From NCBI GenBank assembly GCA_963783175.1, contig CAWANG010000035.1, positions 62,772 to 126,771 of the forward strand: a DNA stretch of 64,000 bases. The letters are read 5' to 3'. The position numbers were made by a program, and so were the translations under genes. Source of the stretch: an uncultured Alphaproteobacteria bacterium (GTDB lineage Bacteria > Pseudomonadota > Alphaproteobacteria > Rhizobiales > Beijerinckiaceae). How positions within the stretch are numbered: the stretch's first letter is position 1; each line of letters starts with the position of its first letter. Of this stretch, positions 1-64,000 are shown one piece after another. The notes under the pieces were generated by a model, which was not told the origin of the DNA, searched no databases, and was given only the letters and a program-made list of their open reading frames with translations.

Positions 1-965
1 CCGAGGCGGCGCAAAGCCGCGTTGATCGTGTTTTCGGACATGCATCGCGATTGCGAACGGACCGACGGGAACAGCAAAGCACCACGTCCTGTGATCTCCT
101 GGAGACGCCTGAGAATGGCTATGGCTTGGGGCGCCAATGGAACGCGGTGAGAGCGCCGCATCTTCATTCGGCCAGCGGGAACGGTCCAAACTCCGGCTTC
201 TAGATCAAATTCGCTCCAGCGGGAGTTACGCAGTTCGCCGGGACGCGGAAAGAGCAGCGCCATTAGCTGCAAAGCAGCGACTACCTCGGGTGTTCCCTCA
301 TAGCTATCGATTGCGCGAAGGAGCGCACCGAGAGGAACGGGCTCGACAATGGCGGCGCGGTTTCTTGTTTGTGGGGTGACTAGCGCACCGCGTAGGGCAA
401 AGGTCGGGTCATTCACGGCGTTGCCGTTGGCGATCGCGAAGCGGAATACCGCGCCAATAACTGATCGCAACCGAGTCGCAGTCTCTAACCGGCCGCGCGC
501 CTGGACGTGCTTTAAGGCAGCCAAAACCTCGGGAGCCGCAATTGCGGAAATGGCACGGGAGCCCAAGTCCGGCGTCGCTAGACCTAACATCCACTCCAAC
601 TTTTCCAAGGTGCTTTCAGCTTTGCCCTCGCGCCGCTTCTTCGCGAGAAACTGGTCGGCCATCGTCTCAAACGTATTTGAAGCCGCTGTCCGCGCCGCGA
701 TTCGGTCCAGCTTCTTTTTCTGGCCGGGATCGATTCCCAAGGACAGTTGCTCCTTCAGAGCGTCCCGCGCAGTCCGGGCATGCCTGAGGCTAACTGCTGG
801 ATAGACACCCAGGGCGCAGAGGCGCTGCTTCCCGGCAAACCGATACGCAAGCCGCCAATATTTTGCGCCCTTCGGGGTAATCCAAAGCTGCAAACCGCCG
901 CCGTCCGAGAACTTTTGCAGAGTCGCGATTGGCTTCGCTGTCTTGATGGCAAGGTCGCTGAGCAT
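1..965 (-). CDS. P4-family tyrosine integrase (3' end runs off the window edge)
   Basis: Not in the ORF track; translated by hand on the minus strand from ATG 965: MLSDLAIKTAKP...FSDGGGLQLWITPKGAKYWRLAYRFAGKQRLCALGVYPAVSL (arm-binding domain) ...LLFPRPGELRNSRWSEFDLEAGVWTVPAGRMKMRRSHRVPL...MSENTINAALRRL. Frame is open to position 1 and lies just downstream of a tRNA. Confidence 0.95.
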   Translation of the reverse strand, partial: MLSDLAIKTAKPIATLQKFSDGGGLQLWITPKGAKYWRLAYRFAGKQRLCALGVYPAVSLRHARTARDALKEQLSLGIDPGQKKKLDRIAARTAASNTFETMADQFLAKKRREGKAESTLEKLEWMLGLATPDLGSRAISAIAAPEVLAALKHVQARGRLETATRLRSVIGAVFRFAIANGNAVNDPTFALRGALVTPQTRNRAAIVEPVPLGALLRAIDSYEGTPEVVAALQLMALLFPRPGELRNSRWSEFDLEAGVWTVPAGRMKMRRSHRVPLAPQAIAILRRLQEITGRGALLFPSVRSQSRCMSENTINAALRRL

Positions 966-966
966 G

Positions 967-1032
967 TTGGTATCCGATTGGGCCGGTTTGCCGATACCAA
1001 TAATTATACCATCAAAATGTCCTGGATACCAA
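967..1032. promoter_or_regulatory. Cluster of TGGTAT(C) repeats upstream of the integrase, putative arm-type integrase binding sites
   Basis: ttggtatc at 967-974, gataccaa at 993-1000, ataccat near 1006-1012, gataccaa at 1025-1032, all between the tRNA 3' end and the integrase start. Confidence 0.45.
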
Positions 1033-1127
1033 CGAGCGACGCCGGACGACTCTGGCCGACAATTTGCCACTAACTTGCTGCAAGGAAACGATTTTTGGAT
1101 TACCTTAGACTGTATCGGACAGAGATT

Positions 1128-1212
1128 TGGTGCCCCTAGCCGGAATCGAACCAGCACTCCTTGCGGAATCCGATTTTGAGTCGGACGCGTCTACCAGTTC
1201 CGCCATAGGGGC
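1128..1212 (-). tRNA. tRNA-Leu (anticodon CAA)
   Basis: Reverse complement GCCCCTATGGCGGAACTGGTAGACGCGTCCGACTCAAAATCGGATTCCGCAAGGAGTGCTGGTTCGATTCCGGCTAGGGGCACCA: 85 nt, TCCGA/TCGGA anticodon stem with CAA, long variable arm, GGTTCGATTCC T-arm, encoded CCA. Confidence 0.97.
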
Positions 1213-1388
1213 CCGCGCCAAAGCGGACGGCGGGATATAGAACCCATGGGCGTTGAGGGTCAATGCGCGCCGGGGGCGTCTTGACCCTGCCCGAAGCTGC
1301 GATCCCGCGAATGAACCGGAACAAACCGTCGCATGGACGCCGTCGTCGCACTCGCTTATATGTTGCGCCGCACAACCTGGGCTCCGCA

Positions 1389-1970
1389 ATGTTCGACTCG
1401 CTCTACCCCCAACTCAAAGCGCTTGCCGAGGGTCCGCGTGCGGAAGGCGCCCTGGCCGCGGTCGCCTTCGCCGAGAGCTCGTTCTTTCCCGTTCCGCCCG
1501 ACGTCCTGCTCGCCCCGATGGCGCTCGCCAAACCCGCACGCGCGTGGCGATATGCGCTCATCGCCACCGTCGCCTCGGTCCTTGGCGGGACGCTCGGCTA
1601 CGCCATCGGCGCCATGCTCTACGACACGGTCGGGCAGTGGCTCGTCAACCTCTACGGCTACGGGGCGAAAGTGGAGGCGCTGAAGCAGACCTACGCGCAA
1701 TGGGGCTGGCTAGTGATCCTCGTCAAGGGCTTGACGCCGATCCCCTACAAGCTGGTGACGATCGTGAGCGGCCTGCTCGGCTATAACTTCCCGCTGTTCG
1801 TCGCGTTGTCGATCGTGACTCGGGGGGCGCGGTTCTTCATGGTCGCGGGCGCCCTTCACTGGTTCGGCGAACCGCTGCGCGTGGCGATGGAGCGCAATTT
1901 CGCCGCGGTTCTCGGCGGATTCGCCGCGCTGGTCGTCGCCGGCTTCGTGATCGCGATCAAGGTCTTCTGA
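1389..1970 (+). CDS. YqaA/DedA-family membrane protein
   Basis: AFAESSFFPVPPDVLLAPM and GLTPIPYKLVTI motifs; start moved to ATG 1389. Confidence 0.9.
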   Translation: MFDSLYPQLKALAEGPRAEGALAAVAFAESSFFPVPPDVLLAPMALAKPARAWRYALIATVASVLGGTLGYAIGAMLYDTVGQWLVNLYGYGAKVEALKQTYAQWGWLVILVKGLTPIPYKLVTIVSGLLGYNFPLFVALSIVTRGARFFMVAGALHWFGEPLRVAMERNFAAVLGGFAALVVAGFVIAIKVF

Positions 1971-1997
1971 TGAGAGACACCCGAGCCGCTCAATCCT

Positions 1998-2108
1998 TGT
2001 CATGCACGCGAAGGCGGGCGTCCAGGGGAACCGCCGCTGCAGCCTGCGATGTCGTCGAGACCGCTCTCTCCCTTGCGCCTCCGGATTCCCGCGTTCGCGC
2101 GAGTGACA
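1998..2108. repeat. REP-like imperfect palindromic element of the alphaproteobacterial GTCAT...ATGAC type
   Basis: Arm tgtcatgcacgcgaaggcgggcgtccagg is an imperfect inverted repeat of ccggattcccgcgttcgcgcgagtgaca; intergenic. Confidence 0.7.
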
Positions 2109-2142
2109 GTAGCCCCCCGGGGGTGGCCACGCGGTTCTTCCG

Positions 2143-2643
2143 ATGACGCTCGCCGAGATCGTCCTGCCGCCGTCGCCAGCGGCGAGGGCGCTCTTGATCG
2201 CCGCCGCGTCGCTCGCGATCCTCGCCGCGGTCTGGATTTTTCAGGGGCTCGGCTATCAGCCCTGCGAACTCTGCCTGACCCAGCGCTATGCCTTCTACGT
2301 CGCCGCTCCGCTCGCCGTCTTGACTGCCTTTGCCGCGAGCAGCCCGGCCCGATGCGTGGCGCGGGCCGGGTTCGCGTTGCTCACGGCGGCCTTCATCGCC
2401 AACGCCGCGCTGGCCGCCTATCATGTCGGGGTCGAATACCACTGGTGGGCGGGACCTACCGCCTGCACCGGCGGCCTGGCCGGATCGCTCGACGTCAACG
2501 ACCTCGCGAAGGCGCTCGATTCGGTCAAGGTCGTGCGCTGCGACGAAGTCCAGCTGCGGATCGCCGGACTGTCGCTTGCCGGCTGGAACGTTCTGGCCAG
2601 CGCCGCGCTCGCCGTCTACGCGGCGATTGCCGCGCGCCTTTAA
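2143..2643 (+). CDS. dsbB: Disulfide bond formation protein B
   Basis: QPCELCLTQR CxxC motif, YHVGVEYHWWAGPTAC, VVRCDE and hydrophobic helices. Confidence 0.9.
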   Translation: MTLAEIVLPPSPAARALLIAAASLAILAAVWIFQGLGYQPCELCLTQRYAFYVAAPLAVLTAFAASSPARCVARAGFALLTAAFIANAALAAYHVGVEYHWWAGPTACTGGLAGSLDVNDLAKALDSVKVVRCDEVQLRIAGLSLAGWNVLASAALAVYAAIAARL

Positions 2644-2913
2644 GCGTCAAAACTCAATCGGCGCAAACAGACGCCGCGGCCGCTTCCGGCATACAAGGTC
2701 CGCGAGCGAAACTTGGTGTCTGCGACAAGCGCTGATTCGATCATGTAGGCCGAAAAGCGTGGTCCTGCCCAAAGGTTTAGACCAAGAGACCTGACCACTT
2801 TTTTGGTAAGGCGGCGCGTTGAGCTGCCGGAAGAATAACGACGCGTCCAACGCCTGGCTTAGTCTGGCCTACCGCTGAGTTGCGAAAGCGACGCTTCGGG
2901 CGCGACCTCGCTC

Positions 2914-4047
2914 CTAAGCCGCAGCCTCGAATGGGACGTCGCCGGCTTCGGCAACCAGCGCCCTTGCAATGCGTTCGCCAGCGTCACCAAGGCCGAAGGG
3001 ATTTGCTTTGGTAAGCAGTTGACGTTCGTCGGAACAAGTCAGCTCGCGCACTCCTTCGACGATGGCGCTGTAGTCCGAGCCGACGAGTCGTCCGAATCCA
3101 GCCTCAACCACCTCGGGCCGCTCTGTAGTGTCGCGGGTAATCAGGATTTGCAGTCCAAGGGTCGGAGCTTCCTCCTGGATGCCGCCAGAGTCGCTCACGA
3201 CGCACCATGCGCGGGACATGAGATGCACGAAGTCTAGGTATTGAAGCGGCGGCAGAAGATGCACATTCGGCGCGTTCCCGAGGATGTCGAAGACTTCCTT
3301 CCTCACATCGGGGTTCAGGTGCACTGGCAACGCAATAACCTTATCGCCATCTTCCCCGATTGTCCGCAGCGCGCGCAGCACGTTGCGCAGCGGTTCGCCG
3401 ATATTCTCGCGGCGATGAGTAGTGGCGAGCACAAGCTTCTTATCCGTTGGCAGCATCGCCAGCGCCGGTTCAATCGGTCGGTAGTCTGACGTCAGACGGT
3501 CACGAGCATAGAGCAGCGCATCAACCACGGTGTTGCCGACTTCCCTAATTGTCGTTTCAGGCACATTCTCGCTGCGCAGATTTAGGGCGGCTTGCGCGGT
3601 TGGAGCGAAGTGCAAGGCGGCCGCCAGAGTGATGACTCGACGGTTGAACTCCTCCGGCCAAGGCGATCCGAGATCGCCCGTCCGCAGCCCCGCCTCAACG
3701 TGAGCAACCGGCACCCTGCAAAAGAAGCCAGCCATCCCTGCAGCGAGTGCAGTCGCAGTGTCTCCCTGCACGACCACCCAGTCGTACCGCTCGCGTCGTA
3801 GGACTTGTTCGACCTGCCGGGTCATTTCGCCGACCTTGCCTCCGAGTCCGGGTTCCTGCATGACGCGTTCGCCAGCCGCAAAAGTCACGGGTATCTCAAA
3901 AAGATCCAGAAGGCCGGCCGCAAGTTCCTGATGTTGGCCGGTCCAGAATACGTCCATCGTTACGCCGGGCGTCCTCTGCAGAGCCCGGCAGACGGGCCCC
4001 AGCTTGATGATTTCGGGTCGGGTGCCAACTGCTATGAGTACGTTCAC
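2914..4047 (-). CDS. wecB: UDP-N-acetylglucosamine 2-epimerase (non-hydrolysing)
   Basis: GTRPEIIK, VQGDT, HVEAGLRT, PWPEEFNR, TTHRREN, SDSGGIQEEAP motifs. Confidence 0.95.
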   Translation of the reverse strand: MNVLIAVGTRPEIIKLGPVCRALQRTPGVTMDVFWTGQHQELAAGLLDLFEIPVTFAAGERVMQEPGLGGKVGEMTRQVEQVLRRERYDWVVVQGDTATALAAGMAGFFCRVPVAHVEAGLRTGDLGSPWPEEFNRRVITLAAALHFAPTAQAALNLRSENVPETTIREVGNTVVDALLYARDRLTSDYRPIEPALAMLPTDKKLVLATTHRRENIGEPLRNVLRALRTIGEDGDKVIALPVHLNPDVRKEVFDILGNAPNVHLLPPLQYLDFVHLMSRAWCVVSDSGGIQEEAPTLGLQILITRDTTERPEVVEAGFGRLVGSDYSAIVEGVRELTCSDERQLLTKANPFGLGDAGERIARALVAEAGDVPFEAAA

Positions 4048-4060
4048 GGAACTACCTCCT

Positions 4061-5410
4061 TCATCTTGTCGCGGTTAAGAAGTCTTCGGGGAGTTCGTGG
4101 GCGGTTTTCGACCACACGATTGGCCGCGTCGCGAAGGCGGACTCTCCGAGGAAGGTTTTCCACGCGCGCCAGACCGCGGCCATGTTCACGTAAAGAGCAA
4201 CCGGCCAGCGCAGCGCTATGCCGAGCGGCTCATAATAGCCATACACACGATGGCAGGCGTCGAGCCGCACGAAATAGCGCAGCGCCAGAAACCCGAGGTT
4301 GATGCCGAGTGAGACCGACAGCAGATCCTGAACCTCTGGCGAAGCCATAGCCGGGTCGATCACTCCGAAAAAAACCAGCGCCAGGAAGATGAGCGATATC
4401 GGCGGCAGGAAACTGGTGAGGATGCCCTTGCGATCTCGCATAAAGAAGTAGCGATCCCACACATCGCCCTCCCATCCGAGCTTGCGTGTCGCCTCAAAGT
4501 TGATGCCGTAGACCCATCGGGTCTTCTGCTTGATCGAAGCCGCCAGTGATTTCGGGAAGAACTCTCGCGTGGCGACGTGATCGAGCCCATGTTCTTCTTG
4601 GGAGGAAACTGCCGCAAAAATGGCCTTAAAACCAGCGCGCTTTGCCTCGACGCCAAGGATGTAGTCCTCAGTGACACACCCAGTCATCAGCACATTGCCG
4701 CGCGTGCGTACAAAGTGCTCGATGAGACGTCTTGTCATGCACGTGCCGACCCCGGCCGACGGGATCGTGGCGCCCAATGCATGCCGCACGATCATTTCCC
4801 GGGTATGGCGTTCGGCAAACTCATCCATATAAGTCGCCGCGACCATTGAGCGGTGGGCGGATTTAAGCGAGAAAACCGGTACCTGGATAAAGTCGTGATC
4901 CGCCGCATGGGCTGCGTAGACTTCGAACGTACGCGGATCGATTACGTCCTCGCTGTCGTGCAGGACGGCGAGGTCGGGCGCGTCCGGCGCGCCATAGACC
5001 TGCCGAAACATCTCGTTGAGCAATTGACCCTTGGATGTGGGGCCCGCTAGCGTGTTGACGATCACTCGGACACGGTCCGGATGCTTCTTGGCGAGCTCCA
5101 TCGCCACGTCACAGGTCGCGGTGTCGTTTGGATAAACGCCAAGGTAGAGCCGCACCGTGGGAGTTGTGATGCGCGCCAGGTTGCCCTCGACCATCCGGTG
5201 GAGCACGTCCTCTTCGCGCCAGTTGGCGACGAACACTCCGATGCTCGGCTTATCGGTTTTCGAGGCGTGTTCGCTAGCAAACGATGAATGGGCGATCCCG
5301 AACGCCAACGCGTCGATCAGAGCGTCGTCGAAAGAGGAAAGGTTGATCAGCGCGCTCGTGCAGAGCATCGAGTTAATCAGGAAATCGTTCACGATGCTAA
5401 TCCCGGCCAA
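4061..5410 (-). CDS. GT2 glycosyltransferase, NfrB-like catalytic domain without the C-terminal MshEN domain
   Basis: GPTSKGQLLN, LHDSEDV, YMDEFAE, PSAGVG, TEDY, REFFP...KQKTRW..GI (QxxRW), RDRKG, C-terminal TM helices and WSKTAH; protein stops at 449 aa. Confidence 0.85.
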   Translation of the reverse strand: MAGISIVNDFLINSMLCTSALINLSSFDDALIDALAFGIAHSSFASEHASKTDKPSIGVFVANWREEDVLHRMVEGNLARITTPTVRLYLGVYPNDTATCDVAMELAKKHPDRVRVIVNTLAGPTSKGQLLNEMFRQVYGAPDAPDLAVLHDSEDVIDPRTFEVYAAHAADHDFIQVPVFSLKSAHRSMVAATYMDEFAERHTREMIVRHALGATIPSAGVGTCMTRRLIEHFVRTRGNVLMTGCVTEDYILGVEAKRAGFKAIFAAVSSQEEHGLDHVATREFFPKSLAASIKQKTRWVYGINFEATRKLGWEGDVWDRYFFMRDRKGILTSFLPPISLIFLALVFFGVIDPAMASPEVQDLLSVSLGINLGFLALRYFVRLDACHRVYGYYEPLGIALRWPVALYVNMAAVWRAWKTFLGESAFATRPIVWSKTAHELPEDFLTATR

Positions 5411-6557
5411 AGGATTTTTGGCTTGACGCCGTAGACCCTTCAGTCAGACGAATTGGCTCCTTCGCTTTCGACCCCTCTAGGGTCGCGGCGCCAAAGAGGC
5501 GACCCAGCGCGGAGCGAGTCTGGTCAAGCGCGGATTCGATCACGCCGACACGACAATCGGTCGCGAAACACGTCGTTATCTGGACGCGTTGATCCACCGG
5601 GAGCTCATTGGAATCCAGCAGGTCGATACGCACCAATCGTCCGCGCTCAAGCATCCGGTTGGGCGCCTGAAGGTCGTTCGGCAGAGTCTGGGCAAGAGGC
5701 AGGACACGGTCGATTCGGCCATTCAAAACCGCGTTTCGTGTCCTGACGCCAACATTCTGCCCCTCAGAGACCTCGAAGACATAGGCGTCCGGGACATAGG
5801 CGAGCACGAACCTCTTCCCAGTGAAGATGTCCGCGATGCCGCCGGTTCCCGTCGACACCGCCTGGCCGACGGCCGCAACAGACCCCCCGATGTCGCCGCT
5901 GACCGGGGCGTAGAGGGCCCCATCTTCGTAGGTGCTCATCAACTCGTCATAGGCAGTAGCGGCCTGCGCGAGCGCAGCGCGGTCAGCGTCCAATTCGACG
6001 GACAAAGACCCCTGCTCCGCCTGCAAGCTCGCGGCATGTTCGCGAGCCAAAAGGGAAGCCGACGTCATTTCTTGCACCGACTTGTTGAGTGTGAGGCCGC
6101 TCGCCCGCGCCTGATCGAGGTCGTTCAAAAAGGCGGCGGTTTGCGTCGCGCTCGACTTGGCCAGTGGGAGCGTGTCGGCAATGACCTGTCGTCGAGCTTG
6201 GAGTTCCCCGATCTTGCCCATCAGGCGCGCCTTTTCGGCGGCGAGGTCTGCAAGCGTCCGGCCGATCGCGACGGATTTCACAATCGCGATCTTTTGGCCC
6301 TTCTCCACGTGGTCGCCTGGGCGCACCAGGACCTGCGCCACTCGTCCCTCGAAGGCGGGCGCGACAGCCACTCGGTCGCGCATAACATAGCCATCGGCGC
6401 GCAACAGGACGCCCGAGAGGCCTCCTTGCAAATAGAAGACCGTACCGCCAATTGCGGAAACGAGCAGGCCGCCGTACAGCGCCAAGCGCTGAATACGCTT
6501 CCAGCTGACGCGACTGGCGCGCAGCTCTCCAGAATTGCGAATAGTCTGGTCAGTCAT
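5397..6557 (-). CDS. HlyD/membrane-fusion-family periplasmic adaptor
   Basis: Single N-terminal TM, lipoyl half motif VAPAFEGRVAQVLVRPGDHVEKGQKIA, coiled-coil hairpin, second half LYAPVSG; overlaps the GT2 start by 14 bp. Confidence 0.85.
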   Translation of the reverse strand: MTDQTIRNSGELRASRVSWKRIQRLALYGGLLVSAIGGTVFYLQGGLSGVLLRADGYVMRDRVAVAPAFEGRVAQVLVRPGDHVEKGQKIAIVKSVAIGRTLADLAAEKARLMGKIGELQARRQVIADTLPLAKSSATQTAAFLNDLDQARASGLTLNKSVQEMTSASLLAREHAASLQAEQGSLSVELDADRAALAQAATAYDELMSTYEDGALYAPVSGDIGGSVAAVGQAVSTGTGGIADIFTGKRFVLAYVPDAYVFEVSEGQNVGVRTRNAVLNGRIDRVLPLAQTLPNDLQAPNRMLERGRLVRIDLLDSNELPVDQRVQITTCFATDCRVGVIESALDQTRSALGRLFGAATLEGSKAKEPIRLTEGSTASSQKSFGRD

Positions 6558-6683
6558 TTCAGTCCCGCCGTCGTAGAGTTCGAAAACCGCTTGTCGACAG
6601 CTCCGCTGGACGGTCGCGACCTAAGATGGTTCCCGTTGGTTGCACGAGTCGCTGTGGCAGCGCTCGCAAGATGACAGTCACCT

Positions 6684-6699
6684 TGCAGGGTTCGTGCCA
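6684..6699 (-). promoter_or_regulatory. Sigma-54 (-24/-12) promoter for the adaptor-GT2-wecB operon
   Basis: Minus strand TGGCACGAACCCTGCA versus consensus TGGCACG-N4-TTGCW, correct GG-N10-GC spacing, about 125 bp upstream of ATG 6557. Confidence 0.7.
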
Positions 6700-6989
6700 C
6701 GGATGGGACGCCCTTTGCCAAAGCCGCGTCATGCTCACCGTCGCTCGGCCCGAACGCCGCGCGAAACAGGGCCGCTTCGTGCCGTTTCGTTTAAGGTTAT
6801 GGGGGACGAGCGGCTCGGATAAGGCCGGCATCTTGCATTGCGATTATTGCCAAATGCGAATCGTTATTGGCGAAAAGCGACATTCGAACGTCAGCCGAAA
6901 GCGTCTGGTATTAAATCGACTGAGACCGCCCTAGTGAGGAGGCACACGCCGTTGCCCGCGGATTGAGGCGAGAAAGAGAAGGCGCGACG

Positions 6990-7265
6990 ATTGCTTTCGA
7001 TAATCAGAATATCGTGCTATTGTGCCTCATATCGAATGGATCGGAATCGCTGCCCGGGCGCGAGAGGAGCGCCGCGCAGTATATTTTTTAACAGCGAGCG
7101 GTTCGCCTGATGGGGATTTAGGGCCTAAGCCCTTGAGAACTTTGAATCGGCGGCAGGAAAAGGCATTTGGATTCCCTTCCGCTGGATTTGGATTCTCTTC
7201 CGCTGGGTTTTGATTTCCTTCCGCCCGAATTTGGATTCCCTTCCTTCGGCTTGGAAACCTTTCCG
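6990..7265 (-). repeat. Dispersed ~250 bp element, copy C (five ~21-bp units, core, second block)
   Basis: ttgga/tttga at 7167, 7188, 7209, 7231, 7251; core (minus) aatccaaatgccttttcctgccgccgattcaaagttctcaagggcttaggcc; second block (minus) cacaatagcacgatattctgattatcgaaag. Confidence 0.8.
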
Positions 7266-7274
7266 GCGGCCCGC

Positions 7275-8753
7275 TCAGTCCGGCGCCTTGCCGAACGGGA
7301 TGCCGTTGACCATCAGCGACCGGTCGGGGTTGAGTTCGACCAGCCAGCTGAGGCTGCCGTCGCTTTCGCTTTTTCCCAGCCCCTTGGCCAAGGCGAGGGC
7401 GGGCATGACCTTGGCGGCGATGTCGGGCCCCAGGGCCTTGACTGCCGCCATCGTCTTGTCGAAACCGCGCATGTGAACGGTCAATGCGCCGGTAGGTTTG
7501 CGGTGATCGAAACGAATGACGCCGGTAAAGTCGGCGTCGACCGCGGGCGCGATGACATGCGACGGCGCAATTTCGACCCGGACCGGACCAGCGCTCAATA
7601 GGGCCGCCTCAACCTTGTCGGCGTCCTGGTCAGTCATCACATCGCCGTCGCCCTGCAAGTTCAGGGCGTCGATCCACGTATTCGCCGCCGCGGTCAGGTC
7701 GATGCCTTTGACCGTCGCCGCCACGTCGATCTTCGACGGCGTCAAGTCGCCTCCTCCGGGCGGGAGCAGCCCGACCGGCAAGCTCAGTCCCTCAGCCGAG
7801 ACCCCCAGGCTGATCGAGCTCTGCGGCCCCGCGTTGGCCGCGCCGAGCTGATATTTCGCGTCTGTCAGGGCAATCGCGCCAATCGACGCGGCGACGAAGG
7901 TCTTCTGTGCTTCAATGCCTTCGGCGAACCTGAGGCCGGGGGCGGTCAGCTCTTTGAGCAGGCCCTTCAACTCCGCCTCGTGGGCGGCAAGATCGGCGCG
8001 CGCCGGGTGAGAAGCCACCAGGCCCCATAGCTCGAACGCCTTGAGGCTTTTGAACCCGTCGACGCCGACATCGATCAGCGCCTTGTCCGACCGCCCGCTG
8101 ACGTTGACCGGAGCGTCATTCCCCCCAACCCCGGTCGCTTTGAACCCGATGTCGGAAATGTCCTCCTTCACCACCGTTGAAACCGAGCCGTCGGTGCCGA
8201 GGGTGGTCGTGACGTTCTCCTGAACGGCGCCGAATTCGGCCGCCTGCTCGAGCTTTGGCGTATGAATCAGCAGAGTTCCCTTGTCCACGCTCGCCGAACC
8301 GCCGAGAAGCCAGGCGATCGCCGGACTGATCAGCGCGGTCGAGCGGAAATTCGTCAGTTCGACGCTGCCGTTCGCTCCCTCGGAATGAAAAACGATGCGG
8401 GGAAGCGAGTCCATCATGAGCCGCCAATTGCCGTCATCCTGTTCGACGGCCTTGTAGACGATGGTCGCCGGATCGTATGACGCGCCCGTCTCCTGGAGGA
8501 GCGCGTTGAGCGCGCTGAGGTCGGCCGAGATGAGATAGTCGGCGCCCTCCGGCGTCACCGTCACGAGGGGGGACGCCCCGGCCTGCGCCGCGGGCAAATA
8601 ATTGGCGATCAGGGTTCTGAGCGCGTCCGCGCCCTCGGGCGTGGCTGGCCGGTCGGCCGCAAGCGCGGGAATCGCCCACAGCGCCGCCGCGGCCAGCGGC
8701 GCGAGCGCGAAACGCCGACGCGAACGGCTCGGGCGCAGTCGTATGGAGGGCAT
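7275..8753 (-). CDS. Hypothetical exported protein
   Basis: Long ORF with host-like codon usage and signal-peptide-like N terminus (RRRFALAPLAAAALWAIPALAA); alternative TTG start at 8783. Confidence 0.8.
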   Translation of the reverse strand: MPSIRLRPSRSRRRFALAPLAAAALWAIPALAADRPATPEGADALRTLIANYLPAAQAGASPLVTVTPEGADYLISADLSALNALLQETGASYDPATIVYKAVEQDDGNWRLMMDSLPRIVFHSEGANGSVELTNFRSTALISPAIAWLLGGSASVDKGTLLIHTPKLEQAAEFGAVQENVTTTLGTDGSVSTVVKEDISDIGFKATGVGGNDAPVNVSGRSDKALIDVGVDGFKSLKAFELWGLVASHPARADLAAHEAELKGLLKELTAPGLRFAEGIEAQKTFVAASIGAIALTDAKYQLGAANAGPQSSISLGVSAEGLSLPVGLLPPGGGDLTPSKIDVAATVKGIDLTAAANTWIDALNLQGDGDVMTDQDADKVEAALLSAGPVRVEIAPSHVIAPAVDADFTGVIRFDHRKPTGALTVHMRGFDKTMAAVKALGPDIAAKVMPALALAKGLGKSESDGSLSWLVELNPDRSLMVNGIPFGKAPD

Positions 8754-8873
8754 TAGGCGGCCTATTTGGTTCGGCGAGGACAATCCGAGTTTGCGCGAGC
8801 CTACTCCGATTCTCCGCCGCCGCGCGACAAATACCGCCTATGCGCGTTCGGCGGCGGCTCGTCGGCGTCGCTC

Positions 8874-9779
8874 TCAGCGAGCCGGCAATGCGGCCGGCGA
8901 ATGGCTTCTCGGCGCTTGCGCCTTGGCGACGCCGGCCTTCACCGCCTCCTGCACCTTTTCGAACGCGCGCACCTCGATCTGCCGCACGCGCTCGCGCGAC
9001 ACGCCAAATTCGGCCGACAGCTCCTCGAGCGTAATCGGCTCCTCGGCGAGCCGCCGGGCCTCGAAAATGCGCCGCTCGCGCGGGTTGAGGACGGTCAACG
9101 CGCTGCGCAGCGCGCCCATGCGGGCGTCCGATTCCTCGCGGTCGGCAAGTTGAGATTCCTGATCGGCGCTTTCATCGACGAGCCAGTCCTGCCACTCGCC
9201 TTCGCCGCCGTCGCGCAGCGGCGCATTGAGCGAGGCGTCGCCGCCGAGGCGCCGGTTCATGTCAATGACGTCCTGCTTGCCGACGCCAAGCCGCTTCGAG
9301 ATCGATTCGACCTGATCGTCGCGCATGTCGCCTTCCTCGAGCGCCGAAATCCGGCTCTTGGCCTTGCGCAAATTGAAGAACAGCTTCTTCTGGCTGGCCG
9401 TGGTGCCCATCTTCACCAGCGACCACGAGCGCAGGATGTATTCCTGGATTGACGCGCGAATCCACCACATGGCGTAAGTCGCGAGCTTGAAGCCCTTGTC
9501 CGGCTCGAAGCGCTTGACCGCCTGCATCAGGCCGACGTTGCCCTCGGAAATCACCTCGCCGATCGGCAGACCGTAGCCGCGATAGCCCATGGCGATCTTG
9601 GCCACCAGCCGCAAATGCGAGGTGACGAGCTTGTGCGCAGCCTCGCGATCGCCGTGCTCGCGCCAGCGCTTGGCGAGCATGTATTCCTCTTGCGGCTCCA
9701 GCATCGGGAACCGCTTGATCTCTTGCAAATAGCGAGCAAGTCCCGATTCGCCCGCAATGATGGGAAGCGATGCGGCCAT
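8874..9779 (-). CDS. rpoH: RNA polymerase sigma-32 factor
   Basis: RpoH box QKKLFFNLRKAK, region 2 LVTSHLRLVAKIAMGYRGYGL, region 4 GVSRERVRQIE. Confidence 0.97.
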   Translation of the reverse strand: MAASLPIIAGESGLARYLQEIKRFPMLEPQEEYMLAKRWREHGDREAAHKLVTSHLRLVAKIAMGYRGYGLPIGEVISEGNVGLMQAVKRFEPDKGFKLATYAMWWIRASIQEYILRSWSLVKMGTTASQKKLFFNLRKAKSRISALEEGDMRDDQVESISKRLGVGKQDVIDMNRRLGGDASLNAPLRDGGEGEWQDWLVDESADQESQLADREESDARMGALRSALTVLNPRERRIFEARRLAEEPITLEELSAEFGVSRERVRQIEVRAFEKVQEAVKAGVAKAQAPRSHSPAALPAR

Positions 9780-9943
9780 GTTTTCCTCTGATGGGAGCCC
9801 GGTTCCATGCCGTCTCCGTCGGCGCTATGGCCGGATGGACATATTGTGGTCGAGCAAGCGTGGCCGAATAAGGGCCGAGCCTAGTCAGCTATTCGCAGCC
9901 AATATGAAATTGTTTCAGCGGCGCGGAGGCCGAACAAAGGGCG

Positions 9944-11032
9944 TCAGACTGCCGACGCGGCTCGTAACGCATTGAGCAGATGCGAAAAATCTTCCGGCGG
10001 CGAACTCTCGAAGCGGAGTTTCTCGCCAGTGGCCGGATGTTCGAAACCCAATACCGAAGCATGCAAAGCTTGGCGGCCGAGTTCGGCCAGCGCGGCCTTG
10101 GCGGCCTCGCCGAGACGGGCCGCCTTGGTCTTGAACCCCGCGCCGTAGACCGAATCACCCAGGAGCGGATGACCGCTCGAGGCCATGTGGACGCGAATCT
10201 GATGGGTCCGTCCGGTCTCGAGCCGGCAGGCGATGAGGCTCGCCGAACCGAAAGCCTCCTTAAGCCGCCAATGGGTCGTGGCCTGGCGGCCGCGCTCCTC
10301 GGCGATCGCCATTTTTTCCCGATGGCGCGGATCACGGCCGATCGGCGCCGCGACCTTCCCGGCGATCGCGTCGAAGCGGCCCCAAACGAGCGCCAAATAT
10401 TCGCGCTCGAGCGAGCCGGTGCGGCCGTGGTCGGCGAAGAGCTCGGAGAGCCCCCGATGCGCCGCATCCGTCTTGGCGACGACGAGCATCCCCGAGGTGT
10501 CCTTGTCGAGCCGATGCACGATTCCCGGCCGCCTGACCCCGCCGACGCCTGAGAGGCTCGCCCCGCAGTGGCGGATCAACGCGTTGACCAGTGTGCCGGC
10601 CGGATGTCCCGGCGCCGGATGGACAACGAGCCCGGCCGGCTTGTCGATCACGATCAGATGCTCGTCCTCGTAAACGACGGCAAGCGGCAGATCTTCGCCG
10701 GCGATCGGCAATTCCTCCGCGGACGGCGCTTCAAAGGCGATGCGCGCGCCCTCGACGAGCCGCAGCGAGGGATCGCGCGCAACCTGCCCGTCGACGCTCA
10801 CTTCGCCGGCCTCGATCAGGGCCTTGAGCCGGGTGCGCGACAGCGCGACGCGGCGCACGGCCGCCGCGCCGCCCAAGAAACGGTCGAGCCGCTCGCCCGC
10901 GCCCGCCGCATCGACGTCGAAGACCTGCGGCCCTGACGGCGCGGCGAGGGGCTGGGGAGCCGTTGCGGGCGGCGGCGCGAGTTCGGGCTCGCCTGCGGCG
11001 CTCCAGGCGCGGCGTTTGGCCTTGGCGTTCAT
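9944..11032 (-). CDS. RluA-family pseudouridine synthase (RluD-like)
   Basis: S4 domain, DKPAGLVVHP, IVHRLDKDTSG, LETGRTHQIRVH. Confidence 0.93.
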   Translation of the reverse strand: MNAKAKRRAWSAAGEPELAPPPATAPQPLAAPSGPQVFDVDAAGAGERLDRFLGGAAAVRRVALSRTRLKALIEAGEVSVDGQVARDPSLRLVEGARIAFEAPSAEELPIAGEDLPLAVVYEDEHLIVIDKPAGLVVHPAPGHPAGTLVNALIRHCGASLSGVGGVRRPGIVHRLDKDTSGMLVVAKTDAAHRGLSELFADHGRTGSLEREYLALVWGRFDAIAGKVAAPIGRDPRHREKMAIAEERGRQATTHWRLKEAFGSASLIACRLETGRTHQIRVHMASSGHPLLGDSVYGAGFKTKAARLGEAAKAALAELGRQALHASVLGFEHPATGEKLRFESSPPEDFSHLLNALRAASAV

Positions 11033-12018
11033 GCCCGCTCCCGCCGGCGCGCCCGTACCGCGGCCTCGGCGGCGGGCGGGGCCACGAGCGCTCCGAGCGC
11101 GGCGACGATCGCCTCCACGTCCGGACGTGGCCTGGCTTCGTGGGCGTCAAGACCGCGCCGCATCGCCGCCACATGGGCCGGCGTGGCGCCGCAACAGCCG
11201 CCGATGATGCTGGCGCCGCAATCGACGGCGAGCCCTGCGTAGGTCGCCATGAGCTCCGGAGTGCCGGAATAGTGGATATGCGCCCCGTGCCATTGCGGCA
11301 CGCCGGCATTGGCCTTGGCAATGAGCGGCGCGCCCGGTCGCGCCGCGCTCATGGCGAGAGTCGCGGCCAAGAGATCGGAGGCGCCGACGCCGCAATTCGC
11401 GCCATAGGCTACCGGCGCCGGCTCGAACGCTTCGACCAGGGCGCCGAACGCGGCGGGCGCGAGGCCCATCATCGTGCGGCCGGCGGTGTCGAAGCTCGCG
11501 GTGATCGTATAGGGGAAGCCGCACTTGGCCGCCGCCCGCGCCGCGGCGCGGATTTCCTCGGCCGCCGACATGGTCTCGATCCAGGCGACGTCGGCGCCGC
11601 CTTCGCGCAGGCCTTCGATCTGTTCGGAGAAGACGTCGACCGCCTCGTCTTCGCTCAACGGTCCGAGCGGAGCGATGAGGTCGCCGGTCGGTCCGACCGA
11701 TCCGGCGACGACGACGGGTCGCCCGGCGCTGTCGGCGACGTTGCGAGCGTTTTGGGCGGCGAGACGGTTGAGTTCGCGCGCCCGGGCCTCGAGGCCGTGC
11801 AGCATCAGTCGGCGACGATTGGCGCCGAAGCTGTTGGTCAGAATGATGTCGGCGCCGGCATCGACGAAAGCCCGATGCAGGGTCTGGGTTCGGTCGGGAT
11901 GGACCGCGTTCCAAAGCTCCGGGCTGTCGCCGGAGGTCAGTCCCATGGCGAAGAGGTTGGTGCCGGTCGCGCCGTCGGCAAGCAGCGGCCGGCCTTCGGT
12001 GAGTAGGGTTTGCAACAT
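11029..12018 (-). CDS. Homocysteine S-methyltransferase family protein (betaine-homocysteine methyltransferase-like)
   Basis: LLADGATGTNL, ILTNSFGAN, GSVGPTG, GANCGVG, IAKANAG, IIGGCCG; start set to ATG 12018. Confidence 0.9.
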   Translation of the reverse strand: MLQTLLTEGRPLLADGATGTNLFAMGLTSGDSPELWNAVHPDRTQTLHRAFVDAGADIILTNSFGANRRRLMLHGLEARARELNRLAAQNARNVADSAGRPVVVAGSVGPTGDLIAPLGPLSEDEAVDVFSEQIEGLREGGADVAWIETMSAAEEIRAAARAAAKCGFPYTITASFDTAGRTMMGLAPAAFGALVEAFEPAPVAYGANCGVGASDLLAATLAMSAARPGAPLIAKANAGVPQWHGAHIHYSGTPELMATYAGLAVDCGASIIGGCCGATPAHVAAMRRGLDAHEARPRPDVEAIVAALGALVAPPAAEAAVRARRRERA

Positions 12019-12097
12019 GTCGGGCTCTCTTGGCGCTTGGCGCGGCGCAACTACCCGCGAGGTAAGCGCCTTTGCGGCTCCGCGCAAGGCGACGAAC

Positions 12098-12757
12098 TCA
12101 AGCGGCGGCCCGGATTGCCTTGATGTTGTCGGAATAGCTCTTGGGATCGCCTTCGAATACGGCCGAGCCCGCAACGAACACGTTCGCGCCGGCCCGCGCC
12201 AGAAGCGGCGCAGTCTCCGCCGCCACGCCGCCATCGACCTCGATCATGATGTTGCGGTCGCCGACCATGCGCTTCACCCGCGCGATCTTGTCGAGCATCG
12301 CCGCAATGAACGCCTGGCCGCCAAAGCCCGGATTGACGGTCATGACGAGGATAGTGTCGAGCCGGTCGAGCACATATTCGATCGCGCTCTCCGGCGTTCC
12401 AGGATTGATCGCTACGCCCGCCTTCTTGCCGAGCCTGCGGATTTCCTGCAGCGAACGGTCGAGATGCTTCGTCGCTTCCGCATGGATCGTGATGTGATCG
12501 GCGCCCGCCTTGGCGAAGGCTTCGAGATAGGGATCGCAAGGTTCGATCATCAGGTGGCAGTCGAAGGGCTTGTTGGTATGCGGCCGCAATGCCGCAACAA
12601 CCGGCGGGCCGAAGGTGATGTTGGGGACGAAATGGCCGTCCATCACATCGAGATGGATCCAGTCGGCGCCGGCCTCGGCGACCGCGCGCACCTCCTCGCC
12701 GAGCCTGGCGAAATCCGCCGACAGAATTGACGGCGCCATGATCACCGCGTTGGTCAT
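12098..12757 (-). CDS. rpe: Ribulose-phosphate 3-epimerase
   Basis: [36 protein letters not shown]; RBS AAGGAG before ATG 12757. Confidence 0.95.
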
Positions 12758-12991
12758 GGCGTTCTCCTTTGCGATCAAGCTTGCGGGGCCGATAGCGACT
12801 TCAACCTATCGATGGTCGGCCGTTCGCCTCGAGTCAACGCGGAAGGCGCGGGGTTGTGGTCATTACGGGTCGAGCCCGCTTTCTCTATCTGCATTTGTGA
12901 TATCAATCTAACAACTCGTTCGTAGAGTTTAAATCGGTTGCCTTCGGCCCGGAAGCCGCCTATGGAACGCGCCTTCTCAAGGGAATTCTCG

Positions 12992-13901
12992 ATGGCGAGC
13001 GAATTGCCGGCTCATCTCCGGCGGCTGGAGGCCGAGTCGATTCACATCATGCGGGAAGTCGTCGCCGAAATGCGCAATCCCGTCATGCTGTATTCGATCG
13101 GCAAGGACTTCGAGCGTGATGCTCCACGTGGCGATGAAGGCGTTCCATCCCGCCAAGCCGCCGTTCCCGCTGCTCCACGTTGACACGACGTGGAAGTTCC
13201 GCGAGATGATCGCATTCCGCGACGAAACGGCGCGCCGGCTCGGCCTCGATCTCATCGTCCACATCAACGAGGACGGGGTCAGGCGCGGCATATCGCCGAT
13301 CGCCTCGGGCTCGCAACTCCACACCCAAGTGATGAAGACCGAAGCGCTGCGGCAAGCGCTCGACCGCGGGCGGTTCGACGCCGCGTTCGGCGGCGCGCGG
13401 CGGGACGAGGAGAAGAGCCGCGCCAAGGAGCGCATCTTCTCCCACCGCTCGGCCGCGCATGCGTGGGACCCACGCAACCAGCGCCCCGAACTGTGGCGTC
13501 TCTTCAACACCCGCCTGCGCGAAGGCGAATCGATGCGAGTCTTCCCGCTCTCGAACTGGACCGAGCTCGACATCTGGGAATATGTGCTGGCCGAGGCCAT
13601 TCCGGTCGTGCCGCTCTATTTCTCCAAGCTTCGCCCGGTGGTCGAGCGCGCGGGCGCGCTCATCATGGTCGACGACGAACGGCTGCCGCTCATGCCGGGC
13701 GAACAGCCGGCAATGCGGCGGGTGCGCTTCCGCACCCTCGGCTGCTATCCGCTTTCGGCAGCAATCGAGTCGGAGGCCGACACCCTCCACGACATCGTCG
13801 CCGAAATGCGCAAGACCACCACGTCCGAGCGTCAAGGGCGCCTCATCGATTCAGACGAAGCCTCGTCGATGGAAAAGAAGAAGCGCGAAGGGTACTTCTG
13901 A
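12992..13901 (+). CDS. cysD: Sulfate adenylyltransferase subunit 2, interrupted by a +1 frameshift near 13109 (probable sequence error)
   Basis: [22 protein letters not shown]...YSIGKD then frame switch to SVMLH...[16 protein letters not shown]...RFRTLGCYP; removing one T from GACTTCG restores GKDSSVM. Confidence 0.92.
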
Positions 13902-15772
13902 TGGCCATCGCTGAGACAGAGGCGACCCTCCCGACCCTGCGTCTCCTGACCTGCGGGTCGGTCGACGACGGCAAGTCGACGCTGATCGGGCGATTGCTGT
14001 ACGAGAAGAAGCTGATCTTCGACGACCAGCTCTCGGCGCTCGAACGCGACTCGAAGAAATTCGGCACGACCGGGGACAGCGTCGACTACGCGCTCCTGGT
14101 CGACGGGCTCGAAGCCGAGCGCGAGCAGGGCATCACCATCGACGTCGCATATCGCTACTTCGCCACCGCCCGGCGCTCGTTCATCGTCGCCGATGCGCCC
14201 GGCCACGAGCAATATACCCGCAACATGGCGACCGGCGCGTCCAACGCCGATCTCGCGATCGTGCTTGTCGACGCGCGCAAGGGGCTGCTCACCCAGACCC
14301 ATCGCCATTCGATCATCGTGTCGCTGCTTGGCGTGCGCGACGTCGTGCTCGCGGTCAACAAGATCGATCTCGTCGACTTCAGCGAGACGGCGTTTCGCCG
14401 GATCGAGGCCGACTACCGCAAGTTCGCCGAGACGCTCAGCTTCCGCTCGCTTATCGCGCTGCCGATCTCTGCCCGTTACGGCGACAATGTCTCCTCTTTG
14501 AGCCGGCGCACGTCGTGGTACGAAGGGCCGCATCTGCTCGATCATCTCGAGCGAATCGAGGTCGAGGAGGATCGCCGCAGCGCGCCGTTTCGCCTGCCGG
14601 TGCAATGGATCAACCGCCCGCATCATGATTTTCGCGGCTTCGCCGGCACGATTCCAAGCGGACGGGTGGCGCGGGGCGACGCGATCGTGGCCGCCAATTC
14701 CGGCCTCCGGAGCACTGTCGCAAGCCTCCTCGTCGGCGATCGCGAGGTCGAGGCCGCCGAGGCCGGCGACGCGGTCACGCTCACTCTCGCCGACGAGATC
14801 GACATCGCCAGGGGCGACGTGCTGTCGAAGCCTGAGAGCCGCCCGGAGGTCGCCGATCAGTTCACAGCGCACATGATCTGGATGAGCGCCGAACCGATGC
14901 TGCCCGGCCGATCCTACCTGCTCAAGATCGGCGGGCGGACGACGCCCGCTTCGGTTACCGAGCTCAAGCACCGCCTCGATGTCAACAATTTCGACAAGCT
15001 CGCGGCCAAGCATCTCGATCTCAACGAGGTCGGCTTCTGCAACGTCGCGACCACCATGCCGGTCGCCTTCGATCCTTACTGCGACAATCGCGTGACCGGC
15101 GCCTTCATTCTCATCGATCGCGCGACCAATGAGACCGCGGCGGCGGGGATGATCGCCCATGGGCTCAGGCGCGCGACCAACGTGCACCGGCATGGCGCGA
15201 GTGTCGGGCGCGAGGCGCATGCGGCGCAAATGCATCAGAAGCCGGCCATCCTGTGGTTCACCGGGCTCTCGGGGGCGGGAAAATCGACAATCGCCAATCT
15301 GGTCGAGGTCAAGCTTCATGCGCGCGGCGTCCATACCGCGCTCCTCGACGGCGACAACGTCCGCCACGGCCTCAACAAGGACTTGGGCTTCACCGCCGCC
15401 GACCGGGTCGAGAACATCCGCCGGGTCGGCGAGGTCGCGAGGCTGATGACCGACGCCGGGCTCATCGTGCTCTGCTCGTTCATTTCGCCGTTCCGGGCGG
15501 AGCGGCGGCTCGTCCGCGACACCGCGGCTCGGGATGAGTTTCTCGAGGTTTTCGTCGAGGCGCCGCTTGAGACCGTCATCGCCCGCGATACCAAGGGCCT
15601 GTACCGGCGGGCGCTGGCCGGCGAGATCAAGAACTTCACTGGCGTCGACCAGCCGTACGAGGCGCCCGAGGCGCCAGAACTCATTCTCAATTCAGCCGCC
15701 GAAACGCCGGACGCCCTCGCCGACCGGGTCATCGCCGAGCTTGAACGGCGCGGGCGGATCGCGCGGCTGTGA
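13901..15772 (+). CDS. cysNC: Bifunctional sulfate adenylyltransferase subunit 1 / APS kinase (CysNC/NodQ-type)
   Basis: [34 protein letters not shown], then [12 protein letters not shown] and [10 protein letters not shown]; TGATG overlap with cysD. Confidence 0.95.
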
Positions 15773-15789
15773 CCCCCGAGCGCCGGCGA

Positions 15790-16038
15790 GGCGGCGCAAC
15801 GATTCCCAAGCCGCGGGCGCCATTATCCAAATTCCCCGCAATGGATTCCAAGGCCAGCGCAACGAAATCCAAATCGAACTTTCTTCCGCGGATTGAGCTT
15901 TTTCAGCGGGTTGCGCCGACACCGGACCCGAAATCCTCACTCCCTCGGCTCCGCCCGCTCAGCCGCCGCGCTGGCGGACGGCAGCCGCTTCTCAGGAGCG
16001 TCGACACTAGCAGAAATTCTGATTTTCTGGAAGAAAAT
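15790..16038 (+). repeat. Dispersed ~250 bp element, copy A
   Basis: ccaa at 15806, 15827, 15848, 15869 (21-bp period); core aaatccaaatcgaactttcttccgcggattgagctttttcagcgggttgcgcc; second block gacactagcagaaattctgattttctggaag at 16003. Confidence 0.85.
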
Positions 16039-16244
16039 GTTGGCGAAACTCACGAGCGGGCCTGGAAGCCGATCCGGCGCTCGCTCGCTGGAAATCGAAA
16101 TCGGTGCGAAATCGGCGCGATTTTCGGGATCGATGACACATGCGTAGATTGCCGGAAGTGTAAAAGGGGCGCAGATTGCGAGCCAAGCCCGAGGCCACCC
16201 GGGCAATGCCGGTCAAAACCAGCAACTCGCCTCGAGGAGGGAAC

Positions 16245-18792
16245 ATGGCGAATCCGCCCCCGCTTCCGCCGATTGTCAGTGGGCCGGTCTACACCACCAG
16301 CAAGCAGGTGCTTGTCGACAGCGTGCTGCCGAACGCGAAGGTGACGGTCTATAACGACTCCGCCAGCACCCACGCGGTAGGAATGGCGACATCAACGAGT
16401 CCCGGCGCGATCTGGGTTCCATTGACCGGAACCATCGCGCATGGGCAACCGATCACCGCGCGCCAGCAATACACGGGTTCGGACCCGAAGATCTTGGTGA
16501 CCGGCCTGAGCCCTCCTTCCACCTTGCCCGTTCCGGTTTTACTGCCGCCCACGCCGCTGCCCGCTCCCATTTTCGCCTCCGGATTATGCACGTGCATGGA
16601 CTGGGTCTACATCGACGGATTGATCTCCGGGGCGACGCTGACCATCACGATGGGGGCGACCACCATGGTCGCCGCTGCGCTCGTGACCCAGACGCCCCAA
16701 TGGTTCCAACTCGCCGCGCATACGATCCCTTCGGGTTCGGTGCTGACGGCCCAACAGAATATCGGCTCCGCGACGAGTTCCTGCCGCGCAAAGCAGTCCG
16801 ATCCCGGTGGCGCCCGCTCTCGGCACGCCGGCGATCGCACCGACGCCCATCGACTGCGACACGAGCATGAACATCTCCAGCGTGCAGCCTGGCGCAGACC
16901 TCAAGATTATCAATGGCGCCAACCAGTATTCAGCCACCAATCCATCGAGCTCCTATAATCTATACGATTTGTCTCCGCCTTTACTGCCCGGACCGTCGTC
17001 CGTGGAACAGTATTTCCCGAGGTGCAAAGAGCAGCAACCGAAAACTTTATCATTCACCGTCAAGAAACACGCGCCGCCAACGCCGCAGGTCACATACAGC
17101 CCATGCTCCGACGTCAACATTTTAATTGTTTCCGACTTCGTCACGGGCGAAATCTTCACGATCGAAGTGGCCTACAGCACGACGGCGGGGCCGCAAAAGA
17201 AATCTCTTGGATCGTCCGGCGTATCCAGCTCGGGCCAAATCGGCTTGCCGAAAAATTGGTACCCTTCGGGGGCGGTCGGCCCGGTTTCGCTTTTGATCGA
17301 AGGACTGCTTTGCGACCTTGCGAGCCCGAGCCCGGCCACGGTTCCCGTCGTGCAACCCCCGGGTCCTTACCCCGCGCCGACGGTGCAGCGGCCGCTCTAC
17401 GATTGCGCCACCTCGGTGTTTGTCCGGGGAGCGAATCCCGGATGCCTGATTCAAGTGTTCGCCAAGGGTTCGCCGCCGACGCCACGCTCGAACCCGGTGG
17501 TCGCGACGACGGCGAACTTCCCGGTCCGCCTGTTGTGGCCGCTCGTCACCGGAGAACAGATCTTCGTGCAGCAGCTGGGCTGCGGCGCCAGCGCCAAGCC
17601 GGCCGCCGCGGCCAAGGTCCTGGCCCCGCCCGCCCTGCCGCTCCCCACGGTGGCCGGCAGCTATGTGCTGACCACCGCTGCATCGGTCCTGGTGAACAAT
17701 GTCGTACCCGGAGCGCAGGTTGCGCTGTTCGTAAACCATCATGCGCGCAACGCGCCGGTAGACAGCATCGGAGCGGAGACCGGTCCGCCGACAGGGTCGC
17801 CGGCGAGGATTCAAGTGAGCGTGCCGGTGGGATGGCCGCCGCTGGCGGCGGGCGACATCCTCACTGCCGGACAGACGCTCTGCGGCGTGAACGAGTTTCC
17901 CACCGACAAGGGCGGCGTAAAGGCCCAGACGCCGGTCCCCCCTCCAGGCCTGGGCCCGGGGGAGCCCCGCGGGGGCCTTGGCAGCAACAACAACTATTTT
18001 ATGTTCACGCCCCTTGCCAGCGGCGGCTGCGCGAACTTGATAAACGTATCCGTGACGATCGCCGTTACGCAACCCATAGTTTGGGCGTCAACGGGGCCTT
18101 CAACTCCGCCAGGGGCGCCGTTCGCCCCCCCAGGGTTCAGTTTTCAGTTGAATTGTTATTCGCCGACACAAACCTCCTCGAATCCCTTGTATCCTGCTTG
18201 GCAGCAATACATAATAAATCTGTGGTCTGCGCAGCTTTGGGGGGCTATAAATACCTGGCACACTTTTAGCACTCCTGTCATCTTGCCGGGCCCGAACGAA
18301 TACAAGACAACTTTGGGCCCAGCGCTGCCAAGCAACACAATACCCGCCGGCTATACTCTGACGATCAAACTGGGCAACAACTCGAGCGGCAACGTCAACA
18401 GCGTTACTTGGGTTGTGAACGGGGTATCATACACCCCATCGCCGCCCACGATACCAGGGCTGCTAGCGGCGAATGGGTTATCGGCGACCGACGTGGCGCC
18501 AATCGTCGCATTCACACTGGACCTGGTCGGGCCCGTGAACGGAGAGAGCGCGGTGCTCTTATCCGGCGCGGGAACGATTACCTATTCGGCGAAAAGCCCT
18601 CTTACGGTAACGAATCAGGAGCCCACCCAATGCGTGGAGCAGCTGACCGGATTCACCCTGGAAACAGCCACGAGCTCCTATGGCGTTTTGCCGGCGAACC
18701 CCGGCAACCCGTTTTCGCAGTCTTTCGCTGCGAGCGCCACAACGCCGCTGATCCGCGCATTGCGAGGACCTCCTCTCGTTCGAGGGCGATGA
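16245..18792 (+). CDS. Orphan ~848 aa protein: six Ig-like beta-rich repeats plus a C-terminal beta-sandwich domain (possible G1/thermopsin-like peptidase fold); +1 frameshift near 16779
   Basis: Strong RBS GAGGAGG before ATG 16245; ORFs 16176..16958 and 16807..18792 join if one T is removed from AGTTCCT, and the repeat pattern continues across the junction. Confidence 0.75.
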
Positions 18793-18837
18793 GCCAAAGC
18801 TGGATACATGGGATAGGCGCGGTCAACCGGCGCCAAT

Positions 18838-18861
18838 CGTCATTGCGGGGAAATCGGCGAC
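18838..18861. repeat. Left part of a GTCATTGCG-type REP arm
   Basis: cgtcattgcggggaaatcggcgac; first 10 nt are the exact inverse of cgcaatgacg at 20845-20854. Confidence 0.4.
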
Positions 18862-18943
18862 ACATGCGCTTTATTCCCGCCGGTCAGGCGCGCGCTCGAG
18901 GGCCAAGGGCTGGCGTAGGCGAGGGCGCCTCTCCGCCGCCAGC

Positions 18944-19185
18944 CCGCGCAGCAATATCAAAATCGGCCGCGACAATTTCCAAACCCGCCGCAACAGAATC
19001 AAAGGCCGGCGGAACAAAATCCAAATCGGACTTTCTTCCGCGGATTGAGCTTTTTCAGCGGGTTGTGCCCGATTCCGGCCCAGAAATCCTTTTCTCCCCC
19101 GCCTGAGCCCGCTGCCCGCCGCAAGGCCCGGACCATTTCTCAATAGCGGCGACAATAGCACGGATTCTGATTTCCAGGAACAAAT
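18944..19185 (+). repeat. Dispersed ~250 bp element, copy B
   Basis: 21-bp units start at 18952, 18973, 18994, 19015; core aaatccaaatcggactttcttccgcggattgagctttttcagcgggttgtgcc nearly identical to copy A; second block gacaatagcacggattctgatttccaggaa at 19151. Confidence 0.85.
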
Positions 19186-19208
19186 TTGTCCAAGAACTTT
19201 GGCGAGGA

Positions 19209-19430
19209 ATGGCCAACAGCCCCGTTGTTATCCTCGGTCAGCTGCTCCCGCCGGGTGCAGCGGTGGTCTGTGAAGCCGAGCCCCGCAAAGCCGGTGAGCG
19301 ACAACGCCAGACGCGGCGGTTTCGGCTTGGCTTTGCCGTCGGACTGGCGCAGTCTGTCGGTCCAACCGGCGGCCATTTTGTGAATGTCGGTCGAAAGATT
19401 ACCGCAAAGTTTTTTGGGGAGGAGCGTTGA
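19209..19430 (+). CDS. Possible small hypothetical protein (73 aa)
   Basis: GAGGA immediately upstream of the ATG; stop lies 1 nt before the next ATG; no recognisable motif. Confidence 0.25.
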   Translation: MANSPVVILGQLLPPGAAVVCEAEPRKAGERQRQTRRFRLGFAVGLAQSVGPTGGHFVNVGRKITAKFFGEER

Positions 19431-19431
19431 C

Positions 19432-20751
19432 ATGCCTAGCCCAGCATCGATTGCATGGCGTCGTTCGATCCTGGCCGGCGACGACGAAATCTGGATCGTA
19501 ATGACGAATTCGGCGGGTTCGATAATGAGCTATTGGGTCGAAGTTCCCGATCCAGTGGCTTCTCCCCAGCCGTGGAGTGTCCAACAGATTGCAGGACCTG
19601 GATCTGCGAACGTCCCGACGGCCGCCGGTTACGCGCCTGCCATCGCATTCGACCCATTCCCATCGGCGAGGGGGGGCCGAAGGGCGCACGTCGCCGCGGA
19701 TGGACCTAACGGCGTTGTTTACTACCTCACTTACGACAGGCTTGGGGGGCAATGGTACAGTCGAGATGTCTCTGGCGCGACGGGTTCAGTAGTAGGCATG
19801 ACGGTAATGCCAGACGACTACGTGTACATGCTCACGGTCTCGTCCGGCGAAGAGCTGATTGGCTGGTTGGGGGGCTATCTAGACTTTCCGTTCGTCCAGG
19901 TGCCGATTCCCGCGGCCGGCACAACGAACGCTGCGCCGGCTGTCGTCGCCGCCATGGCGGTTCGTTCTGTGAACTCTTCGCAAATCGAGGTGCACGTGGT
20001 CGCCGTACAGCAACCCGGAGCGAACGCGCCGAACATGGACAATGTGCTGATGTATTTCTGGTCAACCTATACTGCGGGATCCTCAGGTGCGGCTGGATCC
20101 TTCGGGCCATGGCAGTCGAACCAGATCTCTATGCCATCTATAGCGGGAACTACTACTGTATATCCAAGCTGGCCAGTATCGATAGCGCTCAGTCTGAACC
20201 CGAACGGCGAGATCATCGTCACTGCACCGGTCGAGACGAAATCTGGCCCATTGAATAAGAGCTATTTGTACTATTTTGTGGCGAATACTCCGGGTTCCAC
20301 ATGGAGGTCCGTAGAGATCAAGGGGCCATCCGGAGGGGGACTCGAAATGTCATCGGGCGGAGTTGCTGTCGATGGCAATGGCACAGCCCACTCTCTCGTA
20401 GTAAGTTCCTTCACCGGGCCGACGGCGCCCGGGGACAGTCAATTTAATCAGCCGTCGCTCACCGATTTCACGCTCGCGCAAGGATCTACAATTGTTGGCA
20501 ATATTCCAGTTGACAACTACCAAGGCGGCTATACGACCGATCCTCTTGATTGGGATGACCTCGCCTGGTCTGGTAACACCTATAGCCTCGGCGGACCAAA
20601 GTTTCCTTATTCGTTAGATATAGTCCCCGGGATGACTGCGCGCGCGAGCGGCGAAGTTGACGTTGCGTTCTGGAACTTCCCCTTCGCCTCAATAGGCTTC
20701 TTTAGCCTTCCTCTTGGAAGCAACCAATGGAACTATACCAAGGTTGGCTAA
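19432..20751 (+). CDS. Orphan hypothetical protein, putative beta-propeller
   Basis: RBS GGGGAGGAG; repeated beta-strand blocks ending in W motifs (QPWSVQQI, GQWYSRDV, GPWQSNQI, STWRSVEI, NQWNYTKV); more A/T-ending codons than flanking genes. Confidence 0.75.
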   Translation: MPSPASIAWRRSILAGDDEIWIVMTNSAGSIMSYWVEVPDPVASPQPWSVQQIAGPGSANVPTAAGYAPAIAFDPFPSARGGRRAHVAADGPNGVVYYLTYDRLGGQWYSRDVSGATGSVVGMTVMPDDYVYMLTVSSGEELIGWLGGYLDFPFVQVPIPAAGTTNAAPAVVAAMAVRSVNSSQIEVHVVAVQQPGANAPNMDNVLMYFWSTYTAGSSGAAGSFGPWQSNQISMPSIAGTTTVYPSWPVSIALSLNPNGEIIVTAPVETKSGPLNKSYLYYFVANTPGSTWRSVEIKGPSGGGLEMSSGGVAVDGNGTAHSLVVSSFTGPTAPGDSQFNQPSLTDFTLAQGSTIVGNIPVDNYQGGYTTDPLDWDDLAWSGNTYSLGGPKFPYSLDIVPGMTARASGEVDVAFWNFPFASIGFFSLPLGSNQWNYTKVG

Positions 20752-20803
20752 ACCTGAGGAATATTCCAAGATAGCCGGCGACACCCCGCCGGGAGCTTGC
20801 TTT

Positions 20804-20854
20804 GGCGACGAAGCGATCGAAACTCTGGATTGCTTCGCTTCGCTCGCAATGACG
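20804..20854. repeat. REP-like element (GCGACGAAGC...TGGATTGCTTCGCTTCGCTCGCAATGACG type)
   Basis: tggattgcttcgcttcgctcgcaatgac at 20826-20853 preceded by partial left arm ggcgacgaagcgatc. Confidence 0.8.
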
Positions 20855-20881
20855 GGGCCCGCGCCGTCGAACGAAGGCCAC

Positions 20882-22376
<1,495 letters not shown>

Positions 22377-22399
22377 CGGTTTCTCCTCATGATCATCGC

Positions 22400-23677
22400 T
22401 CAGTACGTTTCCAGATGCAGCCGGCCGTCGCGCTTGAGCGCCGGCCCGTGCGTCTCCCAATCGAACCCCGCCTTGTTGGCGATGTCGCGCAGCGCCGAAA
22501 CCACGCCTTCCTCCATTGCCCTGAGGCCGCAGACGTAGAAATAGGCGTCCGGGTCGGCGATGAGGGGCGCGAGATCGGCCGCCCGCTCGCGCATCGCGTC
22601 CTGCACATAACGCTTTGGCTCGCCCTGCGTGCGGCTGAAGGCGAAGTTGATGTCGATGAAGTCCCTCGGCAGATTCAAGAGCGGGCCGAAATAGGGCAGC
22701 TCCTCCTTTGTGCGGGCGCCGAAGAACAGCATCAGCTTGCCGCCTTCGAACTTGCCGGACTTGCGCAAGCGGCGCCGCCACTCGGTCATCGCCCGCATCG
22801 GCGCGCTGCCGGTGCCGGTGCAGATCATCACGATCGCGCTCTTCGGGTGGTTGGGCATAAGGAAGCTCACGCCGAACGGTCCGGTCGCCTCGACCGTGTC
22901 GCCGACGGCGAGGTCGCAGAGATAGTTGCTGGCGACGCCGCGGACGGGACGGCCCTGGTGATCCTCGAGCACTCGCTTCACCGTGAGGGAGACATTGTTA
23001 TAGCCCGGCCGCTCGCCGTTGCGCGGGCTCGCGACCGAATACTGGCGCGGATGGTGCGGCCGCCCGTCTGCATCCGTTCCCGGAGGAACGACGCCGATCG
23101 ACTGGCCCTCCAGCACCGGGAAGGTCATCGCCCCGAAATCGAGCACGATGTGATGGGTGTCGTAGTCCTTGCCGACGTCCGTCACCCGCACGTTGCCGAC
23201 GACCGTGGCGGGCACCGATCTCGCCGCCGCCTTGGGCCCATAGAGATTGGCGATCGCGCGCTCGGCCGACCAGGGCGGGGTCACGGCGGCGTAGGCGCTG
23301 ACGTCGAACGCCGCCTTGCCTGCAGTGTCGGGCAAGACTGGGGGCGCCGGCGCGTCGGCAAAGGAAGCGTCGGCCGCGCCGCCAGCGAGAGCAAGCTCGT
23401 CGGCGCTCAGCTCCGCCGGCAGGACGTCCCAGCCGAACTGCGCCTCGACGCTATAGGCGCGCGAGCGCGGCATCGCCCGCCAATTGTCGATGCTGCCGGT
23501 CGGACAGGGCGGGACGCAGGCCATGCAGAGATTGCAGATGTTCGCGTCGACCACATAGTTGCGCGCGTCGTGCGAGATCGCGCCGACCGGGCAGGTCGAT
23601 TTGCAGGTGTTGCAGCGGATGCAGATTTCGGGGTCGATCAGGTGCTGCCTGATGAGCCCGCCTGCAGACTGGTCCAT
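22400..23677 (-). CDS. boxA: Benzoyl-CoA 2,3-epoxidase reductase subunit A
   Basis: QHLIDPEICIRCNTC two-cluster ferredoxin domain plus FNR domain (RQYSVAS, CTGTGSAPMR, FYVCGL, LETY). Confidence 0.93.
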   Translation of the reverse strand: MDQSAGGLIRQHLIDPEICIRCNTCKSTCPVGAISHDARNYVVDANICNLCMACVPPCPTGSIDNWRAMPRSRAYSVEAQFGWDVLPAELSADELALAGGAADASFADAPAPPVLPDTAGKAAFDVSAYAAVTPPWSAERAIANLYGPKAAARSVPATVVGNVRVTDVGKDYDTHHIVLDFGAMTFPVLEGQSIGVVPPGTDADGRPHHPRQYSVASPRNGERPGYNNVSLTVKRVLEDHQGRPVRGVASNYLCDLAVGDTVEATGPFGVSFLMPNHPKSAIVMICTGTGSAPMRAMTEWRRRLRKSGKFEGGKLMLFFGARTKEELPYFGPLLNLPRDFIDINFAFSRTQGEPKRYVQDAMRERAADLAPLIADPDAYFYVCGLRAMEEGVVSALRDIANKAGFDWETHGPALKRDGRLHLETY

Positions 23678-23685
23678 CGCGCCCA

Positions 23686-25356
23686 CTAGACCCGGCTCCA
23701 GTCGAAGGCGGCTTTTTCGCCCTTGCCGTAGACCTTGAGCGCGCCCTTGTCGCCGACCGCGTTGGGGCGCTGGAAGATCCAGTTCTGCCAGGCGGTGAGG
23801 CGGCCGAAGACGCGGGTCGCCAATGTCTCGGGGCCGTCGAAGCGCAGATTCGCTTCGAGCGCGGTCAAGGCGTCAGGGCTCATCGAAGCGCGCTCTTCGA
23901 CCGCGATGCGGATCTCGTCCGCCCAGTCGATGTCGTCGGGAATGCTGGTGGCGAGGCCGAGGGCGAACGCCGCCGGGGCGTCGAGCGGCTGGCCGATGCT
24001 GGCTTTGAGCGCCTCGAGCGCCGGCTTTTCGTCGTAGAAGCGGCGCCCGAGACGGCTCTGGCCGCTCGCCATCGGATAATCGCCGAAATTCGCTTCGCTG
24101 AGCGCGATCCTCGGCGCCCGCGCTTCGCCGCCCGGCAGCGCCAGGTGGTAGATGCGATCGCAGGCGAGCGCGAGCTCGAAGAGCGTCCCCGCGAAGCACG
24201 AGCCCTCCTCGACCAGCGCGAACAGGCTGCGCGAGGTGACGTCGAGGCGGCTCATGGTGCGGCGCAGATAGCCGACGGTTTCGCGCACGAGCCAATGCCC
24301 TTTGAGCGCGCCGAGCGTCGCGTCCATCGCCAGTGCAGCCTTGACATCGCCTTCGGTCTTGATCAGCCAGACCCCGATATCGAGCTCGTTGGTGCGCATG
24401 GAGAGGATCGCATCCTCGAGCTCGCGGGCGAGCGCCAGCGGATACCAGGCCGCGCCTTGAGCCTCGATCGCCGCGATGTCCTGCGGCTGAGGGCCGTTAG
24501 GCCCATGAATGGTGAATGTCGCGGCGCGCGCTCCGCGGTCGATCGTCACCGTCACATGCGAATAGCGCAAGGCGTCGGCTTCGATTGCGCGCTCGATCGG
24601 GGTCAGCGCGACGCCCTTGGCGGACGGGGGGCGGTCGCTGGTTGCGGCAAGCGCCAATGCGCGCTCGCGAACCGCGGCGGCGAACTGCGCCGGCTTGGCG
24701 ACCGCGTCGACGAGGCGCCAGGCCAGCGCCTTTTCGCCGCGCACGCCTTCGCTCGTGGTGCAGAAGACATCCGCCAGATCGTGGCGGACATGGCGCTTGT
24801 CGGTGAGCCGCGTCAGGCCGCCGGTGCCGGGCAGGACGCCGAGCAACGGCACCTCTGGGAGGCTGACCGCGCTCGAGCGATCGTCGATGAGGATGATCTC
24901 GTCGCACGCGAGCGCCAGCTCGTAGCCGCCGCCGGCGCACGAGCCGTTGACGGCGGCGAGAAACCTGAGCCGCTCATGCTTCGACGAGTCTTCGAGGCCG
25001 TTGCGGGTCTCGTTGGTGAATTTGCAGAAGTTGACCTTCCACGCGTGGCCGGAGAGGCCGAGCATGAAGATATTGGCCCCCGAGCAGAACACCCGCTCGC
25101 GGGCGCTGGCGATGACCACCGCGCGCACCGCGGGATGCTCAAAGCGGATGCGGTTGACGGCGTCGGCGAGCTCGATATCGACGCCGAGATCGTAGCTGTT
25201 GAGCTTGAGCTTATAGCCGGGACGCAAGCCGGCGTTCTCGTCGAAATCGGCGAGGAGCGTCGCGACCGGCCCGTCGAATTTGAGCTTCCAGTGCTTGTAG
25301 CGCGACGGCGCGGTTTGATAGTCGACCCGGTCCATTGCGATCCCGTTGATAGGCAT
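23686..25356 (-). CDS. boxC: 2,3-epoxybenzoyl-CoA dihydrolase
   Basis: YKLKLNSYDLGVDIEL, KVNFCKFTNETRN, LPEVPLLGVLPGTGG, RLTAWQNWIFQRPNA; alternative start 25335. Confidence 0.95.
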   Translation of the reverse strand: MPINGIAMDRVDYQTAPSRYKHWKLKFDGPVATLLADFDENAGLRPGYKLKLNSYDLGVDIELADAVNRIRFEHPAVRAVVIASARERVFCSGANIFMLGLSGHAWKVNFCKFTNETRNGLEDSSKHERLRFLAAVNGSCAGGGYELALACDEIILIDDRSSAVSLPEVPLLGVLPGTGGLTRLTDKRHVRHDLADVFCTTSEGVRGEKALAWRLVDAVAKPAQFAAAVRERALALAATSDRPPSAKGVALTPIERAIEADALRYSHVTVTIDRGARAATFTIHGPNGPQPQDIAAIEAQGAAWYPLALARELEDAILSMRTNELDIGVWLIKTEGDVKAALAMDATLGALKGHWLVRETVGYLRRTMSRLDVTSRSLFALVEEGSCFAGTLFELALACDRIYHLALPGGEARAPRIALSEANFGDYPMASGQSRLGRRFYDEKPALEALKASIGQPLDAPAAFALGLATSIPDDIDWADEIRIAVEERASMSPDALTALEANLRFDGPETLATRVFGRLTAWQNWIFQRPNAVGDKGALKVYGKGEKAAFDWSRV

Positions 25357-25361
25357 TTTAA

Positions 25362-25384
25362 TGCAGGCAATGCACCATAGTGCA
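25362..25384. promoter_or_regulatory. Putative BzdR/BoxR operator (TGCA repeats) upstream of boxC
   Basis: TGCA at 25362, 25371 and 25381, including TGCA-CCATAG-TGCA. Confidence 0.55.
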
Positions 25385-25424
25385 CTCCAGGTTGGCGGGC
25401 AAGCCGCTCAGACAGTTTTGCGCA

Positions 25425-26396
25425 TCACGTTTGAGGCAGGCCGATCGCCTCCCGCACCTGCGCCCGCACGATCTCAAAGGTTTCCATCAGCGGCTGTGCG
25501 CTGGTGTCGATGTGCATGTCCGCCTTCGAATAGAAGGCCGCCCGGCCGGCGAGGATGGTCTTGAGATCCTCCATCGCCTCGCGGCTCGCCGCCATGGGCC
25601 GGAGATCGCCCTGGGCGGCGACCCGGCTCATGTGGTCTTCAGGATCGGCCTTGAGCCAGACGCTGGTGCAGCGGCGCAACAGAAGGTTGAAGCTCACGAG
25701 GTCGCTGACCAGGCCGCCCGCAGTCGCGATGACCGCTTCGGGATAGGCGTCGATCGCCTCCTCGAGCGCGCGGCGCTCGTAACGACGGTAGGCGTTCTGG
25801 CCATAGAGCCCGAGAATCTCGCTGATGCTGCATCCGGCGAGCTTCTCGATCTCGCGACTGAGCTCGACGAACGGAAAGTCGAGATCTTCGGCCAGCATCC
25901 GGCCGAGGGTCGATTTGCCCGCGCCGCGCAGGCCGATGAGCGCGACCCGCGACGATCGGGCGGGCGCTTCGTTGCTGCGCGGCGGCTGAGCGCCGACGAG
26001 TTCGGAGGCCGCGAGGCGCACCCGGCGCAAAGTCGCCTCGTCGCGGTCCGAGAGCATTTCGCGCAGCATCAGCCATTCGGGCGAGCTTGTGGTGACGTCG
26101 CCCAGGACCTCCGCCAGCGAGCATTGCAGCGCCTGGGTCACGTTGAGGAGAATGAGAATCGAGGCGTTGCCGACGCCGTATTCGAGATTGGCCAAGTGCC
26201 GCTCGGACACGCCGGTCGCGCGGGCCAAAGCCTTGCGGGTGAGGCCGCGGCGCGCCCTGAGCGCCCTGACGCGCTCGCCGAGCGCGCCGAGGAACGGCTC
26301 CTTCCGCTCGTCCGCGGCGGCCGCGAGCGCGCCATCGTCGGTCGCGACGCGAGGCGCGACAGCTTCTGCCGGCGAGGACGCCAGTTCGTTTGACAA
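25425..26396 (-). CDS. XRE helix-turn-helix plus shikimate-kinase-like regulator (BzdR/BoxR family)
   Basis: RGLTRKALARATGVSERHLANLEYGVGN followed by ALIGLRGAGKSTLG; located in a benzoate cluster. Confidence 0.92.
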   Translation of the reverse strand: MSNELASSPAEAVAPRVATDDGALAAAADERKEPFLGALGERVRALRARRGLTRKALARATGVSERHLANLEYGVGNASILILLNVTQALQCSLAEVLGDVTTSSPEWLMLREMLSDRDEATLRRVRLAASELVGAQPPRSNEAPARSSRVALIGLRGAGKSTLGRMLAEDLDFPFVELSREIEKLAGCSISEILGLYGQNAYRRYERRALEEAIDAYPEAVIATAGGLVSDLVSFNLLLRRCTSVWLKADPEDHMSRVAAQGDLRPMAASREAMEDLKTILAGRAAFYSKADMHIDTSAQPLMETFEIVRAQVREAIGLPQT

Positions 26397-26402
26397 GATT
26401 CT

Positions 26403-26439
26403 TGCACGCCCCTAAGAGGACTTGAAGCACAATATTGCA
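26403..26439. promoter_or_regulatory. Putative BzdR/BoxR operator in the divergent regulator/ligase gap
   Basis: TGCA at 26403 and AGCA-CAATAT-TGCA at 26426-26439. Confidence 0.45.
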
Positions 26440-26498
26440 TCAAACCGAGGCAGGCAAGCCTTGGCGCGGGCCACGGACGGGACCTCGAGGAGACGCCG

Positions 26499-28079
26499 AT
26501 GAGCATGTGCGCCGTTGAGCATCCGCCCGAGGCGTTCAACTTCGCTGCTCATCTCCTGGCCGCCAATGCCGGGCGGCCGGGCAAGAGGGCCTTCATCGAC
26601 GACGCCGGCGCGGTGACTTACGGGGAACTCGACAAGCGCGCCCGGCGGTTCGCCGCAGCCTTGAAGGAGCGCGGCGTCAAGCGCGAGGAGCGCGTGCTCA
26701 TCCTCATGCAGGACGGCGCCGACTGGCCGGTCGCCTTCTTGGGCGCAATGCTGGCGGGCGCCGTTCCGGTCGCGGTCAACACCCTGCTCACCGCCGACGA
26801 TCTCGCCTATATGCTCGAGCATTCGCGCGCCCAGGCCGCCTTCGTCAGCGGCGCGGTGAAGCCGGCGTTGAAGGCTGCGCTGACGAAGTCGGACCACGAG
26901 GTCCACACCGTCGTCGTATCACAGTCCCTGACGCCGCCGGACTTCGGCGACGTCGCGTTCGAGGACTTCCTCGCCCTCGCGGCGCCGCTGACGAAGCCCG
27001 CCCGCACCCATGCCGACGATCCCGCCTTCTGGCTCTATTCGTCCGGCTCGACGGGCCGGCCGAAGGGGACGGTGCATTCGCACGCGAATCCGTACTGGAC
27101 GACCGAGCTCTACGGCAAGGCGATCCTGGGCTTAAAGGAAAGCGACGTCTGCTTCTCGGCCGCGAAGCTCTTCTTCGCTTACGGGCTCGGCAATGCGCTG
27201 ACCTTTCCGCTGGCCGTCGGCGCGACCACGCTGCTCATGGCCGAGCGGCCGACGCCGGAGGCGGTGTTCAAGCGCTGGCTGGGCGGCGTCGGCGGTGTCA
27301 AGCCGACGGTCTTCTACGGCGCGCCGACCCTCTACGCCGGGATGCTCGCTTCGAACCTGCTGCCCAAGCGCGAGGACGTCGCGCTGAGGCTCGCATCGTC
27401 CGCCGGCGAAGCGCTGCCGGCCGAGATCGGCGAACGCTTCAAGCGCCATTTCGGCGTCGACATCGTCGACGGCATCGGCTCGACCGAGATGCTGCACATC
27501 TTCATCTCCAACCGCCCGGACAAGGTGCGCTACGGCTCGACCGGCTGGCCGGTGCCGGGCTACGACATCGAATTGCGCGGCGAGGACGGGCGAGCCGCGG
27601 CGGACGGCGAGCCTGGCGACCTCTTCATCCAGGGGCCGTCGGCGGCGCTGATGTACTGGGGCGCCCGCGCCAAGACCCGCGACACCTTCCAGGGCGGCTG
27701 GACCAAGAGCGGCGACAAGTACATCCGCAACGCCGACGGGTCGTTCACTTACGCTGGCCGCTCGGACGACATGCTGAAAGTCGGCGGCGTCTGGGTGAGC
27801 CCGTTCGAGGTCGAGGCGACGCTGGTGCAGCATCCCTCGGTCCTCGAAGCGGCGGTGATCGGCGCGCCCGACGCTGACGGCCTCGTCAAGACCAAGGCCT
27901 ACGTCGTGCTGAAGGACGGCGCCTCGGTGGACGAGGGCGAGCTCCAGCGCTTCGTCAAGGACCGTCTCGCCCCCTACAAATACCCGCGCGCCATCGCCTT
28001 CGTCGCCGACCTGCCCAAGACCGCAACCGGCAAGATCCAGCGTTTCCGCCTGCGCGAGCAGGAGGCGGCCGGGGGGTGA
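26499..28079 (+). CDS. Benzoate-CoA ligase
   Basis: WLYSSGSTGRPKGTVH, DGIGSTEMLHIF, TATGKIQRF; divergent from the regulator and box genes. Confidence 0.92.
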   Translation: MSMCAVEHPPEAFNFAAHLLAANAGRPGKRAFIDDAGAVTYGELDKRARRFAAALKERGVKREERVLILMQDGADWPVAFLGAMLAGAVPVAVNTLLTADDLAYMLEHSRAQAAFVSGAVKPALKAALTKSDHEVHTVVVSQSLTPPDFGDVAFEDFLALAAPLTKPARTHADDPAFWLYSSGSTGRPKGTVHSHANPYWTTELYGKAILGLKESDVCFSAAKLFFAYGLGNALTFPLAVGATTLLMAERPTPEAVFKRWLGGVGGVKPTVFYGAPTLYAGMLASNLLPKREDVALRLASSAGEALPAEIGERFKRHFGVDIVDGIGSTEMLHIFISNRPDKVRYGSTGWPVPGYDIELRGEDGRAAADGEPGDLFIQGPSAALMYWGARAKTRDTFQGGWTKSGDKYIRNADGSFTYAGRSDDMLKVGGVWVSPFEVEATLVQHPSVLEAAVIGAPDADGLVKTKAYVVLKDGASVDEGELQRFVKDRLAPYKYPRAIAFVADLPKTATGKIQRFRLREQEAAGG

Positions 28080-28234
28080 CGCCTTGCCGCACCCGGCTTA
28101 CCTCACAGGGCGTCAGGCCGGCATGCTAAACGCTGTCATTACCGACGGTTCAAAGGTCTGACCCGGAATGACAGCGAGGCGAAGCGACAAACGGGCTTTC
28201 GTCGGGCCTCGCCGTTCGGGAGCGCTCGCTGCGG

Positions 28235-29095
28235 ATGAAAATTGCCGATTTCGTCGTCGCCAAGCGGCCGAAGCTCAGCGTCATCGAGCGCTTCCCGCAT
28301 GTCGACTTCTCCGATTACGAGCACGGGCTCACGACCGTGCAGGAGACGCTGCAGCGGGTGCAGCAGGCCTATCTCGGCACGCCGCAGCGCGCCGTCATCG
28401 TGCTCGAAGGCTGGGACACGGCGGGCAAGGGCGGCGTGGTCAGGCGGCTCGGCTGGGCGCTCGATCCGCGCAGCTTCAAGGTCCACACCATCGCCGCCCC
28501 CGAGGAGCGGGAGAAATCGCTTCACTATCTCCAACGTTTCTGGGAGCGCCTGCCGCGGCACGGCCAGATCGTCGCCTTCGACCGGTCGTGGTACGGGAGG
28601 GTGCTGGTCGAGCGGGTCGAGGGCTTCGCCACGCCAACCGAATGGCGGCGCGCCTACGAGGAGATCAACGAGTTCGAACGCATGCTCATCACCGACGGGG
28701 TCAGACTGGTGAAGCTCTTCCTCCACATCACGCCCGACGAGCAGATGCGCCGGTTCCGCAACCGGCTCGCCAATCCGCTCAAGCGCTGGAAGCTCTCTTA
28801 TGAGGATTTCCGCAACCGCGGTCGCTGGAAGGAGTACGAGACGGCGATCGAGGATATGATGGAAAAGACCTCCACCCGCCGGGCGCCCTGGCACTTGATC
28901 CCCGCCAACGACAAGCCCTATGGCCGCCTCGCGGCGCTGCGGGTCATCGCCGAGCGCCTCAGCAAGGACGTCTCGCTCGAGCCGCGCCCGCTCGACCCCA
29001 AGATCGTCGACGCCGCCGAGAGCCTGCTCGGCCTCCGCCTGGGCCCGCCGCTGGCGAACGGCCGCCGGTCGGCGCAATCGCCGACCGAGGCGTGA
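28235..29095 (+). CDS. ppk2: Polyphosphate kinase 2 family protein
   Basis: LEGWDTAGKGG, FDRSWYGRVLVERV, KRWKLSYED. Confidence 0.9.
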   Translation: MKIADFVVAKRPKLSVIERFPHVDFSDYEHGLTTVQETLQRVQQAYLGTPQRAVIVLEGWDTAGKGGVVRRLGWALDPRSFKVHTIAAPEEREKSLHYLQRFWERLPRHGQIVAFDRSWYGRVLVERVEGFATPTEWRRAYEEINEFERMLITDGVRLVKLFLHITPDEQMRRFRNRLANPLKRWKLSYEDFRNRGRWKEYETAIEDMMEKTSTRRAPWHLIPANDKPYGRLAALRVIAERLSKDVSLEPRPLDPKIVDAAESLLGLRLGPPLANGRRSAQSPTEA

Positions 29096-29140
29096 AGTCG
29101 GCGCATTGACCCCGTCCCGCGCCCATGCCTCAATCGGCGC

Positions 29141-30055
29141 ATGTCGCCCGCGCTCATCGCCATCGACTGGGGATCGTCGAGCTTTCGCGCCTATCTCATG
29201 TCGCCGGACGGCGAGGTTCTCGAAGAGGTCGCGTCGGCCGACGGGATCGCGAGCATAGCGGCCGGGGAATATCCGGCGACGCTGAGGCGCCTCGTCGGGC
29301 GCTGGCTTGACGCCAACCGTTCCTTGCCGGCGATCGCGTCGGGCATGGTCGGCAGCCGGCATGGCTGGCGCGAGGCGCCCTATGTCCCCTGCCCGGCCGG
29401 CCCGCGCGACATCGCGGCGCGCCTGACGGCGGTCGAGGCCGACGGCCGGCGCGTCGTCCTCGCTCCGGGCCTGTCATACGCGGACGAGGCGAGCGTCGAT
29501 GTGATGCGGGGAGAAGAGACGGAAATTTTCGGTGTCGCCGAATCCGGCGCCCGACTCATCGTGCTGCCAGGCTCGCATTCGAAATGGGCCAGGATCGAGG
29601 GCGAGCGCGTCGTCGCGTTCAAGACCTTCATCACCGGCGAATTGTTCGCGAGCCTGCGCGACCACACCATCGCCGGCGCCTTCGCGCGGGCGGCGCCGGC
29701 GAAGGCGCCCGGTTCGGCGTTCTCGCTCGGCGCGGAGCGCGGCGCGGCTGCGGCGGGCGGCAAGACGAAGTCCGGACTTCTGGGCCTCCTGTTCGGCGCG
29801 CGCGCGCTGCCCCTAATGGGCAAGCTTGAGCCCGACGATTCCGGCGAATATCTCTCCGGCCTCCTGATCGGGGCGGAGATCGGCGAGGCGCGCCGGCTTT
29901 ATCCGGGTGAAGAGCCGCATGTCGCGGGGGCCGAGGCGCTGGTGAAGCGCTATCTCAAGGCATTCGACGCCCTGGGGTTCTGCGCTCATGCAGCGCCGCC
30001 GCGCGCTGCGGCGCGCGGGCTTTTTCGCATCGCCCGCGACGGTGGGCTCCTTTGA
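29141..30055 (+). CDS. dgoK: 2-dehydro-3-deoxygalactonokinase
   Basis: IDWGSSSFRAY, GMVGSRHGWREAPY, DVMRGEET, PGSHSKW, TGELF. Confidence 0.9.
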   Translation: MSPALIAIDWGSSSFRAYLMSPDGEVLEEVASADGIASIAAGEYPATLRRLVGRWLDANRSLPAIASGMVGSRHGWREAPYVPCPAGPRDIAARLTAVEADGRRVVLAPGLSYADEASVDVMRGEETEIFGVAESGARLIVLPGSHSKWARIEGERVVAFKTFITGELFASLRDHTIAGAFARAAPAKAPGSAFSLGAERGAAAAGGKTKSGLLGLLFGARALPLMGKLEPDDSGEYLSGLLIGAEIGEARRLYPGEEPHVAGAEALVKRYLKAFDALGFCAHAAPPRAAARGLFRIARDGGLL

Positions 30056-30670
30056 CGCTCGAGCTCGCGCCGACGCCGCTGGTCGCGATCCTGCGCGGGG
30101 TCAAGCCGGACGAAGCCGAGACGATCGCCGCGGCCATTGTCGAGGCCGGCTTCGGCGCGATCGAGGTTCCGCTCAACTCGCCCGAGCCGCTCGCCAGCAT
30201 CGCCAAGAATCGCACGCCGGTTCGGCGACCGCGCGCTCATCGGCGCCGGCACGGTGCTCGAGCCGCGCGAGGTCGATGACGTGGCCGAGGCCGGCGCGAG
30301 GCTGGTGGTCGCGCCCAACGCCGATCGCACGGTGATCGAGCGGGCGGCGAAGCTTGGGCTCATGGCGCTGCCGGGCGTCGCCACCGTCACCGAGGCGTTC
30401 GAGGCCCTGAAGGCGGGCGCGTCGGGGCTGAAGCTGTTTCCGGGCGAGGCGATCGGCCCCGAGGTCGTCCGGGCATGGCGCTCGGTGCTGGCGAAAGAGA
30501 CGCAGCTCTATCCTGTCGGCGGCGTCACGCCCGAGCGCATCGGCCCGTACCGGCGCGCGGGAGCTAACGGGTTCGGCATCGGCTCGGCGCTTTATAAGCC
30601 CGGCGCCAGCATCGAATCGGTCGCCCGCGCCGCGCGGGCGTTCGTGAAGGCGTGGAACGACGCGGGCTAA
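30052..30670 (+). CDS. dgoA: 2-dehydro-3-deoxy-6-phosphogalactonate aldolase; +1 frameshift near 30208 (probable sequence error)
   Basis: PLVAILRGV, IEVPLNSP, then IGAGTVL and LKLFPGE in the next frame; removing one A from AAGAATC restores KIARRFG. Confidence 0.88.
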
Positions 30671-30693
30671 ACCGTTATCAGATCGCGCGGGGA

Positions 30694-30728
30694 CGTCATT
30701 GTGAGGAGCGGGCGACGAAGCCATCCAG
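30694..30728. repeat. Left arm of the GTCATTGCG-type REP
   Basis: cgtcattgtgaggagcgggcgacgaagccatccag, same family as 20804-20854. Confidence 0.65.
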
Positions 30729-31035
30729 GGTTCGTCGGGCGGCGGCGTCGCCGGCGCTGATTGACGCCAAAGGATGGAGGCAGTTTTACTGATTGATTGA
30801 GTGGCGCGAAGGATTCGCGCGATGCCCGCCGCAATAATGTTATGAAAGGCTGTTCGGCTGAGGCGCCTCGGGCGTTGGGCAGGCGCTCGACAGACGTGCG
30901 TCAGAGCGGGAGGCCGTTGTCGCTGGCGGCGATCCGGAAGGGGATGGAAACGAACAAATGCAGGCGAATCGAGCAAGAGTTCCGCGCACGTCCCGGCGAA
31001 GTGAAGGCCGAGCGCAACGGCAAAGAGTTCGATCC

Positions 31036-31716
31036 ATGAACGTATTGGCTGTCGACGTGGGCGGCACCCACGTCAAAATCCTCGCTACCGGCCAAAACGA
31101 CAAGCGGGAGTTCGCCTCCGGTCCGACGCTGACGGCTGAACAGATGGTGGCGGGAGTGCGGGAGCTCGCCGGCGAGTGGAGCTACGACGTCGTGTCAATT
31201 GGCTATCCTGGACCCGTCCTTCACAATCGGCCGGTCGCTGACCCGAATAATCTGGGGCGCGGCTGGATGGGATTCGACTTCAGCGTCGCGTTCAAGCGGC
31301 CGACCAAGGTCGTGAATGATGCGGCAATGCAGGCGCTGGGCAGCTACAGAAAAGGGAAGATGTTGTTCCTCGGGCTGGGGACCGGGCTCGGCTCGGCGCT
31401 GATTATTGACGGAATTGTCGAGCCGATGGAGCTTGGACATCTCCCCTACAAGAAGGGCACGTATGAGGATTACGTGGGCGTTCGAGGGCTTGAGCGAGTG
31501 GGCAAGAAGCGTTGGCGAGAGTACGTCTTTGATGTGGTCGACCGGTTGGTCGCTGCGCTTGAGCCCGACGACGTCGTGCTCGGCGGCGGGAACTCCAAGG
31601 TGCTCAAGGAGCTGCCGCCGTTGTGCCGGTTGGGCGACAACGCGAATGCATTTAAGGGCGGGTTCCTGATGTGGGAGGACCCCCGCGATCGGACGCGCGC
31701 GCGGCGGGGTCCATAA
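31036..31716 (+). CDS. ROK-family sugar kinase (polyphosphate glucokinase-like)
   Basis: AVDVGGTHVK, VVNDAAMQALG, FLGLGTGLGSAL, ELGHL; start set to ATG 31036. Confidence 0.85.
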   Translation: MNVLAVDVGGTHVKILATGQNDKREFASGPTLTAEQMVAGVRELAGEWSYDVVSIGYPGPVLHNRPVADPNNLGRGWMGFDFSVAFKRPTKVVNDAAMQALGSYRKGKMLFLGLGTGLGSALIIDGIVEPMELGHLPYKKGTYEDYVGVRGLERVGKKRWREYVFDVVDRLVAALEPDDVVLGGGNSKVLKELPPLCRLGDNANAFKGGFLMWEDPRDRTRARRGP

Positions 31717-31772
31717 AAGTTCGAACGGTCACTGGTGATAACGCATAACCCGATTTTCTGAAGGAGGCGCTC

Positions 31773-32792
31773 GTGCAACTTGGAATGGTTGGTCTCGGCC
31801 GGATGGGCGCGAACATGGTGCGCAGGCTCCTGACGGGAGGTCACGAGTGCGTCGTCTTCGATATGTCTGCGAAGACGGTCGAGGAGCTGGTCGAGGAAAA
31901 AGCGCTCGGCAGTTCCTCGCTTGCGGATCTGGCGAGGAAGCTGGAGAAGCCGCGCGCGGTGTGGCTCATGGTTCCCGCGGCAGTCGTCGACAAGACCATC
32001 GCCGACATTTTGCCGGCGCTCGAGCGCGGCGATACGCTCATTGACGGGGGCAATTCCTACTATGTCGATGACCTGCGCCGCTCCCACGAACTGGCGTCAA
32101 AAGGCATCGACTATATCGATGTCGGCACCAGCGGCGGCGTCTGGGGGCTCGAGCGCGGCTATTGCATGATGATCGGCGGGCCCGACCAAGCGGTGCAGCG
32201 CCTTGATCCGATCTTCAAGACGCTTGCCCCCGGATCTGGCGTGATACCGCGCACTCCTGGACGAGGGAAGGCGGCGAGCACCGCTGAGCTTGGCTACCTC
32301 CATTGTGGGCCGAGCGGCGCCGGCCATTTTGTCAAGATGGTTCACAATGGCATCGAGTACGGAATCATGGCCGCCTACGCCGAGGGACTAGACATATTGC
32401 GCGCCGCAAATATCGGGAAACAGTCGCATGCAATAGACGCCGAGACGACGCCGCTGCGCAATCCTGAGCACTACCAGTATGATCTCAATCTGCCTGAGGT
32501 CGCCGAGGTGTGGCGACGCGGAAGCGTGATTGCATCGTGGCTCCTTGACCTGACAGCGACCGCCCTTCAGGAGGACCCGGCGCTCACCAAGTTTTCTGGC
32601 CGTGTGTCAGATTCTGGCGAAGGTCGTTGGACGATCGCGGCGGCCATCGACGAGGGGACTCCCGTCCCCGTATTGACGACCGCGCTCTACGAGCGGTTCA
32701 GCTCGCGCGGCGACGCCGACTACCAGAACAAGCTGCTGTCGGCGATGCGCTTCCAGTTTGGCGGCCACCTGGAAAAGCCGGCCGGCAAATAG
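31773..32792 (+). CDS. gnd: 6-phosphogluconate dehydrogenase, decarboxylating (short type)
   Basis: GMVGLGRMGANM, IDGGNSYY, DVGTSGGVWG, GHFVKMVHNGIEY, AMRFQFGGH. Confidence 0.93.
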   Translation: MQLGMVGLGRMGANMVRRLLTGGHECVVFDMSAKTVEELVEEKALGSSSLADLARKLEKPRAVWLMVPAAVVDKTIADILPALERGDTLIDGGNSYYVDDLRRSHELASKGIDYIDVGTSGGVWGLERGYCMMIGGPDQAVQRLDPIFKTLAPGSGVIPRTPGRGKAASTAELGYLHCGPSGAGHFVKMVHNGIEYGIMAAYAEGLDILRAANIGKQSHAIDAETTPLRNPEHYQYDLNLPEVAEVWRRGSVIASWLLDLTATALQEDPALTKFSGRVSDSGEGRWTIAAAIDEGTPVPVLTTALYERFSSRGDADYQNKLLSAMRFQFGGHLEKPAGK

Positions 32793-32819
32793 TCAGGCGA
32801 CGCGGTCGATGCGCCGGCG

Positions 32820-35489
32820 ATGAGCAACGGCGAGCAACAGGACGCGGGCCCCCGCTCCGCCGAGCACGCACGGCTCGCTCAGGGGTCAGCGGGCGCGGCG
32901 GGCGACTGGAAGTTCATTGGCCCTTACGTCAGCGAGCGCGCCTGGGGCACCGTGCGCGAGGACTACAGCGCTGACGGAGACGCTTGGCGCTACTTTCCGT
33001 TCGATCACGCGCGCTCGCGCGCCTATCGCTGGAGCGAGGACGGTCTGGCGGGCTTGTGTGACCGCGAGCAGCGCCTGTGTTTCGCACTCTCCTTTTGGAA
33101 CGGGCGTGACCCGATCCTGAAAGAGAGGATATTCGGTCTCAGCGGGCCAGAGGGAAATCACGGCGAGGACGCCAAGGAATATTGGTGGTCTCTCGACGCG
33201 ACGCCGACCGCCTCCTGGCTGCGCTGGCGCTATCACTATCCGCAAGCCGAGTTCCCCTACGCGCGGCTGCGGGAGGAAAACGCAAGGCGCACAAGAGAGG
33301 AGACGGAATTCGAGCTTCTCGACACCGGTGTGTTTGACGGCGATCGATACTGGCAGATCACGGCGGACTACGCCAAGGCGGCGCCAGATGACATCTTAAT
33401 TCGCATCGCCGCGCGCAACGCCGGGCCGGAGCCAGCCGAGCTCCATATCCTGCCGACGCTCTGGTTCCGCAACCGATGGTCTTGGGAAGACGGCGTTTCC
33501 AAACCTGTGATACGCGACGCGTCCAGCGAGACCGACACCGTCGCGATCGCCGAGGATGAGATGCTCGGCGCATGGAAGCTCGCCGCCGGCCCTGATCCTG
33601 CGGGGCGGCCGCCATCGCTGCTGTTCTGCGAGAACGAGACCAACGGTCAGCGGCTCTTCGGCCGCGGCGCTTCCCGGACCCCCTACCCCAAAGACGGGAT
33701 CGACGACCACGTCCTTCAAGGCGCGGCGACGATCAATCCCGAGCGGCGCGGCACGAAAATGGCGTGCTGGTACCGCATTTCGGTCGGAGCCGGGGAGACC
33801 GTCGAGCTCAGGCTTCGCCTGGCGCGCGACGCTCCGGGCCGCGCCATCGATCTCGGCAAGAACTTCACGCAAACGCAAACGGATCGGCGCCGCGAAGCCG
33901 ACGAATATTACGCCGCGCTGCGCCCTGAAGGAGCAACCGACGACGAGGCGCTGGTGATGCGCCAAGCGTTCGCGGGAATGACATGGAGCCAGCAATTCTA
34001 TCACTATGACGTGCCGCGCTGGCTCGCGGGCGACAGCATGCCGCCCCCAGAGGTGCGAAAATCCGGCCGCAATTCAGGATGGCGTCACCTCAACAATCAT
34101 CAGATCGTCGCAATGCCGGATAAATGGGAGTACCCCTGGTACGCGTCGTGGGACCTTGCTTTTCACAGCGTGGTTCTCGCGCATACCGACCCGGCGATGG
34201 CGAAGGGCCAGCTGCTGCTCCTCGGGCGCGAATGGTACATGCACCCGAACGGCCAGCTGCCAGCGTACGAATGGAATTTCAGCGATGTGAACCCGCCCGT
34301 CCAGGCATGGGCGGCGCTAAAGGTGTTCCACATCGACGGCGGCACGGATTTTGATTTCCTCGCGCGTATCTTCCACAAGCTGTTGATCAACTTTACTTGG
34401 TGGGTCAACCGCGAGGACGCCCGAGGAGACAATATCTTCGAGGGCGGCTTTCTCGGGCTCGACAATATCGGCCCGTTCGACCGCTCGGTGATGCTCGCGG
34501 GCGAAGTCCTTGAACAGTCGGATGGCACCGCGTGGATGGCGAAGTTCTGCCTCAATATGCTCGAAATGGCGCTTCGGCTGGCCAATCGCGATCCAGTCTA
34601 CGAGGATGTCGCGATCAAGTTTTTCGAGCACTTTGCGCTGATCGCCGTCGCTATGGACAAGCTATGGGACGAACAGGATGGATTTTTCTATGACCGGCTC
34701 CGCAAACCCGATGGCTCCGCAATCACGGTGCGTGCGCGCTCGATGGTAGGGCTGCTGCCGGTCTTCGCGGCGGTGGAGTTGGATGGTTCGCTGTCGGAGC
34801 GATTGCCCAACTTTCGCGACCGGGCGCACTGGTACCTCGAGCATAAGCTCGGCGCGACGAAATTTCTGTACAACCTCCCCACCGGCAGCAAGCCCGGTCT
34901 GATCTCGCTGGTCGACAAGTCGCGCTTCCAGCGCATCCTGGCGCGCATGCTCGACGAGGGTGAGTTTCTATCGCCCTACGGGTTGAGGTCGCTCTCGCGC
35001 TACCACGAGAAAAACCCATTGGTTCTTGATTTCGACGGCCGCGCCAGCCGGCTCGACTACGAACCGGGAGAGTCCCGTAGCGGCCTCTTTGGCGGCAACT
35101 CCAACTGGCGGGGGCCGGTCTGGTTCCCGCTGAACTTCCTCGCGATCGAGTCGCTGAGGCACCTCTACGACTTCTTCAAGGAAGACCTGACGGTTGAGCT
35201 GCCGACCGGATCGGGTAAGCGGGCGAATCTTGACCAGGTGGCTACGGAGCTCAGGCGCCGTCTGCTCGGTCTGTTTCTGCCCGACGCGAACGGCCGGCGG
35301 CCGGCGCATGGCCCAAACTCCCGTTTCCAAAGCGATCCGATATGGCGCGATTCGCTCCTCTTCTATGAGTATTTCCACGCCGAGACAGGAGAGGGGCTGG
35401 GCGCCTCACACCAAACCGGATGGACGGCTCTCGCCGGCGCGCTCGTGGCGTACCGGCGTCCTCCCGCCGCCTCCAAACCGAAAAGCTGA
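32820..35489 (+). CDS. Glycoside hydrolase, MGH1-like/GH63-related glucosidase
   Basis: SERAWGTVREDYS, MPDKWEYPWYASWDLAFH, NWRGPVWFP, GLGASHQTGWT. Confidence 0.88.
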   Translation: MSNGEQQDAGPRSAEHARLAQGSAGAAGDWKFIGPYVSERAWGTVREDYSADGDAWRYFPFDHARSRAYRWSEDGLAGLCDREQRLCFALSFWNGRDPILKERIFGLSGPEGNHGEDAKEYWWSLDATPTASWLRWRYHYPQAEFPYARLREENARRTREETEFELLDTGVFDGDRYWQITADYAKAAPDDILIRIAARNAGPEPAELHILPTLWFRNRWSWEDGVSKPVIRDASSETDTVAIAEDEMLGAWKLAAGPDPAGRPPSLLFCENETNGQRLFGRGASRTPYPKDGIDDHVLQGAATINPERRGTKMACWYRISVGAGETVELRLRLARDAPGRAIDLGKNFTQTQTDRRREADEYYAALRPEGATDDEALVMRQAFAGMTWSQQFYHYDVPRWLAGDSMPPPEVRKSGRNSGWRHLNNHQIVAMPDKWEYPWYASWDLAFHSVVLAHTDPAMAKGQLLLLGREWYMHPNGQLPAYEWNFSDVNPPVQAWAALKVFHIDGGTDFDFLARIFHKLLINFTWWVNREDARGDNIFEGGFLGLDNIGPFDRSVMLAGEVLEQSDGTAWMAKFCLNMLEMALRLANRDPVYEDVAIKFFEHFALIAVAMDKLWDEQDGFFYDRLRKPDGSAITVRARSMVGLLPVFAAVELDGSLSERLPNFRDRAHWYLEHKLGATKFLYNLPTGSKPGLISLVDKSRFQRILARMLDEGEFLSPYGLRSLSRYHEKNPLVLDFDGRASRLDYEPGESRSGLFGGNSNWRGPVWFPLNFLAIESLRHLYDFFKEDLTVELPTGSGKRANLDQVATELRRRLLGLFLPDANGRRPAHGPNSRFQSDPIWRDSLLFYEYFHAETGEGLGASHQTGWTALAGALVAYRRPPAASKPKS

Positions 35490-35993
35490 GCTGACCGATT
35501 CGGCGCGGCCGCTATTTACCCCAAGCACCTCGATCTCGTGGTCGCCAACGACGACTCGATCGCCAATCGCTTTGCCGATCAGAGCGCGCGCGACGGGAGA
35601 GACGTAGGAGATCGATCCCGCTCGCGGATCGGCTTCGTCCTCCCCGACGATCCGGAACGCCTGCCGCCGGCCGTCGTCGCGGACGAACGTCGTGAGCGAA
35701 CCGAACGCAACCGTGTCGCTTTCGGCCGGATCCGGCATCAACTGGGCGGTCCTGAGACGCTCCGCGAAATACCGCATGTCCCTCGACGCCGTAGCGACCG
35801 CGCCGCGGCGCTCGTTGAGGTCTTCGATCTGTTGGGCCGCGTGATACGCGGCGCGAGCGGCCGCCATCGCCAAATCCAGCGCCTTCAACCCGGACTGCGT
35901 CACCAGATTCGGGTGCGGCGAGATCGGACGATCGGGAAGCTCGACGGCAGCGGCCGTTTCGGCGCTTTCTTCTCGGGTGAACGCGACACTCAT
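35406..35993 (-). CDS. GreA/GreB-family elongation factor; true stop may be at 35516
   Basis: MSVAFTREE, PNLVT, RIVGEDEADPRAGSISYVSPVARALIGK; C-terminal extension overlaps the convergent glucosidase by 84 bp. Confidence 0.85.
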   Translation of the reverse strand: MSVAFTREESAETAAAVELPDRPISPHPNLVTQSGLKALDLAMAAARAAYHAAQQIEDLNERRGAVATASRDMRYFAERLRTAQLMPDPAESDTVAFGSLTTFVRDDGRRQAFRIVGEDEADPRAGSISYVSPVARALIGKAIGDRVVVGDHEIEVLGVNSGRAESVSSAFRFGGGGRTPVRHERAGESRPSGLV

Positions 35994-36046
35994 AACTGAA
36001 ACCTCTCGGATATCGGGTGGCTGATTGGCCGAGGCGCCGGGCGCGG

Positions 36047-37243
36047 CTACACAGTCTCCGGTGACGAAGTCTCACGAAGGTAGCTCATCGCCGCGAGCAC
36101 TCCGCTAGCCTCGCAATCGACGCCTGCGAGGCTGAGACTCATTTCAACGCCGGCGAGCGCGCCGAGCAGCGTCAATTCGTTGGTGTCGCCGAGGTGGCCG
36201 ATCCGGAACGCCTTGCCGGCGAGCCGGCCGAGACCGGTGCCGAGCGACATGTCGAAGCGGTCGAGCGCAATCGCGCGGAAACGGTCTGCGTCGCGCCCCT
36301 CCGGCAGCATCACGCCGGTCAATACGGGCGAATGCAGCCGCGGGTCGAGGCAGATCGTCTCGAGGCCCCATGCCGCTACCGCGCGCCTCGTCGCTTCGCC
36401 ATAACGTTGGTGCCGCGCGAAGACGTGGTCCAAGCCTTCCTCGTTGAGCATGTCGATAGCGACATCGAGGCCGTAGAGCAGGTTCGTCGCGGGCGTCGAG
36501 GGGAAGAAGCCGCGCGCATTGTGGGGGATCATCTCCTCCCACGACCAGAACTGCTTGGCCCTCTCGGCCCCGCGCGCAAACGCCAGCGCCTTTTCGCCGA
36601 CGGCGTTGAAGCCCAGGCCAGGCGGCAGCATCAGGCCCTTCTGCGAGCCGGAAATGCTGACGTCGACGCCCCATTCGTCGTGACGGTAGTCGGCGCAGGC
36701 GAGCCCGGAAACGGTGTCGACCAGCAGCAAAGCAGGATGGCCCGCGGCGTCGATCGCCTTGCGGACTTCGTCGATCCGGGAGGTCGCCCCCGTCGAGGTC
36801 TCGTTGTGCACAACGCAGACCGCCTTGATCGAATGGCCGGCATCCTCGCACAGCCGGCTCTCGATGCGCTGCGGATCGACGCCGCCGCGCCAATCGGAGC
36901 CGATGAATTCGGCCCGCAGGCGCAGTCTCGCCGCCATGTTCTTCCAGAGGGTGGCGAAATGTCCCGTCTCATACATGAGAACGGAGTCGCCCGGGGAAAA
37001 CAGATTGGCGAGCGCCGCCTCCCAGGCCCCCGTTCCCGACGTCGGGTAGATGAAGACATGGCTGTCGGTCTTGAAGACGCCCTTGATCTTTGCGAGGACG
37101 CGCTGGCCCAACTTCTGGAAATGCGGTCCGCGATGATCGATGACGGGCATATCCATCGCCCGCAAAATCCGGTCGGGGATCGGGCTCGGCCCCGGAATTT
37201 GCAGGAAGTGCCGGCCCACGCGCCGCCCTTCGTTGCCGCCCAT
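36047..37243 (-). CDS. Class V aminotransferase (serine/alanine-glyoxylate aminotransferase-like)
   Basis: GRHFLQIPGP, VVHNETSTG, SGSQKGLMLPPG (PLP lysine), FRIGHLG; start set to ATG 37243. Confidence 0.9.
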   Translation of the reverse strand: MGGNEGRRVGRHFLQIPGPSPIPDRILRAMDMPVIDHRGPHFQKLGQRVLAKIKGVFKTDSHVFIYPTSGTGAWEAALANLFSPGDSVLMYETGHFATLWKNMAARLRLRAEFIGSDWRGGVDPQRIESRLCEDAGHSIKAVCVVHNETSTGATSRIDEVRKAIDAAGHPALLLVDTVSGLACADYRHDEWGVDVSISGSQKGLMLPPGLGFNAVGEKALAFARGAERAKQFWSWEEMIPHNARGFFPSTPATNLLYGLDVAIDMLNEEGLDHVFARHQRYGEATRRAVAAWGLETICLDPRLHSPVLTGVMLPEGRDADRFRAIALDRFDMSLGTGLGRLAGKAFRIGHLGDTNELTLLGALAGVEMSLSLAGVDCEASGVLAAMSYLRETSSPETV

Positions 37244-37264
37244 CTCCGCTTCCTCCGAAACCCG

Positions 37265-37374
37265 TTCTCCCGCCCTTGTGGAAGAGGGTCGGGGCGAAGC
37301 GCTCTGAAAAATGCGATGACCCTCATCCGCCTCGCATCGCTCGCGTCTTCCCCCACGAAGACCGGCGGAAGGGG
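37265..37374. repeat. Degenerate REP-like element (CCCTCATCCG/TTCTCCC type)
   Basis: ttctcccgcccttgtggaagagggt ... ccctcatccgcctcg...gaagggg in the divergent intergenic gap. Confidence 0.35.
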
Positions 37375-37439
37375 CGAGCGTCACATTTTGACTTACTCAG
37401 CCTATTAGAGACATTCAATACCGAACGAAGGATGGCTAG

Positions 37440-40379
37440 ATGGGCGGTTCGGTTGCGGGGTTGGAACGCGCGCTGCGCGAGGAAGGCGTCGGCGAAGTCC
37501 AGTTCGACGCTTTCGCGCGGGGCCGTTACGCGACCGACGCCTCATCCTATCAGATCATGCCGCTCGGCGTCGTCATGCCGGGCTCGATCGAAGAGGCGAC
37601 GCGAGCCCTGAGCGTCGCCCGGTCGCGCAACATTCCCGTTCTGCCGCGAGGCGGGGGAACCTCGCAAAGCGGGCAGACGGTGAATGCGGCGCTGGTCGTT
37701 GACTGTTCCAAACGGCTGACCAAGCTCCTGTCGCTCGATGCGCAGGGGCGGCGCTGTCGGGTCGAGCCCGGCATCGTGCTCGACGACCTCAATCGCCAGT
37801 TGAAGCCGGAGGGGCTGTGGTTTCCGGTCGATATCTCGACGGCGTCGCGCGCGACGATCGGCGGCATGGCGGGCAACAATTCCTGCGGCGGCCGATCGCT
37901 TCGCTATGGCACGATGCGCGACAACGTGCTCTCGATCGACGCCGTTCTCGCCGACGGTTCGCCCGCCCATTTCGGCGCCGTTCAGGCCGACCTCTCCGAT
38001 CTCGCTGTCGACGACCCGCGGCAGGCGCTATTCCGGGACATATTGCGGATCGGCGCGCGGGAAGCCGATGAAGTTGCCGCTCGGTTTCCCTCCGTGCAGC
38101 GACGGGTCGGCGGCTACAATCTCGACGCGCTGACGCCACCGGGCAGCCAGTCCGGGGGTAGCGTCAATCTTGCTCATCTTCTCGTTGGCTCCGAAGGCAC
38201 GCTCGCCTTCTCGACGGCGATCGAACTGAAGCTGTCGCCGCTGCTGGGGCGGCGCGCGGTCGGGGTATGCCATTTCGGATCGTTCTTCGACGCGATGGAC
38301 GCCGCGCAGCATATCGTCGCGCTGAAGCCGATCGCGGTCGAGCTCGTCGATCAGACGATGATCGGACTCGCGGCCGATATTCCGATCTTCAAGCCGACGC
38401 TCTCCGCGTTTCTGCACGGCGCGCCCGAAGCGCTCCTCGTGGTCGAATTCGCCGAAAGCGACGACGAGAACCGCAAACAGCTCTCCAGTCTGACGCAGCT
38501 CGTCGGCGATCTTGGCTTCGGCTGGGACCGTGAGGGCAGAAAATGGGGCGGCGTCGTCGAAGTGCTCGACCCGGCGCTGCAAACGTCGATCGCCGAGATG
38601 CGCGCGGCGGGGCTGAACATCATGATGTCGATGAAGGAGGCGCGCAAACCCGTCTCGTTCGTCGAGGATTGCGCGGTCCCGCTGCCTCATTTGGCCGAAT
38701 ATACGGCCCGGCTGACGGAAGTCTTCGAAAGGCACGGCACGCGCGGCACATGGTACGCGCACGCCTCCGAAGGATGCCTGCACGTCCGCCCCGTGCTCAA
38801 TCTGAAACTGGACAAGGACGTCAAGGCGATGCGCGCGATCGCGGAAGAGGCCTTCGCGCTCGTGCGCGCCTACAAGGGGTCGCATTCGGGCGAGCACGGC
38901 GACGGCATCGTGCGCTCCGAATTTCACGAGAGCATGTTCGGCTCGCGGCTCGTGCGCGCGTTCGAGGAGGTCAAGGACCGCTTCGACCCGAATGGGCTCT
39001 TTAACCCAGGCAAAATCGTCCGCGCGCCCCGCTTCGACGACCGGACGAATTTTCGCTTCCATCCGGACTATCGCGTCCTCGAATTCGAGCCCGTCCTCGA
39101 CTGGTCCGCCTTTCCCGGCGCCGCCGGCGGCTTCACCGGCGCCGTCGAGATGTGCAACAACAACGGCGAATGCCGGAAGCTCGCCGGCGGCGCGATGTGT
39201 CCCTCGTATCGCGTGACCCGCGATGAGCGCGACGTGACGCGGGGCCGCGCGAATGTGTTGCGTCTCGCGATATCAGGCCAGCTGGGCCCGGGCGCCCTGG
39301 CGTCAGATGAAATGGCCGAAACCCTGAAGCTCTGCGTGTCCTGCAAGGCGTGCCGCCGCGAATGCCCGACCGGCGTCGACATGTCGCGAATGAAGATCGA
39401 GGTTCTCGCGGCGCGCGCGCGCAACGGTCGCCTTGGCGCGCGTGAGCGCCTTTTCGCGTACCTGCCGCGCTACGCGGGGCTGGCGTCTCGCCTGCACGCT
39501 GTGATGAATTTGCGCGATCGGGCTCCATTTCTCGCGAAATCGTCCGAGTGGCTGCTAGGGCTTGCCGCCGAGCGAAGCTTGCCCTCGTGGCGTCCGGATT
39601 CTTTCCGCGTCGGTCGTGAAGCCTATGGTCCCGAGGCGGGTCCGGAGGTCGTCCTGTTCGCCGATACGTTCAACGTGACATTCGAGCGCGAGAAGATCGA
39701 CGCCGCGTTGCGGGTTCTCGTCGCGGCGGGTTATCGCGTACATGTCGCGAAGACTGCCGGTCGGCCGATCTGTTGCGGCCGCACCTTCCTCGCGGCCGGG
39801 CTGGTGGATGAGGCGCGCTTCGAGGCCTCGCGATCCCTCGCCGTTCTCGCGCCATACGCGGAGCGAAACATTCCGATCGTGGGCCTGGAGCCGAGCTGCC
39901 TCCTGACGTTCCGTGACGAGGCGACCGCGATGCGGCTCGGCGAAAGGGCCGACAAAGTCTCGGGTTGCGCAGTCCTGTTTGAGCAGTTCGTCGCCCGCGA
40001 ACGGGATGCGGGGCGCTTCAAGATCGAACTCGCGCCGATCGCGGCGAAGGCGCTGTTGCATGGTCACTGCCATCAGAAGAGTTTCGGCGCCATGGCGGCG
40101 ACCGAAAAAGCGCTTCGCCTGATTCCCGGGCTGGAGGTGCAGACGATCGAGTCCAGTTGCTGCGGCATGGCCGGCGCATTCGGCTATCAGGCGGAAACCT
40201 ACGAAATTGCCCTCGCGATCGGCGAACTGTCGCTGCTTCCCCGCGTGCGCGAGGCGGATGAAGCGACGCTCATCGTCGCCGACGGTTTTTCCTGCCGCCA
40301 TCAAATTCGCGATGCGACGAAGCGCGCGGCGATCCACGTCGCGGAGGCGCTGGATCGCGCGCTGGCGCCCGGGCGCTGA
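37440..40379 (+). CDS. FAD-binding and Fe-S-binding oxidoreductase (2-hydroxyacid dehydrogenase/GlcD-GlcF-like fusion)
   Basis: PRGGGTSQSGQ, GSEGTL, SGEHGDG, CNNNGEC, CVSCKACRRECPTGVD, CCG domains. Confidence 0.9.
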   Translation: MGGSVAGLERALREEGVGEVQFDAFARGRYATDASSYQIMPLGVVMPGSIEEATRALSVARSRNIPVLPRGGGTSQSGQTVNAALVVDCSKRLTKLLSLDAQGRRCRVEPGIVLDDLNRQLKPEGLWFPVDISTASRATIGGMAGNNSCGGRSLRYGTMRDNVLSIDAVLADGSPAHFGAVQADLSDLAVDDPRQALFRDILRIGAREADEVAARFPSVQRRVGGYNLDALTPPGSQSGGSVNLAHLLVGSEGTLAFSTAIELKLSPLLGRRAVGVCHFGSFFDAMDAAQHIVALKPIAVELVDQTMIGLAADIPIFKPTLSAFLHGAPEALLVVEFAESDDENRKQLSSLTQLVGDLGFGWDREGRKWGGVVEVLDPALQTSIAEMRAAGLNIMMSMKEARKPVSFVEDCAVPLPHLAEYTARLTEVFERHGTRGTWYAHASEGCLHVRPVLNLKLDKDVKAMRAIAEEAFALVRAYKGSHSGEHGDGIVRSEFHESMFGSRLVRAFEEVKDRFDPNGLFNPGKIVRAPRFDDRTNFRFHPDYRVLEFEPVLDWSAFPGAAGGFTGAVEMCNNNGECRKLAGGAMCPSYRVTRDERDVTRGRANVLRLAISGQLGPGALASDEMAETLKLCVSCKACRRECPTGVDMSRMKIEVLAARARNGRLGARERLFAYLPRYAGLASRLHAVMNLRDRAPFLAKSSEWLLGLAAERSLPSWRPDSFRVGREAYGPEAGPEVVLFADTFNVTFEREKIDAALRVLVAAGYRVHVAKTAGRPICCGRTFLAAGLVDEARFEASRSLAVLAPYAERNIPIVGLEPSCLLTFRDEATAMRLGERADKVSGCAVLFEQFVARERDAGRFKIELAPIAAKALLHGHCHQKSFGAMAATEKALRLIPGLEVQTIESSCCGMAGAFGYQAETYEIALAIGELSLLPRVREADEATLIVADGFSCRHQIRDATKRAAIHVAEALDRALAPGR

Positions 40380-40438
40380 GGAGCGGAGGCTGCCTTCGAA
40401 GCCCATCAGCCCTGGAAAATCAATTTCCAGAGCGCACT

Positions 40439-41137
40439 CTAAACCGTTTTCGTCGCTTCATAACGTTTCTTGCTCTCGGCGTCGGGCGGGTAAAGACCCG
40501 GCAGAGACGCCCCTGCCAGGACCTCCTGCATGATCCAATCTTCGAGCCGTTCTTGCTCAGGCGCCAATTCGACGACGATATCAACAAGCGCGGCCGGGAT
40601 AAGAACAGCGCCGTCGTTATCCGCCACGATGAAATCGCCTGGAAACACGGCGACGCCGCCGCATGCGATTGGTTCCTGCCAATTGACGAATGTGAGCCCG
40701 GCTATCGATGGCGGGGCAGCCGCGCCCTGACACCAAACCGGCAGGCCGGTCTCGAGCACCCCGGCCAAATCCCGCACGGCGCCGTCGGTAATGAGCCCGG
40801 CGACACCTCTCCTCGCCATCCTTGCGCACAAAATGTCGCCAAAAATACCCGCGTCATCGACCCCCATCGCATCTGCGACGGCGATGCAGCCTTCCGGCAT
40901 GGATTCGATCGCGGCGCGAGTGGACTTCGGCGAAGACCAGGATTCCGGTGTCGCCAGATCTTCGCGCGCTGGAACGAACCGCAAAGTGAACGCGCGTCCT
41001 GCAAGTCGAGGTTGCGCCGGCCTCAGCGGTCGCGCGCCGCGCATCCATACGTTGCGGAGGCCCTTTTTAAGAAGGACGGTCGTAATTGTCGCTGTTGTAA
41101 CCTTGCGAAGAATTTCGATTATTTTCGCGTCCGTCAT
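40439..41137 (-). CDS. RraA-like / HMG-aldolase family protein
   Basis: AGRAFTLRFVPAREDL, GIFGDILCARM, TDGAVRD, GDFIVADNDG. Confidence 0.85.
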   Translation of the reverse strand: MTDAKIIEILRKVTTATITTVLLKKGLRNVWMRGARPLRPAQPRLAGRAFTLRFVPAREDLATPESWSSPKSTRAAIESMPEGCIAVADAMGVDDAGIFGDILCARMARRGVAGLITDGAVRDLAGVLETGLPVWCQGAAAPPSIAGLTFVNWQEPIACGGVAVFPGDFIVADNDGAVLIPAALVDIVVELAPEQERLEDWIMQEVLAGASLPGLYPPDAESKKRYEATKTV

Positions 41138-41367
41138 CCGCGTGGCCCTCTCGCCGCCTGAAGCATAGCTTGGATGATTGTGATCATGCCGCCGTTTTTA
41201 CTCGGAACGCCAGAGGCCGCATAGGCGGCCCGCGGCCTTGGCCTTGTCGCGAATTCGACGAGCTGCGAGGTTCCTTGATCAAGCCGCCGCCCGGGGCAAT
41301 ATTGCCGCGCCGAACAGCCGTTCCCCGCTCTTGTGAACGGGTTCATCACGATTGAGGAGATTCACCG

Positions 41368-41571
41368 ATGCCCGATTCTCTGCCGAATATCGCCGACATC
41401 GACGAGCGCATCGCCATTCTAAAGGAAAATCTCCGCGAGCTGGTTGAGCAATCCGCCTCATATTCCGGCGCCGCGGACGAGGACCTCGTGTCGCGGCGCA
41501 TCGCCGAACAAGAGGCGGAGCTCGAGCTCTTGACGAAGCGTCGAGACGAGCTTTCTCAAACGCGCTCGTAG
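41368..41571 (+). CDS. Small hypothetical coiled-coil protein
   Basis: RBS GAGGAG; heptad-rich sequence IDERIAILKENLRELVEQ. Confidence 0.75.
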   Translation: MPDSLPNIADIDERIAILKENLRELVEQSASYSGAADEDLVSRRIAEQEAELELLTKRRDELSQTRS

Positions 41572-41593
41572 CTCTGCGGCTCTCGAGGCCCAC

Positions 41594-42049
41594 GTGGACA
41601 GTCGACGCCCGGCGCCCGGCGCCAAGATGGCGGCAGCTCTCACCGCGTCTTTGCTGAGCCCGAACCGGGTTCGCCGGGTCGGCGCTCTCCTTGTCGCCGC
41701 CGATGGGACGGAGATCGCGGCCTGCAACACGTTTCCGGCTGGCGTGCGCGACCTCGAGGAGCGCCATAAAGGCGACGGCCAATTCGTCTGGATGGAGCAT
41801 GCCGAGCGCCGCGCGATCTTTGAAGCGGCCCGGCGCGGCGTTGCGACGGCCGGCGCCCATCTCACCACGACCTTCTTCCCCTGCATCGATTGCGCGCGGG
41901 CGATCGTCGACGCCGGCGTCGCTTGCCTGGACGCGCCGGCCCCCGATTTCGACGATCCTGTCTGGGGCGCGTCGTTCGGGCGATCGCAGACGATCCTGGC
42001 CGAAGGCGGCGTGGAGATCCGCATTATCGCGGCGGCCGCTCGCTCATGA
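41594..42049 (+). CDS. dCMP deaminase / ComEB-like zinc deaminase
   Basis: HAE...PCIDC zinc motif; alternative start 41627. Confidence 0.85.
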   Translation: MDSRRPAPGAKMAAALTASLLSPNRVRRVGALLVAADGTEIAACNTFPAGVRDLEERHKGDGQFVWMEHAERRAIFEAARRGVATAGAHLTTTFFPCIDCARAIVDAGVACLDAPAPDFDDPVWGASFGRSQTILAEGGVEIRIIAAAARS

Positions 42050-42066
42050 GACCCAGCCGCGGGCGG

Positions 42067-42990
42067 TCACCCGATCTCCTGTAGTCGTCCCGTCTGGCGC
42101 ACAATGAGGCTCTCGACGTCGGCGATGTCGGCTGCGGAAAGGGTCGCGCCGGGCTTGCGCAGCGTGGGGGAAGCGATCGCGCCTCGCTTGGCGAGGATAT
42201 GTTTGCGCACCGCGAGGCCGATTCCCGGCTGTTGTTCGTAGCGGGCGAGCGGAAGATAGGCGTCGAACAGGTCGCGCCCCCGCTCGCGATCGCCGTCGCG
42301 AAACGCCTTCACCACGCCAATCATCATCTCAGGGTATGCGAAGCCGGTCATCGCGCCATCCGCCCCGCGCTGAAGCTCCTCCGGCAGGAACAGGCCGCCG
42401 TTGCCGGTCAGGATCGAAATGCGCCGCTCGCCTTGGTCGCTCGCCGCGCGCAAGGCCGCGATCTTGGCCAGGCCGGGCCAGTCCTCGTGCTTCAGCATCA
42501 CGCAAGTGGGGAGCGCCTCGACGATGCGGAGAATGACCTTGGGCGCAATCTGCACTTGGGTCGTGAGCGGATAATCCTGCAAGGCGAACGGCGTTGCGCC
42601 CAGCGCCTCGGCGACGCTGTCGAAATAGCTGAAGATCTGCTCGTCGGTGCGCAAATGGCCGGGCGGGGCGACCATGACGCCCGCGGCGCCCGCGTCCATC
42701 GCGCTCGCCGCGAGTGTCCGGATCGACGCCAGCCCCGGCGCCGACACGCCGACGATGGTCGGCGCGCCGCGCGCGCGGGCAATCGCGCGGCCGATGAAGG
42801 CGCGCGATTCCTCCTCGGTCAATTTCGGCGCTTCGCCCATCACGCCGAGGATGGTGAGGCCGTTCGCGCCGCGTTCGAGATAGAAATCGACCAAGCGATC
42901 GACGCTCTCGAGATCGAGCGCCCCGTTGTCGGAGAAGGGCGTCGCAGCGATGATGAAGACGCCGTTCGCGCTTTCGTCGAGCAAAGCCAT
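42067..42990 (-). CDS. Dihydrodipicolinate synthase-family lyase
   Basis: IAATPF, ILGVMGEAPKL, LQDYP, MLKHED; TGATG coupling to the ferredoxin stop. Confidence 0.88.
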   Translation of the reverse strand: MALLDESANGVFIIAATPFSDNGALDLESVDRLVDFYLERGANGLTILGVMGEAPKLTEEESRAFIGRAIARARGAPTIVGVSAPGLASIRTLAASAMDAGAAGVMVAPPGHLRTDEQIFSYFDSVAEALGATPFALQDYPLTTQVQIAPKVILRIVEALPTCVMLKHEDWPGLAKIAALRAASDQGERRISILTGNGGLFLPEELQRGADGAMTGFAYPEMMIGVVKAFRDGDRERGRDLFDAYLPLARYEQQPGIGLAVRKHILAKRGAIASPTLRKPGATLSAADIADVESLIVRQTGRLQEIG

Positions 42991-43358
42991 CAGCCAGTCC
43001 CCTTGCGGTCGCCCTCGTGTGGCGAGCCTCGACCCTGCCATTCGCGCATCGCGACCAGCGGATGGTCGAGCGCGCTGACGTGCGCCGAATCCGCGCCGCC
43101 GGGCGAGCCCCAGCCGGTGACCGCGGAGGCGGAAAATTCGGCGTTAGCGCGTTCGAACCCGCGCTCGTTTTCCGGCAGATCGGCGACGGCGAATATCGCG
43201 TCGACCGGACAGACGGACAGGCAAAGCCCGCAGTCGATGCACTCGTCGGGCTGGATATACATCATCCGCCCTCCCTCGTAGATGCACTCGACCGGACACG
43301 CCTCCTGGCAGGCGCCGTCCTTGACGGAGATGCAAGTAGAGGCGATCACATACGCCAT
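42990..43358 (-). CDS. Dicluster (7Fe-type) ferredoxin
   Basis: YVIASTCISVKDGACQEACPVECIY...ECIDCGLCLSVCPVDAIF and GSPGG...DHP tail. Confidence 0.88.
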   Translation of the reverse strand: MAYVIASTCISVKDGACQEACPVECIYEGGRMMYIQPDECIDCGLCLSVCPVDAIFAVADLPENERGFERANAEFSASAVTGWGSPGGADSAHVSALDHPLVAMREWQGRGSPHEGDRKGTG

Positions 43359-43376
43359 GTGCAACTGTCCGCCGCC

Positions 43377-44153
43377 TCAGCGCCCGCGCCATTGCGGCGC
43401 GCGCTTTTCCTTGAAGGCGCTGACTCCCTCCTCTTGATCTGACGATTGCAGCGCCTCGATCAGCGCCGGCAAGCGCAGCATCTGCGCCTCTCTCGCGGTG
43501 ACGCGCTCGCCGGCCCGCACCATCTGCTTGATCGCACGCACCGAAAGCGGCGCGCAGGCGAGGATGTCGGCAGTCCAGCGGGCGACCGCGTCATCGAGCG
43601 CTTCCGGCGCCACGACCTCGTTGACCAGGCCCAAGCGCAAGGCCTCGTCGGCGCCGATGCGCCGGCCAGTGAGCAGCATGCCCATCGCCTGGACATGGGG
43701 AATTCGGCGCGCGAGAAGCGCAATGCCGCCGTCGAGCGCGAGGCGCCCGACGCGCGGCTCGGGCAGGCCGAAGCTCGCATCGGCCGAGGCGACGACGATG
43801 TCGCAGCCGAGCATCATCTCCATGCCGCCGCCCAGGGCGTAGCCGTTGACGCGTGCGATCACCGGGACATCGAGTGTATCGCGCAGCGCAATACCGCCGA
43901 AACCGCCGGGTCGGGCTTGAGCCCAATAGTCGAGGCCGGTCGCGCCCGAGCCGCCCTTCATGTCCGCGCCGGCGCAGAACGCGCGCGCGCCGGCGCCGGT
44001 AAGCACGGCGACGCGGATATCGCGATCCCTCTCGATCGCCTCCCAGATCCGGATGAGCTCGGCCTCGGTCGCCTGATCGACGGCGTTATGCCGTTCCGGC
44101 CGGTTGATCGTCACCCGCGCCACGTGGTTATGAACCGAGAACAGCACGCTCAA
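43377..44153 (-). CDS. Enoyl-CoA hydratase/isomerase
   Basis: AFCAGADM, VNGYALGGGME, FGLPEPRVG. Confidence 0.92.
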   Translation of the reverse strand: MSVLFSVHNHVARVTINRPERHNAVDQATEAELIRIWEAIERDRDIRVAVLTGAGARAFCAGADMKGGSGATGLDYWAQARPGGFGGIALRDTLDVPVIARVNGYALGGGMEMMLGCDIVVASADASFGLPEPRVGRLALDGGIALLARRIPHVQAMGMLLTGRRIGADEALRLGLVNEVVAPEALDDAVARWTADILACAPLSVRAIKQMVRAGERVTAREAQMLRLPALIEALQSSDQEEGVSAFKEKRAPQWRGR

Positions 44154-45340
44154 GCGACGATTCCCGTGCGCTTCAAGGCTGCGATGCGCTCGGCCGAATA
44201 GCCGGCCTCGCTCAACACCGACTCGCCGTCTGCGCCGAGCGCGGGCGGGGCTCGGCGCAGCTGGAACGCGCCCTCGGCCATGGCGAGCGGCGTGCCGATC
44301 AGCGCCTGGGCGCCGGCCTCGCCGTTAAGCGTCACCACCGTTCCGTTCGCCTTGGTCTGGTCGTGGCCGAGCGCCTCGGCGAGAGTCAACACCGGGGCGC
44401 AGAGCAGGTCTCGTTCGTCGAGCCGCGCGAGCCAATATTCGGTGGTGTTCGAGGCGAAGCGCTCGCGAAACATCGCCTGCAATTCCGCCTTGTGAGCGAC
44501 CTGCCCGGCGAAGGTCGCGTAGCGCTGATCGGCGGAAAAATCGGGCAGTCCGAGCGCCGCGCAAATGTCCTGCAACGGGTTGGTCTTGAAGGCGCCGACC
44601 AGCACGATGGCGCCGTCGGTGGTCTCGAAGCCGCCGGTCAGCGGATACGAGCCCCAGGAAAAGTGCCGGCCGCGCTGCAGCCACATCGCCGCTTCCTGCA
44701 TCTGCATGGCGAGCATCGATTCGAACAGCGACACGGCGACCTGCTGGCCGCGGCCGGTCTTCTCGCGCTGCAGCAGCGCGAGCAGGATCGCCTGAACGAG
44801 ATGCATGCCCGCGGTATAGTCGCAAAGCGCCGTCGCATAGACGGCAAGCGGCTCGTCGTCGTTGCATTTGCGGCGCATCACGCCGGAGAGCGCCTGAGCC
44901 AGAATGTCCTGACCGCCCTTATAGGCGAGCGGCCCGCTCCGTCCGAAGCCGGAGCCGAAGGCGCAGATGATGCGCGGATTGATCCTGGCGAGATCGTCGT
45001 AGCCGAAACCCATGCGCTCCATCACGCCGGCGCGAAAATTGTTGACGACGACGTCGGCCCCGCGCACGAGGTCGTAAATGATCGCCTTGCCGTCATCCTT
45101 GCGCAGATCGAGGGCGATCGACCGCTTGTTGCGGTTGAGGCTGCGGAAAACCGGGTTGTCGAGGCCGTCCGGATCGTCGGGGATCGAGGAGCGCGACAGA
45201 TCGCCCGCCCCGGGCCGCTCGATCTTGATGACGTCGGCGCCGTAATCGGCCAGCACCTGGGTGGCGCTCGGTCCCAGCATCACCTGGGTGAAGTCGATGA
45301 CGCGCACACCGGACAGCGGCTGGATGACGGAAGAGTCCAT
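44150..45340 (-). CDS. CaiB/BaiF family III CoA-transferase
   Basis: DYGADVIKIE, LNRNKRS, VVNNFRAG, LCDYTAG. Confidence 0.92.
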   Translation of the reverse strand: MDSSVIQPLSGVRVIDFTQVMLGPSATQVLADYGADVIKIERPGAGDLSRSSIPDDPDGLDNPVFRSLNRNKRSIALDLRKDDGKAIIYDLVRGADVVVNNFRAGVMERMGFGYDDLARINPRIICAFGSGFGRSGPLAYKGGQDILAQALSGVMRRKCNDDEPLAVYATALCDYTAGMHLVQAILLALLQREKTGRGQQVAVSLFESMLAMQMQEAAMWLQRGRHFSWGSYPLTGGFETTDGAIVLVGAFKTNPLQDICAALGLPDFSADQRYATFAGQVAHKAELQAMFRERFASNTTEYWLARLDERDLLCAPVLTLAEALGHDQTKANGTVVTLNGEAGAQALIGTPLAMAEGAFQLRRAPPALGADGESVLSEAGYSAERIAALKRTGIVA

Positions 45341-45351
45341 GGCCCTCGATC

Positions 45352-46704
45352 CTATTCAGCCGCGATCGTGATCTGCGCGTTCGCCGCGGGGCGGTCGCCC
45401 GGATCGGCGCCGCGCGCGCGGAGCCGCGCCTGGAGCCTCACGACGTCGATCTTGTCGACAGGGACATTTTCCTCCAGCGCCAGCCCGGCGGCCACGCCGG
45501 CCGCCTCGCCCATCGCCATGCACGGAGGAATCTCGCGCGAGCTGCGCTGCGCCGACGGGGTCGCTGAATAATGGCGGCCGGCAACCAGCAACTGCCCGAC
45601 ATCGCGCGGCAGCAACGCGCGATAGGGGGTGTAGTAGTCGCGGCCGCGCGCGACGCTGTCGGGAAAATGCCGGCGCTGCATCACGTCGCCCTTGGTCATC
45701 ACGTAGACGCCGTCCAAGAGCCGTGTCTGGCGCACCCCGATCTGCGGCGCGACGTCGACGACGAAGGCCTTGTCGAAACCCGGCAGCTTTTCGCGGACGT
45801 AGGCGACCAGCGCCGCGATGCGTTCACGGCCCTGGAAGTCGGCTTTGGTCAGATCCTCGATGTCGATCCCGTCGAGGCCGGTCATATGCGGGCAGTTGCA
45901 CCACACGATGCCCTCGAGCGGCGTCTTGAGCCACCACTTGTCCCACGAGCCGCCGATGATCCTCTTGGCTTCGCGATCTATCGCGCGGAAAGCGCTCGGC
46001 TCTTCGTATTCGAATCGTTCGGCCGCGTCGGCATCGACTCCGCCAAGCCGGAAGACCGTAGTCACCATGTAGGAGCCGTGGGTGAACGGCGCGCCGGCCG
46101 AGGCGGCGACATCGAGGTCGCCCGTGGCGTCGACGACAATTCTGCCCATGATCGCCTGCCTGCCGCTCTTGGTCTCGCAGATGACGCCGGTGATACGGCC
46201 GTCCTCGACGATCGCGCGCGAAAACCAGCTGTGCAGCCTCACGTCGACTTTCGCTTCGCCGACCATGGCGTTGGATGCGCGCTTGAAGCCGTCGGGGTCG
46301 AAGGCGGCGGCGTAGCAGATCGGCTGGGGCTTGACGTGCGAATGAAAGTCGAACACGCCCCAGCGCGACCATTTGCGCCACAGCGCTTCGTCCGAGCGGC
46401 GCTCGGATTCGGGGGGCACGACGCAGAGCCCGATGCGCTCCATGCGCTCGACCATCTCGCTGCAGAGTCCGCGAACCGAGATTTCGGGACCGTTGCACAT
46501 GTCGTCGAGCACCAGCACCATGCCGCCCGAGGCAAGACCGCCGAGATAGGCGTAGCGTTCGAGAAGCGTGACGGAGAGGCCGCTGCGCGCGCCGGCGACT
46601 GCCGCCGCGATGCCCGCCGGCCCGCCGCCGACGACGACAAGGTCGGCGCGCCGCACGATCGGGACCTGGCCCGCCGGCTCGAGGATCGTGTCGCGATCGG
46701 TCAT
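45352..46704 (-). CDS. FAD-dependent oxidoreductase of uncharacterised family
   Basis: VVGGGPAGIAAA, ERYAYLGG, VDATGDLD, GVRQTR, CMAMGEAAG. Confidence 0.88.
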   Translation of the reverse strand: MTDRDTILEPAGQVPIVRRADLVVVGGGPAGIAAAVAGARSGLSVTLLERYAYLGGLASGGMVLVLDDMCNGPEISVRGLCSEMVERMERIGLCVVPPESERRSDEALWRKWSRWGVFDFHSHVKPQPICYAAAFDPDGFKRASNAMVGEAKVDVRLHSWFSRAIVEDGRITGVICETKSGRQAIMGRIVVDATGDLDVAASAGAPFTHGSYMVTTVFRLGGVDADAAERFEYEEPSAFRAIDREAKRIIGGSWDKWWLKTPLEGIVWCNCPHMTGLDGIDIEDLTKADFQGRERIAALVAYVREKLPGFDKAFVVDVAPQIGVRQTRLLDGVYVMTKGDVMQRRHFPDSVARGRDYYTPYRALLPRDVGQLLVAGRHYSATPSAQRSSREIPPCMAMGEAAGVAAGLALEENVPVDKIDVVRLQARLRARGADPGDRPAANAQITIAAE

Positions 46705-46741
46705 GGGCTTACTCCTTCAGGAACGGCAACTCGAGCTCTGA

Positions 46742-47590
46742 TCATCCGGACTGAGCGACATTCCATTTGAGGAAATGACTTTCGAGCCAGGAGATCACGC
46801 CGAAGAACGCCGCCGAGAAGGCGGAGCCGACGACGATGGTCGCGTAAAGCAGCGGCGAATCGAAATTGTAGGTCGCCTGAATGATGAGCGCGCCGATGCC
46901 GGTCGTCGCGCCGATCCATTCGCCGACGATCGCGCCGATCACCGAGGTCGCGGCGGCGATCTTGAGCGCCGCGAACAGATAGGGCAGCGAGCATTTGAGC
47001 CTGAGCTTGAAGAAGATTTCACTTGGGCTAGCCGAGAGGATGCGCATCAGCTCCATTTGCTGCGAGGTGACGGCGCGCAGGCCGCGCGTCATGTTGACCA
47101 GGGTCGGGAAGAAGCAGATCAGCGCGGCGATGGCGACCTTGGCGCTGAGTCCGTTGCCGAGCAAGAGCACCAGGATCGGCGCATAGGCCATGACCGGGAT
47201 GGTGTGAACCATCACCGCGATTGGAAAGAACGCCTCCTCGGCGGTGCGCTGATAGGCGAAGCAAGTGGCGATCACGATCGCGGTCGCATTGCCGATGATG
47301 AATCCGGCGATCGCTTCGGTCGCGGTAGGAACGAGATTGCCAATCAGGAGCCCGAATTTGGCGTAGAGCGTCGCGGCGACTGCGGTCGGCGCCGGGGCGA
47401 TGAACGGGCGGACGTGGAAGACGACGACGGCGAGCTCCCAGAGGACCAGGAGCAGGATCGCCGCTCCGACCGGCAACAGACGCCGCCGCCACGCCGCCGA
47501 ACGCGCCGCCGCGATATATTGGGCCCGCGCCGCTTCGTCGCTGACGTAGGTCTCGCCGGTTTCGGTTTGGGTCAGCGCCGGCGCGGTCAT
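46742..47590 (-). CDS. ABC transporter permease (SsuC/TauC/NitT type)
   Basis: Multiple TM helices, FFPTLVNMTRGLR, AIVGEWIG. Confidence 0.9.
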   Translation of the reverse strand: MTAPALTQTETGETYVSDEAARAQYIAAARSAAWRRRLLPVGAAILLLVLWELAVVVFHVRPFIAPAPTAVAATLYAKFGLLIGNLVPTATEAIAGFIIGNATAIVIATCFAYQRTAEEAFFPIAVMVHTIPVMAYAPILVLLLGNGLSAKVAIAALICFFPTLVNMTRGLRAVTSQQMELMRILSASPSEIFFKLRLKCSLPYLFAALKIAAATSVIGAIVGEWIGATTGIGALIIQATYNFDSPLLYATIVVGSAFSAAFFGVISWLESHFLKWNVAQSG

Positions 47591-48402
47591 CAGCACGTCT
47601 CCAGCACGCGGCGCAGATGCGCCGTGAGCTCGACAAACTCAGGCGTCTCGCGCTGTTCGACGCCACGCGGGGTGGGCAGCGGCACGTCAACAACCTCGCG
47701 CACGCGGCCCGGCCGCGCGGCCATCAGCAGCACCTGCTGCCCGAGGAAGGCCGCCTCGTAGATCGAATGAGTGACGAACAGAATCGTCGCGCCGGTGTTC
47801 TCCCACACCCGCAGCAGTTCGACGTTGAGCCGGTCGCGGGTGATTTCGTCGAGCGCGCCGAAAGGCTCGTCCATCAACAATAGCTTCGGGTCGTCGACGA
47901 GCGCGCGGGCGATCGCCACGCGCTGGCGCATGCCGCCCGACAATTCGTGCGGATAGGCCTTCTCGCGGCCCGAGAGGCCGACGAGCGCGAGCAGCTCGCG
48001 CGGACTGCGGCCGCCGCGACGCTTGGCGCCGCCGCCGACCTCGAGCGGCAATTCGACGTTTTCGAGCGCGGTCCGCCAGGCGAGCAGAGAAGCCTCCTGG
48101 AAGACGAAGCCGATGTTGCGCGCTTCACGCGCCGCCGAGGCCGAGGCTCCCATGACCTCGACTTCGCCGGACGTGGCCGGGACGAGATCCGACACCACTC
48201 TGAGCAGCGTCGATTTTCCGCAGCCGGACGGGCCAAGGAGGGTGAGGAAGCCTCCCTGCGCCACAGTCATGCTGACGCGGTCGAGCGCCGTGATCGCCCC
48301 CCGCTCTGTCGTGAAGCGCACCGTGACGTCGCGCAATCGAACGGCGGGGATGTCGGTCGGGGCTGGCGCCTCCGGCGCGCGCTTCAGGGCGGCCTGGGAC
48401 AA
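47590..48402 (-). CDS. ABC transporter ATP-binding subunit
   Basis: GPSGCGKST, LSGGMRQR, LLMDEPFGALD. Confidence 0.95.
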   Translation of the reverse strand: MSQAALKRAPEAPAPTDIPAVRLRDVTVRFTTERGAITALDRVSMTVAQGGFLTLLGPSGCGKSTLLRVVSDLVPATSGEVEVMGASASAAREARNIGFVFQEASLLAWRTALENVELPLEVGGGAKRRGGRSPRELLALVGLSGREKAYPHELSGGMRQRVAIARALVDDPKLLLMDEPFGALDEITRDRLNVELLRVWENTGATILFVTHSIYEAAFLGQQVLLMAARPGRVREVVDVPLPTPRGVEQRETPEFVELTAHLRRVLETC

Positions 48403-48414
48403 AGTCTCGTCTCC

Positions 48415-49452
48415 TCAGCCGATCTTCGGCCGGTCGTTTTCCGTCATCTCGAGGATCTTCGTCGTCATCACCTGGTCGAGTTTGGGCTTGCCGGCCGGGA
48501 ATTGCTTGAGCTCATCATATTGGTCGATCTGCGCCTCCCAGATCGCGGGATCGAAGCTGCCCCAGCCATGGTCCTTGGTGCGGGCGGTGAACTCCACGTT
48601 GAACATGATCGGCGCGGCGACGAGCTCGTCGGCGCGTACGAGATTGGGATATTCCTGCACCAGGAGATCGACCGCCTTCTCGGGGTTGGCCTTGGCGTAA
48701 GCCCAGCCGCGACCCGCCGCTCGCAGGAAGCCGGCGATGATGTCCGCCTTCTGGGTCAGCGTGTCGGTCGTCGCGTAATAAGGGAGCGCGTAGAGGCGGA
48801 CGCCACAGTCCCACAGGCGCAAGGCGATATAATCCGAACCGAGAACCTTGAGCGCGGTCGTGTTGGTGATCCAGCCGGTGACGGCGTCGACCTGGCCGGT
48901 CATCAGCGGCGTCATGTCCGAGCCGATGATCACCTTTTGCACCTGGTCCTCGGCGATCCCGTTCTTGCGCAGGAGCGCCGCAAGTAGAATTTGTCCGGTC
49001 GCCTGAACGCCGATCTTGCGCCCGATCATCTCTTTTGGCGTCCGGATCGGCACCCGCGGCAGCGAGAAGAACGCATAAGGGTGCTCTTGCGCTCCGACCG
49101 CAAAGCAGGTCACCGGAATGCCCTGCGAGGCGGCGAGCATAAGCGAGGGGCTCGACGACACCTGGCCGACTTCGTAGCGGCCGGAGGCGACGATGGCGAC
49201 GCCGTCGATGTTCGGACCTCCCGCCTGAATGGAGAAATTGATTTTCTCCTGCTCGAAATAGCCTAGGCGCTTGGCGACCACTTCGCCGAGCTGGTTCCCC
49301 CCGGTGATCCAGCCGAGTTGCATATTGACGGGCTCAAGGCCGGACTGGGCGAGGCCACGCGAACCGATCGTGAAAGGCGACGCGGCGCCGGCGATCGCTG
49401 CGGCGGCGCCCTTGAGCAGCTTTCGCCGTGTCGAAAGAAACCTCTTCGCCAT
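48415..49452 (-). CDS. ABC substrate-binding protein (NMT1/THI5/SsuA-like) with Tat signal
   Basis: STRRKLLKGAAAA twin-arginine motif; MQLGWITGGNQLG, QAGGPNID; start set to ATG 49452. Confidence 0.88.
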   Translation of the reverse strand: MAKRFLSTRRKLLKGAAAAIAGAASPFTIGSRGLAQSGLEPVNMQLGWITGGNQLGEVVAKRLGYFEQEKINFSIQAGGPNIDGVAIVASGRYEVGQVSSSPSLMLAASQGIPVTCFAVGAQEHPYAFFSLPRVPIRTPKEMIGRKIGVQATGQILLAALLRKNGIAEDQVQKVIIGSDMTPLMTGQVDAVTGWITNTTALKVLGSDYIALRLWDCGVRLYALPYYATTDTLTQKADIIAGFLRAAGRGWAYAKANPEKAVDLLVQEYPNLVRADELVAAPIMFNVEFTARTKDHGWGSFDPAIWEAQIDQYDELKQFPAGKPKLDQVMTTKILEMTENDRPKIG

Positions 49453-49618
49453 CGATCGGCCTCCCTGCGCCGCCACGCAGCCGGCAGAGCTCAATCCAAG
49501 CCGGGCGGCGCTCGGCTTTGAACCCCTATTGAATAGTGGAGGCCAGGCGCAGTTGGGAAGCGCAAAGATTCGGCCCTTCATTCCGCCGGCGGCGCCCCGT
49601 TTCTGGCCGCCGGTCCAG

Positions 49619-51754
49619 CTATGGAGCCAATTCTATGACTTCGGTCAGAAGACCGGCCGGATCGGCGCTTTGGCCGACATGGATCTGGAACCGCCCCGGC
49701 TCCAGGACGCGATCGAGATTCGCGCCAATGAAAGACAGGTCATTGGTCGGGAGCCGCCACGTCACCTGCCCGCGCCCTCGACCCTTGAGGGCGATCTTGC
49801 GCACGCCCTTGAGCTCCAAGAGCGGGCGGGCGACGCTCGCGACCAGCTCGCGTACGAACAGGAACAGGGTCGCTTCGCCGTCGACGTCGCTGTCATTTCC
49901 GACCATTAGGGAGACCTGGACGAATTCGCCTGCCTTCGCCGAACTCGGATCGCACTTGAGATCGCCGAGCGCAAAGCGGCTATAGGACAGGCCGTGGCCA
50001 AACGGAAATTCCGGCGTCGCCAGCACATCGAGATATGAACTCGAGAAATGCTCTCCAGCCCTAGTCGGGCGGCCGGTCGGGCGCTGGGCGTAAAAAATCG
50101 GAACTTGGCCGACCACCCGCGGCCAGCTTAGCGGCAATCTTCCGGTCGGATTGAATCGTCCGGTCAACACGTCCGCGACCGCATGTCCGGCTTCGCAGCC
50201 GAGAAACCAGGTCGCAAGAACGGCGTCTGCGCGCTCGAACAACCAGGGCAGCGTCAGCGGGCGGCCCGAGGAAAGCACGACGACGACTGGCTTGCCGAGG
50301 TCGAAGACCGCCTCGGCGAGCGCGCGCTGGCGTCCCGGGAGGCCGAGGTCGGCTCGACTTGCCGCTTCCCCGCTCATCGCGGCGGCTTCGCCGAGGCACA
50401 TCACGACCACTTCGGCCCCGCGGCACAGATCGACCGCGGCCGAAATTCCATCCGTGCTCTGGCCCTCTATGTCGACGCCGGGCGCGTGATCGATCCGGCA
50501 TTGCGGCAGAGCGGCTTTGAGCCCTTCCAGAATCGACACGGCGTCCCGAGCGCGGCCCGCCGACGCCCACGGCCCCAGCATCTCGCGCGACGCGGCGGCC
50601 AGGGGGCCGATCAAAGCGATGCGCCGAATATCGGGCGAGAGGGGCAAGACTGCCGCACGGTCGGTCAAGAGCACGATCGCCCGTCGTCCGACCTCGCGCG
50701 CCAGGTCGCGACGCTCCGCGTCCCGGGCGCCGTGCGGCCATGCCGAGCCGCGCCGATAGGGGTCATCGAAAAGGCCGAGGCGGTCCTTCAGATCGAGCAC
50801 GCGCTTCACGCTGGCGTCGATCTCCGCCATTGTTACGAGACCGCGCTTGAGCGCCTCCGGCAGACCTCGAACGTAGATGTTGCTCGTCATGTCGATGTCG
50901 ACCCCGGCTTTGAGGGCCAGAGCGGCGGCATCGGCAGCGTCCGCCGCCACACCGTGGTTCATGAGTTCCGCGACGGCGTTATAGTCGCTGATCAACACGC
51001 CGTCGAAGCCGAGCTCTCCCCGCAGCCAGCCTCTCAGCAGCGGAGCGTTGGTTGTCATCGGCACGCCTGCAAGATCGACGAAAGCCGGCATGACCGCCGC
51101 CGTCCCCGCGGCGACCGCGGCAGAAAATGGCGGGAGGTAGATCTCGCGCAGCGTTCTCTCGGACACATCGACCGAGGCATATTCGCGCCCGGCGGTCACC
51201 GCGCCATAGGCGCAGAAGTGCTTGGCGGTGGCGGCGAGGCTGTCCGCGGCGGCAAGGTCCTGGCCCTGAAAGCCGAGCGTCTTGGCGGCGGCCATCTGCG
51301 AGGCCACCCATGGATCCTCGCCCGGGCCTTCGACGATGCGCCCCCAGCGCGGGTCGCGCGCAACGTCAAGCATCGGCGCAAAAGTCAAGGCGACGCCATC
51401 CTGGGTCGCTTCCTCGGCCGCTGAGCGCGCCGTTTTCTCCCATAGGTCGGGAGCAAACAGGCAAGCCTCCGCCAGCGGGACGGGAAAAATCGTGCGATGG
51501 CCGTGGATGACGTCGAGGCCCAGCAGAAGGGGCACGCCGAGGCGGGATTCTTCCACAGCGAGGCGCTGGACAGCACGCGCTTCGTCGGCGCCCCAGTGAT
51601 TGAGCAAGTTTCCGATCCGTCCCGCTCGAATCCCTTCATTGATGTCGTCGAGCTGGCCGGGACCGGTAACCGCCAGCGTGGAGGGGACCATGTTCAGCTG
51701 CCCGATCTTTTCCTCGATCGTCATCATCGCGAGCAGCGTATCGATGCGTCCCAT
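49619..51754 (-). CDS. GH3 beta-glucosidase (no signal peptide)
   Basis: GLDVIHG, ARDPRWGR, AKHFCAYG, LISDY, FPFGHGLSY, Fn3-like tail. Confidence 0.93.
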   Translation of the reverse strand: MGRIDTLLAMMTIEEKIGQLNMVPSTLAVTGPGQLDDINEGIRAGRIGNLLNHWGADEARAVQRLAVEESRLGVPLLLGLDVIHGHRTIFPVPLAEACLFAPDLWEKTARSAAEEATQDGVALTFAPMLDVARDPRWGRIVEGPGEDPWVASQMAAAKTLGFQGQDLAAADSLAATAKHFCAYGAVTAGREYASVDVSERTLREIYLPPFSAAVAAGTAAVMPAFVDLAGVPMTTNAPLLRGWLRGELGFDGVLISDYNAVAELMNHGVAADAADAAALALKAGVDIDMTSNIYVRGLPEALKRGLVTMAEIDASVKRVLDLKDRLGLFDDPYRRGSAWPHGARDAERRDLAREVGRRAIVLLTDRAAVLPLSPDIRRIALIGPLAAASREMLGPWASAGRARDAVSILEGLKAALPQCRIDHAPGVDIEGQSTDGISAAVDLCRGAEVVVMCLGEAAAMSGEAASRADLGLPGRQRALAEAVFDLGKPVVVVLSSGRPLTLPWLFERADAVLATWFLGCEAGHAVADVLTGRFNPTGRLPLSWPRVVGQVPIFYAQRPTGRPTRAGEHFSSSYLDVLATPEFPFGHGLSYSRFALGDLKCDPSSAKAGEFVQVSLMVGNDSDVDGEATLFLFVRELVASVARPLLELKGVRKIALKGRGRGQVTWRLPTNDLSFIGANLDRVLEPGRFQIHVGQSADPAGLLTEVIELAP

Positions 51755-51921
51755 GCTGTTGCCTTACCGTGAGTCGCGGGCGGATGGTCTCGACCCGCCA
51801 CGCTTCTTAGACCAAAATGAGGCTTCGGATGGAGCGCCCTGGCAACGGCCACCCGTTCGCGCGTCAAGACGACTTGGCCCGATCATGCGAGAATGGGCGC
51901 GGGGGAGACGGATCGAATTCG

Positions 51922-53752
51922 ATGGCGCAGCAATCAACTCAACCACCAGACGACCCGGCAAGCGCCGACAAGGCGACGCTGAGCAGTCTTTTTTCCGATT
52001 TCCTTTGGATGGCCGCAGGTTTCTGGGTCTCACCCCAGCGCAACAAGCTCATGGCGTTAGGCGGCGCGCTCGTCGCGGTCGTGGGCGGGACGGCCTACAT
52101 GCAGATCAGGCTCAATTCCTGGAACCGTCCATTCTACAATGCGCTGACCAACAAGGATATGCCGGGCTTCCTCTCACAGCTCGTGGTCTTCGGCGAGCTG
52201 GCGGGAATACTCCTCGTCCTCAACGTCGCGCAGATGTGGCTCAACCAGACCTCCAAGGTCGTTATGCGCCAGGGCTTGGTCGACGATCTCCTGGATGAGT
52301 GGCTCAAGCCGAAGCGGGCCTTTCGGCTGTCGAATTCGGGCGTCATCGGCGCCAACCCGGACCAGCGCCTGCAGGCTGACGCGCAGCATCTGACCGATCT
52401 TTCCACCGACCTGGGCATTGGCCTGCTGCAATCGAGTCTTCTTCTGTTGTTGTTTGTCGGCGTCCTCTGGGCGCTCTCGCGGGGCGAGTTCCTGCCTGTG
52501 GCCGGTCGCGACTTCGCCCCGCCCGGCTATCTGGTGTGGTGCGCGCTTCTCTACGCCGGCGCCGCGTCCTATCTGAGCTGGCGGGTCGGCCGTCCGCTGA
52601 TCAATCTCAATGCCGAGCACTATGCGCGAGAGGCTGAATTTCGTTTCGCGTTGGTGCGGATAAACGAGCACATCGACGGCATCACCCTCTACGGCGGCGA
52701 AACCGATGAGAGGCAGAGCCTCAACGGCGTGTTCGGCAGCGTGCTTGACATTTCGCGCCAAATTGTCAGCGCGGTTACGCGGCTGACCTGGGTTACCGCC
52801 GGCTACGGCTGGTTTACGATCATCGCCCCGATCCTGGTCGCGGCCCCAGCCTACTTCCAGGGTAAAATGAGCTTCGGCGAGCTCATGGTGATTGTCGGCG
52901 CTTTCAACCAAGTGCAAACGGCGCTTCGATGGTTCGTCGACAATTTCTCCAACCTCGCCGACTGGCGCGCGACGCTCTTGCGCGTCGCGAGGTTCCGCAA
53001 GGCGATCATGGGGATGGACGACCTCGGCCAGGCGACGAGCCGCATCCAGTTTGCCGAGGAAGCGGACCCTTCGATCAAGATTGACGACCTTCGCGTCGCC
53101 TCGCCCGTGGGCTGCGTCATGCTGAGCGAGCCGCACGCTAGTATGAACGCCAGAGAGCGGGTGTTAATCACCAGTGAGAACGGCGAGCACAAGGCCGTGC
53201 TGTTTCGCGCCGTCGGCGGACTTTGGCCGTGGGGGAGCGGCCGGATCACATCCCCGGCGCGGAACAGCATCATGTTCATGCCGGTCCGCGCCTATATCCC
53301 GCCCGGCACCCTCCGCGCGGCCGTCGCCTACCCGACGCGCAGCCCAGGACTATGAGGCTCCCGCCATCGTCAAGGCGCTCGCCGCCGTCGGACTCGGCCA
53401 CCTCGAGCCCCACCTCGATAAGGAGAACCGATGGGACCGGGAGCTGACCGACAACGAGAAACAATGCGTGGCTTTTGCCCGGGTCATTCTGCAAAGACCG
53501 GGCTGGATTGTCGTGAATGACGCGCTCGACGTCCTCGATCCAGAATCACGAATGCTCATAAGGTCGCTCTTCCAGGGTGAATTTGCCGATCTGGGCATCA
53601 TCAATATTGGCCATGACCTGCCTGACAGCCCTTTCTATGGCCGCAAGTTGCATATCGTCCTGGACCCTCTCGGGGTGACCTTCACGCCCGAAAGCGAGCA
53701 CGGAATCCCGGAGGCGACCAATTCCGCCTCCGAATCTGTTTCGGCCGGATAG
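51922..53752 (+). CDS. SbmA/BacA-type (ABCD/YddA-like) fused ABC transporter; +1 frameshift near 53335; degenerate ATPase motifs
   Basis: RLNSWNRPFYNAL, NPDQRLQAD, REAEFRFALVR; second frame continues WDRELTDNEKQCVAFARVILQRP. Walker A region reads SENGEHKA and the signature LTDNE. Confidence 0.85.
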
Positions 53753-53849
53753 CGATGGGCGCGGACCAGGCGCCTGCGTTGGCTGCCGATGTGCCGCGTT
53801 TCCCGGTCGCGCATTTCGGAGGCGCTCCGACGCGCGGCCGCGAAGTCAA

Positions 53850-56721
53850 TCAGAAGTCGATTTCGAGCCGGCTCCAGTTCCTGGTCGTGATGACGTCGGC
53901 CCGGATGTCGCACGGACGGCCGTCCGCCCGGGCGTGCTTCGCCCCCGGATAGCGCACGAGGATTCGCTCGGGCGCCGGACCTGTAAGGGAAAGGTCGACC
54001 GTCACGCGGCGTCGCTCCCGCCGCGCCCCTCAGATTGGCGACGCCGAAGGCCGTCGGGAGGTCGTTGAGCGTTATGCCCCCGCCGGCCCACCAGCCGTCA
54101 GGCGCGGCGCGGAAGAGTTCGAGCATAGGGCCGTTTTCCCTCAGCAACATGCGCCGGATGGCGCAGGAGAACTCTGCGCCGATCCAGGTGTGGGGCATGT
54201 CGCCGATATATTCCGGCGCCCGCATGTCGGCCCACACGACCTCGGCCCAGCCGCGCCAGCCGCGCGGCCTTCGACATGCGAGCATGACCGAAAGCAGGCG
54301 GAAGGCGTCGTCGTATCGTCCCAAAGACACGAAAGCGTCGATGTTGCGCAAGTCATAGGGCGAGTAGTTGGCTTTGAAACCAGCCGCAGAAATCTCCCTC
54401 ACGCGGGCGGCGGCGCGATCGTACGTGGCCGCGACCAACTCGGGCGGAAGCGCGTCCTCAACTCGGCAGGGTTCGAAGGCGATCGAGGTCGCGGTCGGAT
54501 CGATGTCGTCGCGGTCTGCGGAGCCCGGGATGAGGCCGGTCTTCATCTTCTCGGCGGTCATGCGGATCGAGCGCGTCAGGTTCGCGGCGAACTCACGGCC
54601 CATCGCGTTGGCGTGAGCCGCCACGGTCTTGTCGCCGATTTCGCGCGCCAGATATTCGCAGTTGCGCCACGCGCTCAGAGCAAAATAGTCGTCCCAATAG
54701 CTGTACGACGGCTTGCTGTAGCCCTCGTGGCTGATCGATGGCGCGAGGAGGCCGTGGAAGCGCGTCTCGGGCTTGTGCTCGGCGTCCGTTCGCGCGCAAA
54801 GCTCCTCGATGAACCGCGTCGCGCGGACAACGGGCTCAAAAATCGCGGCGAGGAAGGCGCGGTCGCGGCTGACGCGATAGACGGCGGCGGCGATTCCCAC
54901 GAACTCGCCCTGCGCGTCGAACTCGATGTCGCTGCCGTAGCCCCTGTTCACCGTGCCGTCCACGTTGAGGATCGGCGGAGCCATGCCGTTCTTGTAGATA
55001 CGCTTCGCGTACCAGACGACATACGCCTTGGCCTCATTAATGAGGCCTGCCCACAGCAGAGCGAGGGCTTGCGCTGAGCCGTCGCGAATCCAGGTGCGGT
55101 CATAGTTGCGGGGACCGGGTTTGAACGCGTGTTCCGTGGAATTGACGAGGATGAAGGCCGTCTGCGCTTCGACCGTGTCGCTCACTTCCGGGTCGCCGAC
55201 CGTCATCTTTCGCGGGCCGATCTTCGCCCGCCAGTCCTGCGCGACGGTCTCGCGCAAGGCGTCGAACGGGGCGGCCCGCGGCTTAACGCCGTCCCGCATC
55301 GGCGACGCCACGACGATGGCGAAGCTCGCGCCTGGCGCGAGGGAGAAGGCGAATTCGCAAGCCGCGCTGAGGAGGCCAGAGTCGGAGCGAAGGCTCGGCG
55401 CGGTCTTTCTGGGTCCTTTCTCGATCAGCCTGACCACATCGCCGTTGTCGAACTCGGCGACGGCGAACCAGTCGGGCTGACGCGAGAACGCAGCGTAGGG
55501 CCGGTCGTTGACGCTAAGCTCGCTGCCGTCAACTGCGATGGAATTGATGGCGGCGTGGCCGCCGTGCTGCCAGTAGGGATCGACCTGCACGGGGCGCACC
55601 GCGAGCAAGAGCGCGCCCTTCCGCGCCGCGGCGCTCCTGTTCGTGACCCGATGCTCCACGACCGCAAGTCCCTCGTGAGCAAGCGCTGTGCTGCGAACCT
55701 CAACCTCGCCGGCCGCCCACTCGACGGTCGGAATGGGCAGCGAGCCGCCGGCAAGGGCATGGCGGATCGAGGCGCTCGCCGGCGCGCCGTGCAGCGTGCG
55801 GCCGAGGCGGATGAGGGGGGTGATCTGGGGGGAGCCGCGCTGCGGTTCGAGATTGCCATATTCGTCGAAAAGCGCCTCCCCGGCCTCATCATATTCGCCG
55901 AGCGCAGTCCAGTAGATCTGGCGACCGAGAAGCGACTGCGGATAAAGGTCGCCACGCCCGGCCGCCGCCGCACGTTCGAGCTGGCCGATCGGCATCCGAT
56001 CCTTGTTCAGTATGCGGAGCTTGAGCTCGTTGACAATCGCGCCCTCCGCCGCGCTCGTTTCGTGCACGGTCAAGCGAAAATAGCGGCTCGTGGTCGAACG
56101 CCACCAGAAGCTGTCGCTGCCGCCATTGCCGGTCAGGATGCGGCCGACCTCGCGAAAGCTCTCGCCATCATCGGAGAGGTAAACCGAGAAGTCGGCTCCG
56201 TAAGCGGCGCCCCATTCGATGAACGCCCCGAGCGGAGAGCGCACATAGCCGAAGTCGACCGTGATGCTCTCGCCTTTGGGAAGCTTCACCGGGGCAAAGC
56301 CGAGCGCCGCAACCCGGCCCTTTTCCTCCACCGACGCCGCGTCGGCGGGACCATAGAGGTTGATCTCGACGATCTCGTTTCCTCGCTCGGCCTGCGGGTC
56401 GTCGCAGGTCCAGCGCACGAATCGCGCCTTGACCGGAGGGAAAGCAAACACGTCCTGACCGCCCTCGCCGTGGCGCGTCCGACAAAGATGGGTCCATCGC
56501 TTGCCGTCGAGCGAAGACTTGAATCCGTAGACCACCGGCGCATCCGGGCCCCAATAGACCTCGAGTCCGGCGAGGGTGGCGGCCTTGCCGAGGTCGATCT
56601 TGAGCCACGGCTTTTTCGCCGGCTTCGCCTTCCAAGTCGTGGCGTAGTGGTCGTCGATCGCGAGATGCGGATCGCCGCTGCTGGCGGTAGCCTTCCACCG
56701 ATCCTTGCGCGGCGCTTTCAT
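53850..56721 (-). CDS. Discoidin (F5/8-type C)-domain protein with (alpha/alpha)6 glycosidase-like catalytic domain; +1 frameshift at 54026-54029
   Basis: AIDDHYATTW...WLKIDLG, RYFRL; PRNYDRTWIRDG, EFDAQGEF, PSISHEGY, SYWDD, GDMPHTW. Removing one G gives a natural end ...RLEIDF* at 53850. Confidence 0.8.
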
Positions 56722-56780
56722 CTAGAGCTCCGTTCGATCGCGCCGCGGGCGCCGAGACCCGCAGATTCATGCCGCCTTCA

Positions 56781-59700
56781 TCACCGCCGCGGCGAGCCGC
56801 CACCGGGCCTGCCAGGCCATGCGAGGGTGAGATCTTTGCGCGACTTTCTGAGGCCTGACGACACGATTCGCTTGCCGAATTCGCGTCGCAACCCGAAGGT
56901 ATGACGAATGAGCATGTTGGCATAAAGGCCGGGGCCGCTCGAATACACGCGCCAGCCGCCGTCGACGGCGATCGAGTTCGCTTTGACGCGCGCCCACTCG
57001 TCGCTGGCCTGATAGCGGTCGTGGAAGGCGGCGTCGCTGCTGCTGAAATAAGCATTGCGCTGCCTCAGCAAAGCGTGCGGAAGCTCATCCGTGACGGCGA
57101 TCGGGTTGGCGACCAACAGCGCCTCCCACAGCGCGGCGAATTCGTCCATGTCGCTCACTGCCTCGCCGTAGCGCAGATGCGAATGCGTATACATGAGCCC
57201 GATTTCGCGGCCGAAGAACGCAGCCGATTCCGCACGCTGAAAGAACGTCTCGGGTCCGCCGTGGTAGGCGATCGGCTTGTCCATGAGGCGCGCGCCATCG
57301 GAAAACAGCAGATGCTCGCGGATCAGCCCGAGATGGCGGCGCGCCTGCGTTTTGGTGAAGATCCCGCCGATGATGCCCTGCGTCATCGGCAGCAGCGAGA
57401 AGGAGAGACCCGTCTGCTCGTCGCTCGGATGAAGCAAGAGCTCGGGCGGGCTGCCTTCGGGTTTGAACACGCCGTAGCCCGCAACGACGCCGTCGCGAAT
57501 CAGAAAACGATTGAAGTCCATGCGCATCGCCGCGGCGAGGGCGTCGAGTTCCCTGGCGCTCTTGGCCCGACGTCCGGCGTGGCGCAGGATTGCGGCGTAG
57601 CGGCGTAGCTGCTCGTAGAGGAGCGCGACGGTCCAGCTGCTCGACCATCCAATCGCGCTTCGCCGGATCGACGGGTTGCAGCGAATCGTTCCAATCGCCG
57701 TTGCCATACCGTATCAGGCTGGTGCCGGGAATGAAGCGGGCGCGCACCGTCTCGATCAGCTTGTCGATGTGGCCTGTCAGCGGGTCGGCGTGCGCAGTCT
57801 TCTCGAAATTGTCCTCGCGGCGCCACGCGATCGTCTCATCGAGGACAGCAAAATCGCCGGTAGCTTCGATATAGTCGCAGAGCGCCTTAAGCGGCCAGAC
57901 GATGATGTCGCCGGCCGACTCCTTGCTCTGAATGGCGGAATAGGGTTCGAGCATGAACCACTGCGGCCAGTCGCCGCTGTCCGCGTATTGCTGAGCGAAG
58001 ATAATGCGTAGGATTTCCTTCACCGGCTCGTCATGCTCGAGGGTCAGCAACAGTTCGATCGATCCCTGGCAGACGTCGCGCGTACCCCAGGCACCGCCGG
58101 TATATTGTTCGAGACCGTGAGGCGCGGTGAGATGGATCATGCCGTCGTGGGCGAGCCAGGGGAGGATCGTATCCACGGCGAGCGCGTCGGCGGAATTCTT
58201 GGCGCTCTTCACGCGAATGCCGCGGGTGAGATTGCGCCAGAAGCGGTCGGCGGGCTTGAGCATCTGAGCTTCGTCGACAGGCCTTGCGTATTTCGCGGCC
58301 CAAGCCATCGCCTGCTTCGCGTCGATCATCGAGCCGATTACCGCGAACGCGAATTCGCTGGTCGGACGCGTTCGGATCGCGGCGTAAGCGCCGCTGCGTC
58401 GCTTTCCGTCGGCGTAGAGCAGTTCGTCGCCGCCCATCGCCTCGATGCGCCCAGGCGTGCTTGTCACCAAGTGATAAACGGCCGCTGGATATTGCTGACC
58501 CCAGCGATCATCGGGATCAGGCCGGAAGTTGAAGCGCTTTCCCCCTGCGTCGATCTCAACTCGACCGTGATGGGCGAATTCCTGTTCGCCGAGGACGAGA
58601 TGGCCGTAAACGAGGAAGCGGCATTTTGCGCCTTCAACGGTCACCCGCCATTGCATTGCGGGTTCGTCGCCGGAAACGGTCGCGGAAATGGTGACGGTCC
58701 GCTCGCCGACCCGATAGACCCAGCGGCAATCGCTCAAGCCCATCTCGAAGGCGGAGGGAACGGTCAAAAGCCGCCATCCATCCTCCGTTTCCATGAGCAT
58801 CCTGAGCCCGCTGGCGCGGGTGATGTTGTAGGGATCGCGCGAGACGGAAAAGAGCTTGTGGAACGACGTGTTGCCGATGGTGAGCTGGGCGCCGAACACG
58901 CCGTGCATCCATGCGGTCGCGCACAAGATTGCGTCGTCCGGCAGCATCTCCTCGCCGCTGCGCGCGAGCGCCCCGTGGCGGCGCGCAACCACACGCTCCT
59001 TGTCGCGCAGGACGATGTGACGGCTATGCGTTCGCCCCGGCGTGAAGAGAGACAGAAGTTGGCCGTCGACCCGTTCGACGTGGATGCGCTTTCGGTAGCG
59101 CGCCCGGATCGCTTTCTCGTCGAGCGCCTCGGCGACGGCAGGCGGCGCATCCTGAACCAGAGAGCGCGGCGGAACCGAAAGGGCGAGTTCGCGCGGCGCC
59201 CAATCCTCGCCGGCGCGCTCGACGGCTTCGATCAGGCTGAGGTCGGCGTCGCTCGACGCCGCGGGATGATCGGGCGCGAAGACGCCAAAAAACGTCCGCG
59301 ACGTCGCTGCGCCAGCCGCAAGCGACGCAGCCTTCGACTGCAGGGCGGCGCATGCCGTCTCAAACTGAAGCCGCTTCGAAGGCAGGGCCGTCCCAAACCC
59401 GCAGCCGAACTGATCCGCGTCACGGTAGCCTGGTCCCATCAGGTCGCGATAATCGGTCGCGAAGCCGGCGGCGCCTTCCAGGCAGCCATGCGCAGTCCAG
59501 GGATATGTTCCCCCTTGCGAAAGGTTCTGCCGGCTCATGAGAACATGGCTCAGGCGCGGATGCGCGGCGACATGGTGATCCATATACTGACTGGCGTAGG
59601 CCTCGTTGTTCATCAGGAAGCCCTGGTCTCCGAGCCCGAGATCCTGGATGAAAACGGCGTCGCAGGAGAGCTCGCTCTCGCGCCGGTTGACAATATCGAG

Positions 59701-60072
59701 CCGCCAGAACCAGGCGTTCGAGTTCGGGTGCAGCCAGAGGGTGACCCGATGGCTGACGGCGCGATGCTCCCCCTCCCAGACAAAGCGGTCATCTGAGCCG
59801 CCGATGCGGAGCCCCGCCTCGGGACCGATCACCGGCACGATTGCCGGCTCGGACCCGCCGACGCGCAGGAAAAGGCGCCCCATGCCGCTGGCGATGGGCG
59901 AGCCGAGCACCTGATTGATCATGATCCGGCGCTTCGGCTCGACATGCTCGATGGCGAAGATCGCGCCGCTTGGCAGAAGAGAGATGGAGAGCCCGGCGCT
60001 ATTGGCGATCTGCACGAGGCCGAGATCGTCTCGCCGCGGCGTCGTCAGGCACTCTGTTGAAGACTTCGACAT
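56781..60072 (-). CDS. Large GH94-type glycoside phosphorylase (1,2-beta-oligoglucan phosphorylase-like); +1 frameshift at 57642
   Basis: HGLEQYTGGAWGTRDVCQG, WPQWFM, GDWNDSLQP, REIGLMYTHSHLRY, YFSSSDAAF, WRVYSSGPG; about 1096 aa after joining (removing one G restores WMVSSWTV). Confidence 0.85.
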
Positions 60073-60095
60073 TGCCTATTCCTTGAACGGCCTTG

Positions 60096-61301
60096 TCACT
60101 CCGGCAAAGCCAACAGCCTCTTTATCCACCCCGCAAACCTGGCGCCGAGCGAGTTCAGGACAAGTCGCGGAAGATTGATCGGTTTCGACTCGCCCTTGCT
60201 TGATCGACCAGTCAGATGGTCTTCGAGGTTGCGCGAGAACTCGGCGATCATTCGGCCGGCGAGATTTCGCACCAGACTAGGGCGCCCGAATTGGGCGAGC
60301 GCGCCTTTGAGGGCGTAGCCGACCGCGAGCTCGACGCGGGCGGTCCCCGGCTCCTCGCCGCCGACAACGCGATAGCGAATTTCGCCTTGCATGGTCGAGC
60401 GCTCGCCGGCGTCGGCGCCCGCTCCCAGGATTCGACCGGCAAGTTTTTCTTCATCCCGTTCGATCAGGGCGGTCCCACGAAAGACCGGAGAGATCGGCCC
60501 AAATCTGATGCGAATGCCGCCCTCGACCCGGTTCGGCGTCGGCTCGCCGTCGACCATTGCTCCGGGAATGCAATCCGCGATCTCGCGGATACGGGCAAAC
60601 GCGGCAAACACCTCCGCCGGAGGGCGGCGAATAGTGAAGCTCTGCTCGAAACTGTCTGTCGGCCTGAACGGCGCGGCGACATTCGCGGCCGGCGGGGCAA
60701 TCCGCGGGGCCGCGGTCTTCGGCTGCGCGTTCGCCACTGCGAGGCCGGATCCGATCCGCGCCCCGATCGGACCCAAGCCGCGCTGAGGGTTAGCGACGAT
60801 CGCGGCGATCCCGCGCTCGCGTCGGGCGGCGATGACGCTTCGGACCGCCTGGACGATGCCGACATAGCCGGTGCAGCGGCACAGATTGCCGCTGAGGCCC
60901 AACCGGATGCGCCGCTCGTCGGGCTCCCGAAGGCGAAGAACAAGATCGCGGGCGGAGACCAGCATTCCCGGCGTGCAGAATCCGCACTGCAACGCGTGCT
61001 CGCGGTTGAAGGCGGCGCGCAGCTCGATCGCGATCTCGTCGCCATTGAGGCCCTCGATCGTGGTCACGTCGGCGTCGCCGCAGACGGCGGCAAAGGTGAT
61101 GCACGAGCGGACCGGCTCGCCGTCGACGAGAAGGGTGCAGGCGCCGCAAATCCCATGCTCACAGCCAAGATGCGTGCCCGTGAGATTGAGCGCCTCGCGC
61201 AGGAAGTCAGCGAGATGCAGACGAGGCTCGACCTCAGCCGAAACGGCGTAGCCGTTGACGCTGAGCGAGAGGGTCATCGTCGGCTCCTGCGTCGCGATCA
61301 T
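60096..61301 (-). CDS. 2Fe-2S subunit (CoxS-like) fused to a CoxG/SRPBCC domain
   Basis: GCEHGICGAC, QCGFCTPG, GNLCRCTGY, then FEQSFTI...CIPGA...QFGRPSLV; ATGA overlap with the FAD subunit. Confidence 0.88.
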   Translation of the reverse strand: MIATQEPTMTLSLSVNGYAVSAEVEPRLHLADFLREALNLTGTHLGCEHGICGACTLLVDGEPVRSCITFAAVCGDADVTTIEGLNGDEIAIELRAAFNREHALQCGFCTPGMLVSARDLVLRLREPDERRIRLGLSGNLCRCTGYVGIVQAVRSVIAARRERGIAAIVANPQRGLGPIGARIGSGLAVANAQPKTAAPRIAPPAANVAAPFRPTDSFEQSFTIRRPPAEVFAAFARIREIADCIPGAMVDGEPTPNRVEGGIRIRFGPISPVFRGTALIERDEEKLAGRILGAGADAGERSTMQGEIRYRVVGGEEPGTARVELAVGYALKGALAQFGRPSLVRNLAGRMIAEFSRNLEDHLTGRSSKGESKPINLPRLVLNSLGARFAGWIKRLLALPE

Positions 61302-62167
61302 GCCGCGTCCTGGACCTTCGCCGGCCCCTCCCCGCTCGCCTGACCGATCGCGCGCCGCAGGACCGTGACATGCACGTGACGGTCGACGGGGTCGCTCATC
61401 CCGGCCACGGCGAGTAAAGCGTCGGCGGCCGGCGCGTCGAAGCGCGCAGCGAACCAAGGGCCGATGGCGCCGCCGAACAGGATGCGCGCATCCTCGATCA
61501 CGACTGGCGCCGCCTCGACAGCGCCGATCACGGCGCGTCCCCAGCCTCCCTCCGGATCGATCACGACCGCGCCGATCGCCTCGGCGAATTCCCCGACCTT
61601 GCGGCAATGCTTGACATAGCCCCATCGCGCCGACGGCGGCAGCGCGGGCACGCGGATCGCCGTCACGAGCTCGTCGGCGGCCAGCGCCACGTCGAACGGG
61701 CCGAGAACGAATTCGCCAATCGCGATGCGCCGGTTGCTTCGGGCGCGCGAGGCGATTTCGACTTCCGCCCCCAGGGCTGACAGCGCCGTAACCCAGTCCG
61801 CCGCCGGGTCGGCGTGGGCGAGGCTCCCCCCGACCGTGCCGCGGTTGCGCACCGCCCGGTAGGCGATGCCGGAGGCGACGCGGGCCATCATGCCGTTCGC
61901 GACATCGGCGATCCGGCCGTCCTCGATATCGGCGTGGGTCACGCAGGCGCCGATGACGAGCGCGCCGTCCGCCCGGTCGATGCGCCGCAGTTCCGGGACG
62001 CCGGAAATGTCGACAATCCGCTCCGGCTCGACCAGCCGCAGGTTGAGCATCGGGCCGAGCGATTGCCCGCCGGCCATGATCTTTGTCGTGCCCTCGGCGC
62101 CGGCGATCGTGGATAGCACGGCGGCGAGGTCGAGCGGCCTCTCCATGACGAAGCGCGCCGGCTTCAT
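61298..62167 (-). CDS. FAD-binding subunit of a xanthine dehydrogenase-family enzyme (CoxM-like)
   Basis: MAGGQSLGPMLNLR, VRNRGTVGGSLAHADP. Confidence 0.92.
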   Translation of the reverse strand: MKPARFVMERPLDLAAVLSTIAGAEGTTKIMAGGQSLGPMLNLRLVEPERIVDISGVPELRRIDRADGALVIGACVTHADIEDGRIADVANGMMARVASGIAYRAVRNRGTVGGSLAHADPAADWVTALSALGAEVEIASRARSNRRIAIGEFVLGPFDVALAADELVTAIRVPALPPSARWGYVKHCRKVGEFAEAIGAVVIDPEGGWGRAVIGAVEAAPVVIEDARILFGGAIGPWFAARFDAPAADALLAVAGMSDPVDRHVHVTVLRRAIGQASGEGPAKVQDAA

Positions 62168-64000
62168 ACGGCCGTCTCCCTTTCCGTCGCCATCGAGCGC
62201 GCTTCGAGAACAGCTTCGACAATCCGTCGCGGCGTTATCGGCGAATGGCGGAGCTCCACGCCGAGCGGTCTCAGCGCGTCGTTGACGGCGTTGGCGATCG
62301 CGGCGGGCGGGGCGATCGCGCCGCCTTCACCGACGCCCTTCGCGCCGAACTGCGTATAGGGCGAGGCCGTCTCCATGTGGACGATGCGCGCCGCTGGCGC
62401 CTCGGGCGCGCCGGGCAGAAGGTAATCGGCGAAGGTCGAGGCTTGCGGCTGCCCGGCGGCGTCGAACAGCATTTCCTCATAGAGCGCGGTGCCTATCCCT
62501 TGCGCGAGCCCACCCCATATCTGGCCGTCGACGATGAGCGGATTGACGAGGACGCCGCCGTCCTCGACCACGACGTAGTCGAGGATCTCGACTTCGCCGA
62601 GGTCCGGGTCGATCGCGACCGCGACCGCGTGGGCGGCGTAACTGAAAACTCCGGTGTCGCGCGCGGGCTTATAGCCGCTGGTAGCTTCGAGGCCGCCGGC
62701 GTCGACGTCGGCGGGGAGATCCTGCGGACGCCGATACCAGGTCCGCGCTATGGTCGGCAGCGAGACCTCTCCGGATGGACCAAGCACCCGCCCGTTCTCA
62801 AACCGCGCATCTTCGGGACGGACCTGGATGAGATGGGCGCCGATCCGCGTCGCTCTCTTGGCAAGCTCGCTGCAGGCGGCGGCAACCGCGCCCCCGGCCA
62901 TCACCATCGCCCGCGAGCCCCAGGTACCGGTCGAATAGGGGGTCATCGCGGTATCGCCCAACACCACCCGGATGCGCGCCACGGGAACGCCGAGGATTTC
63001 GTGCGCGACTTGGGAGAGCGTCGTTTCGAGACCCTGCCCGTGCGAATGGAGGCCGACCCGCAGCTCGAGCCCGCCGTCCGGCGTCAGTCGCGCGCTCGCC
63101 TGCTCACGTCCGGGCACCATGGGGATGCCCCAGCCGGCATAGACCGACGTGCCATGCGCCGACTGCTCGCAATAGATCGCCATGCCGAGCCCGATGCGGC
63201 GCCCATCCTGCTCGCCTTTTTTCTGGCGGGCGCGGATCGCGTCGGCGCCGATCGTCTCCAAAGCGCGCGCCAGCGCCTGCGGATAGTCGCCGCTATCGAA
63301 ATGCTTCCTGGTGATATTTTCGAACGGCATCTGTTCGGGCCGGACCAGATTCCGGAGTCGCACCGTCTCAGGCCTCAACCCGGCCGCCGAAGCGACCGCG
63401 TCGAGCATGAGCTCGAGAGCGAAACAGACGCCCGTCCGCGCGACGCCGCGATAGGGCAGGATCGGGCATTTGTTGGTTGCGACCGACCAGGTCCGGCAGC
63501 GATAGGCCGGAATATCGTAGGGGCCCGGCAGGATGCTCGCCACCTGAGCGGCTTCCAGACAGGCGGAGAACGGATAGGCCGAGTAGGCGCCGGAATCGAC
63601 CATCGCCTCGCACTCGAGGCCGCGCAAGCGCCCATCGCGCTCGGTATAGACGGTGATCTCGTAATGGTGCTCGCGGCAATTCGCGTTTGCCGTCAGATGC
63701 TCGCGCCGGTCCTCGAGCCAGCGAACGGCATGCCGTCGGCGAAGCGCGAGCCAGCCGAGGCATATTTCCTCGGCAAGCAGAATAGCCTTGTAGCCGAAGC
63801 CGCCGCCGACGTCCGGCGAGATGATGCGAATGCGGCCTTCCTCCAGGCCCAGGCATTCGGCGAGGCCGGTGCGAATGACATGCGGCATCTGGCTCGCGGT
63901 ATGGAGCACGAGCTGGTCGGCGCGATGGTCGATGACGGCCACGCAGCCGCGTCCCTCGATCGGCGCCATGCACTGGCGCCCCGTCGAGATCCTGCGCGTG
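62164..64000 (-). CDS. Molybdopterin-binding subunit of a xanthine dehydrogenase-family enzyme (5' end beyond the window)
   Basis: VGGGFGYK, PYRGVAR, HSHGQGLETT, GGLAQGIG, KGVGEGG; frame open to position 64000. Confidence 0.93.
   Translation of the reverse strand, partial: TRRISTGRQCMAPIEGRGCVAVIDHRADQLVLHTASQMPHVIRTGLAECLGLEEGRIRIISPDVGGGFGYKAILLAEEICLGWLALRRRHAVRWLEDRREHLTANANCREHHYEITVYTERDGRLRGLECEAMVDSGAYSAYPFSACLEAAQVASILPGPYDIPAYRCRTWSVATNKCPILPYRGVARTGVCFALELMLDAVASAAGLRPETVRLRNLVRPEQMPFENITRKHFDSGDYPQALARALETIGADAIRARQKKGEQDGRRIGLGMAIYCEQSAHGTSVYAGWGIPMVPGREQASARLTPDGGLELRVGLHSHGQGLETTLSQVAHEILGVPVARIRVVLGDTAMTPYSTGTWGSRAMVMAGGAVAAACSELAKRATRIGAHLIQVRPEDARFENGRVLGPSGEVSLPTIARTWYRRPQDLPADVDAGGLEATSGYKPARDTGVFSYAAHAVAVAIDPDLGEVEILDYVVVEDGGVLVNPLIVDGQIWGGLAQGIGTALYEEMLFDAAGQPQASTFADYLLPGAPEAPAARIVHMETASPYTQFGAKGVGEGGAIAPPAAIANAVNDALRPLGVELRHSPITPRRIVEAVLEARSMATERETAV

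Follow-up and report, generated by a model that had tools for sequence, protein, structure and literature searches.

In this study we describe a compact operon of three genes and ~3.6 kb, located in a window of 64,000 nucleotides (the whole stretch of DNA that was analysed) from an uncultured alphaproteobacterium, whose probable function is the synthesis and export of a surface polymer based on N-acetylmannosamine. Our preferred reading, to which we give a probability of about 0.6, is that this triad forms one accessory operon for a synthase-dependent, poly-ManNAc-type exopolysaccharide that leaves the cell through a membrane fusion protein (MFP, a periplasmic adaptor) and TolC. According to this model, WecB would convert UDP-GlcNAc to UDP-ManNAc, which an inner-membrane GT2 synthase of the NfrB family would polymerise processively, passing the growing chain through the membrane; most simply, the product would be a beta-linked poly-ManNAc. 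The single-pass MFP might assemble round the periplasmic exit of the synthase and dock with its long alpha-hairpin on a channel of the TolC family whose gene lies elsewhere in the genome, and the polymer would therefore cross the periplasm and the outer membrane through a pump-like tube. As such, MFP and TolC would stand in for the NfrA TPR/beta-barrel porin and YbcH of the E. coli Nfr system.

All three genes, which an earlier note on this DNA had described, are encoded on the minus strand and comprise the MFP (5397..6557, 386 aa), the predicted processive GT2 synthase of the NfrB family (4061..5410, 449 aa as the longest open reading frame) and WecB, a non-hydrolysing UDP-GlcNAc 2-epimerase (2914..4047, 377 aa). 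With the longest frames, the 14-bp overlap of MFP and synthase (5397-5410) and the 13-bp gap between synthase and WecB (4048-4060) given in that note were reproduced; however, the overlap depends on the choice of start codon and is probably nonexistent. Because homologues of the synthase in the database are 443 aa long and a GGGA box precedes a GTG located 18 nt downstream of the TTG, the synthase probably starts with this GTG at 5392, which falls 4 nt after the adaptor stop and would thus abolish the overlap. Whichever start applies, the three genes are tightly coupled. The 717-bp non-coding region upstream (6558..7274, minus strand) is presumed to hold the operon promoter and leader; no sigma-70 consensus promoter was found upstream of the operon, and a search of Rfam families across positions 2500-7400 gave no riboswitch or other known RNA at E <= 1. 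A dispersed repeat element lies within this region at ~6990-7265. At the other end, a pattern scan picked up a weak terminator-like hairpin (2840..2854, minus strand, ~60 nt past the WecB stop), a candidate that may represent the end of the operon, the number of such matches across the region being not above the shuffled expectation.

The synthase matches Pfam Glyco_tranf_2_3 (E 1e-62) and NCBIfam NF011306 (PRK14716.1-4, a 'glycosyl transferase family protein' related to NfrB), the latter with 719.2 bits at a cut-off of 504 (residues 10-449 on positions 4-442 of 442). The NfrB model NF008411 gave 226 bits, below its cut-off of 1170 and over model positions 58-473 of 723 only. In BLASTP the protein shares 28% identity with E. 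coli K-12 NfrB (E 1e-54; residues 16-441 on 20-478 of the 745 residues of NfrB), and its HDSEDV (DxD), VTEDY (TED) and QKTRW (QxxRW) motifs align residue for residue with D169, D267 and W330 of NfrB. It is composed of an N-terminal transmembrane helix, a GT-A domain carrying these motifs, interface helices and two C-terminal transmembrane helices, and it stops 8 residues beyond the invariant WxKTxHxxP motif, so that it has no counterpart of the MshEN portion of NfrB. In agreement, Pfam revealed no c-di-GMP-binding MshEN domain and no extra domains on the protein, which ends at residue 449. Since the synthase is devoid of this c-di-GMP sensor, control is probably transcriptional or exerted through another partner. 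When its structure model (pLDDT 89.3, pTM 0.89) was searched with Foldseek, BcsA (5ej1, E 1e-13), PcManGT and hyaluronan synthase were closest; a sequence search of solved structures gave nothing. Based on the QxxRW motif, the interface helices and the BcsA-like top matches, we predict a processive polysaccharide synthase, as had been suggested from the motifs and the likeness to NfrB, and profiles, BLASTP and fold search place the enzyme with processive synthases and not with a characterised non-processive family. The single-chain model has only ~3 transmembrane helices in addition to the interface helices, and a full channel may therefore require oligomers or the transmembrane helix of the adaptor.

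The conserved triad of adaptor, glycosyltransferase and WecB that the earlier note had envisaged was recovered in a neighbourhood survey, and its grouping is far beyond chance. Among 37 close loci, the MFP gene lies beside the synthase in 31 and the WecB gene in 34, those lacking either being mostly contigs that end too early, and at least three gene orders occur (MFP-GT-WecB, GT-WecB-MFP and WecB-MFP-GT). Synthases with a linked MFP fall into one clade (SH-aLRT 100, stem length 1.43) apart from the clade with E. coli NfrB, and the distance matrices of MFP, synthase and WecB correlate at r 0.88-0.92. It is already disfavoured, and in our view very improbable, that the adjacency is meaningless, with the MFP being part of an ordinary efflux pump or the glycosyltransferase being a non-processive, lipid-carrier enzyme of the GtrB/ArnC type. 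The family-level matches of the MFP are indeed efflux adaptors, but the close loci show no conserved ABC, MFS or RND pump gene next to it, and the linkage has been kept across three gene orders with correlated divergence; GtrB does appear far down the fold-search list (E ~1e-6), whereas the QxxRW motif, the interface helices and the much stronger BcsA-like matches argue for a processive enzyme.

A poly-ManNAc product, as favoured here, is suggested foremost by WecB, which scores 378.2 bits with TIGR00236 (equivalog cut-off 210) and 81.8 bits with NeuC (cut-off 236), and which is the single match in a profile search of the genome with PF02350 (Epimerase_2). A UDP-GlcNAc 2-epimerase gene is absent from four of five good same-genus genomes without the triad, and two of these four still retain a WecG-family glycosyltransferase; WecB thus seems to have arrived with the triad and to serve it, consistent with the dedicated enzyme proposed earlier. 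A WecG/TagA-family glycosyltransferase with its gene at another site of the triad-bearing genome might in theory draw on its product as well. In E. coli, NfrB requires UDP-ManNAc made by WecB, and nfrB homologues are accompanied by a wecB of their own in hosts that otherwise lack this gene (PMC8669469, PMC8669472). Linkage to WecB is found throughout the NfrB family (PMC8669469), and of 43 distant relatives, 33 likewise have WecB beside the synthase. In addition, a GlmM-like mutase adjoins the triad at 5 loci, and genes of the beta-mannanase family GH113 lie alongside glycosyltransferase and WecB in Bdellovibrionota and in the related locus G002. We consider it quite unlikely that the polymer is something other than a ManNAc homopolymer, namely that UDP-GlcNAc is used or two sugars alternate, with WecB contributing just a portion of the chain or a primer. 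Substrate specificity is unmeasured for every NfrB-family enzyme, the two-substrate hyaluronan synthase is among the structural neighbours, and DUF2334 partners at some loci hint at polymer modification; however, WecB is the one partner kept with the synthase in every branch of the family and the only precursor gene of the triad, and the presence of GH113 partners suggests a backbone of manno configuration.

The HlyD-like adaptor noticed before was confirmed through matches to HlyD_3 and HlyD_D23 (Pfam; barrel-sandwich and lipoyl-like domain) as well as RND_mfp and EmrA (NCBIfam), all of them below the family cut-offs. Only ~18-25 cytoplasmic residues, conserved in an alignment of 25 homologues at L12, S15 and W19 followed by a basic cluster, precede its one transmembrane helix (~19-44). 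An alpha-hairpin of ~57 and 56 residues (96-152 / 158-213) is followed by a beta-barrel, and a lipoyl domain and a conserved Cys pair (TTCFATDC) are also present; there was no match to a PilZ domain, and the AlphaFold model (pLDDT 80) has no membrane-proximal domain. Foldseek with this model placed EmrA of EmrAB-TolC (8zal, E 1e-16) and MacA of MacAB-TolC on top, and the sequence search of solved structures gave marginal matches only. From the model, the long hairpin is predicted to be of the TolC-docking type. We also considered the MFP as a diverged YbcH, to which it has no similarity, and as fused to the 992-aa glycosyltransferase in G002, whose extension is of low complexity and unrelated to the MFP; both ideas were rejected.

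The absence of NfrA and YbcH, first noted for the operon, extends to the entire genome (93% complete), which gave no match to NfrA (PF13283; the E. coli control was positive) or to the YbcH family (PF14488, which YbcH, DUF4434, matches); NfrA was likewise found in none of the 37 close loci. The genome has three TolC-family genes elsewhere, and such a gene adjoins the triad at 1 of 31 triad loci only (L010, directly upstream on the same strand), so that the requirement for TolC is put forward by analogy. A possible, if unlikely, alternative keeps the same synthase and substrate but has the MFP act without TolC, as a co-polymerase or scaffold resembling Alg44 or BcsB, with the polymer being cell-associated or periplasmic or leaving through another porin. 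Besides the rarity of neighbouring TolC genes, the lack of the membrane-proximal domain that RND and ABC adaptors possess would fit such a role, as would other outer-membrane candidates at a few related loci, e.g. BcsS in G002. However, no porin gene is conserved across the 31 triad loci, pumps often have their TolC encoded at a distance, as holds for the tolC on which BgsBA depends, and a two-helix long hairpin with matches to TolC-bound EmrA and MacA, as in our model, typifies adaptors that dock on TolC. We favour exit through the MFP and TolC.

In most descriptions, a synthase-dependent exopolysaccharide system includes a TPR/beta-barrel porin, for example BcsC, PgaA, AlgE/AlgK, PelB or NfrA, and to our knowledge an efflux-type adaptor with TolC has been proposed in only two cases, both cellulose-synthase-like. 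With the triad clade, this solution would reach a third family of synthases unrelated to the others, the MFP being able to take the place of NfrA and YbcH outright. The Nfr system of E. coli, consisting of NfrB, NfrA and YbcH together with WecB/NfrC, produces NGR, the glycan that phage N4 uses as its receptor (PMC8669469, PMC8669472). The triad shares with it a homologous synthase with DxD/TED/QxxRW and C-terminal WxKTxHxxP motifs, the linkage to WecB and a tightly coupled operon, but its synthase lacks MshEN, stopping where the NfrB linker begins, and belongs to a separate clade (NF011306, not NF008411), and the MFP stands in for the missing NfrA and YbcH. BgsB-BgsA-TolC of Sinorhizobium meliloti, which produces a mixed-linkage beta-glucan and for which an unlinked TolC is genetically required (PMC13438883), has a similar two-gene core of HlyD-type adaptor and processive GT2, also in Hyphomicrobiales. 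BgsA, however, is cellulose-synthase-like, uses UDP-glucose and is activated by c-di-GMP, whereas the triad synthase is NfrB-like, has its own WecB and shows no recognisable c-di-GMP site; moreover, when plasmid records were searched with the MFP, none from Sinorhizobium came up, and thus no close kinship with BgsB was detected. The cyanobacterial Xcs system for extracellular cellulose (Maeda 2018, cited in PMC8892547) combines a synthase with HlyD-like and TolC-like proteins, an efflux-pump-like tandem that replaces BcsB and BcsC in the way proposed here for the triad. Xcs differs in synthase family, substrate (cellulose) and phylum, and it has genetic evidence behind it.

The earlier note had likened the triad to Alg8/Alg44, and the pairing of an inner-membrane GT2 with a single-pass partner whose periplasmic part is MexA/HlyD-like does hold. 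However, Alg44 is equipped with a PilZ c-di-GMP receptor on its cytoplasmic side and cooperates with the AlgK/AlgE porin, whereas the MFP has no PilZ and an EmrA-like long hairpin, and BgsBA-TolC and Xcs are thus the closer precedents. The nearest plasmid-borne relatives of the MFP (30-33% identity, E 1e-24 to 1e-38) are found in TackOD1 - GT2 synthase - MFP operons of Phyllobacterium, Methylocystis iwaonis and Roseibium, where the MFP directly follows a membrane GT2 and, in one case, TolC is encoded two genes downstream; but this GT2 is chitin-synthase/PgaC-like and unrelated to the triad synthase (BLASTP E 0.13), and these operons encode a protein with a TackOD1 domain and lack WecB. Our literature search found no description of an MFP-NfrB-WecB system.

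The triad is accessory and sited in a variable region. It was detected in none of 18 genomes from the genus and in 6 of 401 from the order, and synteny with three same-genus relatives breaks at 7270-7279, the outer edge of the upstream non-coding region. It appears to move between genomes, and among soil and plant-associated Hyphomicrobiales it constitutes an accessory surface trait of patchy occurrence. More tentatively, and at somewhat less than even odds, the triad might be a horizontally mobile, self-contained and c-di-GMP-independent module that combines an NfrB-type poly-ManNAc synthase, an EmrA-like tube and a housekeeping TolC, its MFP coming from a wider synthase-dedicated lineage that also serves the TackOD1-GT2 operons. 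If so, synthase, MFP and TolC would represent a general, modular third route by which polysaccharides are exported, in addition to those through TPR porins and Wza. Such a small module with its own precursor enzyme could be a practical minimal system for the question of the NfrB-type product, the NGR glycan of E. coli being chemically undefined, as well as for a direct test of polysaccharide passage through TolC and for heterologous production of a ManNAc polymer. Here we speculate that the polymer might serve as a phage receptor or in biofilms, and that so patchy a surface trait could set biofilm behaviour or phage susceptibility.

Several neighbours of the operon were considered and rejected as partners. 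The upstream 502-aa reading frame (7275-8783) is a core gene of the genus with 61-71% identity in relatives without the triad and does not occur at other triad loci, and the downstream 228-aa and DedA reading frames were not found at other triad loci. A plasmid-borne triad was likewise rejected, as the plasmid collection gave only distant relatives of the NfrA type (~32% identity). The triad recurs in many soil alphaproteobacteria. Finally, a position of the triad inside the integrase island was rejected, as the 3' end of tRNA-Leu(CAA) (1128-1212, minus strand) faces an integrase at 3-1157, which places the integrase island to the left of the tRNA and the triad on its other side.

The three-gene set (triad) on the minus strand of the window pairs an NfrB-family synthase with an adaptor of the efflux type, a variant that is conserved but patchy in its distribution. 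The two parent types, namely the Nfr systems and the synthase-MFP-TolC systems, are already known, and no description of their combination was found in literature searches. The view that these genes direct the synthesis of a ManNAc polymer, put forward in an earlier note, is supported overall, whereas the precedents chosen there, with an Alg8/Alg44-like layout, are better replaced by BgsBA-TolC and the HlyD/TolC-type cellulose system. We consider it highly probable (approximately 0.85-0.9) that the triad is a functional unit and that its glycosyltransferase (GT) is a synthase of the NfrB type that works processively and receives its substrate from WecB.

The triad, 3.6 kb in all, consists of a gene for an HlyD-type membrane fusion protein (MFP; 5397-6557) with HlyD_3, HlyD_D23 and lipoyl-like matches, for which every named adaptor-family score in the profile search remained below the family cut-off, a GT2 synthase gene (4061-5410 as the longest ORF), which reached 719 bits against NCBIfam NF011306 (cut-off 504), and a non-hydrolysing WecB gene (2914-4047), which scored 378 bits against TIGR00236 (cut-off 210) and just 82 bits against the NeuC model. 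The ORF listing reproduced the coordinates, strand and tight coupling described previously for these co-directional genes, with a 14-bp overlap followed by a 13-bp gap between the longest ORFs. The overlap itself, however, is probably not real. Because nearly all synthase homologues in a large protein database are 443 aa long and a GTG preceded by a GGGA box lies 18 nt within the ORF, the synthase probably starts 4 nt past the adaptor stop codon; the coupling is tight under either start. A terminator candidate past WecB was not better than chance.

Against the E. coli NfrB model, the synthase scored 226 bits (cut-off 1170), covering only model positions 58-473 of 723. BLASTP against K-12 NfrB gave 28% identity (E 1e-54) and aligned HDSEDV, VTEDY and QKTRW of the synthase with the NfrB motifs holding D169, D267 and W330, and a C-terminal W-x-K-T-x-H-x-x-P motif is common to both proteins. 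Together with the NF011306 score, this alignment bears out the proposed NfrB-like GT2 with processive motifs. In the predicted structure (36-sequence alignment, pLDDT 89.3, pTM 0.89), a long TM helix at the N-terminus is followed by a GT-A domain and by interface helices on which QxxRW lies, and the C-terminal part contributes a further two long TM helices. Foldseek placed this model nearest to BcsA, a cellulose synthase (5ej1; TM-score 0.64 on the query, E 1e-13), the other top matches being PcManGT, a minimal cellulose-synthase-like mannosyltransferase, and hyaluronan synthase, and non-processive GT2 enzymes such as GtrB reached just E ~1e-6. Given that each modelled synthase has about three TM helices, a translocation channel may require synthase oligomers or the helix of the adaptor.

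When each species was represented by one genome, scanning yielded 80 loci with synthase relatives, in which triad homologues were placed by tblastn and all flanking ORFs were clustered. In the 37 loci whose synthase is closely related (58-81% identity), found in Xanthobacteraceae, Bradyrhizobium, Rhodoplanes, Pseudolabrys, Microvirga, Hyphomicrobium, Rhodomicrobium and Beijerinckiaceae as well as one Terriglobia and one Gemmatimonas MAG, the adaptor gene lies beside the synthase in 31 and WecB in 34, and the loci lacking a full triad are mostly contigs ending inside or just past WecB, so that the suggested adaptor-GT-wecB triad is indeed conserved. Candidate carriers that can be cultured are Bradyrhizobium diazoefficiens SZCCT0423, Methylobacterium nodulans, Methylobacterium sp. 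4-46 and isolates of Hyphomicrobium. The usual gene order is GT-WecB-MFP; MFP-GT-WecB is seen in the window and two other loci (L002 and L003), and WecB-MFP-GT in one (L031). The clustering of flanking ORFs returned no further gene conserved across the 37 loci and no ABC, MFS or RND transporter. In 24 complete loci, matrices of pairwise distances were strongly correlated among the three proteins (r = 0.88-0.92), so that the triad genes must have moved as a set, the adaptor diverging most quickly. The homologues in the MAGs labelled Terriglobia and Gemmatimonas (L008 and L020) are 64-70% identical and reflect either inter-phylum transfer or binning error.

The genome carrying the window, which is 93% complete, contains no match to NfrA_C, DUF4434 (the Pfam family of YbcH) or DUF2334, in agreement with the reported absence of the NfrA and YbcH partners. 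Its sole Epimerase_2 gene is the triad WecB, and a single WecG/TagA-family transferase is encoded elsewhere. The triad synthase was found in 0 of 18 same-genus genomes, and four of the five high-quality genomes of the genus lack any WecB, two of these four keeping a WecG-family gene, which argues that WecB arrived together with the triad and, most simply, serves it.

In a maximum-likelihood tree of 78 synthases, all MFP-linked enzymes fall into one clade (SH-aLRT 100, stem length 1.43), and E. coli NfrB belongs to a separate clade (support 96) together with Burkholderiales loci, which are arranged as wecB, a 749-aa protein, GT and an NfrA-like porin (Pfam NfrA_C), and Methylocystis loci, arranged as TPR protein, wecB and GT. 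The Bdellovibrionota branch is accompanied by DUF2334, GH113 and WecB, and the WOR-3 branch by DUF2334 together with a TPR protein and a BcsB-like one. WecB alone recurs as a partner from branch to branch (33 of 43 distant loci), which agrees with the published rule that an nfrB homologue is accompanied by a wecB of its own in hosts lacking another copy (PMC8669469). The MFP-type variant is mentioned neither there nor in the companion paper (PMC8669472), nor was it found in our literature searches. In the WOR-3 loci (L053, 2142-9551; also L051, L060 and L064), the order is Rieske protein, 687-aa NfrB-like GT, BcsB-like protein, TPR protein and DUF2334, a gene content that marks them as hybrids of an Nfr-type synthase with a Bcs-type periplasmic partner. 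The synthase family has yet another set of partners in a same-order genome, G002 (locus L095, G002:C1:1968000-1982000; 4548-12716), where DUF2334, an NfrB-like GT and WecB lie in this order, with no MFP; this GT has 992 aa, including a low-complexity C-terminal extension of ~540 aa, and the genes for GH113, an outer-membrane protein resembling BcsS and a GNAT-like product have a divergent orientation.

The adaptor model (25 sequences, pLDDT 80) combines a single TM helix with a lipoyl domain, a beta-barrel and a hairpin made up of two ~57-residue helices, with no membrane-proximal domain, and its best fold matches were EmrA in EmrAB-TolC (E 1e-16) and MacA in MacAB-TolC. EmrA and MacA are single-pass adaptors whose hairpin tips dock TolC. 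Two features mark the adaptor family, namely a cytoplasmic motif ahead of the TM helix, L..S...W.[KR]LR[KR] (residues 12-24; L12, S15 and W19, then a basic cluster), and, in the alignment, a periplasmic C-x4-C pair near the C-terminus (residues 330-335); to our knowledge, neither has a counterpart in drug-pump adaptors. The nearest adaptor relatives in a plasmid collection (30-33% identity) directly follow a membrane GT2 synthase that is chitin-synthase-like and unrelated to that of the triad, in operons headed by a TackOD1-domain protein. This placement suggests an adaptor lineage specialised for polysaccharide synthases and not for drug pumps. The TackOD1-GT2-MFP operons, found on plasmids of Phyllobacterium, Methylocystis iwaonis and Roseibium (L091, 3525-6969; L092, 3237-7098 and 8175-9629; L093, 2779-6996), constitute a second, seemingly uncharacterised synthase-plus-adaptor system. 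In the Roseibium locus, TackOD1 is fused to a receiver domain and a diguanylate cyclase is present, and the M. iwaonis operon is followed, two genes further downstream, by a gene for TolC.

In the mechanism we propose, WecB would supply UDP-ManNAc, the synthase would polymerise it and translocate the chain, and the adaptor would connect the synthase with a TolC-family channel by a tube through the periplasm; this complete scheme is favoured, with less confidence than the functional unit itself. The assignment of TolC as the exit is inferred from fold, analogy and one adjacent gene: in a Beijerinckiaceae MAG (L010, 1896-9342), the gene immediately upstream of GT-WecB-MFP-DUF2334, on the same strand as these, encodes a TolC-family protein (Pfam OEP, E 2e-60), and no other triad locus was seen to carry an outer-membrane channel gene of its own. 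The genome carrying the window has three TolC-family channels, all at other loci. The proposed architecture would be the same as that of two known systems, namely the mixed-linkage glucan system of S. meliloti, in which BgsB (HlyD-type) and the synthase BgsA require an unlinked tolC (PMC13438883), and the Thermosynechococcus cellulose synthase, in which HlyD-like and TolC-like partners are described as replacing BcsB and BcsC (Maeda 2018, as cited in PMC8892547). A GlmM-like mutase adjoining five triads, GH113 genes (a beta-mannanase family) beside GT and WecB in Bdellovibrionota and G002, and DUF2334 proteins at four triad loci fit an amino-sugar, manno-configured polymer. NfrB, BgsA, BcsA and Alg44 have c-di-GMP input; in contrast, the triad appears to lack a recognisable one, since the synthase ends where the NfrB linker to the MshEN domain starts, the adaptor carries no PilZ domain and the 717-bp leader matches no Rfam family, including the c-di-GMP riboswitch.

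In an even sample of 400 same-order genomes plus the window's own, the NF011306 cut-off was exceeded in 6 of 401, the window's genome included, and in none of 12 same-family genomes. Synteny with three same-genus genomes spans 7270-11100 (a 502-aa orphan ORF, rpoH and rluD) and breaks off at 7270-7279. To the left lie a dispersed repeat element (6990-7265; at least four GGAAGGGAATCCAAAT-like units at ~21-bp spacing), the triad, two small ORFs, a tRNA-Leu(CAA) (1128-1212, minus strand) and then a P4-type integrase (within 3-1212, minus strand, running off the left end; Arm-DNA-bind_3, Phage_int_M and Phage_integrase domains), all absent from the corresponding site in the three relatives, whose own neighbouring DNA was not found in the window. 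The triad thus sits in a variable region. We rejected its inclusion in an integrase island, since the island proper, which probably extends left of the window, is separated from the triad by the tRNA. The repeat element begins immediately past the stop of the 502-aa ORF and its edge coincides with the end of synteny, in agreement with the earlier placement of such repeats at core/accessory junctions. The 502-aa ORF (7275-8783, minus strand) has no Pfam match at E <= 0.01 and, being conserved beside rpoH in same-genus genomes (61-71% identity), is a genus-level core gene.

Follow-up and report, generated by a model that had tools for sequence, protein, structure and literature searches.

Small intergenic repeats that carry an IHF site, such as RIB/BIME-1 and the Correia elements, have been known for decades, and their working is still poorly understood. 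Short, helically registered repeats next to an IHF site are also a feature of P1 parS and of plasmid iteron origins (pSC101, R6K), in which the phase between the arms matters and the iterons are spaced by 21-22 bp. The ends of Mu, Tn7 and IS10 combine multiple phased binding sites with an IHF site. The RIB/RIP element of E. coli (BIME-1), in the summary of Boccard & Prentki (1993) given in PMC5082802, is ~100 bp long and has two inverted REP palindromes around an IHF site. The Correia elements (CREE/NEMIS) of Neisseria carry 26-bp terminal inverted repeats, TA target duplications and outward promoters at their ends (PMC2649163, PMC2229807). In Bradyrhizobium, Br-REP1 and Br-REP2 are short GC-rich palindromes, e.g. 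CCGGAATCTCGAGATTCCGG (PMC5082802).

The element described here belongs with the small intergenic repeats that E. coli and Neisseria are known for, as a new variant whose parts stand in an unusual order. Three copies lie in the window, by which we mean the whole stretch of 64,000 nucleotides that was analysed. As far as the cited summary describes RIB/BIME-1, the two share a dispersed, intergenic, non-coding mosaic structure with an IHF-consensus site, a location at the 3' ends of transcription units and a high copy number. The present element differs in having no REP pair and no second palindrome beyond the core. Its 3-7 direct repeats are phased and come with a single inverted copy; beyond the core there follow a phased spacer of 100-170 bp and a promoter-like block, giving a total of 250-330 bp. 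Correia elements are likewise small non-autonomous repeats that carry, besides an IHF site, promoter sequences as well as a hairpin able to affect transcripts; they occur in hundreds of copies and their presence varies between relatives (PMC2649163, PMC2229807). In contrast with them, the present element is directional and lacks terminal inverted repeats, and its predicted promoter points inward. Br-REP1 and Br-REP2 are comparable as Hyphomicrobiales repeats that lie in the 3' UTRs of convergent genes, are transcribed on both strands and vary strongly in abundance between related species, whereas they lack the phased arrays, IHF-type core and promoter block (PMC5082802).

Three copies in the window

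An earlier reading made from the sequence alone (the sequence-only reading) had described a dispersed element in three copies, with a 21-bp periodicity, a conserved core and a second conserved block. Sequence and alignment bear this description out at the same positions. Copy 1 is on the minus strand and begins with five ~21-bp units of the GGAAGgGAATCCAAAt type (7165..7265), 10 nt after the TGA of the upstream gene (7277-7275). The units are followed by an inverted arm (GCCTTTTCCTGCCGC, 7150..7164), which pairs imperfectly with the last unit, and by the conserved core (7121..7149), in which the IHF-type motif is TCAA (7136-7133), N4 and TTA (7128-7126). Copy 2, on the plus strand, has four ~21-bp units of the GCGCAACgAAATCCAAAt type (15794..15875) that start 22 nt after the TGA (15770-15772) of an 860-aa gene. 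Its inverted arm and core (GATTGAGCTTTTTCAGCGGGTTGCGCCGAC) occupy 15876..15921, with the motif TCAG (15903-15906), N4 and TTG (15911-15913). Copy 3, also on the plus strand, has four ~21-bp units (18946..19026) and an inverted arm and core at 19027..19072, with TCAG (19055-19058), N4 and TTG (19063-19065).

Tandem Repeats Finder reported two arrays of period 21, one at 7165-7244 with 3.8 copies and 81% matches, the other at 18943-19025 with 4.0 copies and 66% matches. The array at 15794-15875 was too degenerate for the program and was seen in the alignment of the three copies. The cores of the two plus-strand copies are near-identical (ACTTTCTTCCGCGGATTGAGCTTTTTCAGCGGGTTG), and that of the minus-strand copy is recognisably related. 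The second block (block 2), of the form CA(A/C)TAGCA..ATTCTGATT, is present in all three.

A genome-wide family with a fixed order

The genome holds about 150 copies of the core. Iterated nhmmer searches of the whole genome gave 155 core matches and 83 block-2 matches, and because 78 of the 83 are preceded, at 63-184 bp upstream and on their own strand, by a core, the three-part order is a genome-wide property and not one of the three window copies only. The unit motif AATCCAAA occurs 210 times in the genome, as compared with ~38 expected, and the spacings between unit motifs on the same strand peak at 21 (67), 22 (24), 42 (20) and 10 bp (34). The modules follow one another in a fixed order: direct repeats with their inverted copy, core, spacer, block 2. 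The direct repeats recur every 21 bp, or every 10-11 bp in sister subfamilies, and the last of them faces the inverted copy. An inverted repeat was found in 61 of 154 copies and in 2 of 462 shuffles. Between the last unit and the core, distances of 35, 36, 37 and 38 bp are each frequent. A coding heptad repeat is ruled out by the common unit spacings of 22, 20, 10 and 11 bp, which are not multiples of 3, and is also contradicted by these unit-core distances.

Several subfamilies can be told apart by their units (AATCCAAG, TAAACGCTAG and ATGAAAGG types). From one to another, a change of the units is accompanied by a change of the inverted arm, while the core and block 2 stay the same. The best identity between copies is 65-87%; pairs at 97-99% belong to two segmental duplications in which the flanks are shared as well, and no other near-identical pairs and no recent burst of copying were found among the copies in the genome. 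No replication-strand polarity of the copies was seen (27 versus 26) in this genome, whose GC skew is weak. A literature search with the signature words of the element matched only unrelated primer sequences.

The core as a candidate IHF site

The invariant bases of the core are TCAR-N4-TTR, which are the positions of the IHF consensus. In the core profile, the C is found in 151/151 copies, A in 149/151 and R in 151/151, followed after N4 by T in 145/150, T in 149/149 and R in 147/149; the relatedness of the copies means that such counts overstate their independence. The longer form WWTCAR-N4-TTR is present in 120 of 134 anchored copies. As compared with the IHF consensus WATCARnnnnTTR, the second base in the core is T rather than A. 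Both ihfA and ihfB are encoded in the genome, with scores above the curated cut-offs; the two IHF genes lie at G000:C33:48279-48560 and C34:61230-61502. From the match of the core to the consensus we infer that IHF, which bends DNA, is likely to dock there. We also considered the core as a -35 element (TTGAAA on the reverse strand) and rejected it, as the core profile has no TAnnnT hexamer 16-19 nt further on.

Block 2 and its strand

Read on the strand opposite to the units, block 2 has the extended -10 sigma-70-type pattern TTGCGA-N16/17-TGnTAnnnT, aimed at the core. This agrees with the extended -10 class (TTGnnn, 16-18 nt, TGn, TAnnnT), and the TA...T at promoter spacing is present in 57 of 69 block-2 copies. 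Within the TG, T is kept in 48/57 and G in 56/57, and the middle positions of the hexamer are variable. The same logic, TTGnnn-17-TGnTATnnn, is retained in distant species of the genus (G001/G008 variants) with wholly different repeat units.

In copy 1 the predicted promoter is on the plus strand (6983..7023). It has a -35 TTTCGA (6995-7000), a 17-nt spacer containing AATCAGAA, TGC (7015-7017) and a -10 TATTGT (7018-7023), with a predicted start at ~7030 directed towards the core. In copy 2 it is on the minus strand (16000..16040), with a weak -35 TTCCAG (16032-16027), a spacer with AATCAGAA, TGC before the -10 TAGTGT (16009-16004) and a predicted minus-strand start at ~15997. Copy 3 is similar (19148..19190, minus strand), having a weak -35 TCCTGG/TTCCTG (~19180-19174), a spacer with AATCAGAA, TGC before the -10 TATTGT (19157-19152) and a predicted minus-strand start at ~19145. 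Owing to these weak -35 hexamers, all three copies in the window went unflagged in a simple promoter scan.

The sequence-only reading had suggested a mobile promoter. The promoter-like block supports this idea, on the other strand. Forward block 2 (TAGCACGGnnTTCTGA) has no sigma-70 hexamers, and it lacks the sigma-54 GG at -24 and GC at -12 (TGGCAC-N5-TTGC). Since the promoter-like pattern is present only on the strand opposite to the orientation of that reading, it would fire back into the element, and on its sequence block 2 is likely a promoter with this inward direction. Two other identities of block 2 were rejected. Against a recombinase core or dif-like site, the CGATA/TATCG inverted pair is spaced by 15 nt and is missing in subfamily F2, and an inverted copy of the unit is ruled out by the constancy of block 2 where the units change.

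Phasing of the spacer

The distances between the core and block 2 fall into classes of ~104, 114, 125, 136, 148, 159 and 170 bp. The Rayleigh power is 13.9 at 11.3 bp, a value that none of 5000 nulls, uniform or jittered, attained in a test that overstates independence since the copies are related to one another. The length classes are found again in every subfamily. The 11.3-bp steps support a face-of-helix phasing of block 2, a layout like that of a protein-binding platform. The phased units, the IHF-consensus core and these steps agree with the nucleoprotein platform that had been proposed from the three window copies, at least as a predicted layout.

Placement among genes

The copies are intergenic and mostly face the 3' ends of genes. 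On the unit side, 52 flanking genes present their tails and 26 their heads; on the block-2 side the counts are 27 tails and 17 heads, or 89 and 65 with looser gene calls. The copies are generally not upstream of the gene they "point into". In the window, all three copies have a downstream ORF on the same strand, and copies 2 and 3 lie within a variable segment where relatives have a GST gene instead. Clustering of 592 flanking ORFs yielded only large generic families, so that no gene family recurs near the copies and no adjacent rep or par gene recurs among these ORFs. An iteron or Rep association, considered in the sequence-only reading, is thus not borne out: P1 parS and iteron origins are single sites beside a par or rep gene, whereas here there are ~150 chromosomal copies with no associated gene. 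A T-rich tail follows the inverted repeat in 8 of 13 cases in G001/G008; because it does so in only 9 of 70 in this genome, a terminator role is weakly supported here.

Distribution, gain and loss

Members of the family occur only in a single uncultured genus of soil alphaproteobacteria, and their distribution inside it is patchy. The number of pattern matches per species ranges from 0 to 87, and several complete genomes have none. The suspicion that this may be an abundant lineage-specific repeat was therefore correct. The presence of copies differs between species at orthologous sites, with empty sites in G003, G008, G023 and G024 whose flanks are 80-87% identical. At one site common to three species, the inverted-repeat arm, core and block 2 are kept and the rest is unalignable.

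No terminal inverted repeats were found, the left end (GGAAG.GTTTTCCAAAGCC, or what corresponds to it in a given subfamily) not being an inverted copy of the right (..ATTGTCGCTTTTTCTCGCG). No transposase was found beside the copies, and no paired copies and no autonomous or full-length parent were found in the genome. The lack of terminal inverted repeats and transposase, noted for the three copies, is confirmed. Of the suggested non-autonomous mobile element, the gain and loss of copies between species are borne out; terminal repeats, a parent and near-identical copies beyond the segmental duplications were not found. Mobility is seen as gain and loss between species only, since the copies are 65-87% identical and target duplications are unreadable at the identity of the flanks.

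Proposed explanation and its alternatives

Then, what kind of element combines these features? We favor, at a probability of about one in two, a non-autonomous mosaic intergenic repeat that acts mainly at the level of DNA. It would be a module bent by IHF, set in phase with the helix and equipped with a promoter that faces inward, and in kind it would resemble RIB/BIME-1 and the Correia elements. The A-tract direct repeats, 21 or 10-11 bp apart, would form a curved or protein-coated arm ending in the inverted repeat. IHF would bind the core and bend the DNA, and the length of the spacer would keep block 2 facing the same side of the helix. As an extended -10 sigma-70-type promoter, block 2 would send transcription back across the spacer and on into the core and the repeats, giving a short, non-coding or antisense transcript of ~150-300 nt. 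The bent, phased nucleoprotein module would sit at gene 3' ends, where the inverted repeat, with a T-run after it in some subfamilies, probably halts transcription coming from the neighbouring gene. The family would have spread and diversified inside one genus, as other small repeats (RIB/BIME-1, Correia) have. What counts against this explanation is the unusual layout of a promoter with its IHF site 100-170 bp further downstream.

A more speculative proposal, which we regard as unlikely, is that of ~150 chromosome-wide nucleoprotein "knots". The repeat arm and IHF bend would be folded in 11.3-bp register, the in-vivo helical repeat, onto the resident promoter and make a topological barrier or insulator of a new kind at gene ends, with its own transcription setting or reading its state; or else the copies would be a very large family of promoter-bearing RNAs, variable in their 5' part and sharing a constant 3' scaffold.

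The possibility that the RNA is the working part deserves separate attention, doubtful as we find it. The elements would be small RNA genes, with block 2 as promoter, the 100-170 nt spacer as copy-specific 5' body, and the core, inverted repeat and units as a constant 3' scaffold, there to bind a protein or to terminate the RNA. The inward promoter-like block kept across species, the variable part followed by a conserved one and the excess of inverted repeats over shuffles fit this picture, and the Bradyrhizobium 3' UTR repeats are transcribed both ways (PMC5082802). The sequence-only reading had also listed a structured RNA, and here the RNA-specific evidence is negative. No described ncRNA family of Rfam 15 was matched, either at the gathering score in the window or at E<=1 in loci with five or more copies, and RNAalifold gave no consensus structure on either strand. 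The mismatches in the inverted repeats have no wobble bias (24 A.C, 16 G.T, 24 A.G), and the strand difference in folding energy is the same as in shuffled sequence. The 11.3-bp spacer steps fit a DNA helix and not RNA, and no precedent is known for a set of ~150 paralogous sRNA genes.

A MITE-like transposon is similarly improbable in our view. The units and the inverted copy would be sites for a transposase encoded elsewhere, IHF would help to join the ends of the short element and the promoter would be a passenger. The filled and empty orthologous sites, the joint change of units and inverted arm between subfamilies and the patchy distribution over species are all expected from such an element, and phased sites with an IHF site occur also in Correia elements (PMC2649163, PMC2229807). 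Against it stand the missing terminal inverted repeats, recurring neighbour gene and full-length parent, the confinement of near-identical copies to two segmental duplications and the unreadable target duplications. As block 2 and the core are constant while the units change, block 2 is no counterpart of the units at the opposite "end".

Less likely again is selfish DNA that is old and decaying and has no function today, in which the conserved blocks would only reflect shared descent and AT-rich low complexity. The moderate likeness of the copies (65-87%) with no recent burst, and the complete genomes of the genus that lack the element, would suit it. Position-specific conservation (TCAR-N4-TTR; TG-TA...T with a variable middle) where other parts are unalignable, spacer lengths in helical-repeat steps and non-random placement at gene 3' ends would not. 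Finally, a forward regulatory region in which repeats, IHF site and promoter drive an accessory gene downstream of block 2 is very improbable: it has the classical activation-at-a-distance order of array, IHF site and promoter, the same-strand ORFs in the window and the variable segment of copies 2 and 3 in its favor, but forward block 2 has neither sigma-70 hexamers nor the sigma-54 GG/GC, the block-2-side genes are more often tails than heads, and stop codons adjoin the unit side.

Significance

Under the preferred reading of a DNA-bending module with an inward promoter, the ~150 natural variants, with swapped repeat arms, a kept core and promoter and spacers in helical steps, amount to a natural mutagenesis series. 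This series predicts face-of-helix contacts between the IHF-bent arm and the promoter. For uncultured soil Hyphomicrobiales the family has value in annotation, as its copies flag the 3' ends of genes as well as variable loci. The elements also attract transposon insertions and probably add antisense transcription.

Results

The element and its subfamilies

Three dispersed copies of the element had been proposed from the sequence-only reading, and sequence inspection with alignment confirmed all three, at ~6990-7265 on the minus strand and at ~15790-16038 and ~18944-19185 on the plus strand. Tandem Repeats Finder located period-21 arrays at 7165-7244 (3.8 copies) and 18943-19025 (4.0 copies); the array at 15794-15875 is more degenerate, yet alignable with the other two. 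The two plus-strand cores are nearly identical, the minus-strand core is a diverged relative, and the block 2 sequence CA(A/C)TAGCA..ATTCTGATT is found in 3/3 copies. Arrays start 10-22 nt past the stop codon of the upstream same-strand gene (TGA 7277-7275; TGA 15770-15772).

In the 5.68 Mb assembly (64% GC), AATCCAAA occurs 210 times as compared with ~38 expected, and the spacing between unit motifs on one strand has genome-wide peaks at 21, 22, 42 and 10 bp. Iterated nhmmer searches of the genome gave 155 matches to the last unit plus core and 83 to block 2. Since 78 of the 83 lie 63-184 bp downstream of a same-strand core, further copies in the same three-part order do exist across the genome. 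By a crude GC3-based caller, 124 of 134 anchored copies fall outside gene calls.

The family in this genome divides into four subfamilies. F1a has units GCGCAACaAAATCCAAAt, 21 bp apart in 3-6 copies; F1b has units GGAAGGAAAATCCAA, 21-22 bp apart; F2 has CCAAAT/CCAAG units, 10-11 bp apart, plus a palindrome CAAAGGAAATCAAAG..CTTGGATTTCCTTGG; and F3 has units of the CCAAGCAAAACC type. An inverted copy stands opposite the last unit in all four. Inverted repeats scoring at least 8 were found in 61/154 copies versus 2/462 shuffles, with 41 distinct arm 9-mers. The core cCGaATcgaGnCTTTTCAAtGGgTTa follows the inverted repeat, and its near-invariant bases are C (151/151), A (149/151) and R (151/151), then, past four freer positions, T (145/150), T (149/149) and R (147/149). 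The IHF consensus is WATCARnnnnTTR. The invariants TCAR-N4-TTR are the specific part of that consensus, and the core is a predicted IHF site; ihfA and ihfB are both encoded in the genome, above curated cut-offs.

Block 2 and helical register

Read forward, block 2 contains neither sigma-70 hexamers nor sigma-54 GG/GC. The opposite strand reads TTGCGA, then (A/T)AATCAGAA.., then TGn, then TAnnnT. T-A-N3-T follows a 16- or 17-nt spacer in 57 of 69 anchored copies, with TG before it (T 48/57, G 56/57), and the middle bases of the hexamer are variable. Fixed T1, A2 and T6 around a free middle are characteristic of -10 elements, and a preceding TGn places the hexamer in the extended -10 class. Block 2 is a predicted extended -10 promoter on the strand opposite to the units, which would fire towards the core and units. 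The window copies keep TGC-TA(T/G)TGT; because their -35 hexamers are weak, a simple promoter scan flagged none of the three.

In every subfamily, distances between the core TCAA and TTCTGATT cluster near 104, 114, 125, 136, 148, 159 and 170 bp, and the different length classes must derive from separate insertions or deletions. The Rayleigh power is 13.9 at an 11.3 bp period, equalled by 0/5000 uniform or ±5-bp jittered nulls, a test that overstates independence because the copies are kin. The in vivo helical repeat in DNA-looping experiments is 11.0-11.3 bp. The element is thus in helical register throughout, with 11.3-bp spacer steps and 21-bp and 10-11-bp unit spacing, and this whole-element register points to contacts on DNA rather than RNA.

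RNA structure

The register bears on a rival reading, that the element is a trans-acting sRNA family. The structured RNA raised as one option at the outset was not borne out. The sole gathering-score Rfam match within the window is a tRNA gene at 1131-1212 on the minus strand; no element copy in the window matched, and loci with at least five copies gave no match to a described family even at E<=1. RNAalifold found no consensus structure on either strand, the folding-energy difference between strands was the same as for shuffled sequence, and inverted-repeat mismatches had no wobble bias (24 A.C, 16 G.T, 24 A.G). The arms do co-vary between subfamilies, an observation that a DNA palindrome fits as well as a hairpin.

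Distribution and history

The core pattern GNCTTTTCAANGGNTTR matches 43 times in this genome and 0-87 times per species across 27 species of the genus, with 0 in several that are at least 94% complete; outside the genus there are only 0-2 (52 other genera of the family, 16 other families). The exact block-2 pattern is limited to the nearest clade. In two more distant species, G001 and G008, a sister subfamily (extracted loci L143-L152, L154, L157, L158, L160) has the same core GACTTTTCAATGGGTTA, an A/T tract (A-run) and a block-2 variant (TTGnnn-17-TGnTATnnn, AATCAGAA kept). Its units are quite different, being TAAACGC(T/C)AG-type repeats 10-11 bp apart plus a 14-24-bp inverted repeat. A T-run follows this inverted repeat in 8/13 copies, and the two together look like an intrinsic terminator of the upstream gene; in the window's genome (G000) only 9/70 copies have a comparable tail.

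Copies within this genome are 65-87% identical, and the sole 97-99% pairs have common flanks. Two contig pairs of G000 (C6:~4100-8500 and C21:~1500-7300; C12:~39200-41300 and C32:~49500-51600) are 97-99% identical over several kb, element copy and flanking genes included, and are either segmental duplications or unmerged strain variants (contamination 3.6%).

Comparison of filled and empty orthologous sites, as the sequence-only reading had proposed, found empty counterparts for both copies studied on contig C7. The copy at ~122.85k is absent from the congeners G003, G024 and G008, where the convergent stop codons lie 27-57 nt apart. The copy at ~128.24k is common to G000, G003 and G012 and absent from G023 and G024; conservation there is confined to the inverted-repeat arm, core and block 2, the remainder being unalignable, a pattern beside which the rival of decaying junk has to be read. 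A plain MITE is another rival to be set beside these empty sites; the element has no terminal inverted repeats, as had been noted. In the window, 15773-20880 is a variable segment in which copies 2 and 3 alternate with two orphan genes, copy 2 coming first. In G003, G008 and G023 the 860-aa gene that ends directly upstream of copy 2 is followed by a glutathione-S-transferase (GST)-like gene, which is absent here, and synteny picks up again at ~20880. The 860-aa protein has its closest named relatives in uncultured Hyphomicrobiales/Alphaproteobacteria MAGs.

Genomic context

With only the strong calls of the crude GC3-based caller, the unit-side neighbour turns its 3' end towards the element 52 times and its 5' end 26 times; for the block-2-side neighbour the counts are 27 and 17. 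Looser calls gave the same picture. From these counts, the element's place is at the ends of genes, often between two convergent ones, which is also where REP/RIB elements are found. By the same counts, the rival of a forward regulatory region, upstream of the gene pointed into, does not hold in general. No gene family recurs beside the copies. No paired copies were found in the genome, and orientation did not correlate with GC skew (27:26).

A REP-like GC-rich palindrome (..CTTCGTCG..N..CGACGAAGCGATGC..) lies beside an element copy between convergent genes at C7:~122700-122790 (locus L128, ~9700-9790). It is separate from the element, so no fewer than two intergenic repeat systems, unrelated to one another, coexist in G000. 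AT-rich unit arrays are abutted or split in six places by copies of the transposon end GGGGTGTAAGCTCTCCACTATAGGTAGGACACGTTTTTTGCGGACGATTGTGGCAAGTAA, an inverted repeat of Tn3-family-like type beginning GGGG (G000 C14:~8243, C24:~60779, C29:~703, C37:~496022, C37:~514381, C42:~57001); the two on C37 point outward from the halves of a single F3 element, 18 kb apart. A preference for AT-rich targets in a GC-rich genome is the probable reason. At C38:44698-48024 an F2 element is split into halves ~3.2 kb apart by an insertion holding an IS1595-like transposase ORF (C38:46972-47916).

Discussion

These sequences are best read as non-autonomous mosaic repeats akin to RIB/BIME-1 and Correia elements. 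Correia elements contain an IHF site, promoters and RNase III hairpins (PMC2649163, PMC2229807); Bradyrhizobium REPs lie in 3' UTRs and are transcribed on both strands (PMC5082802, which cites Boccard & Prentki 1993 for RIBs). The element's signature words had no match in the literature searched. Because it lacks the REP pair of RIBs, the terminal inverted repeats of Correia elements and a rep or par gene, we class it as a variant of these known kinds that is set apart from each.

The module order and helical phasing imply a predicted IHF-bent nucleoprotein complex with a resident inward-facing promoter. Core and block 2, constant across subfamilies, would be the common machinery. Since the units change between subfamilies while their A-tract phasing is kept, the unit arm may act via curvature or via subfamily-specific proteins. 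We give a probability of about one half to the element being a DNA-level module whose predicted product is a short antisense or non-coding RNA and which would block or end transcription at the 3' ends of genes.
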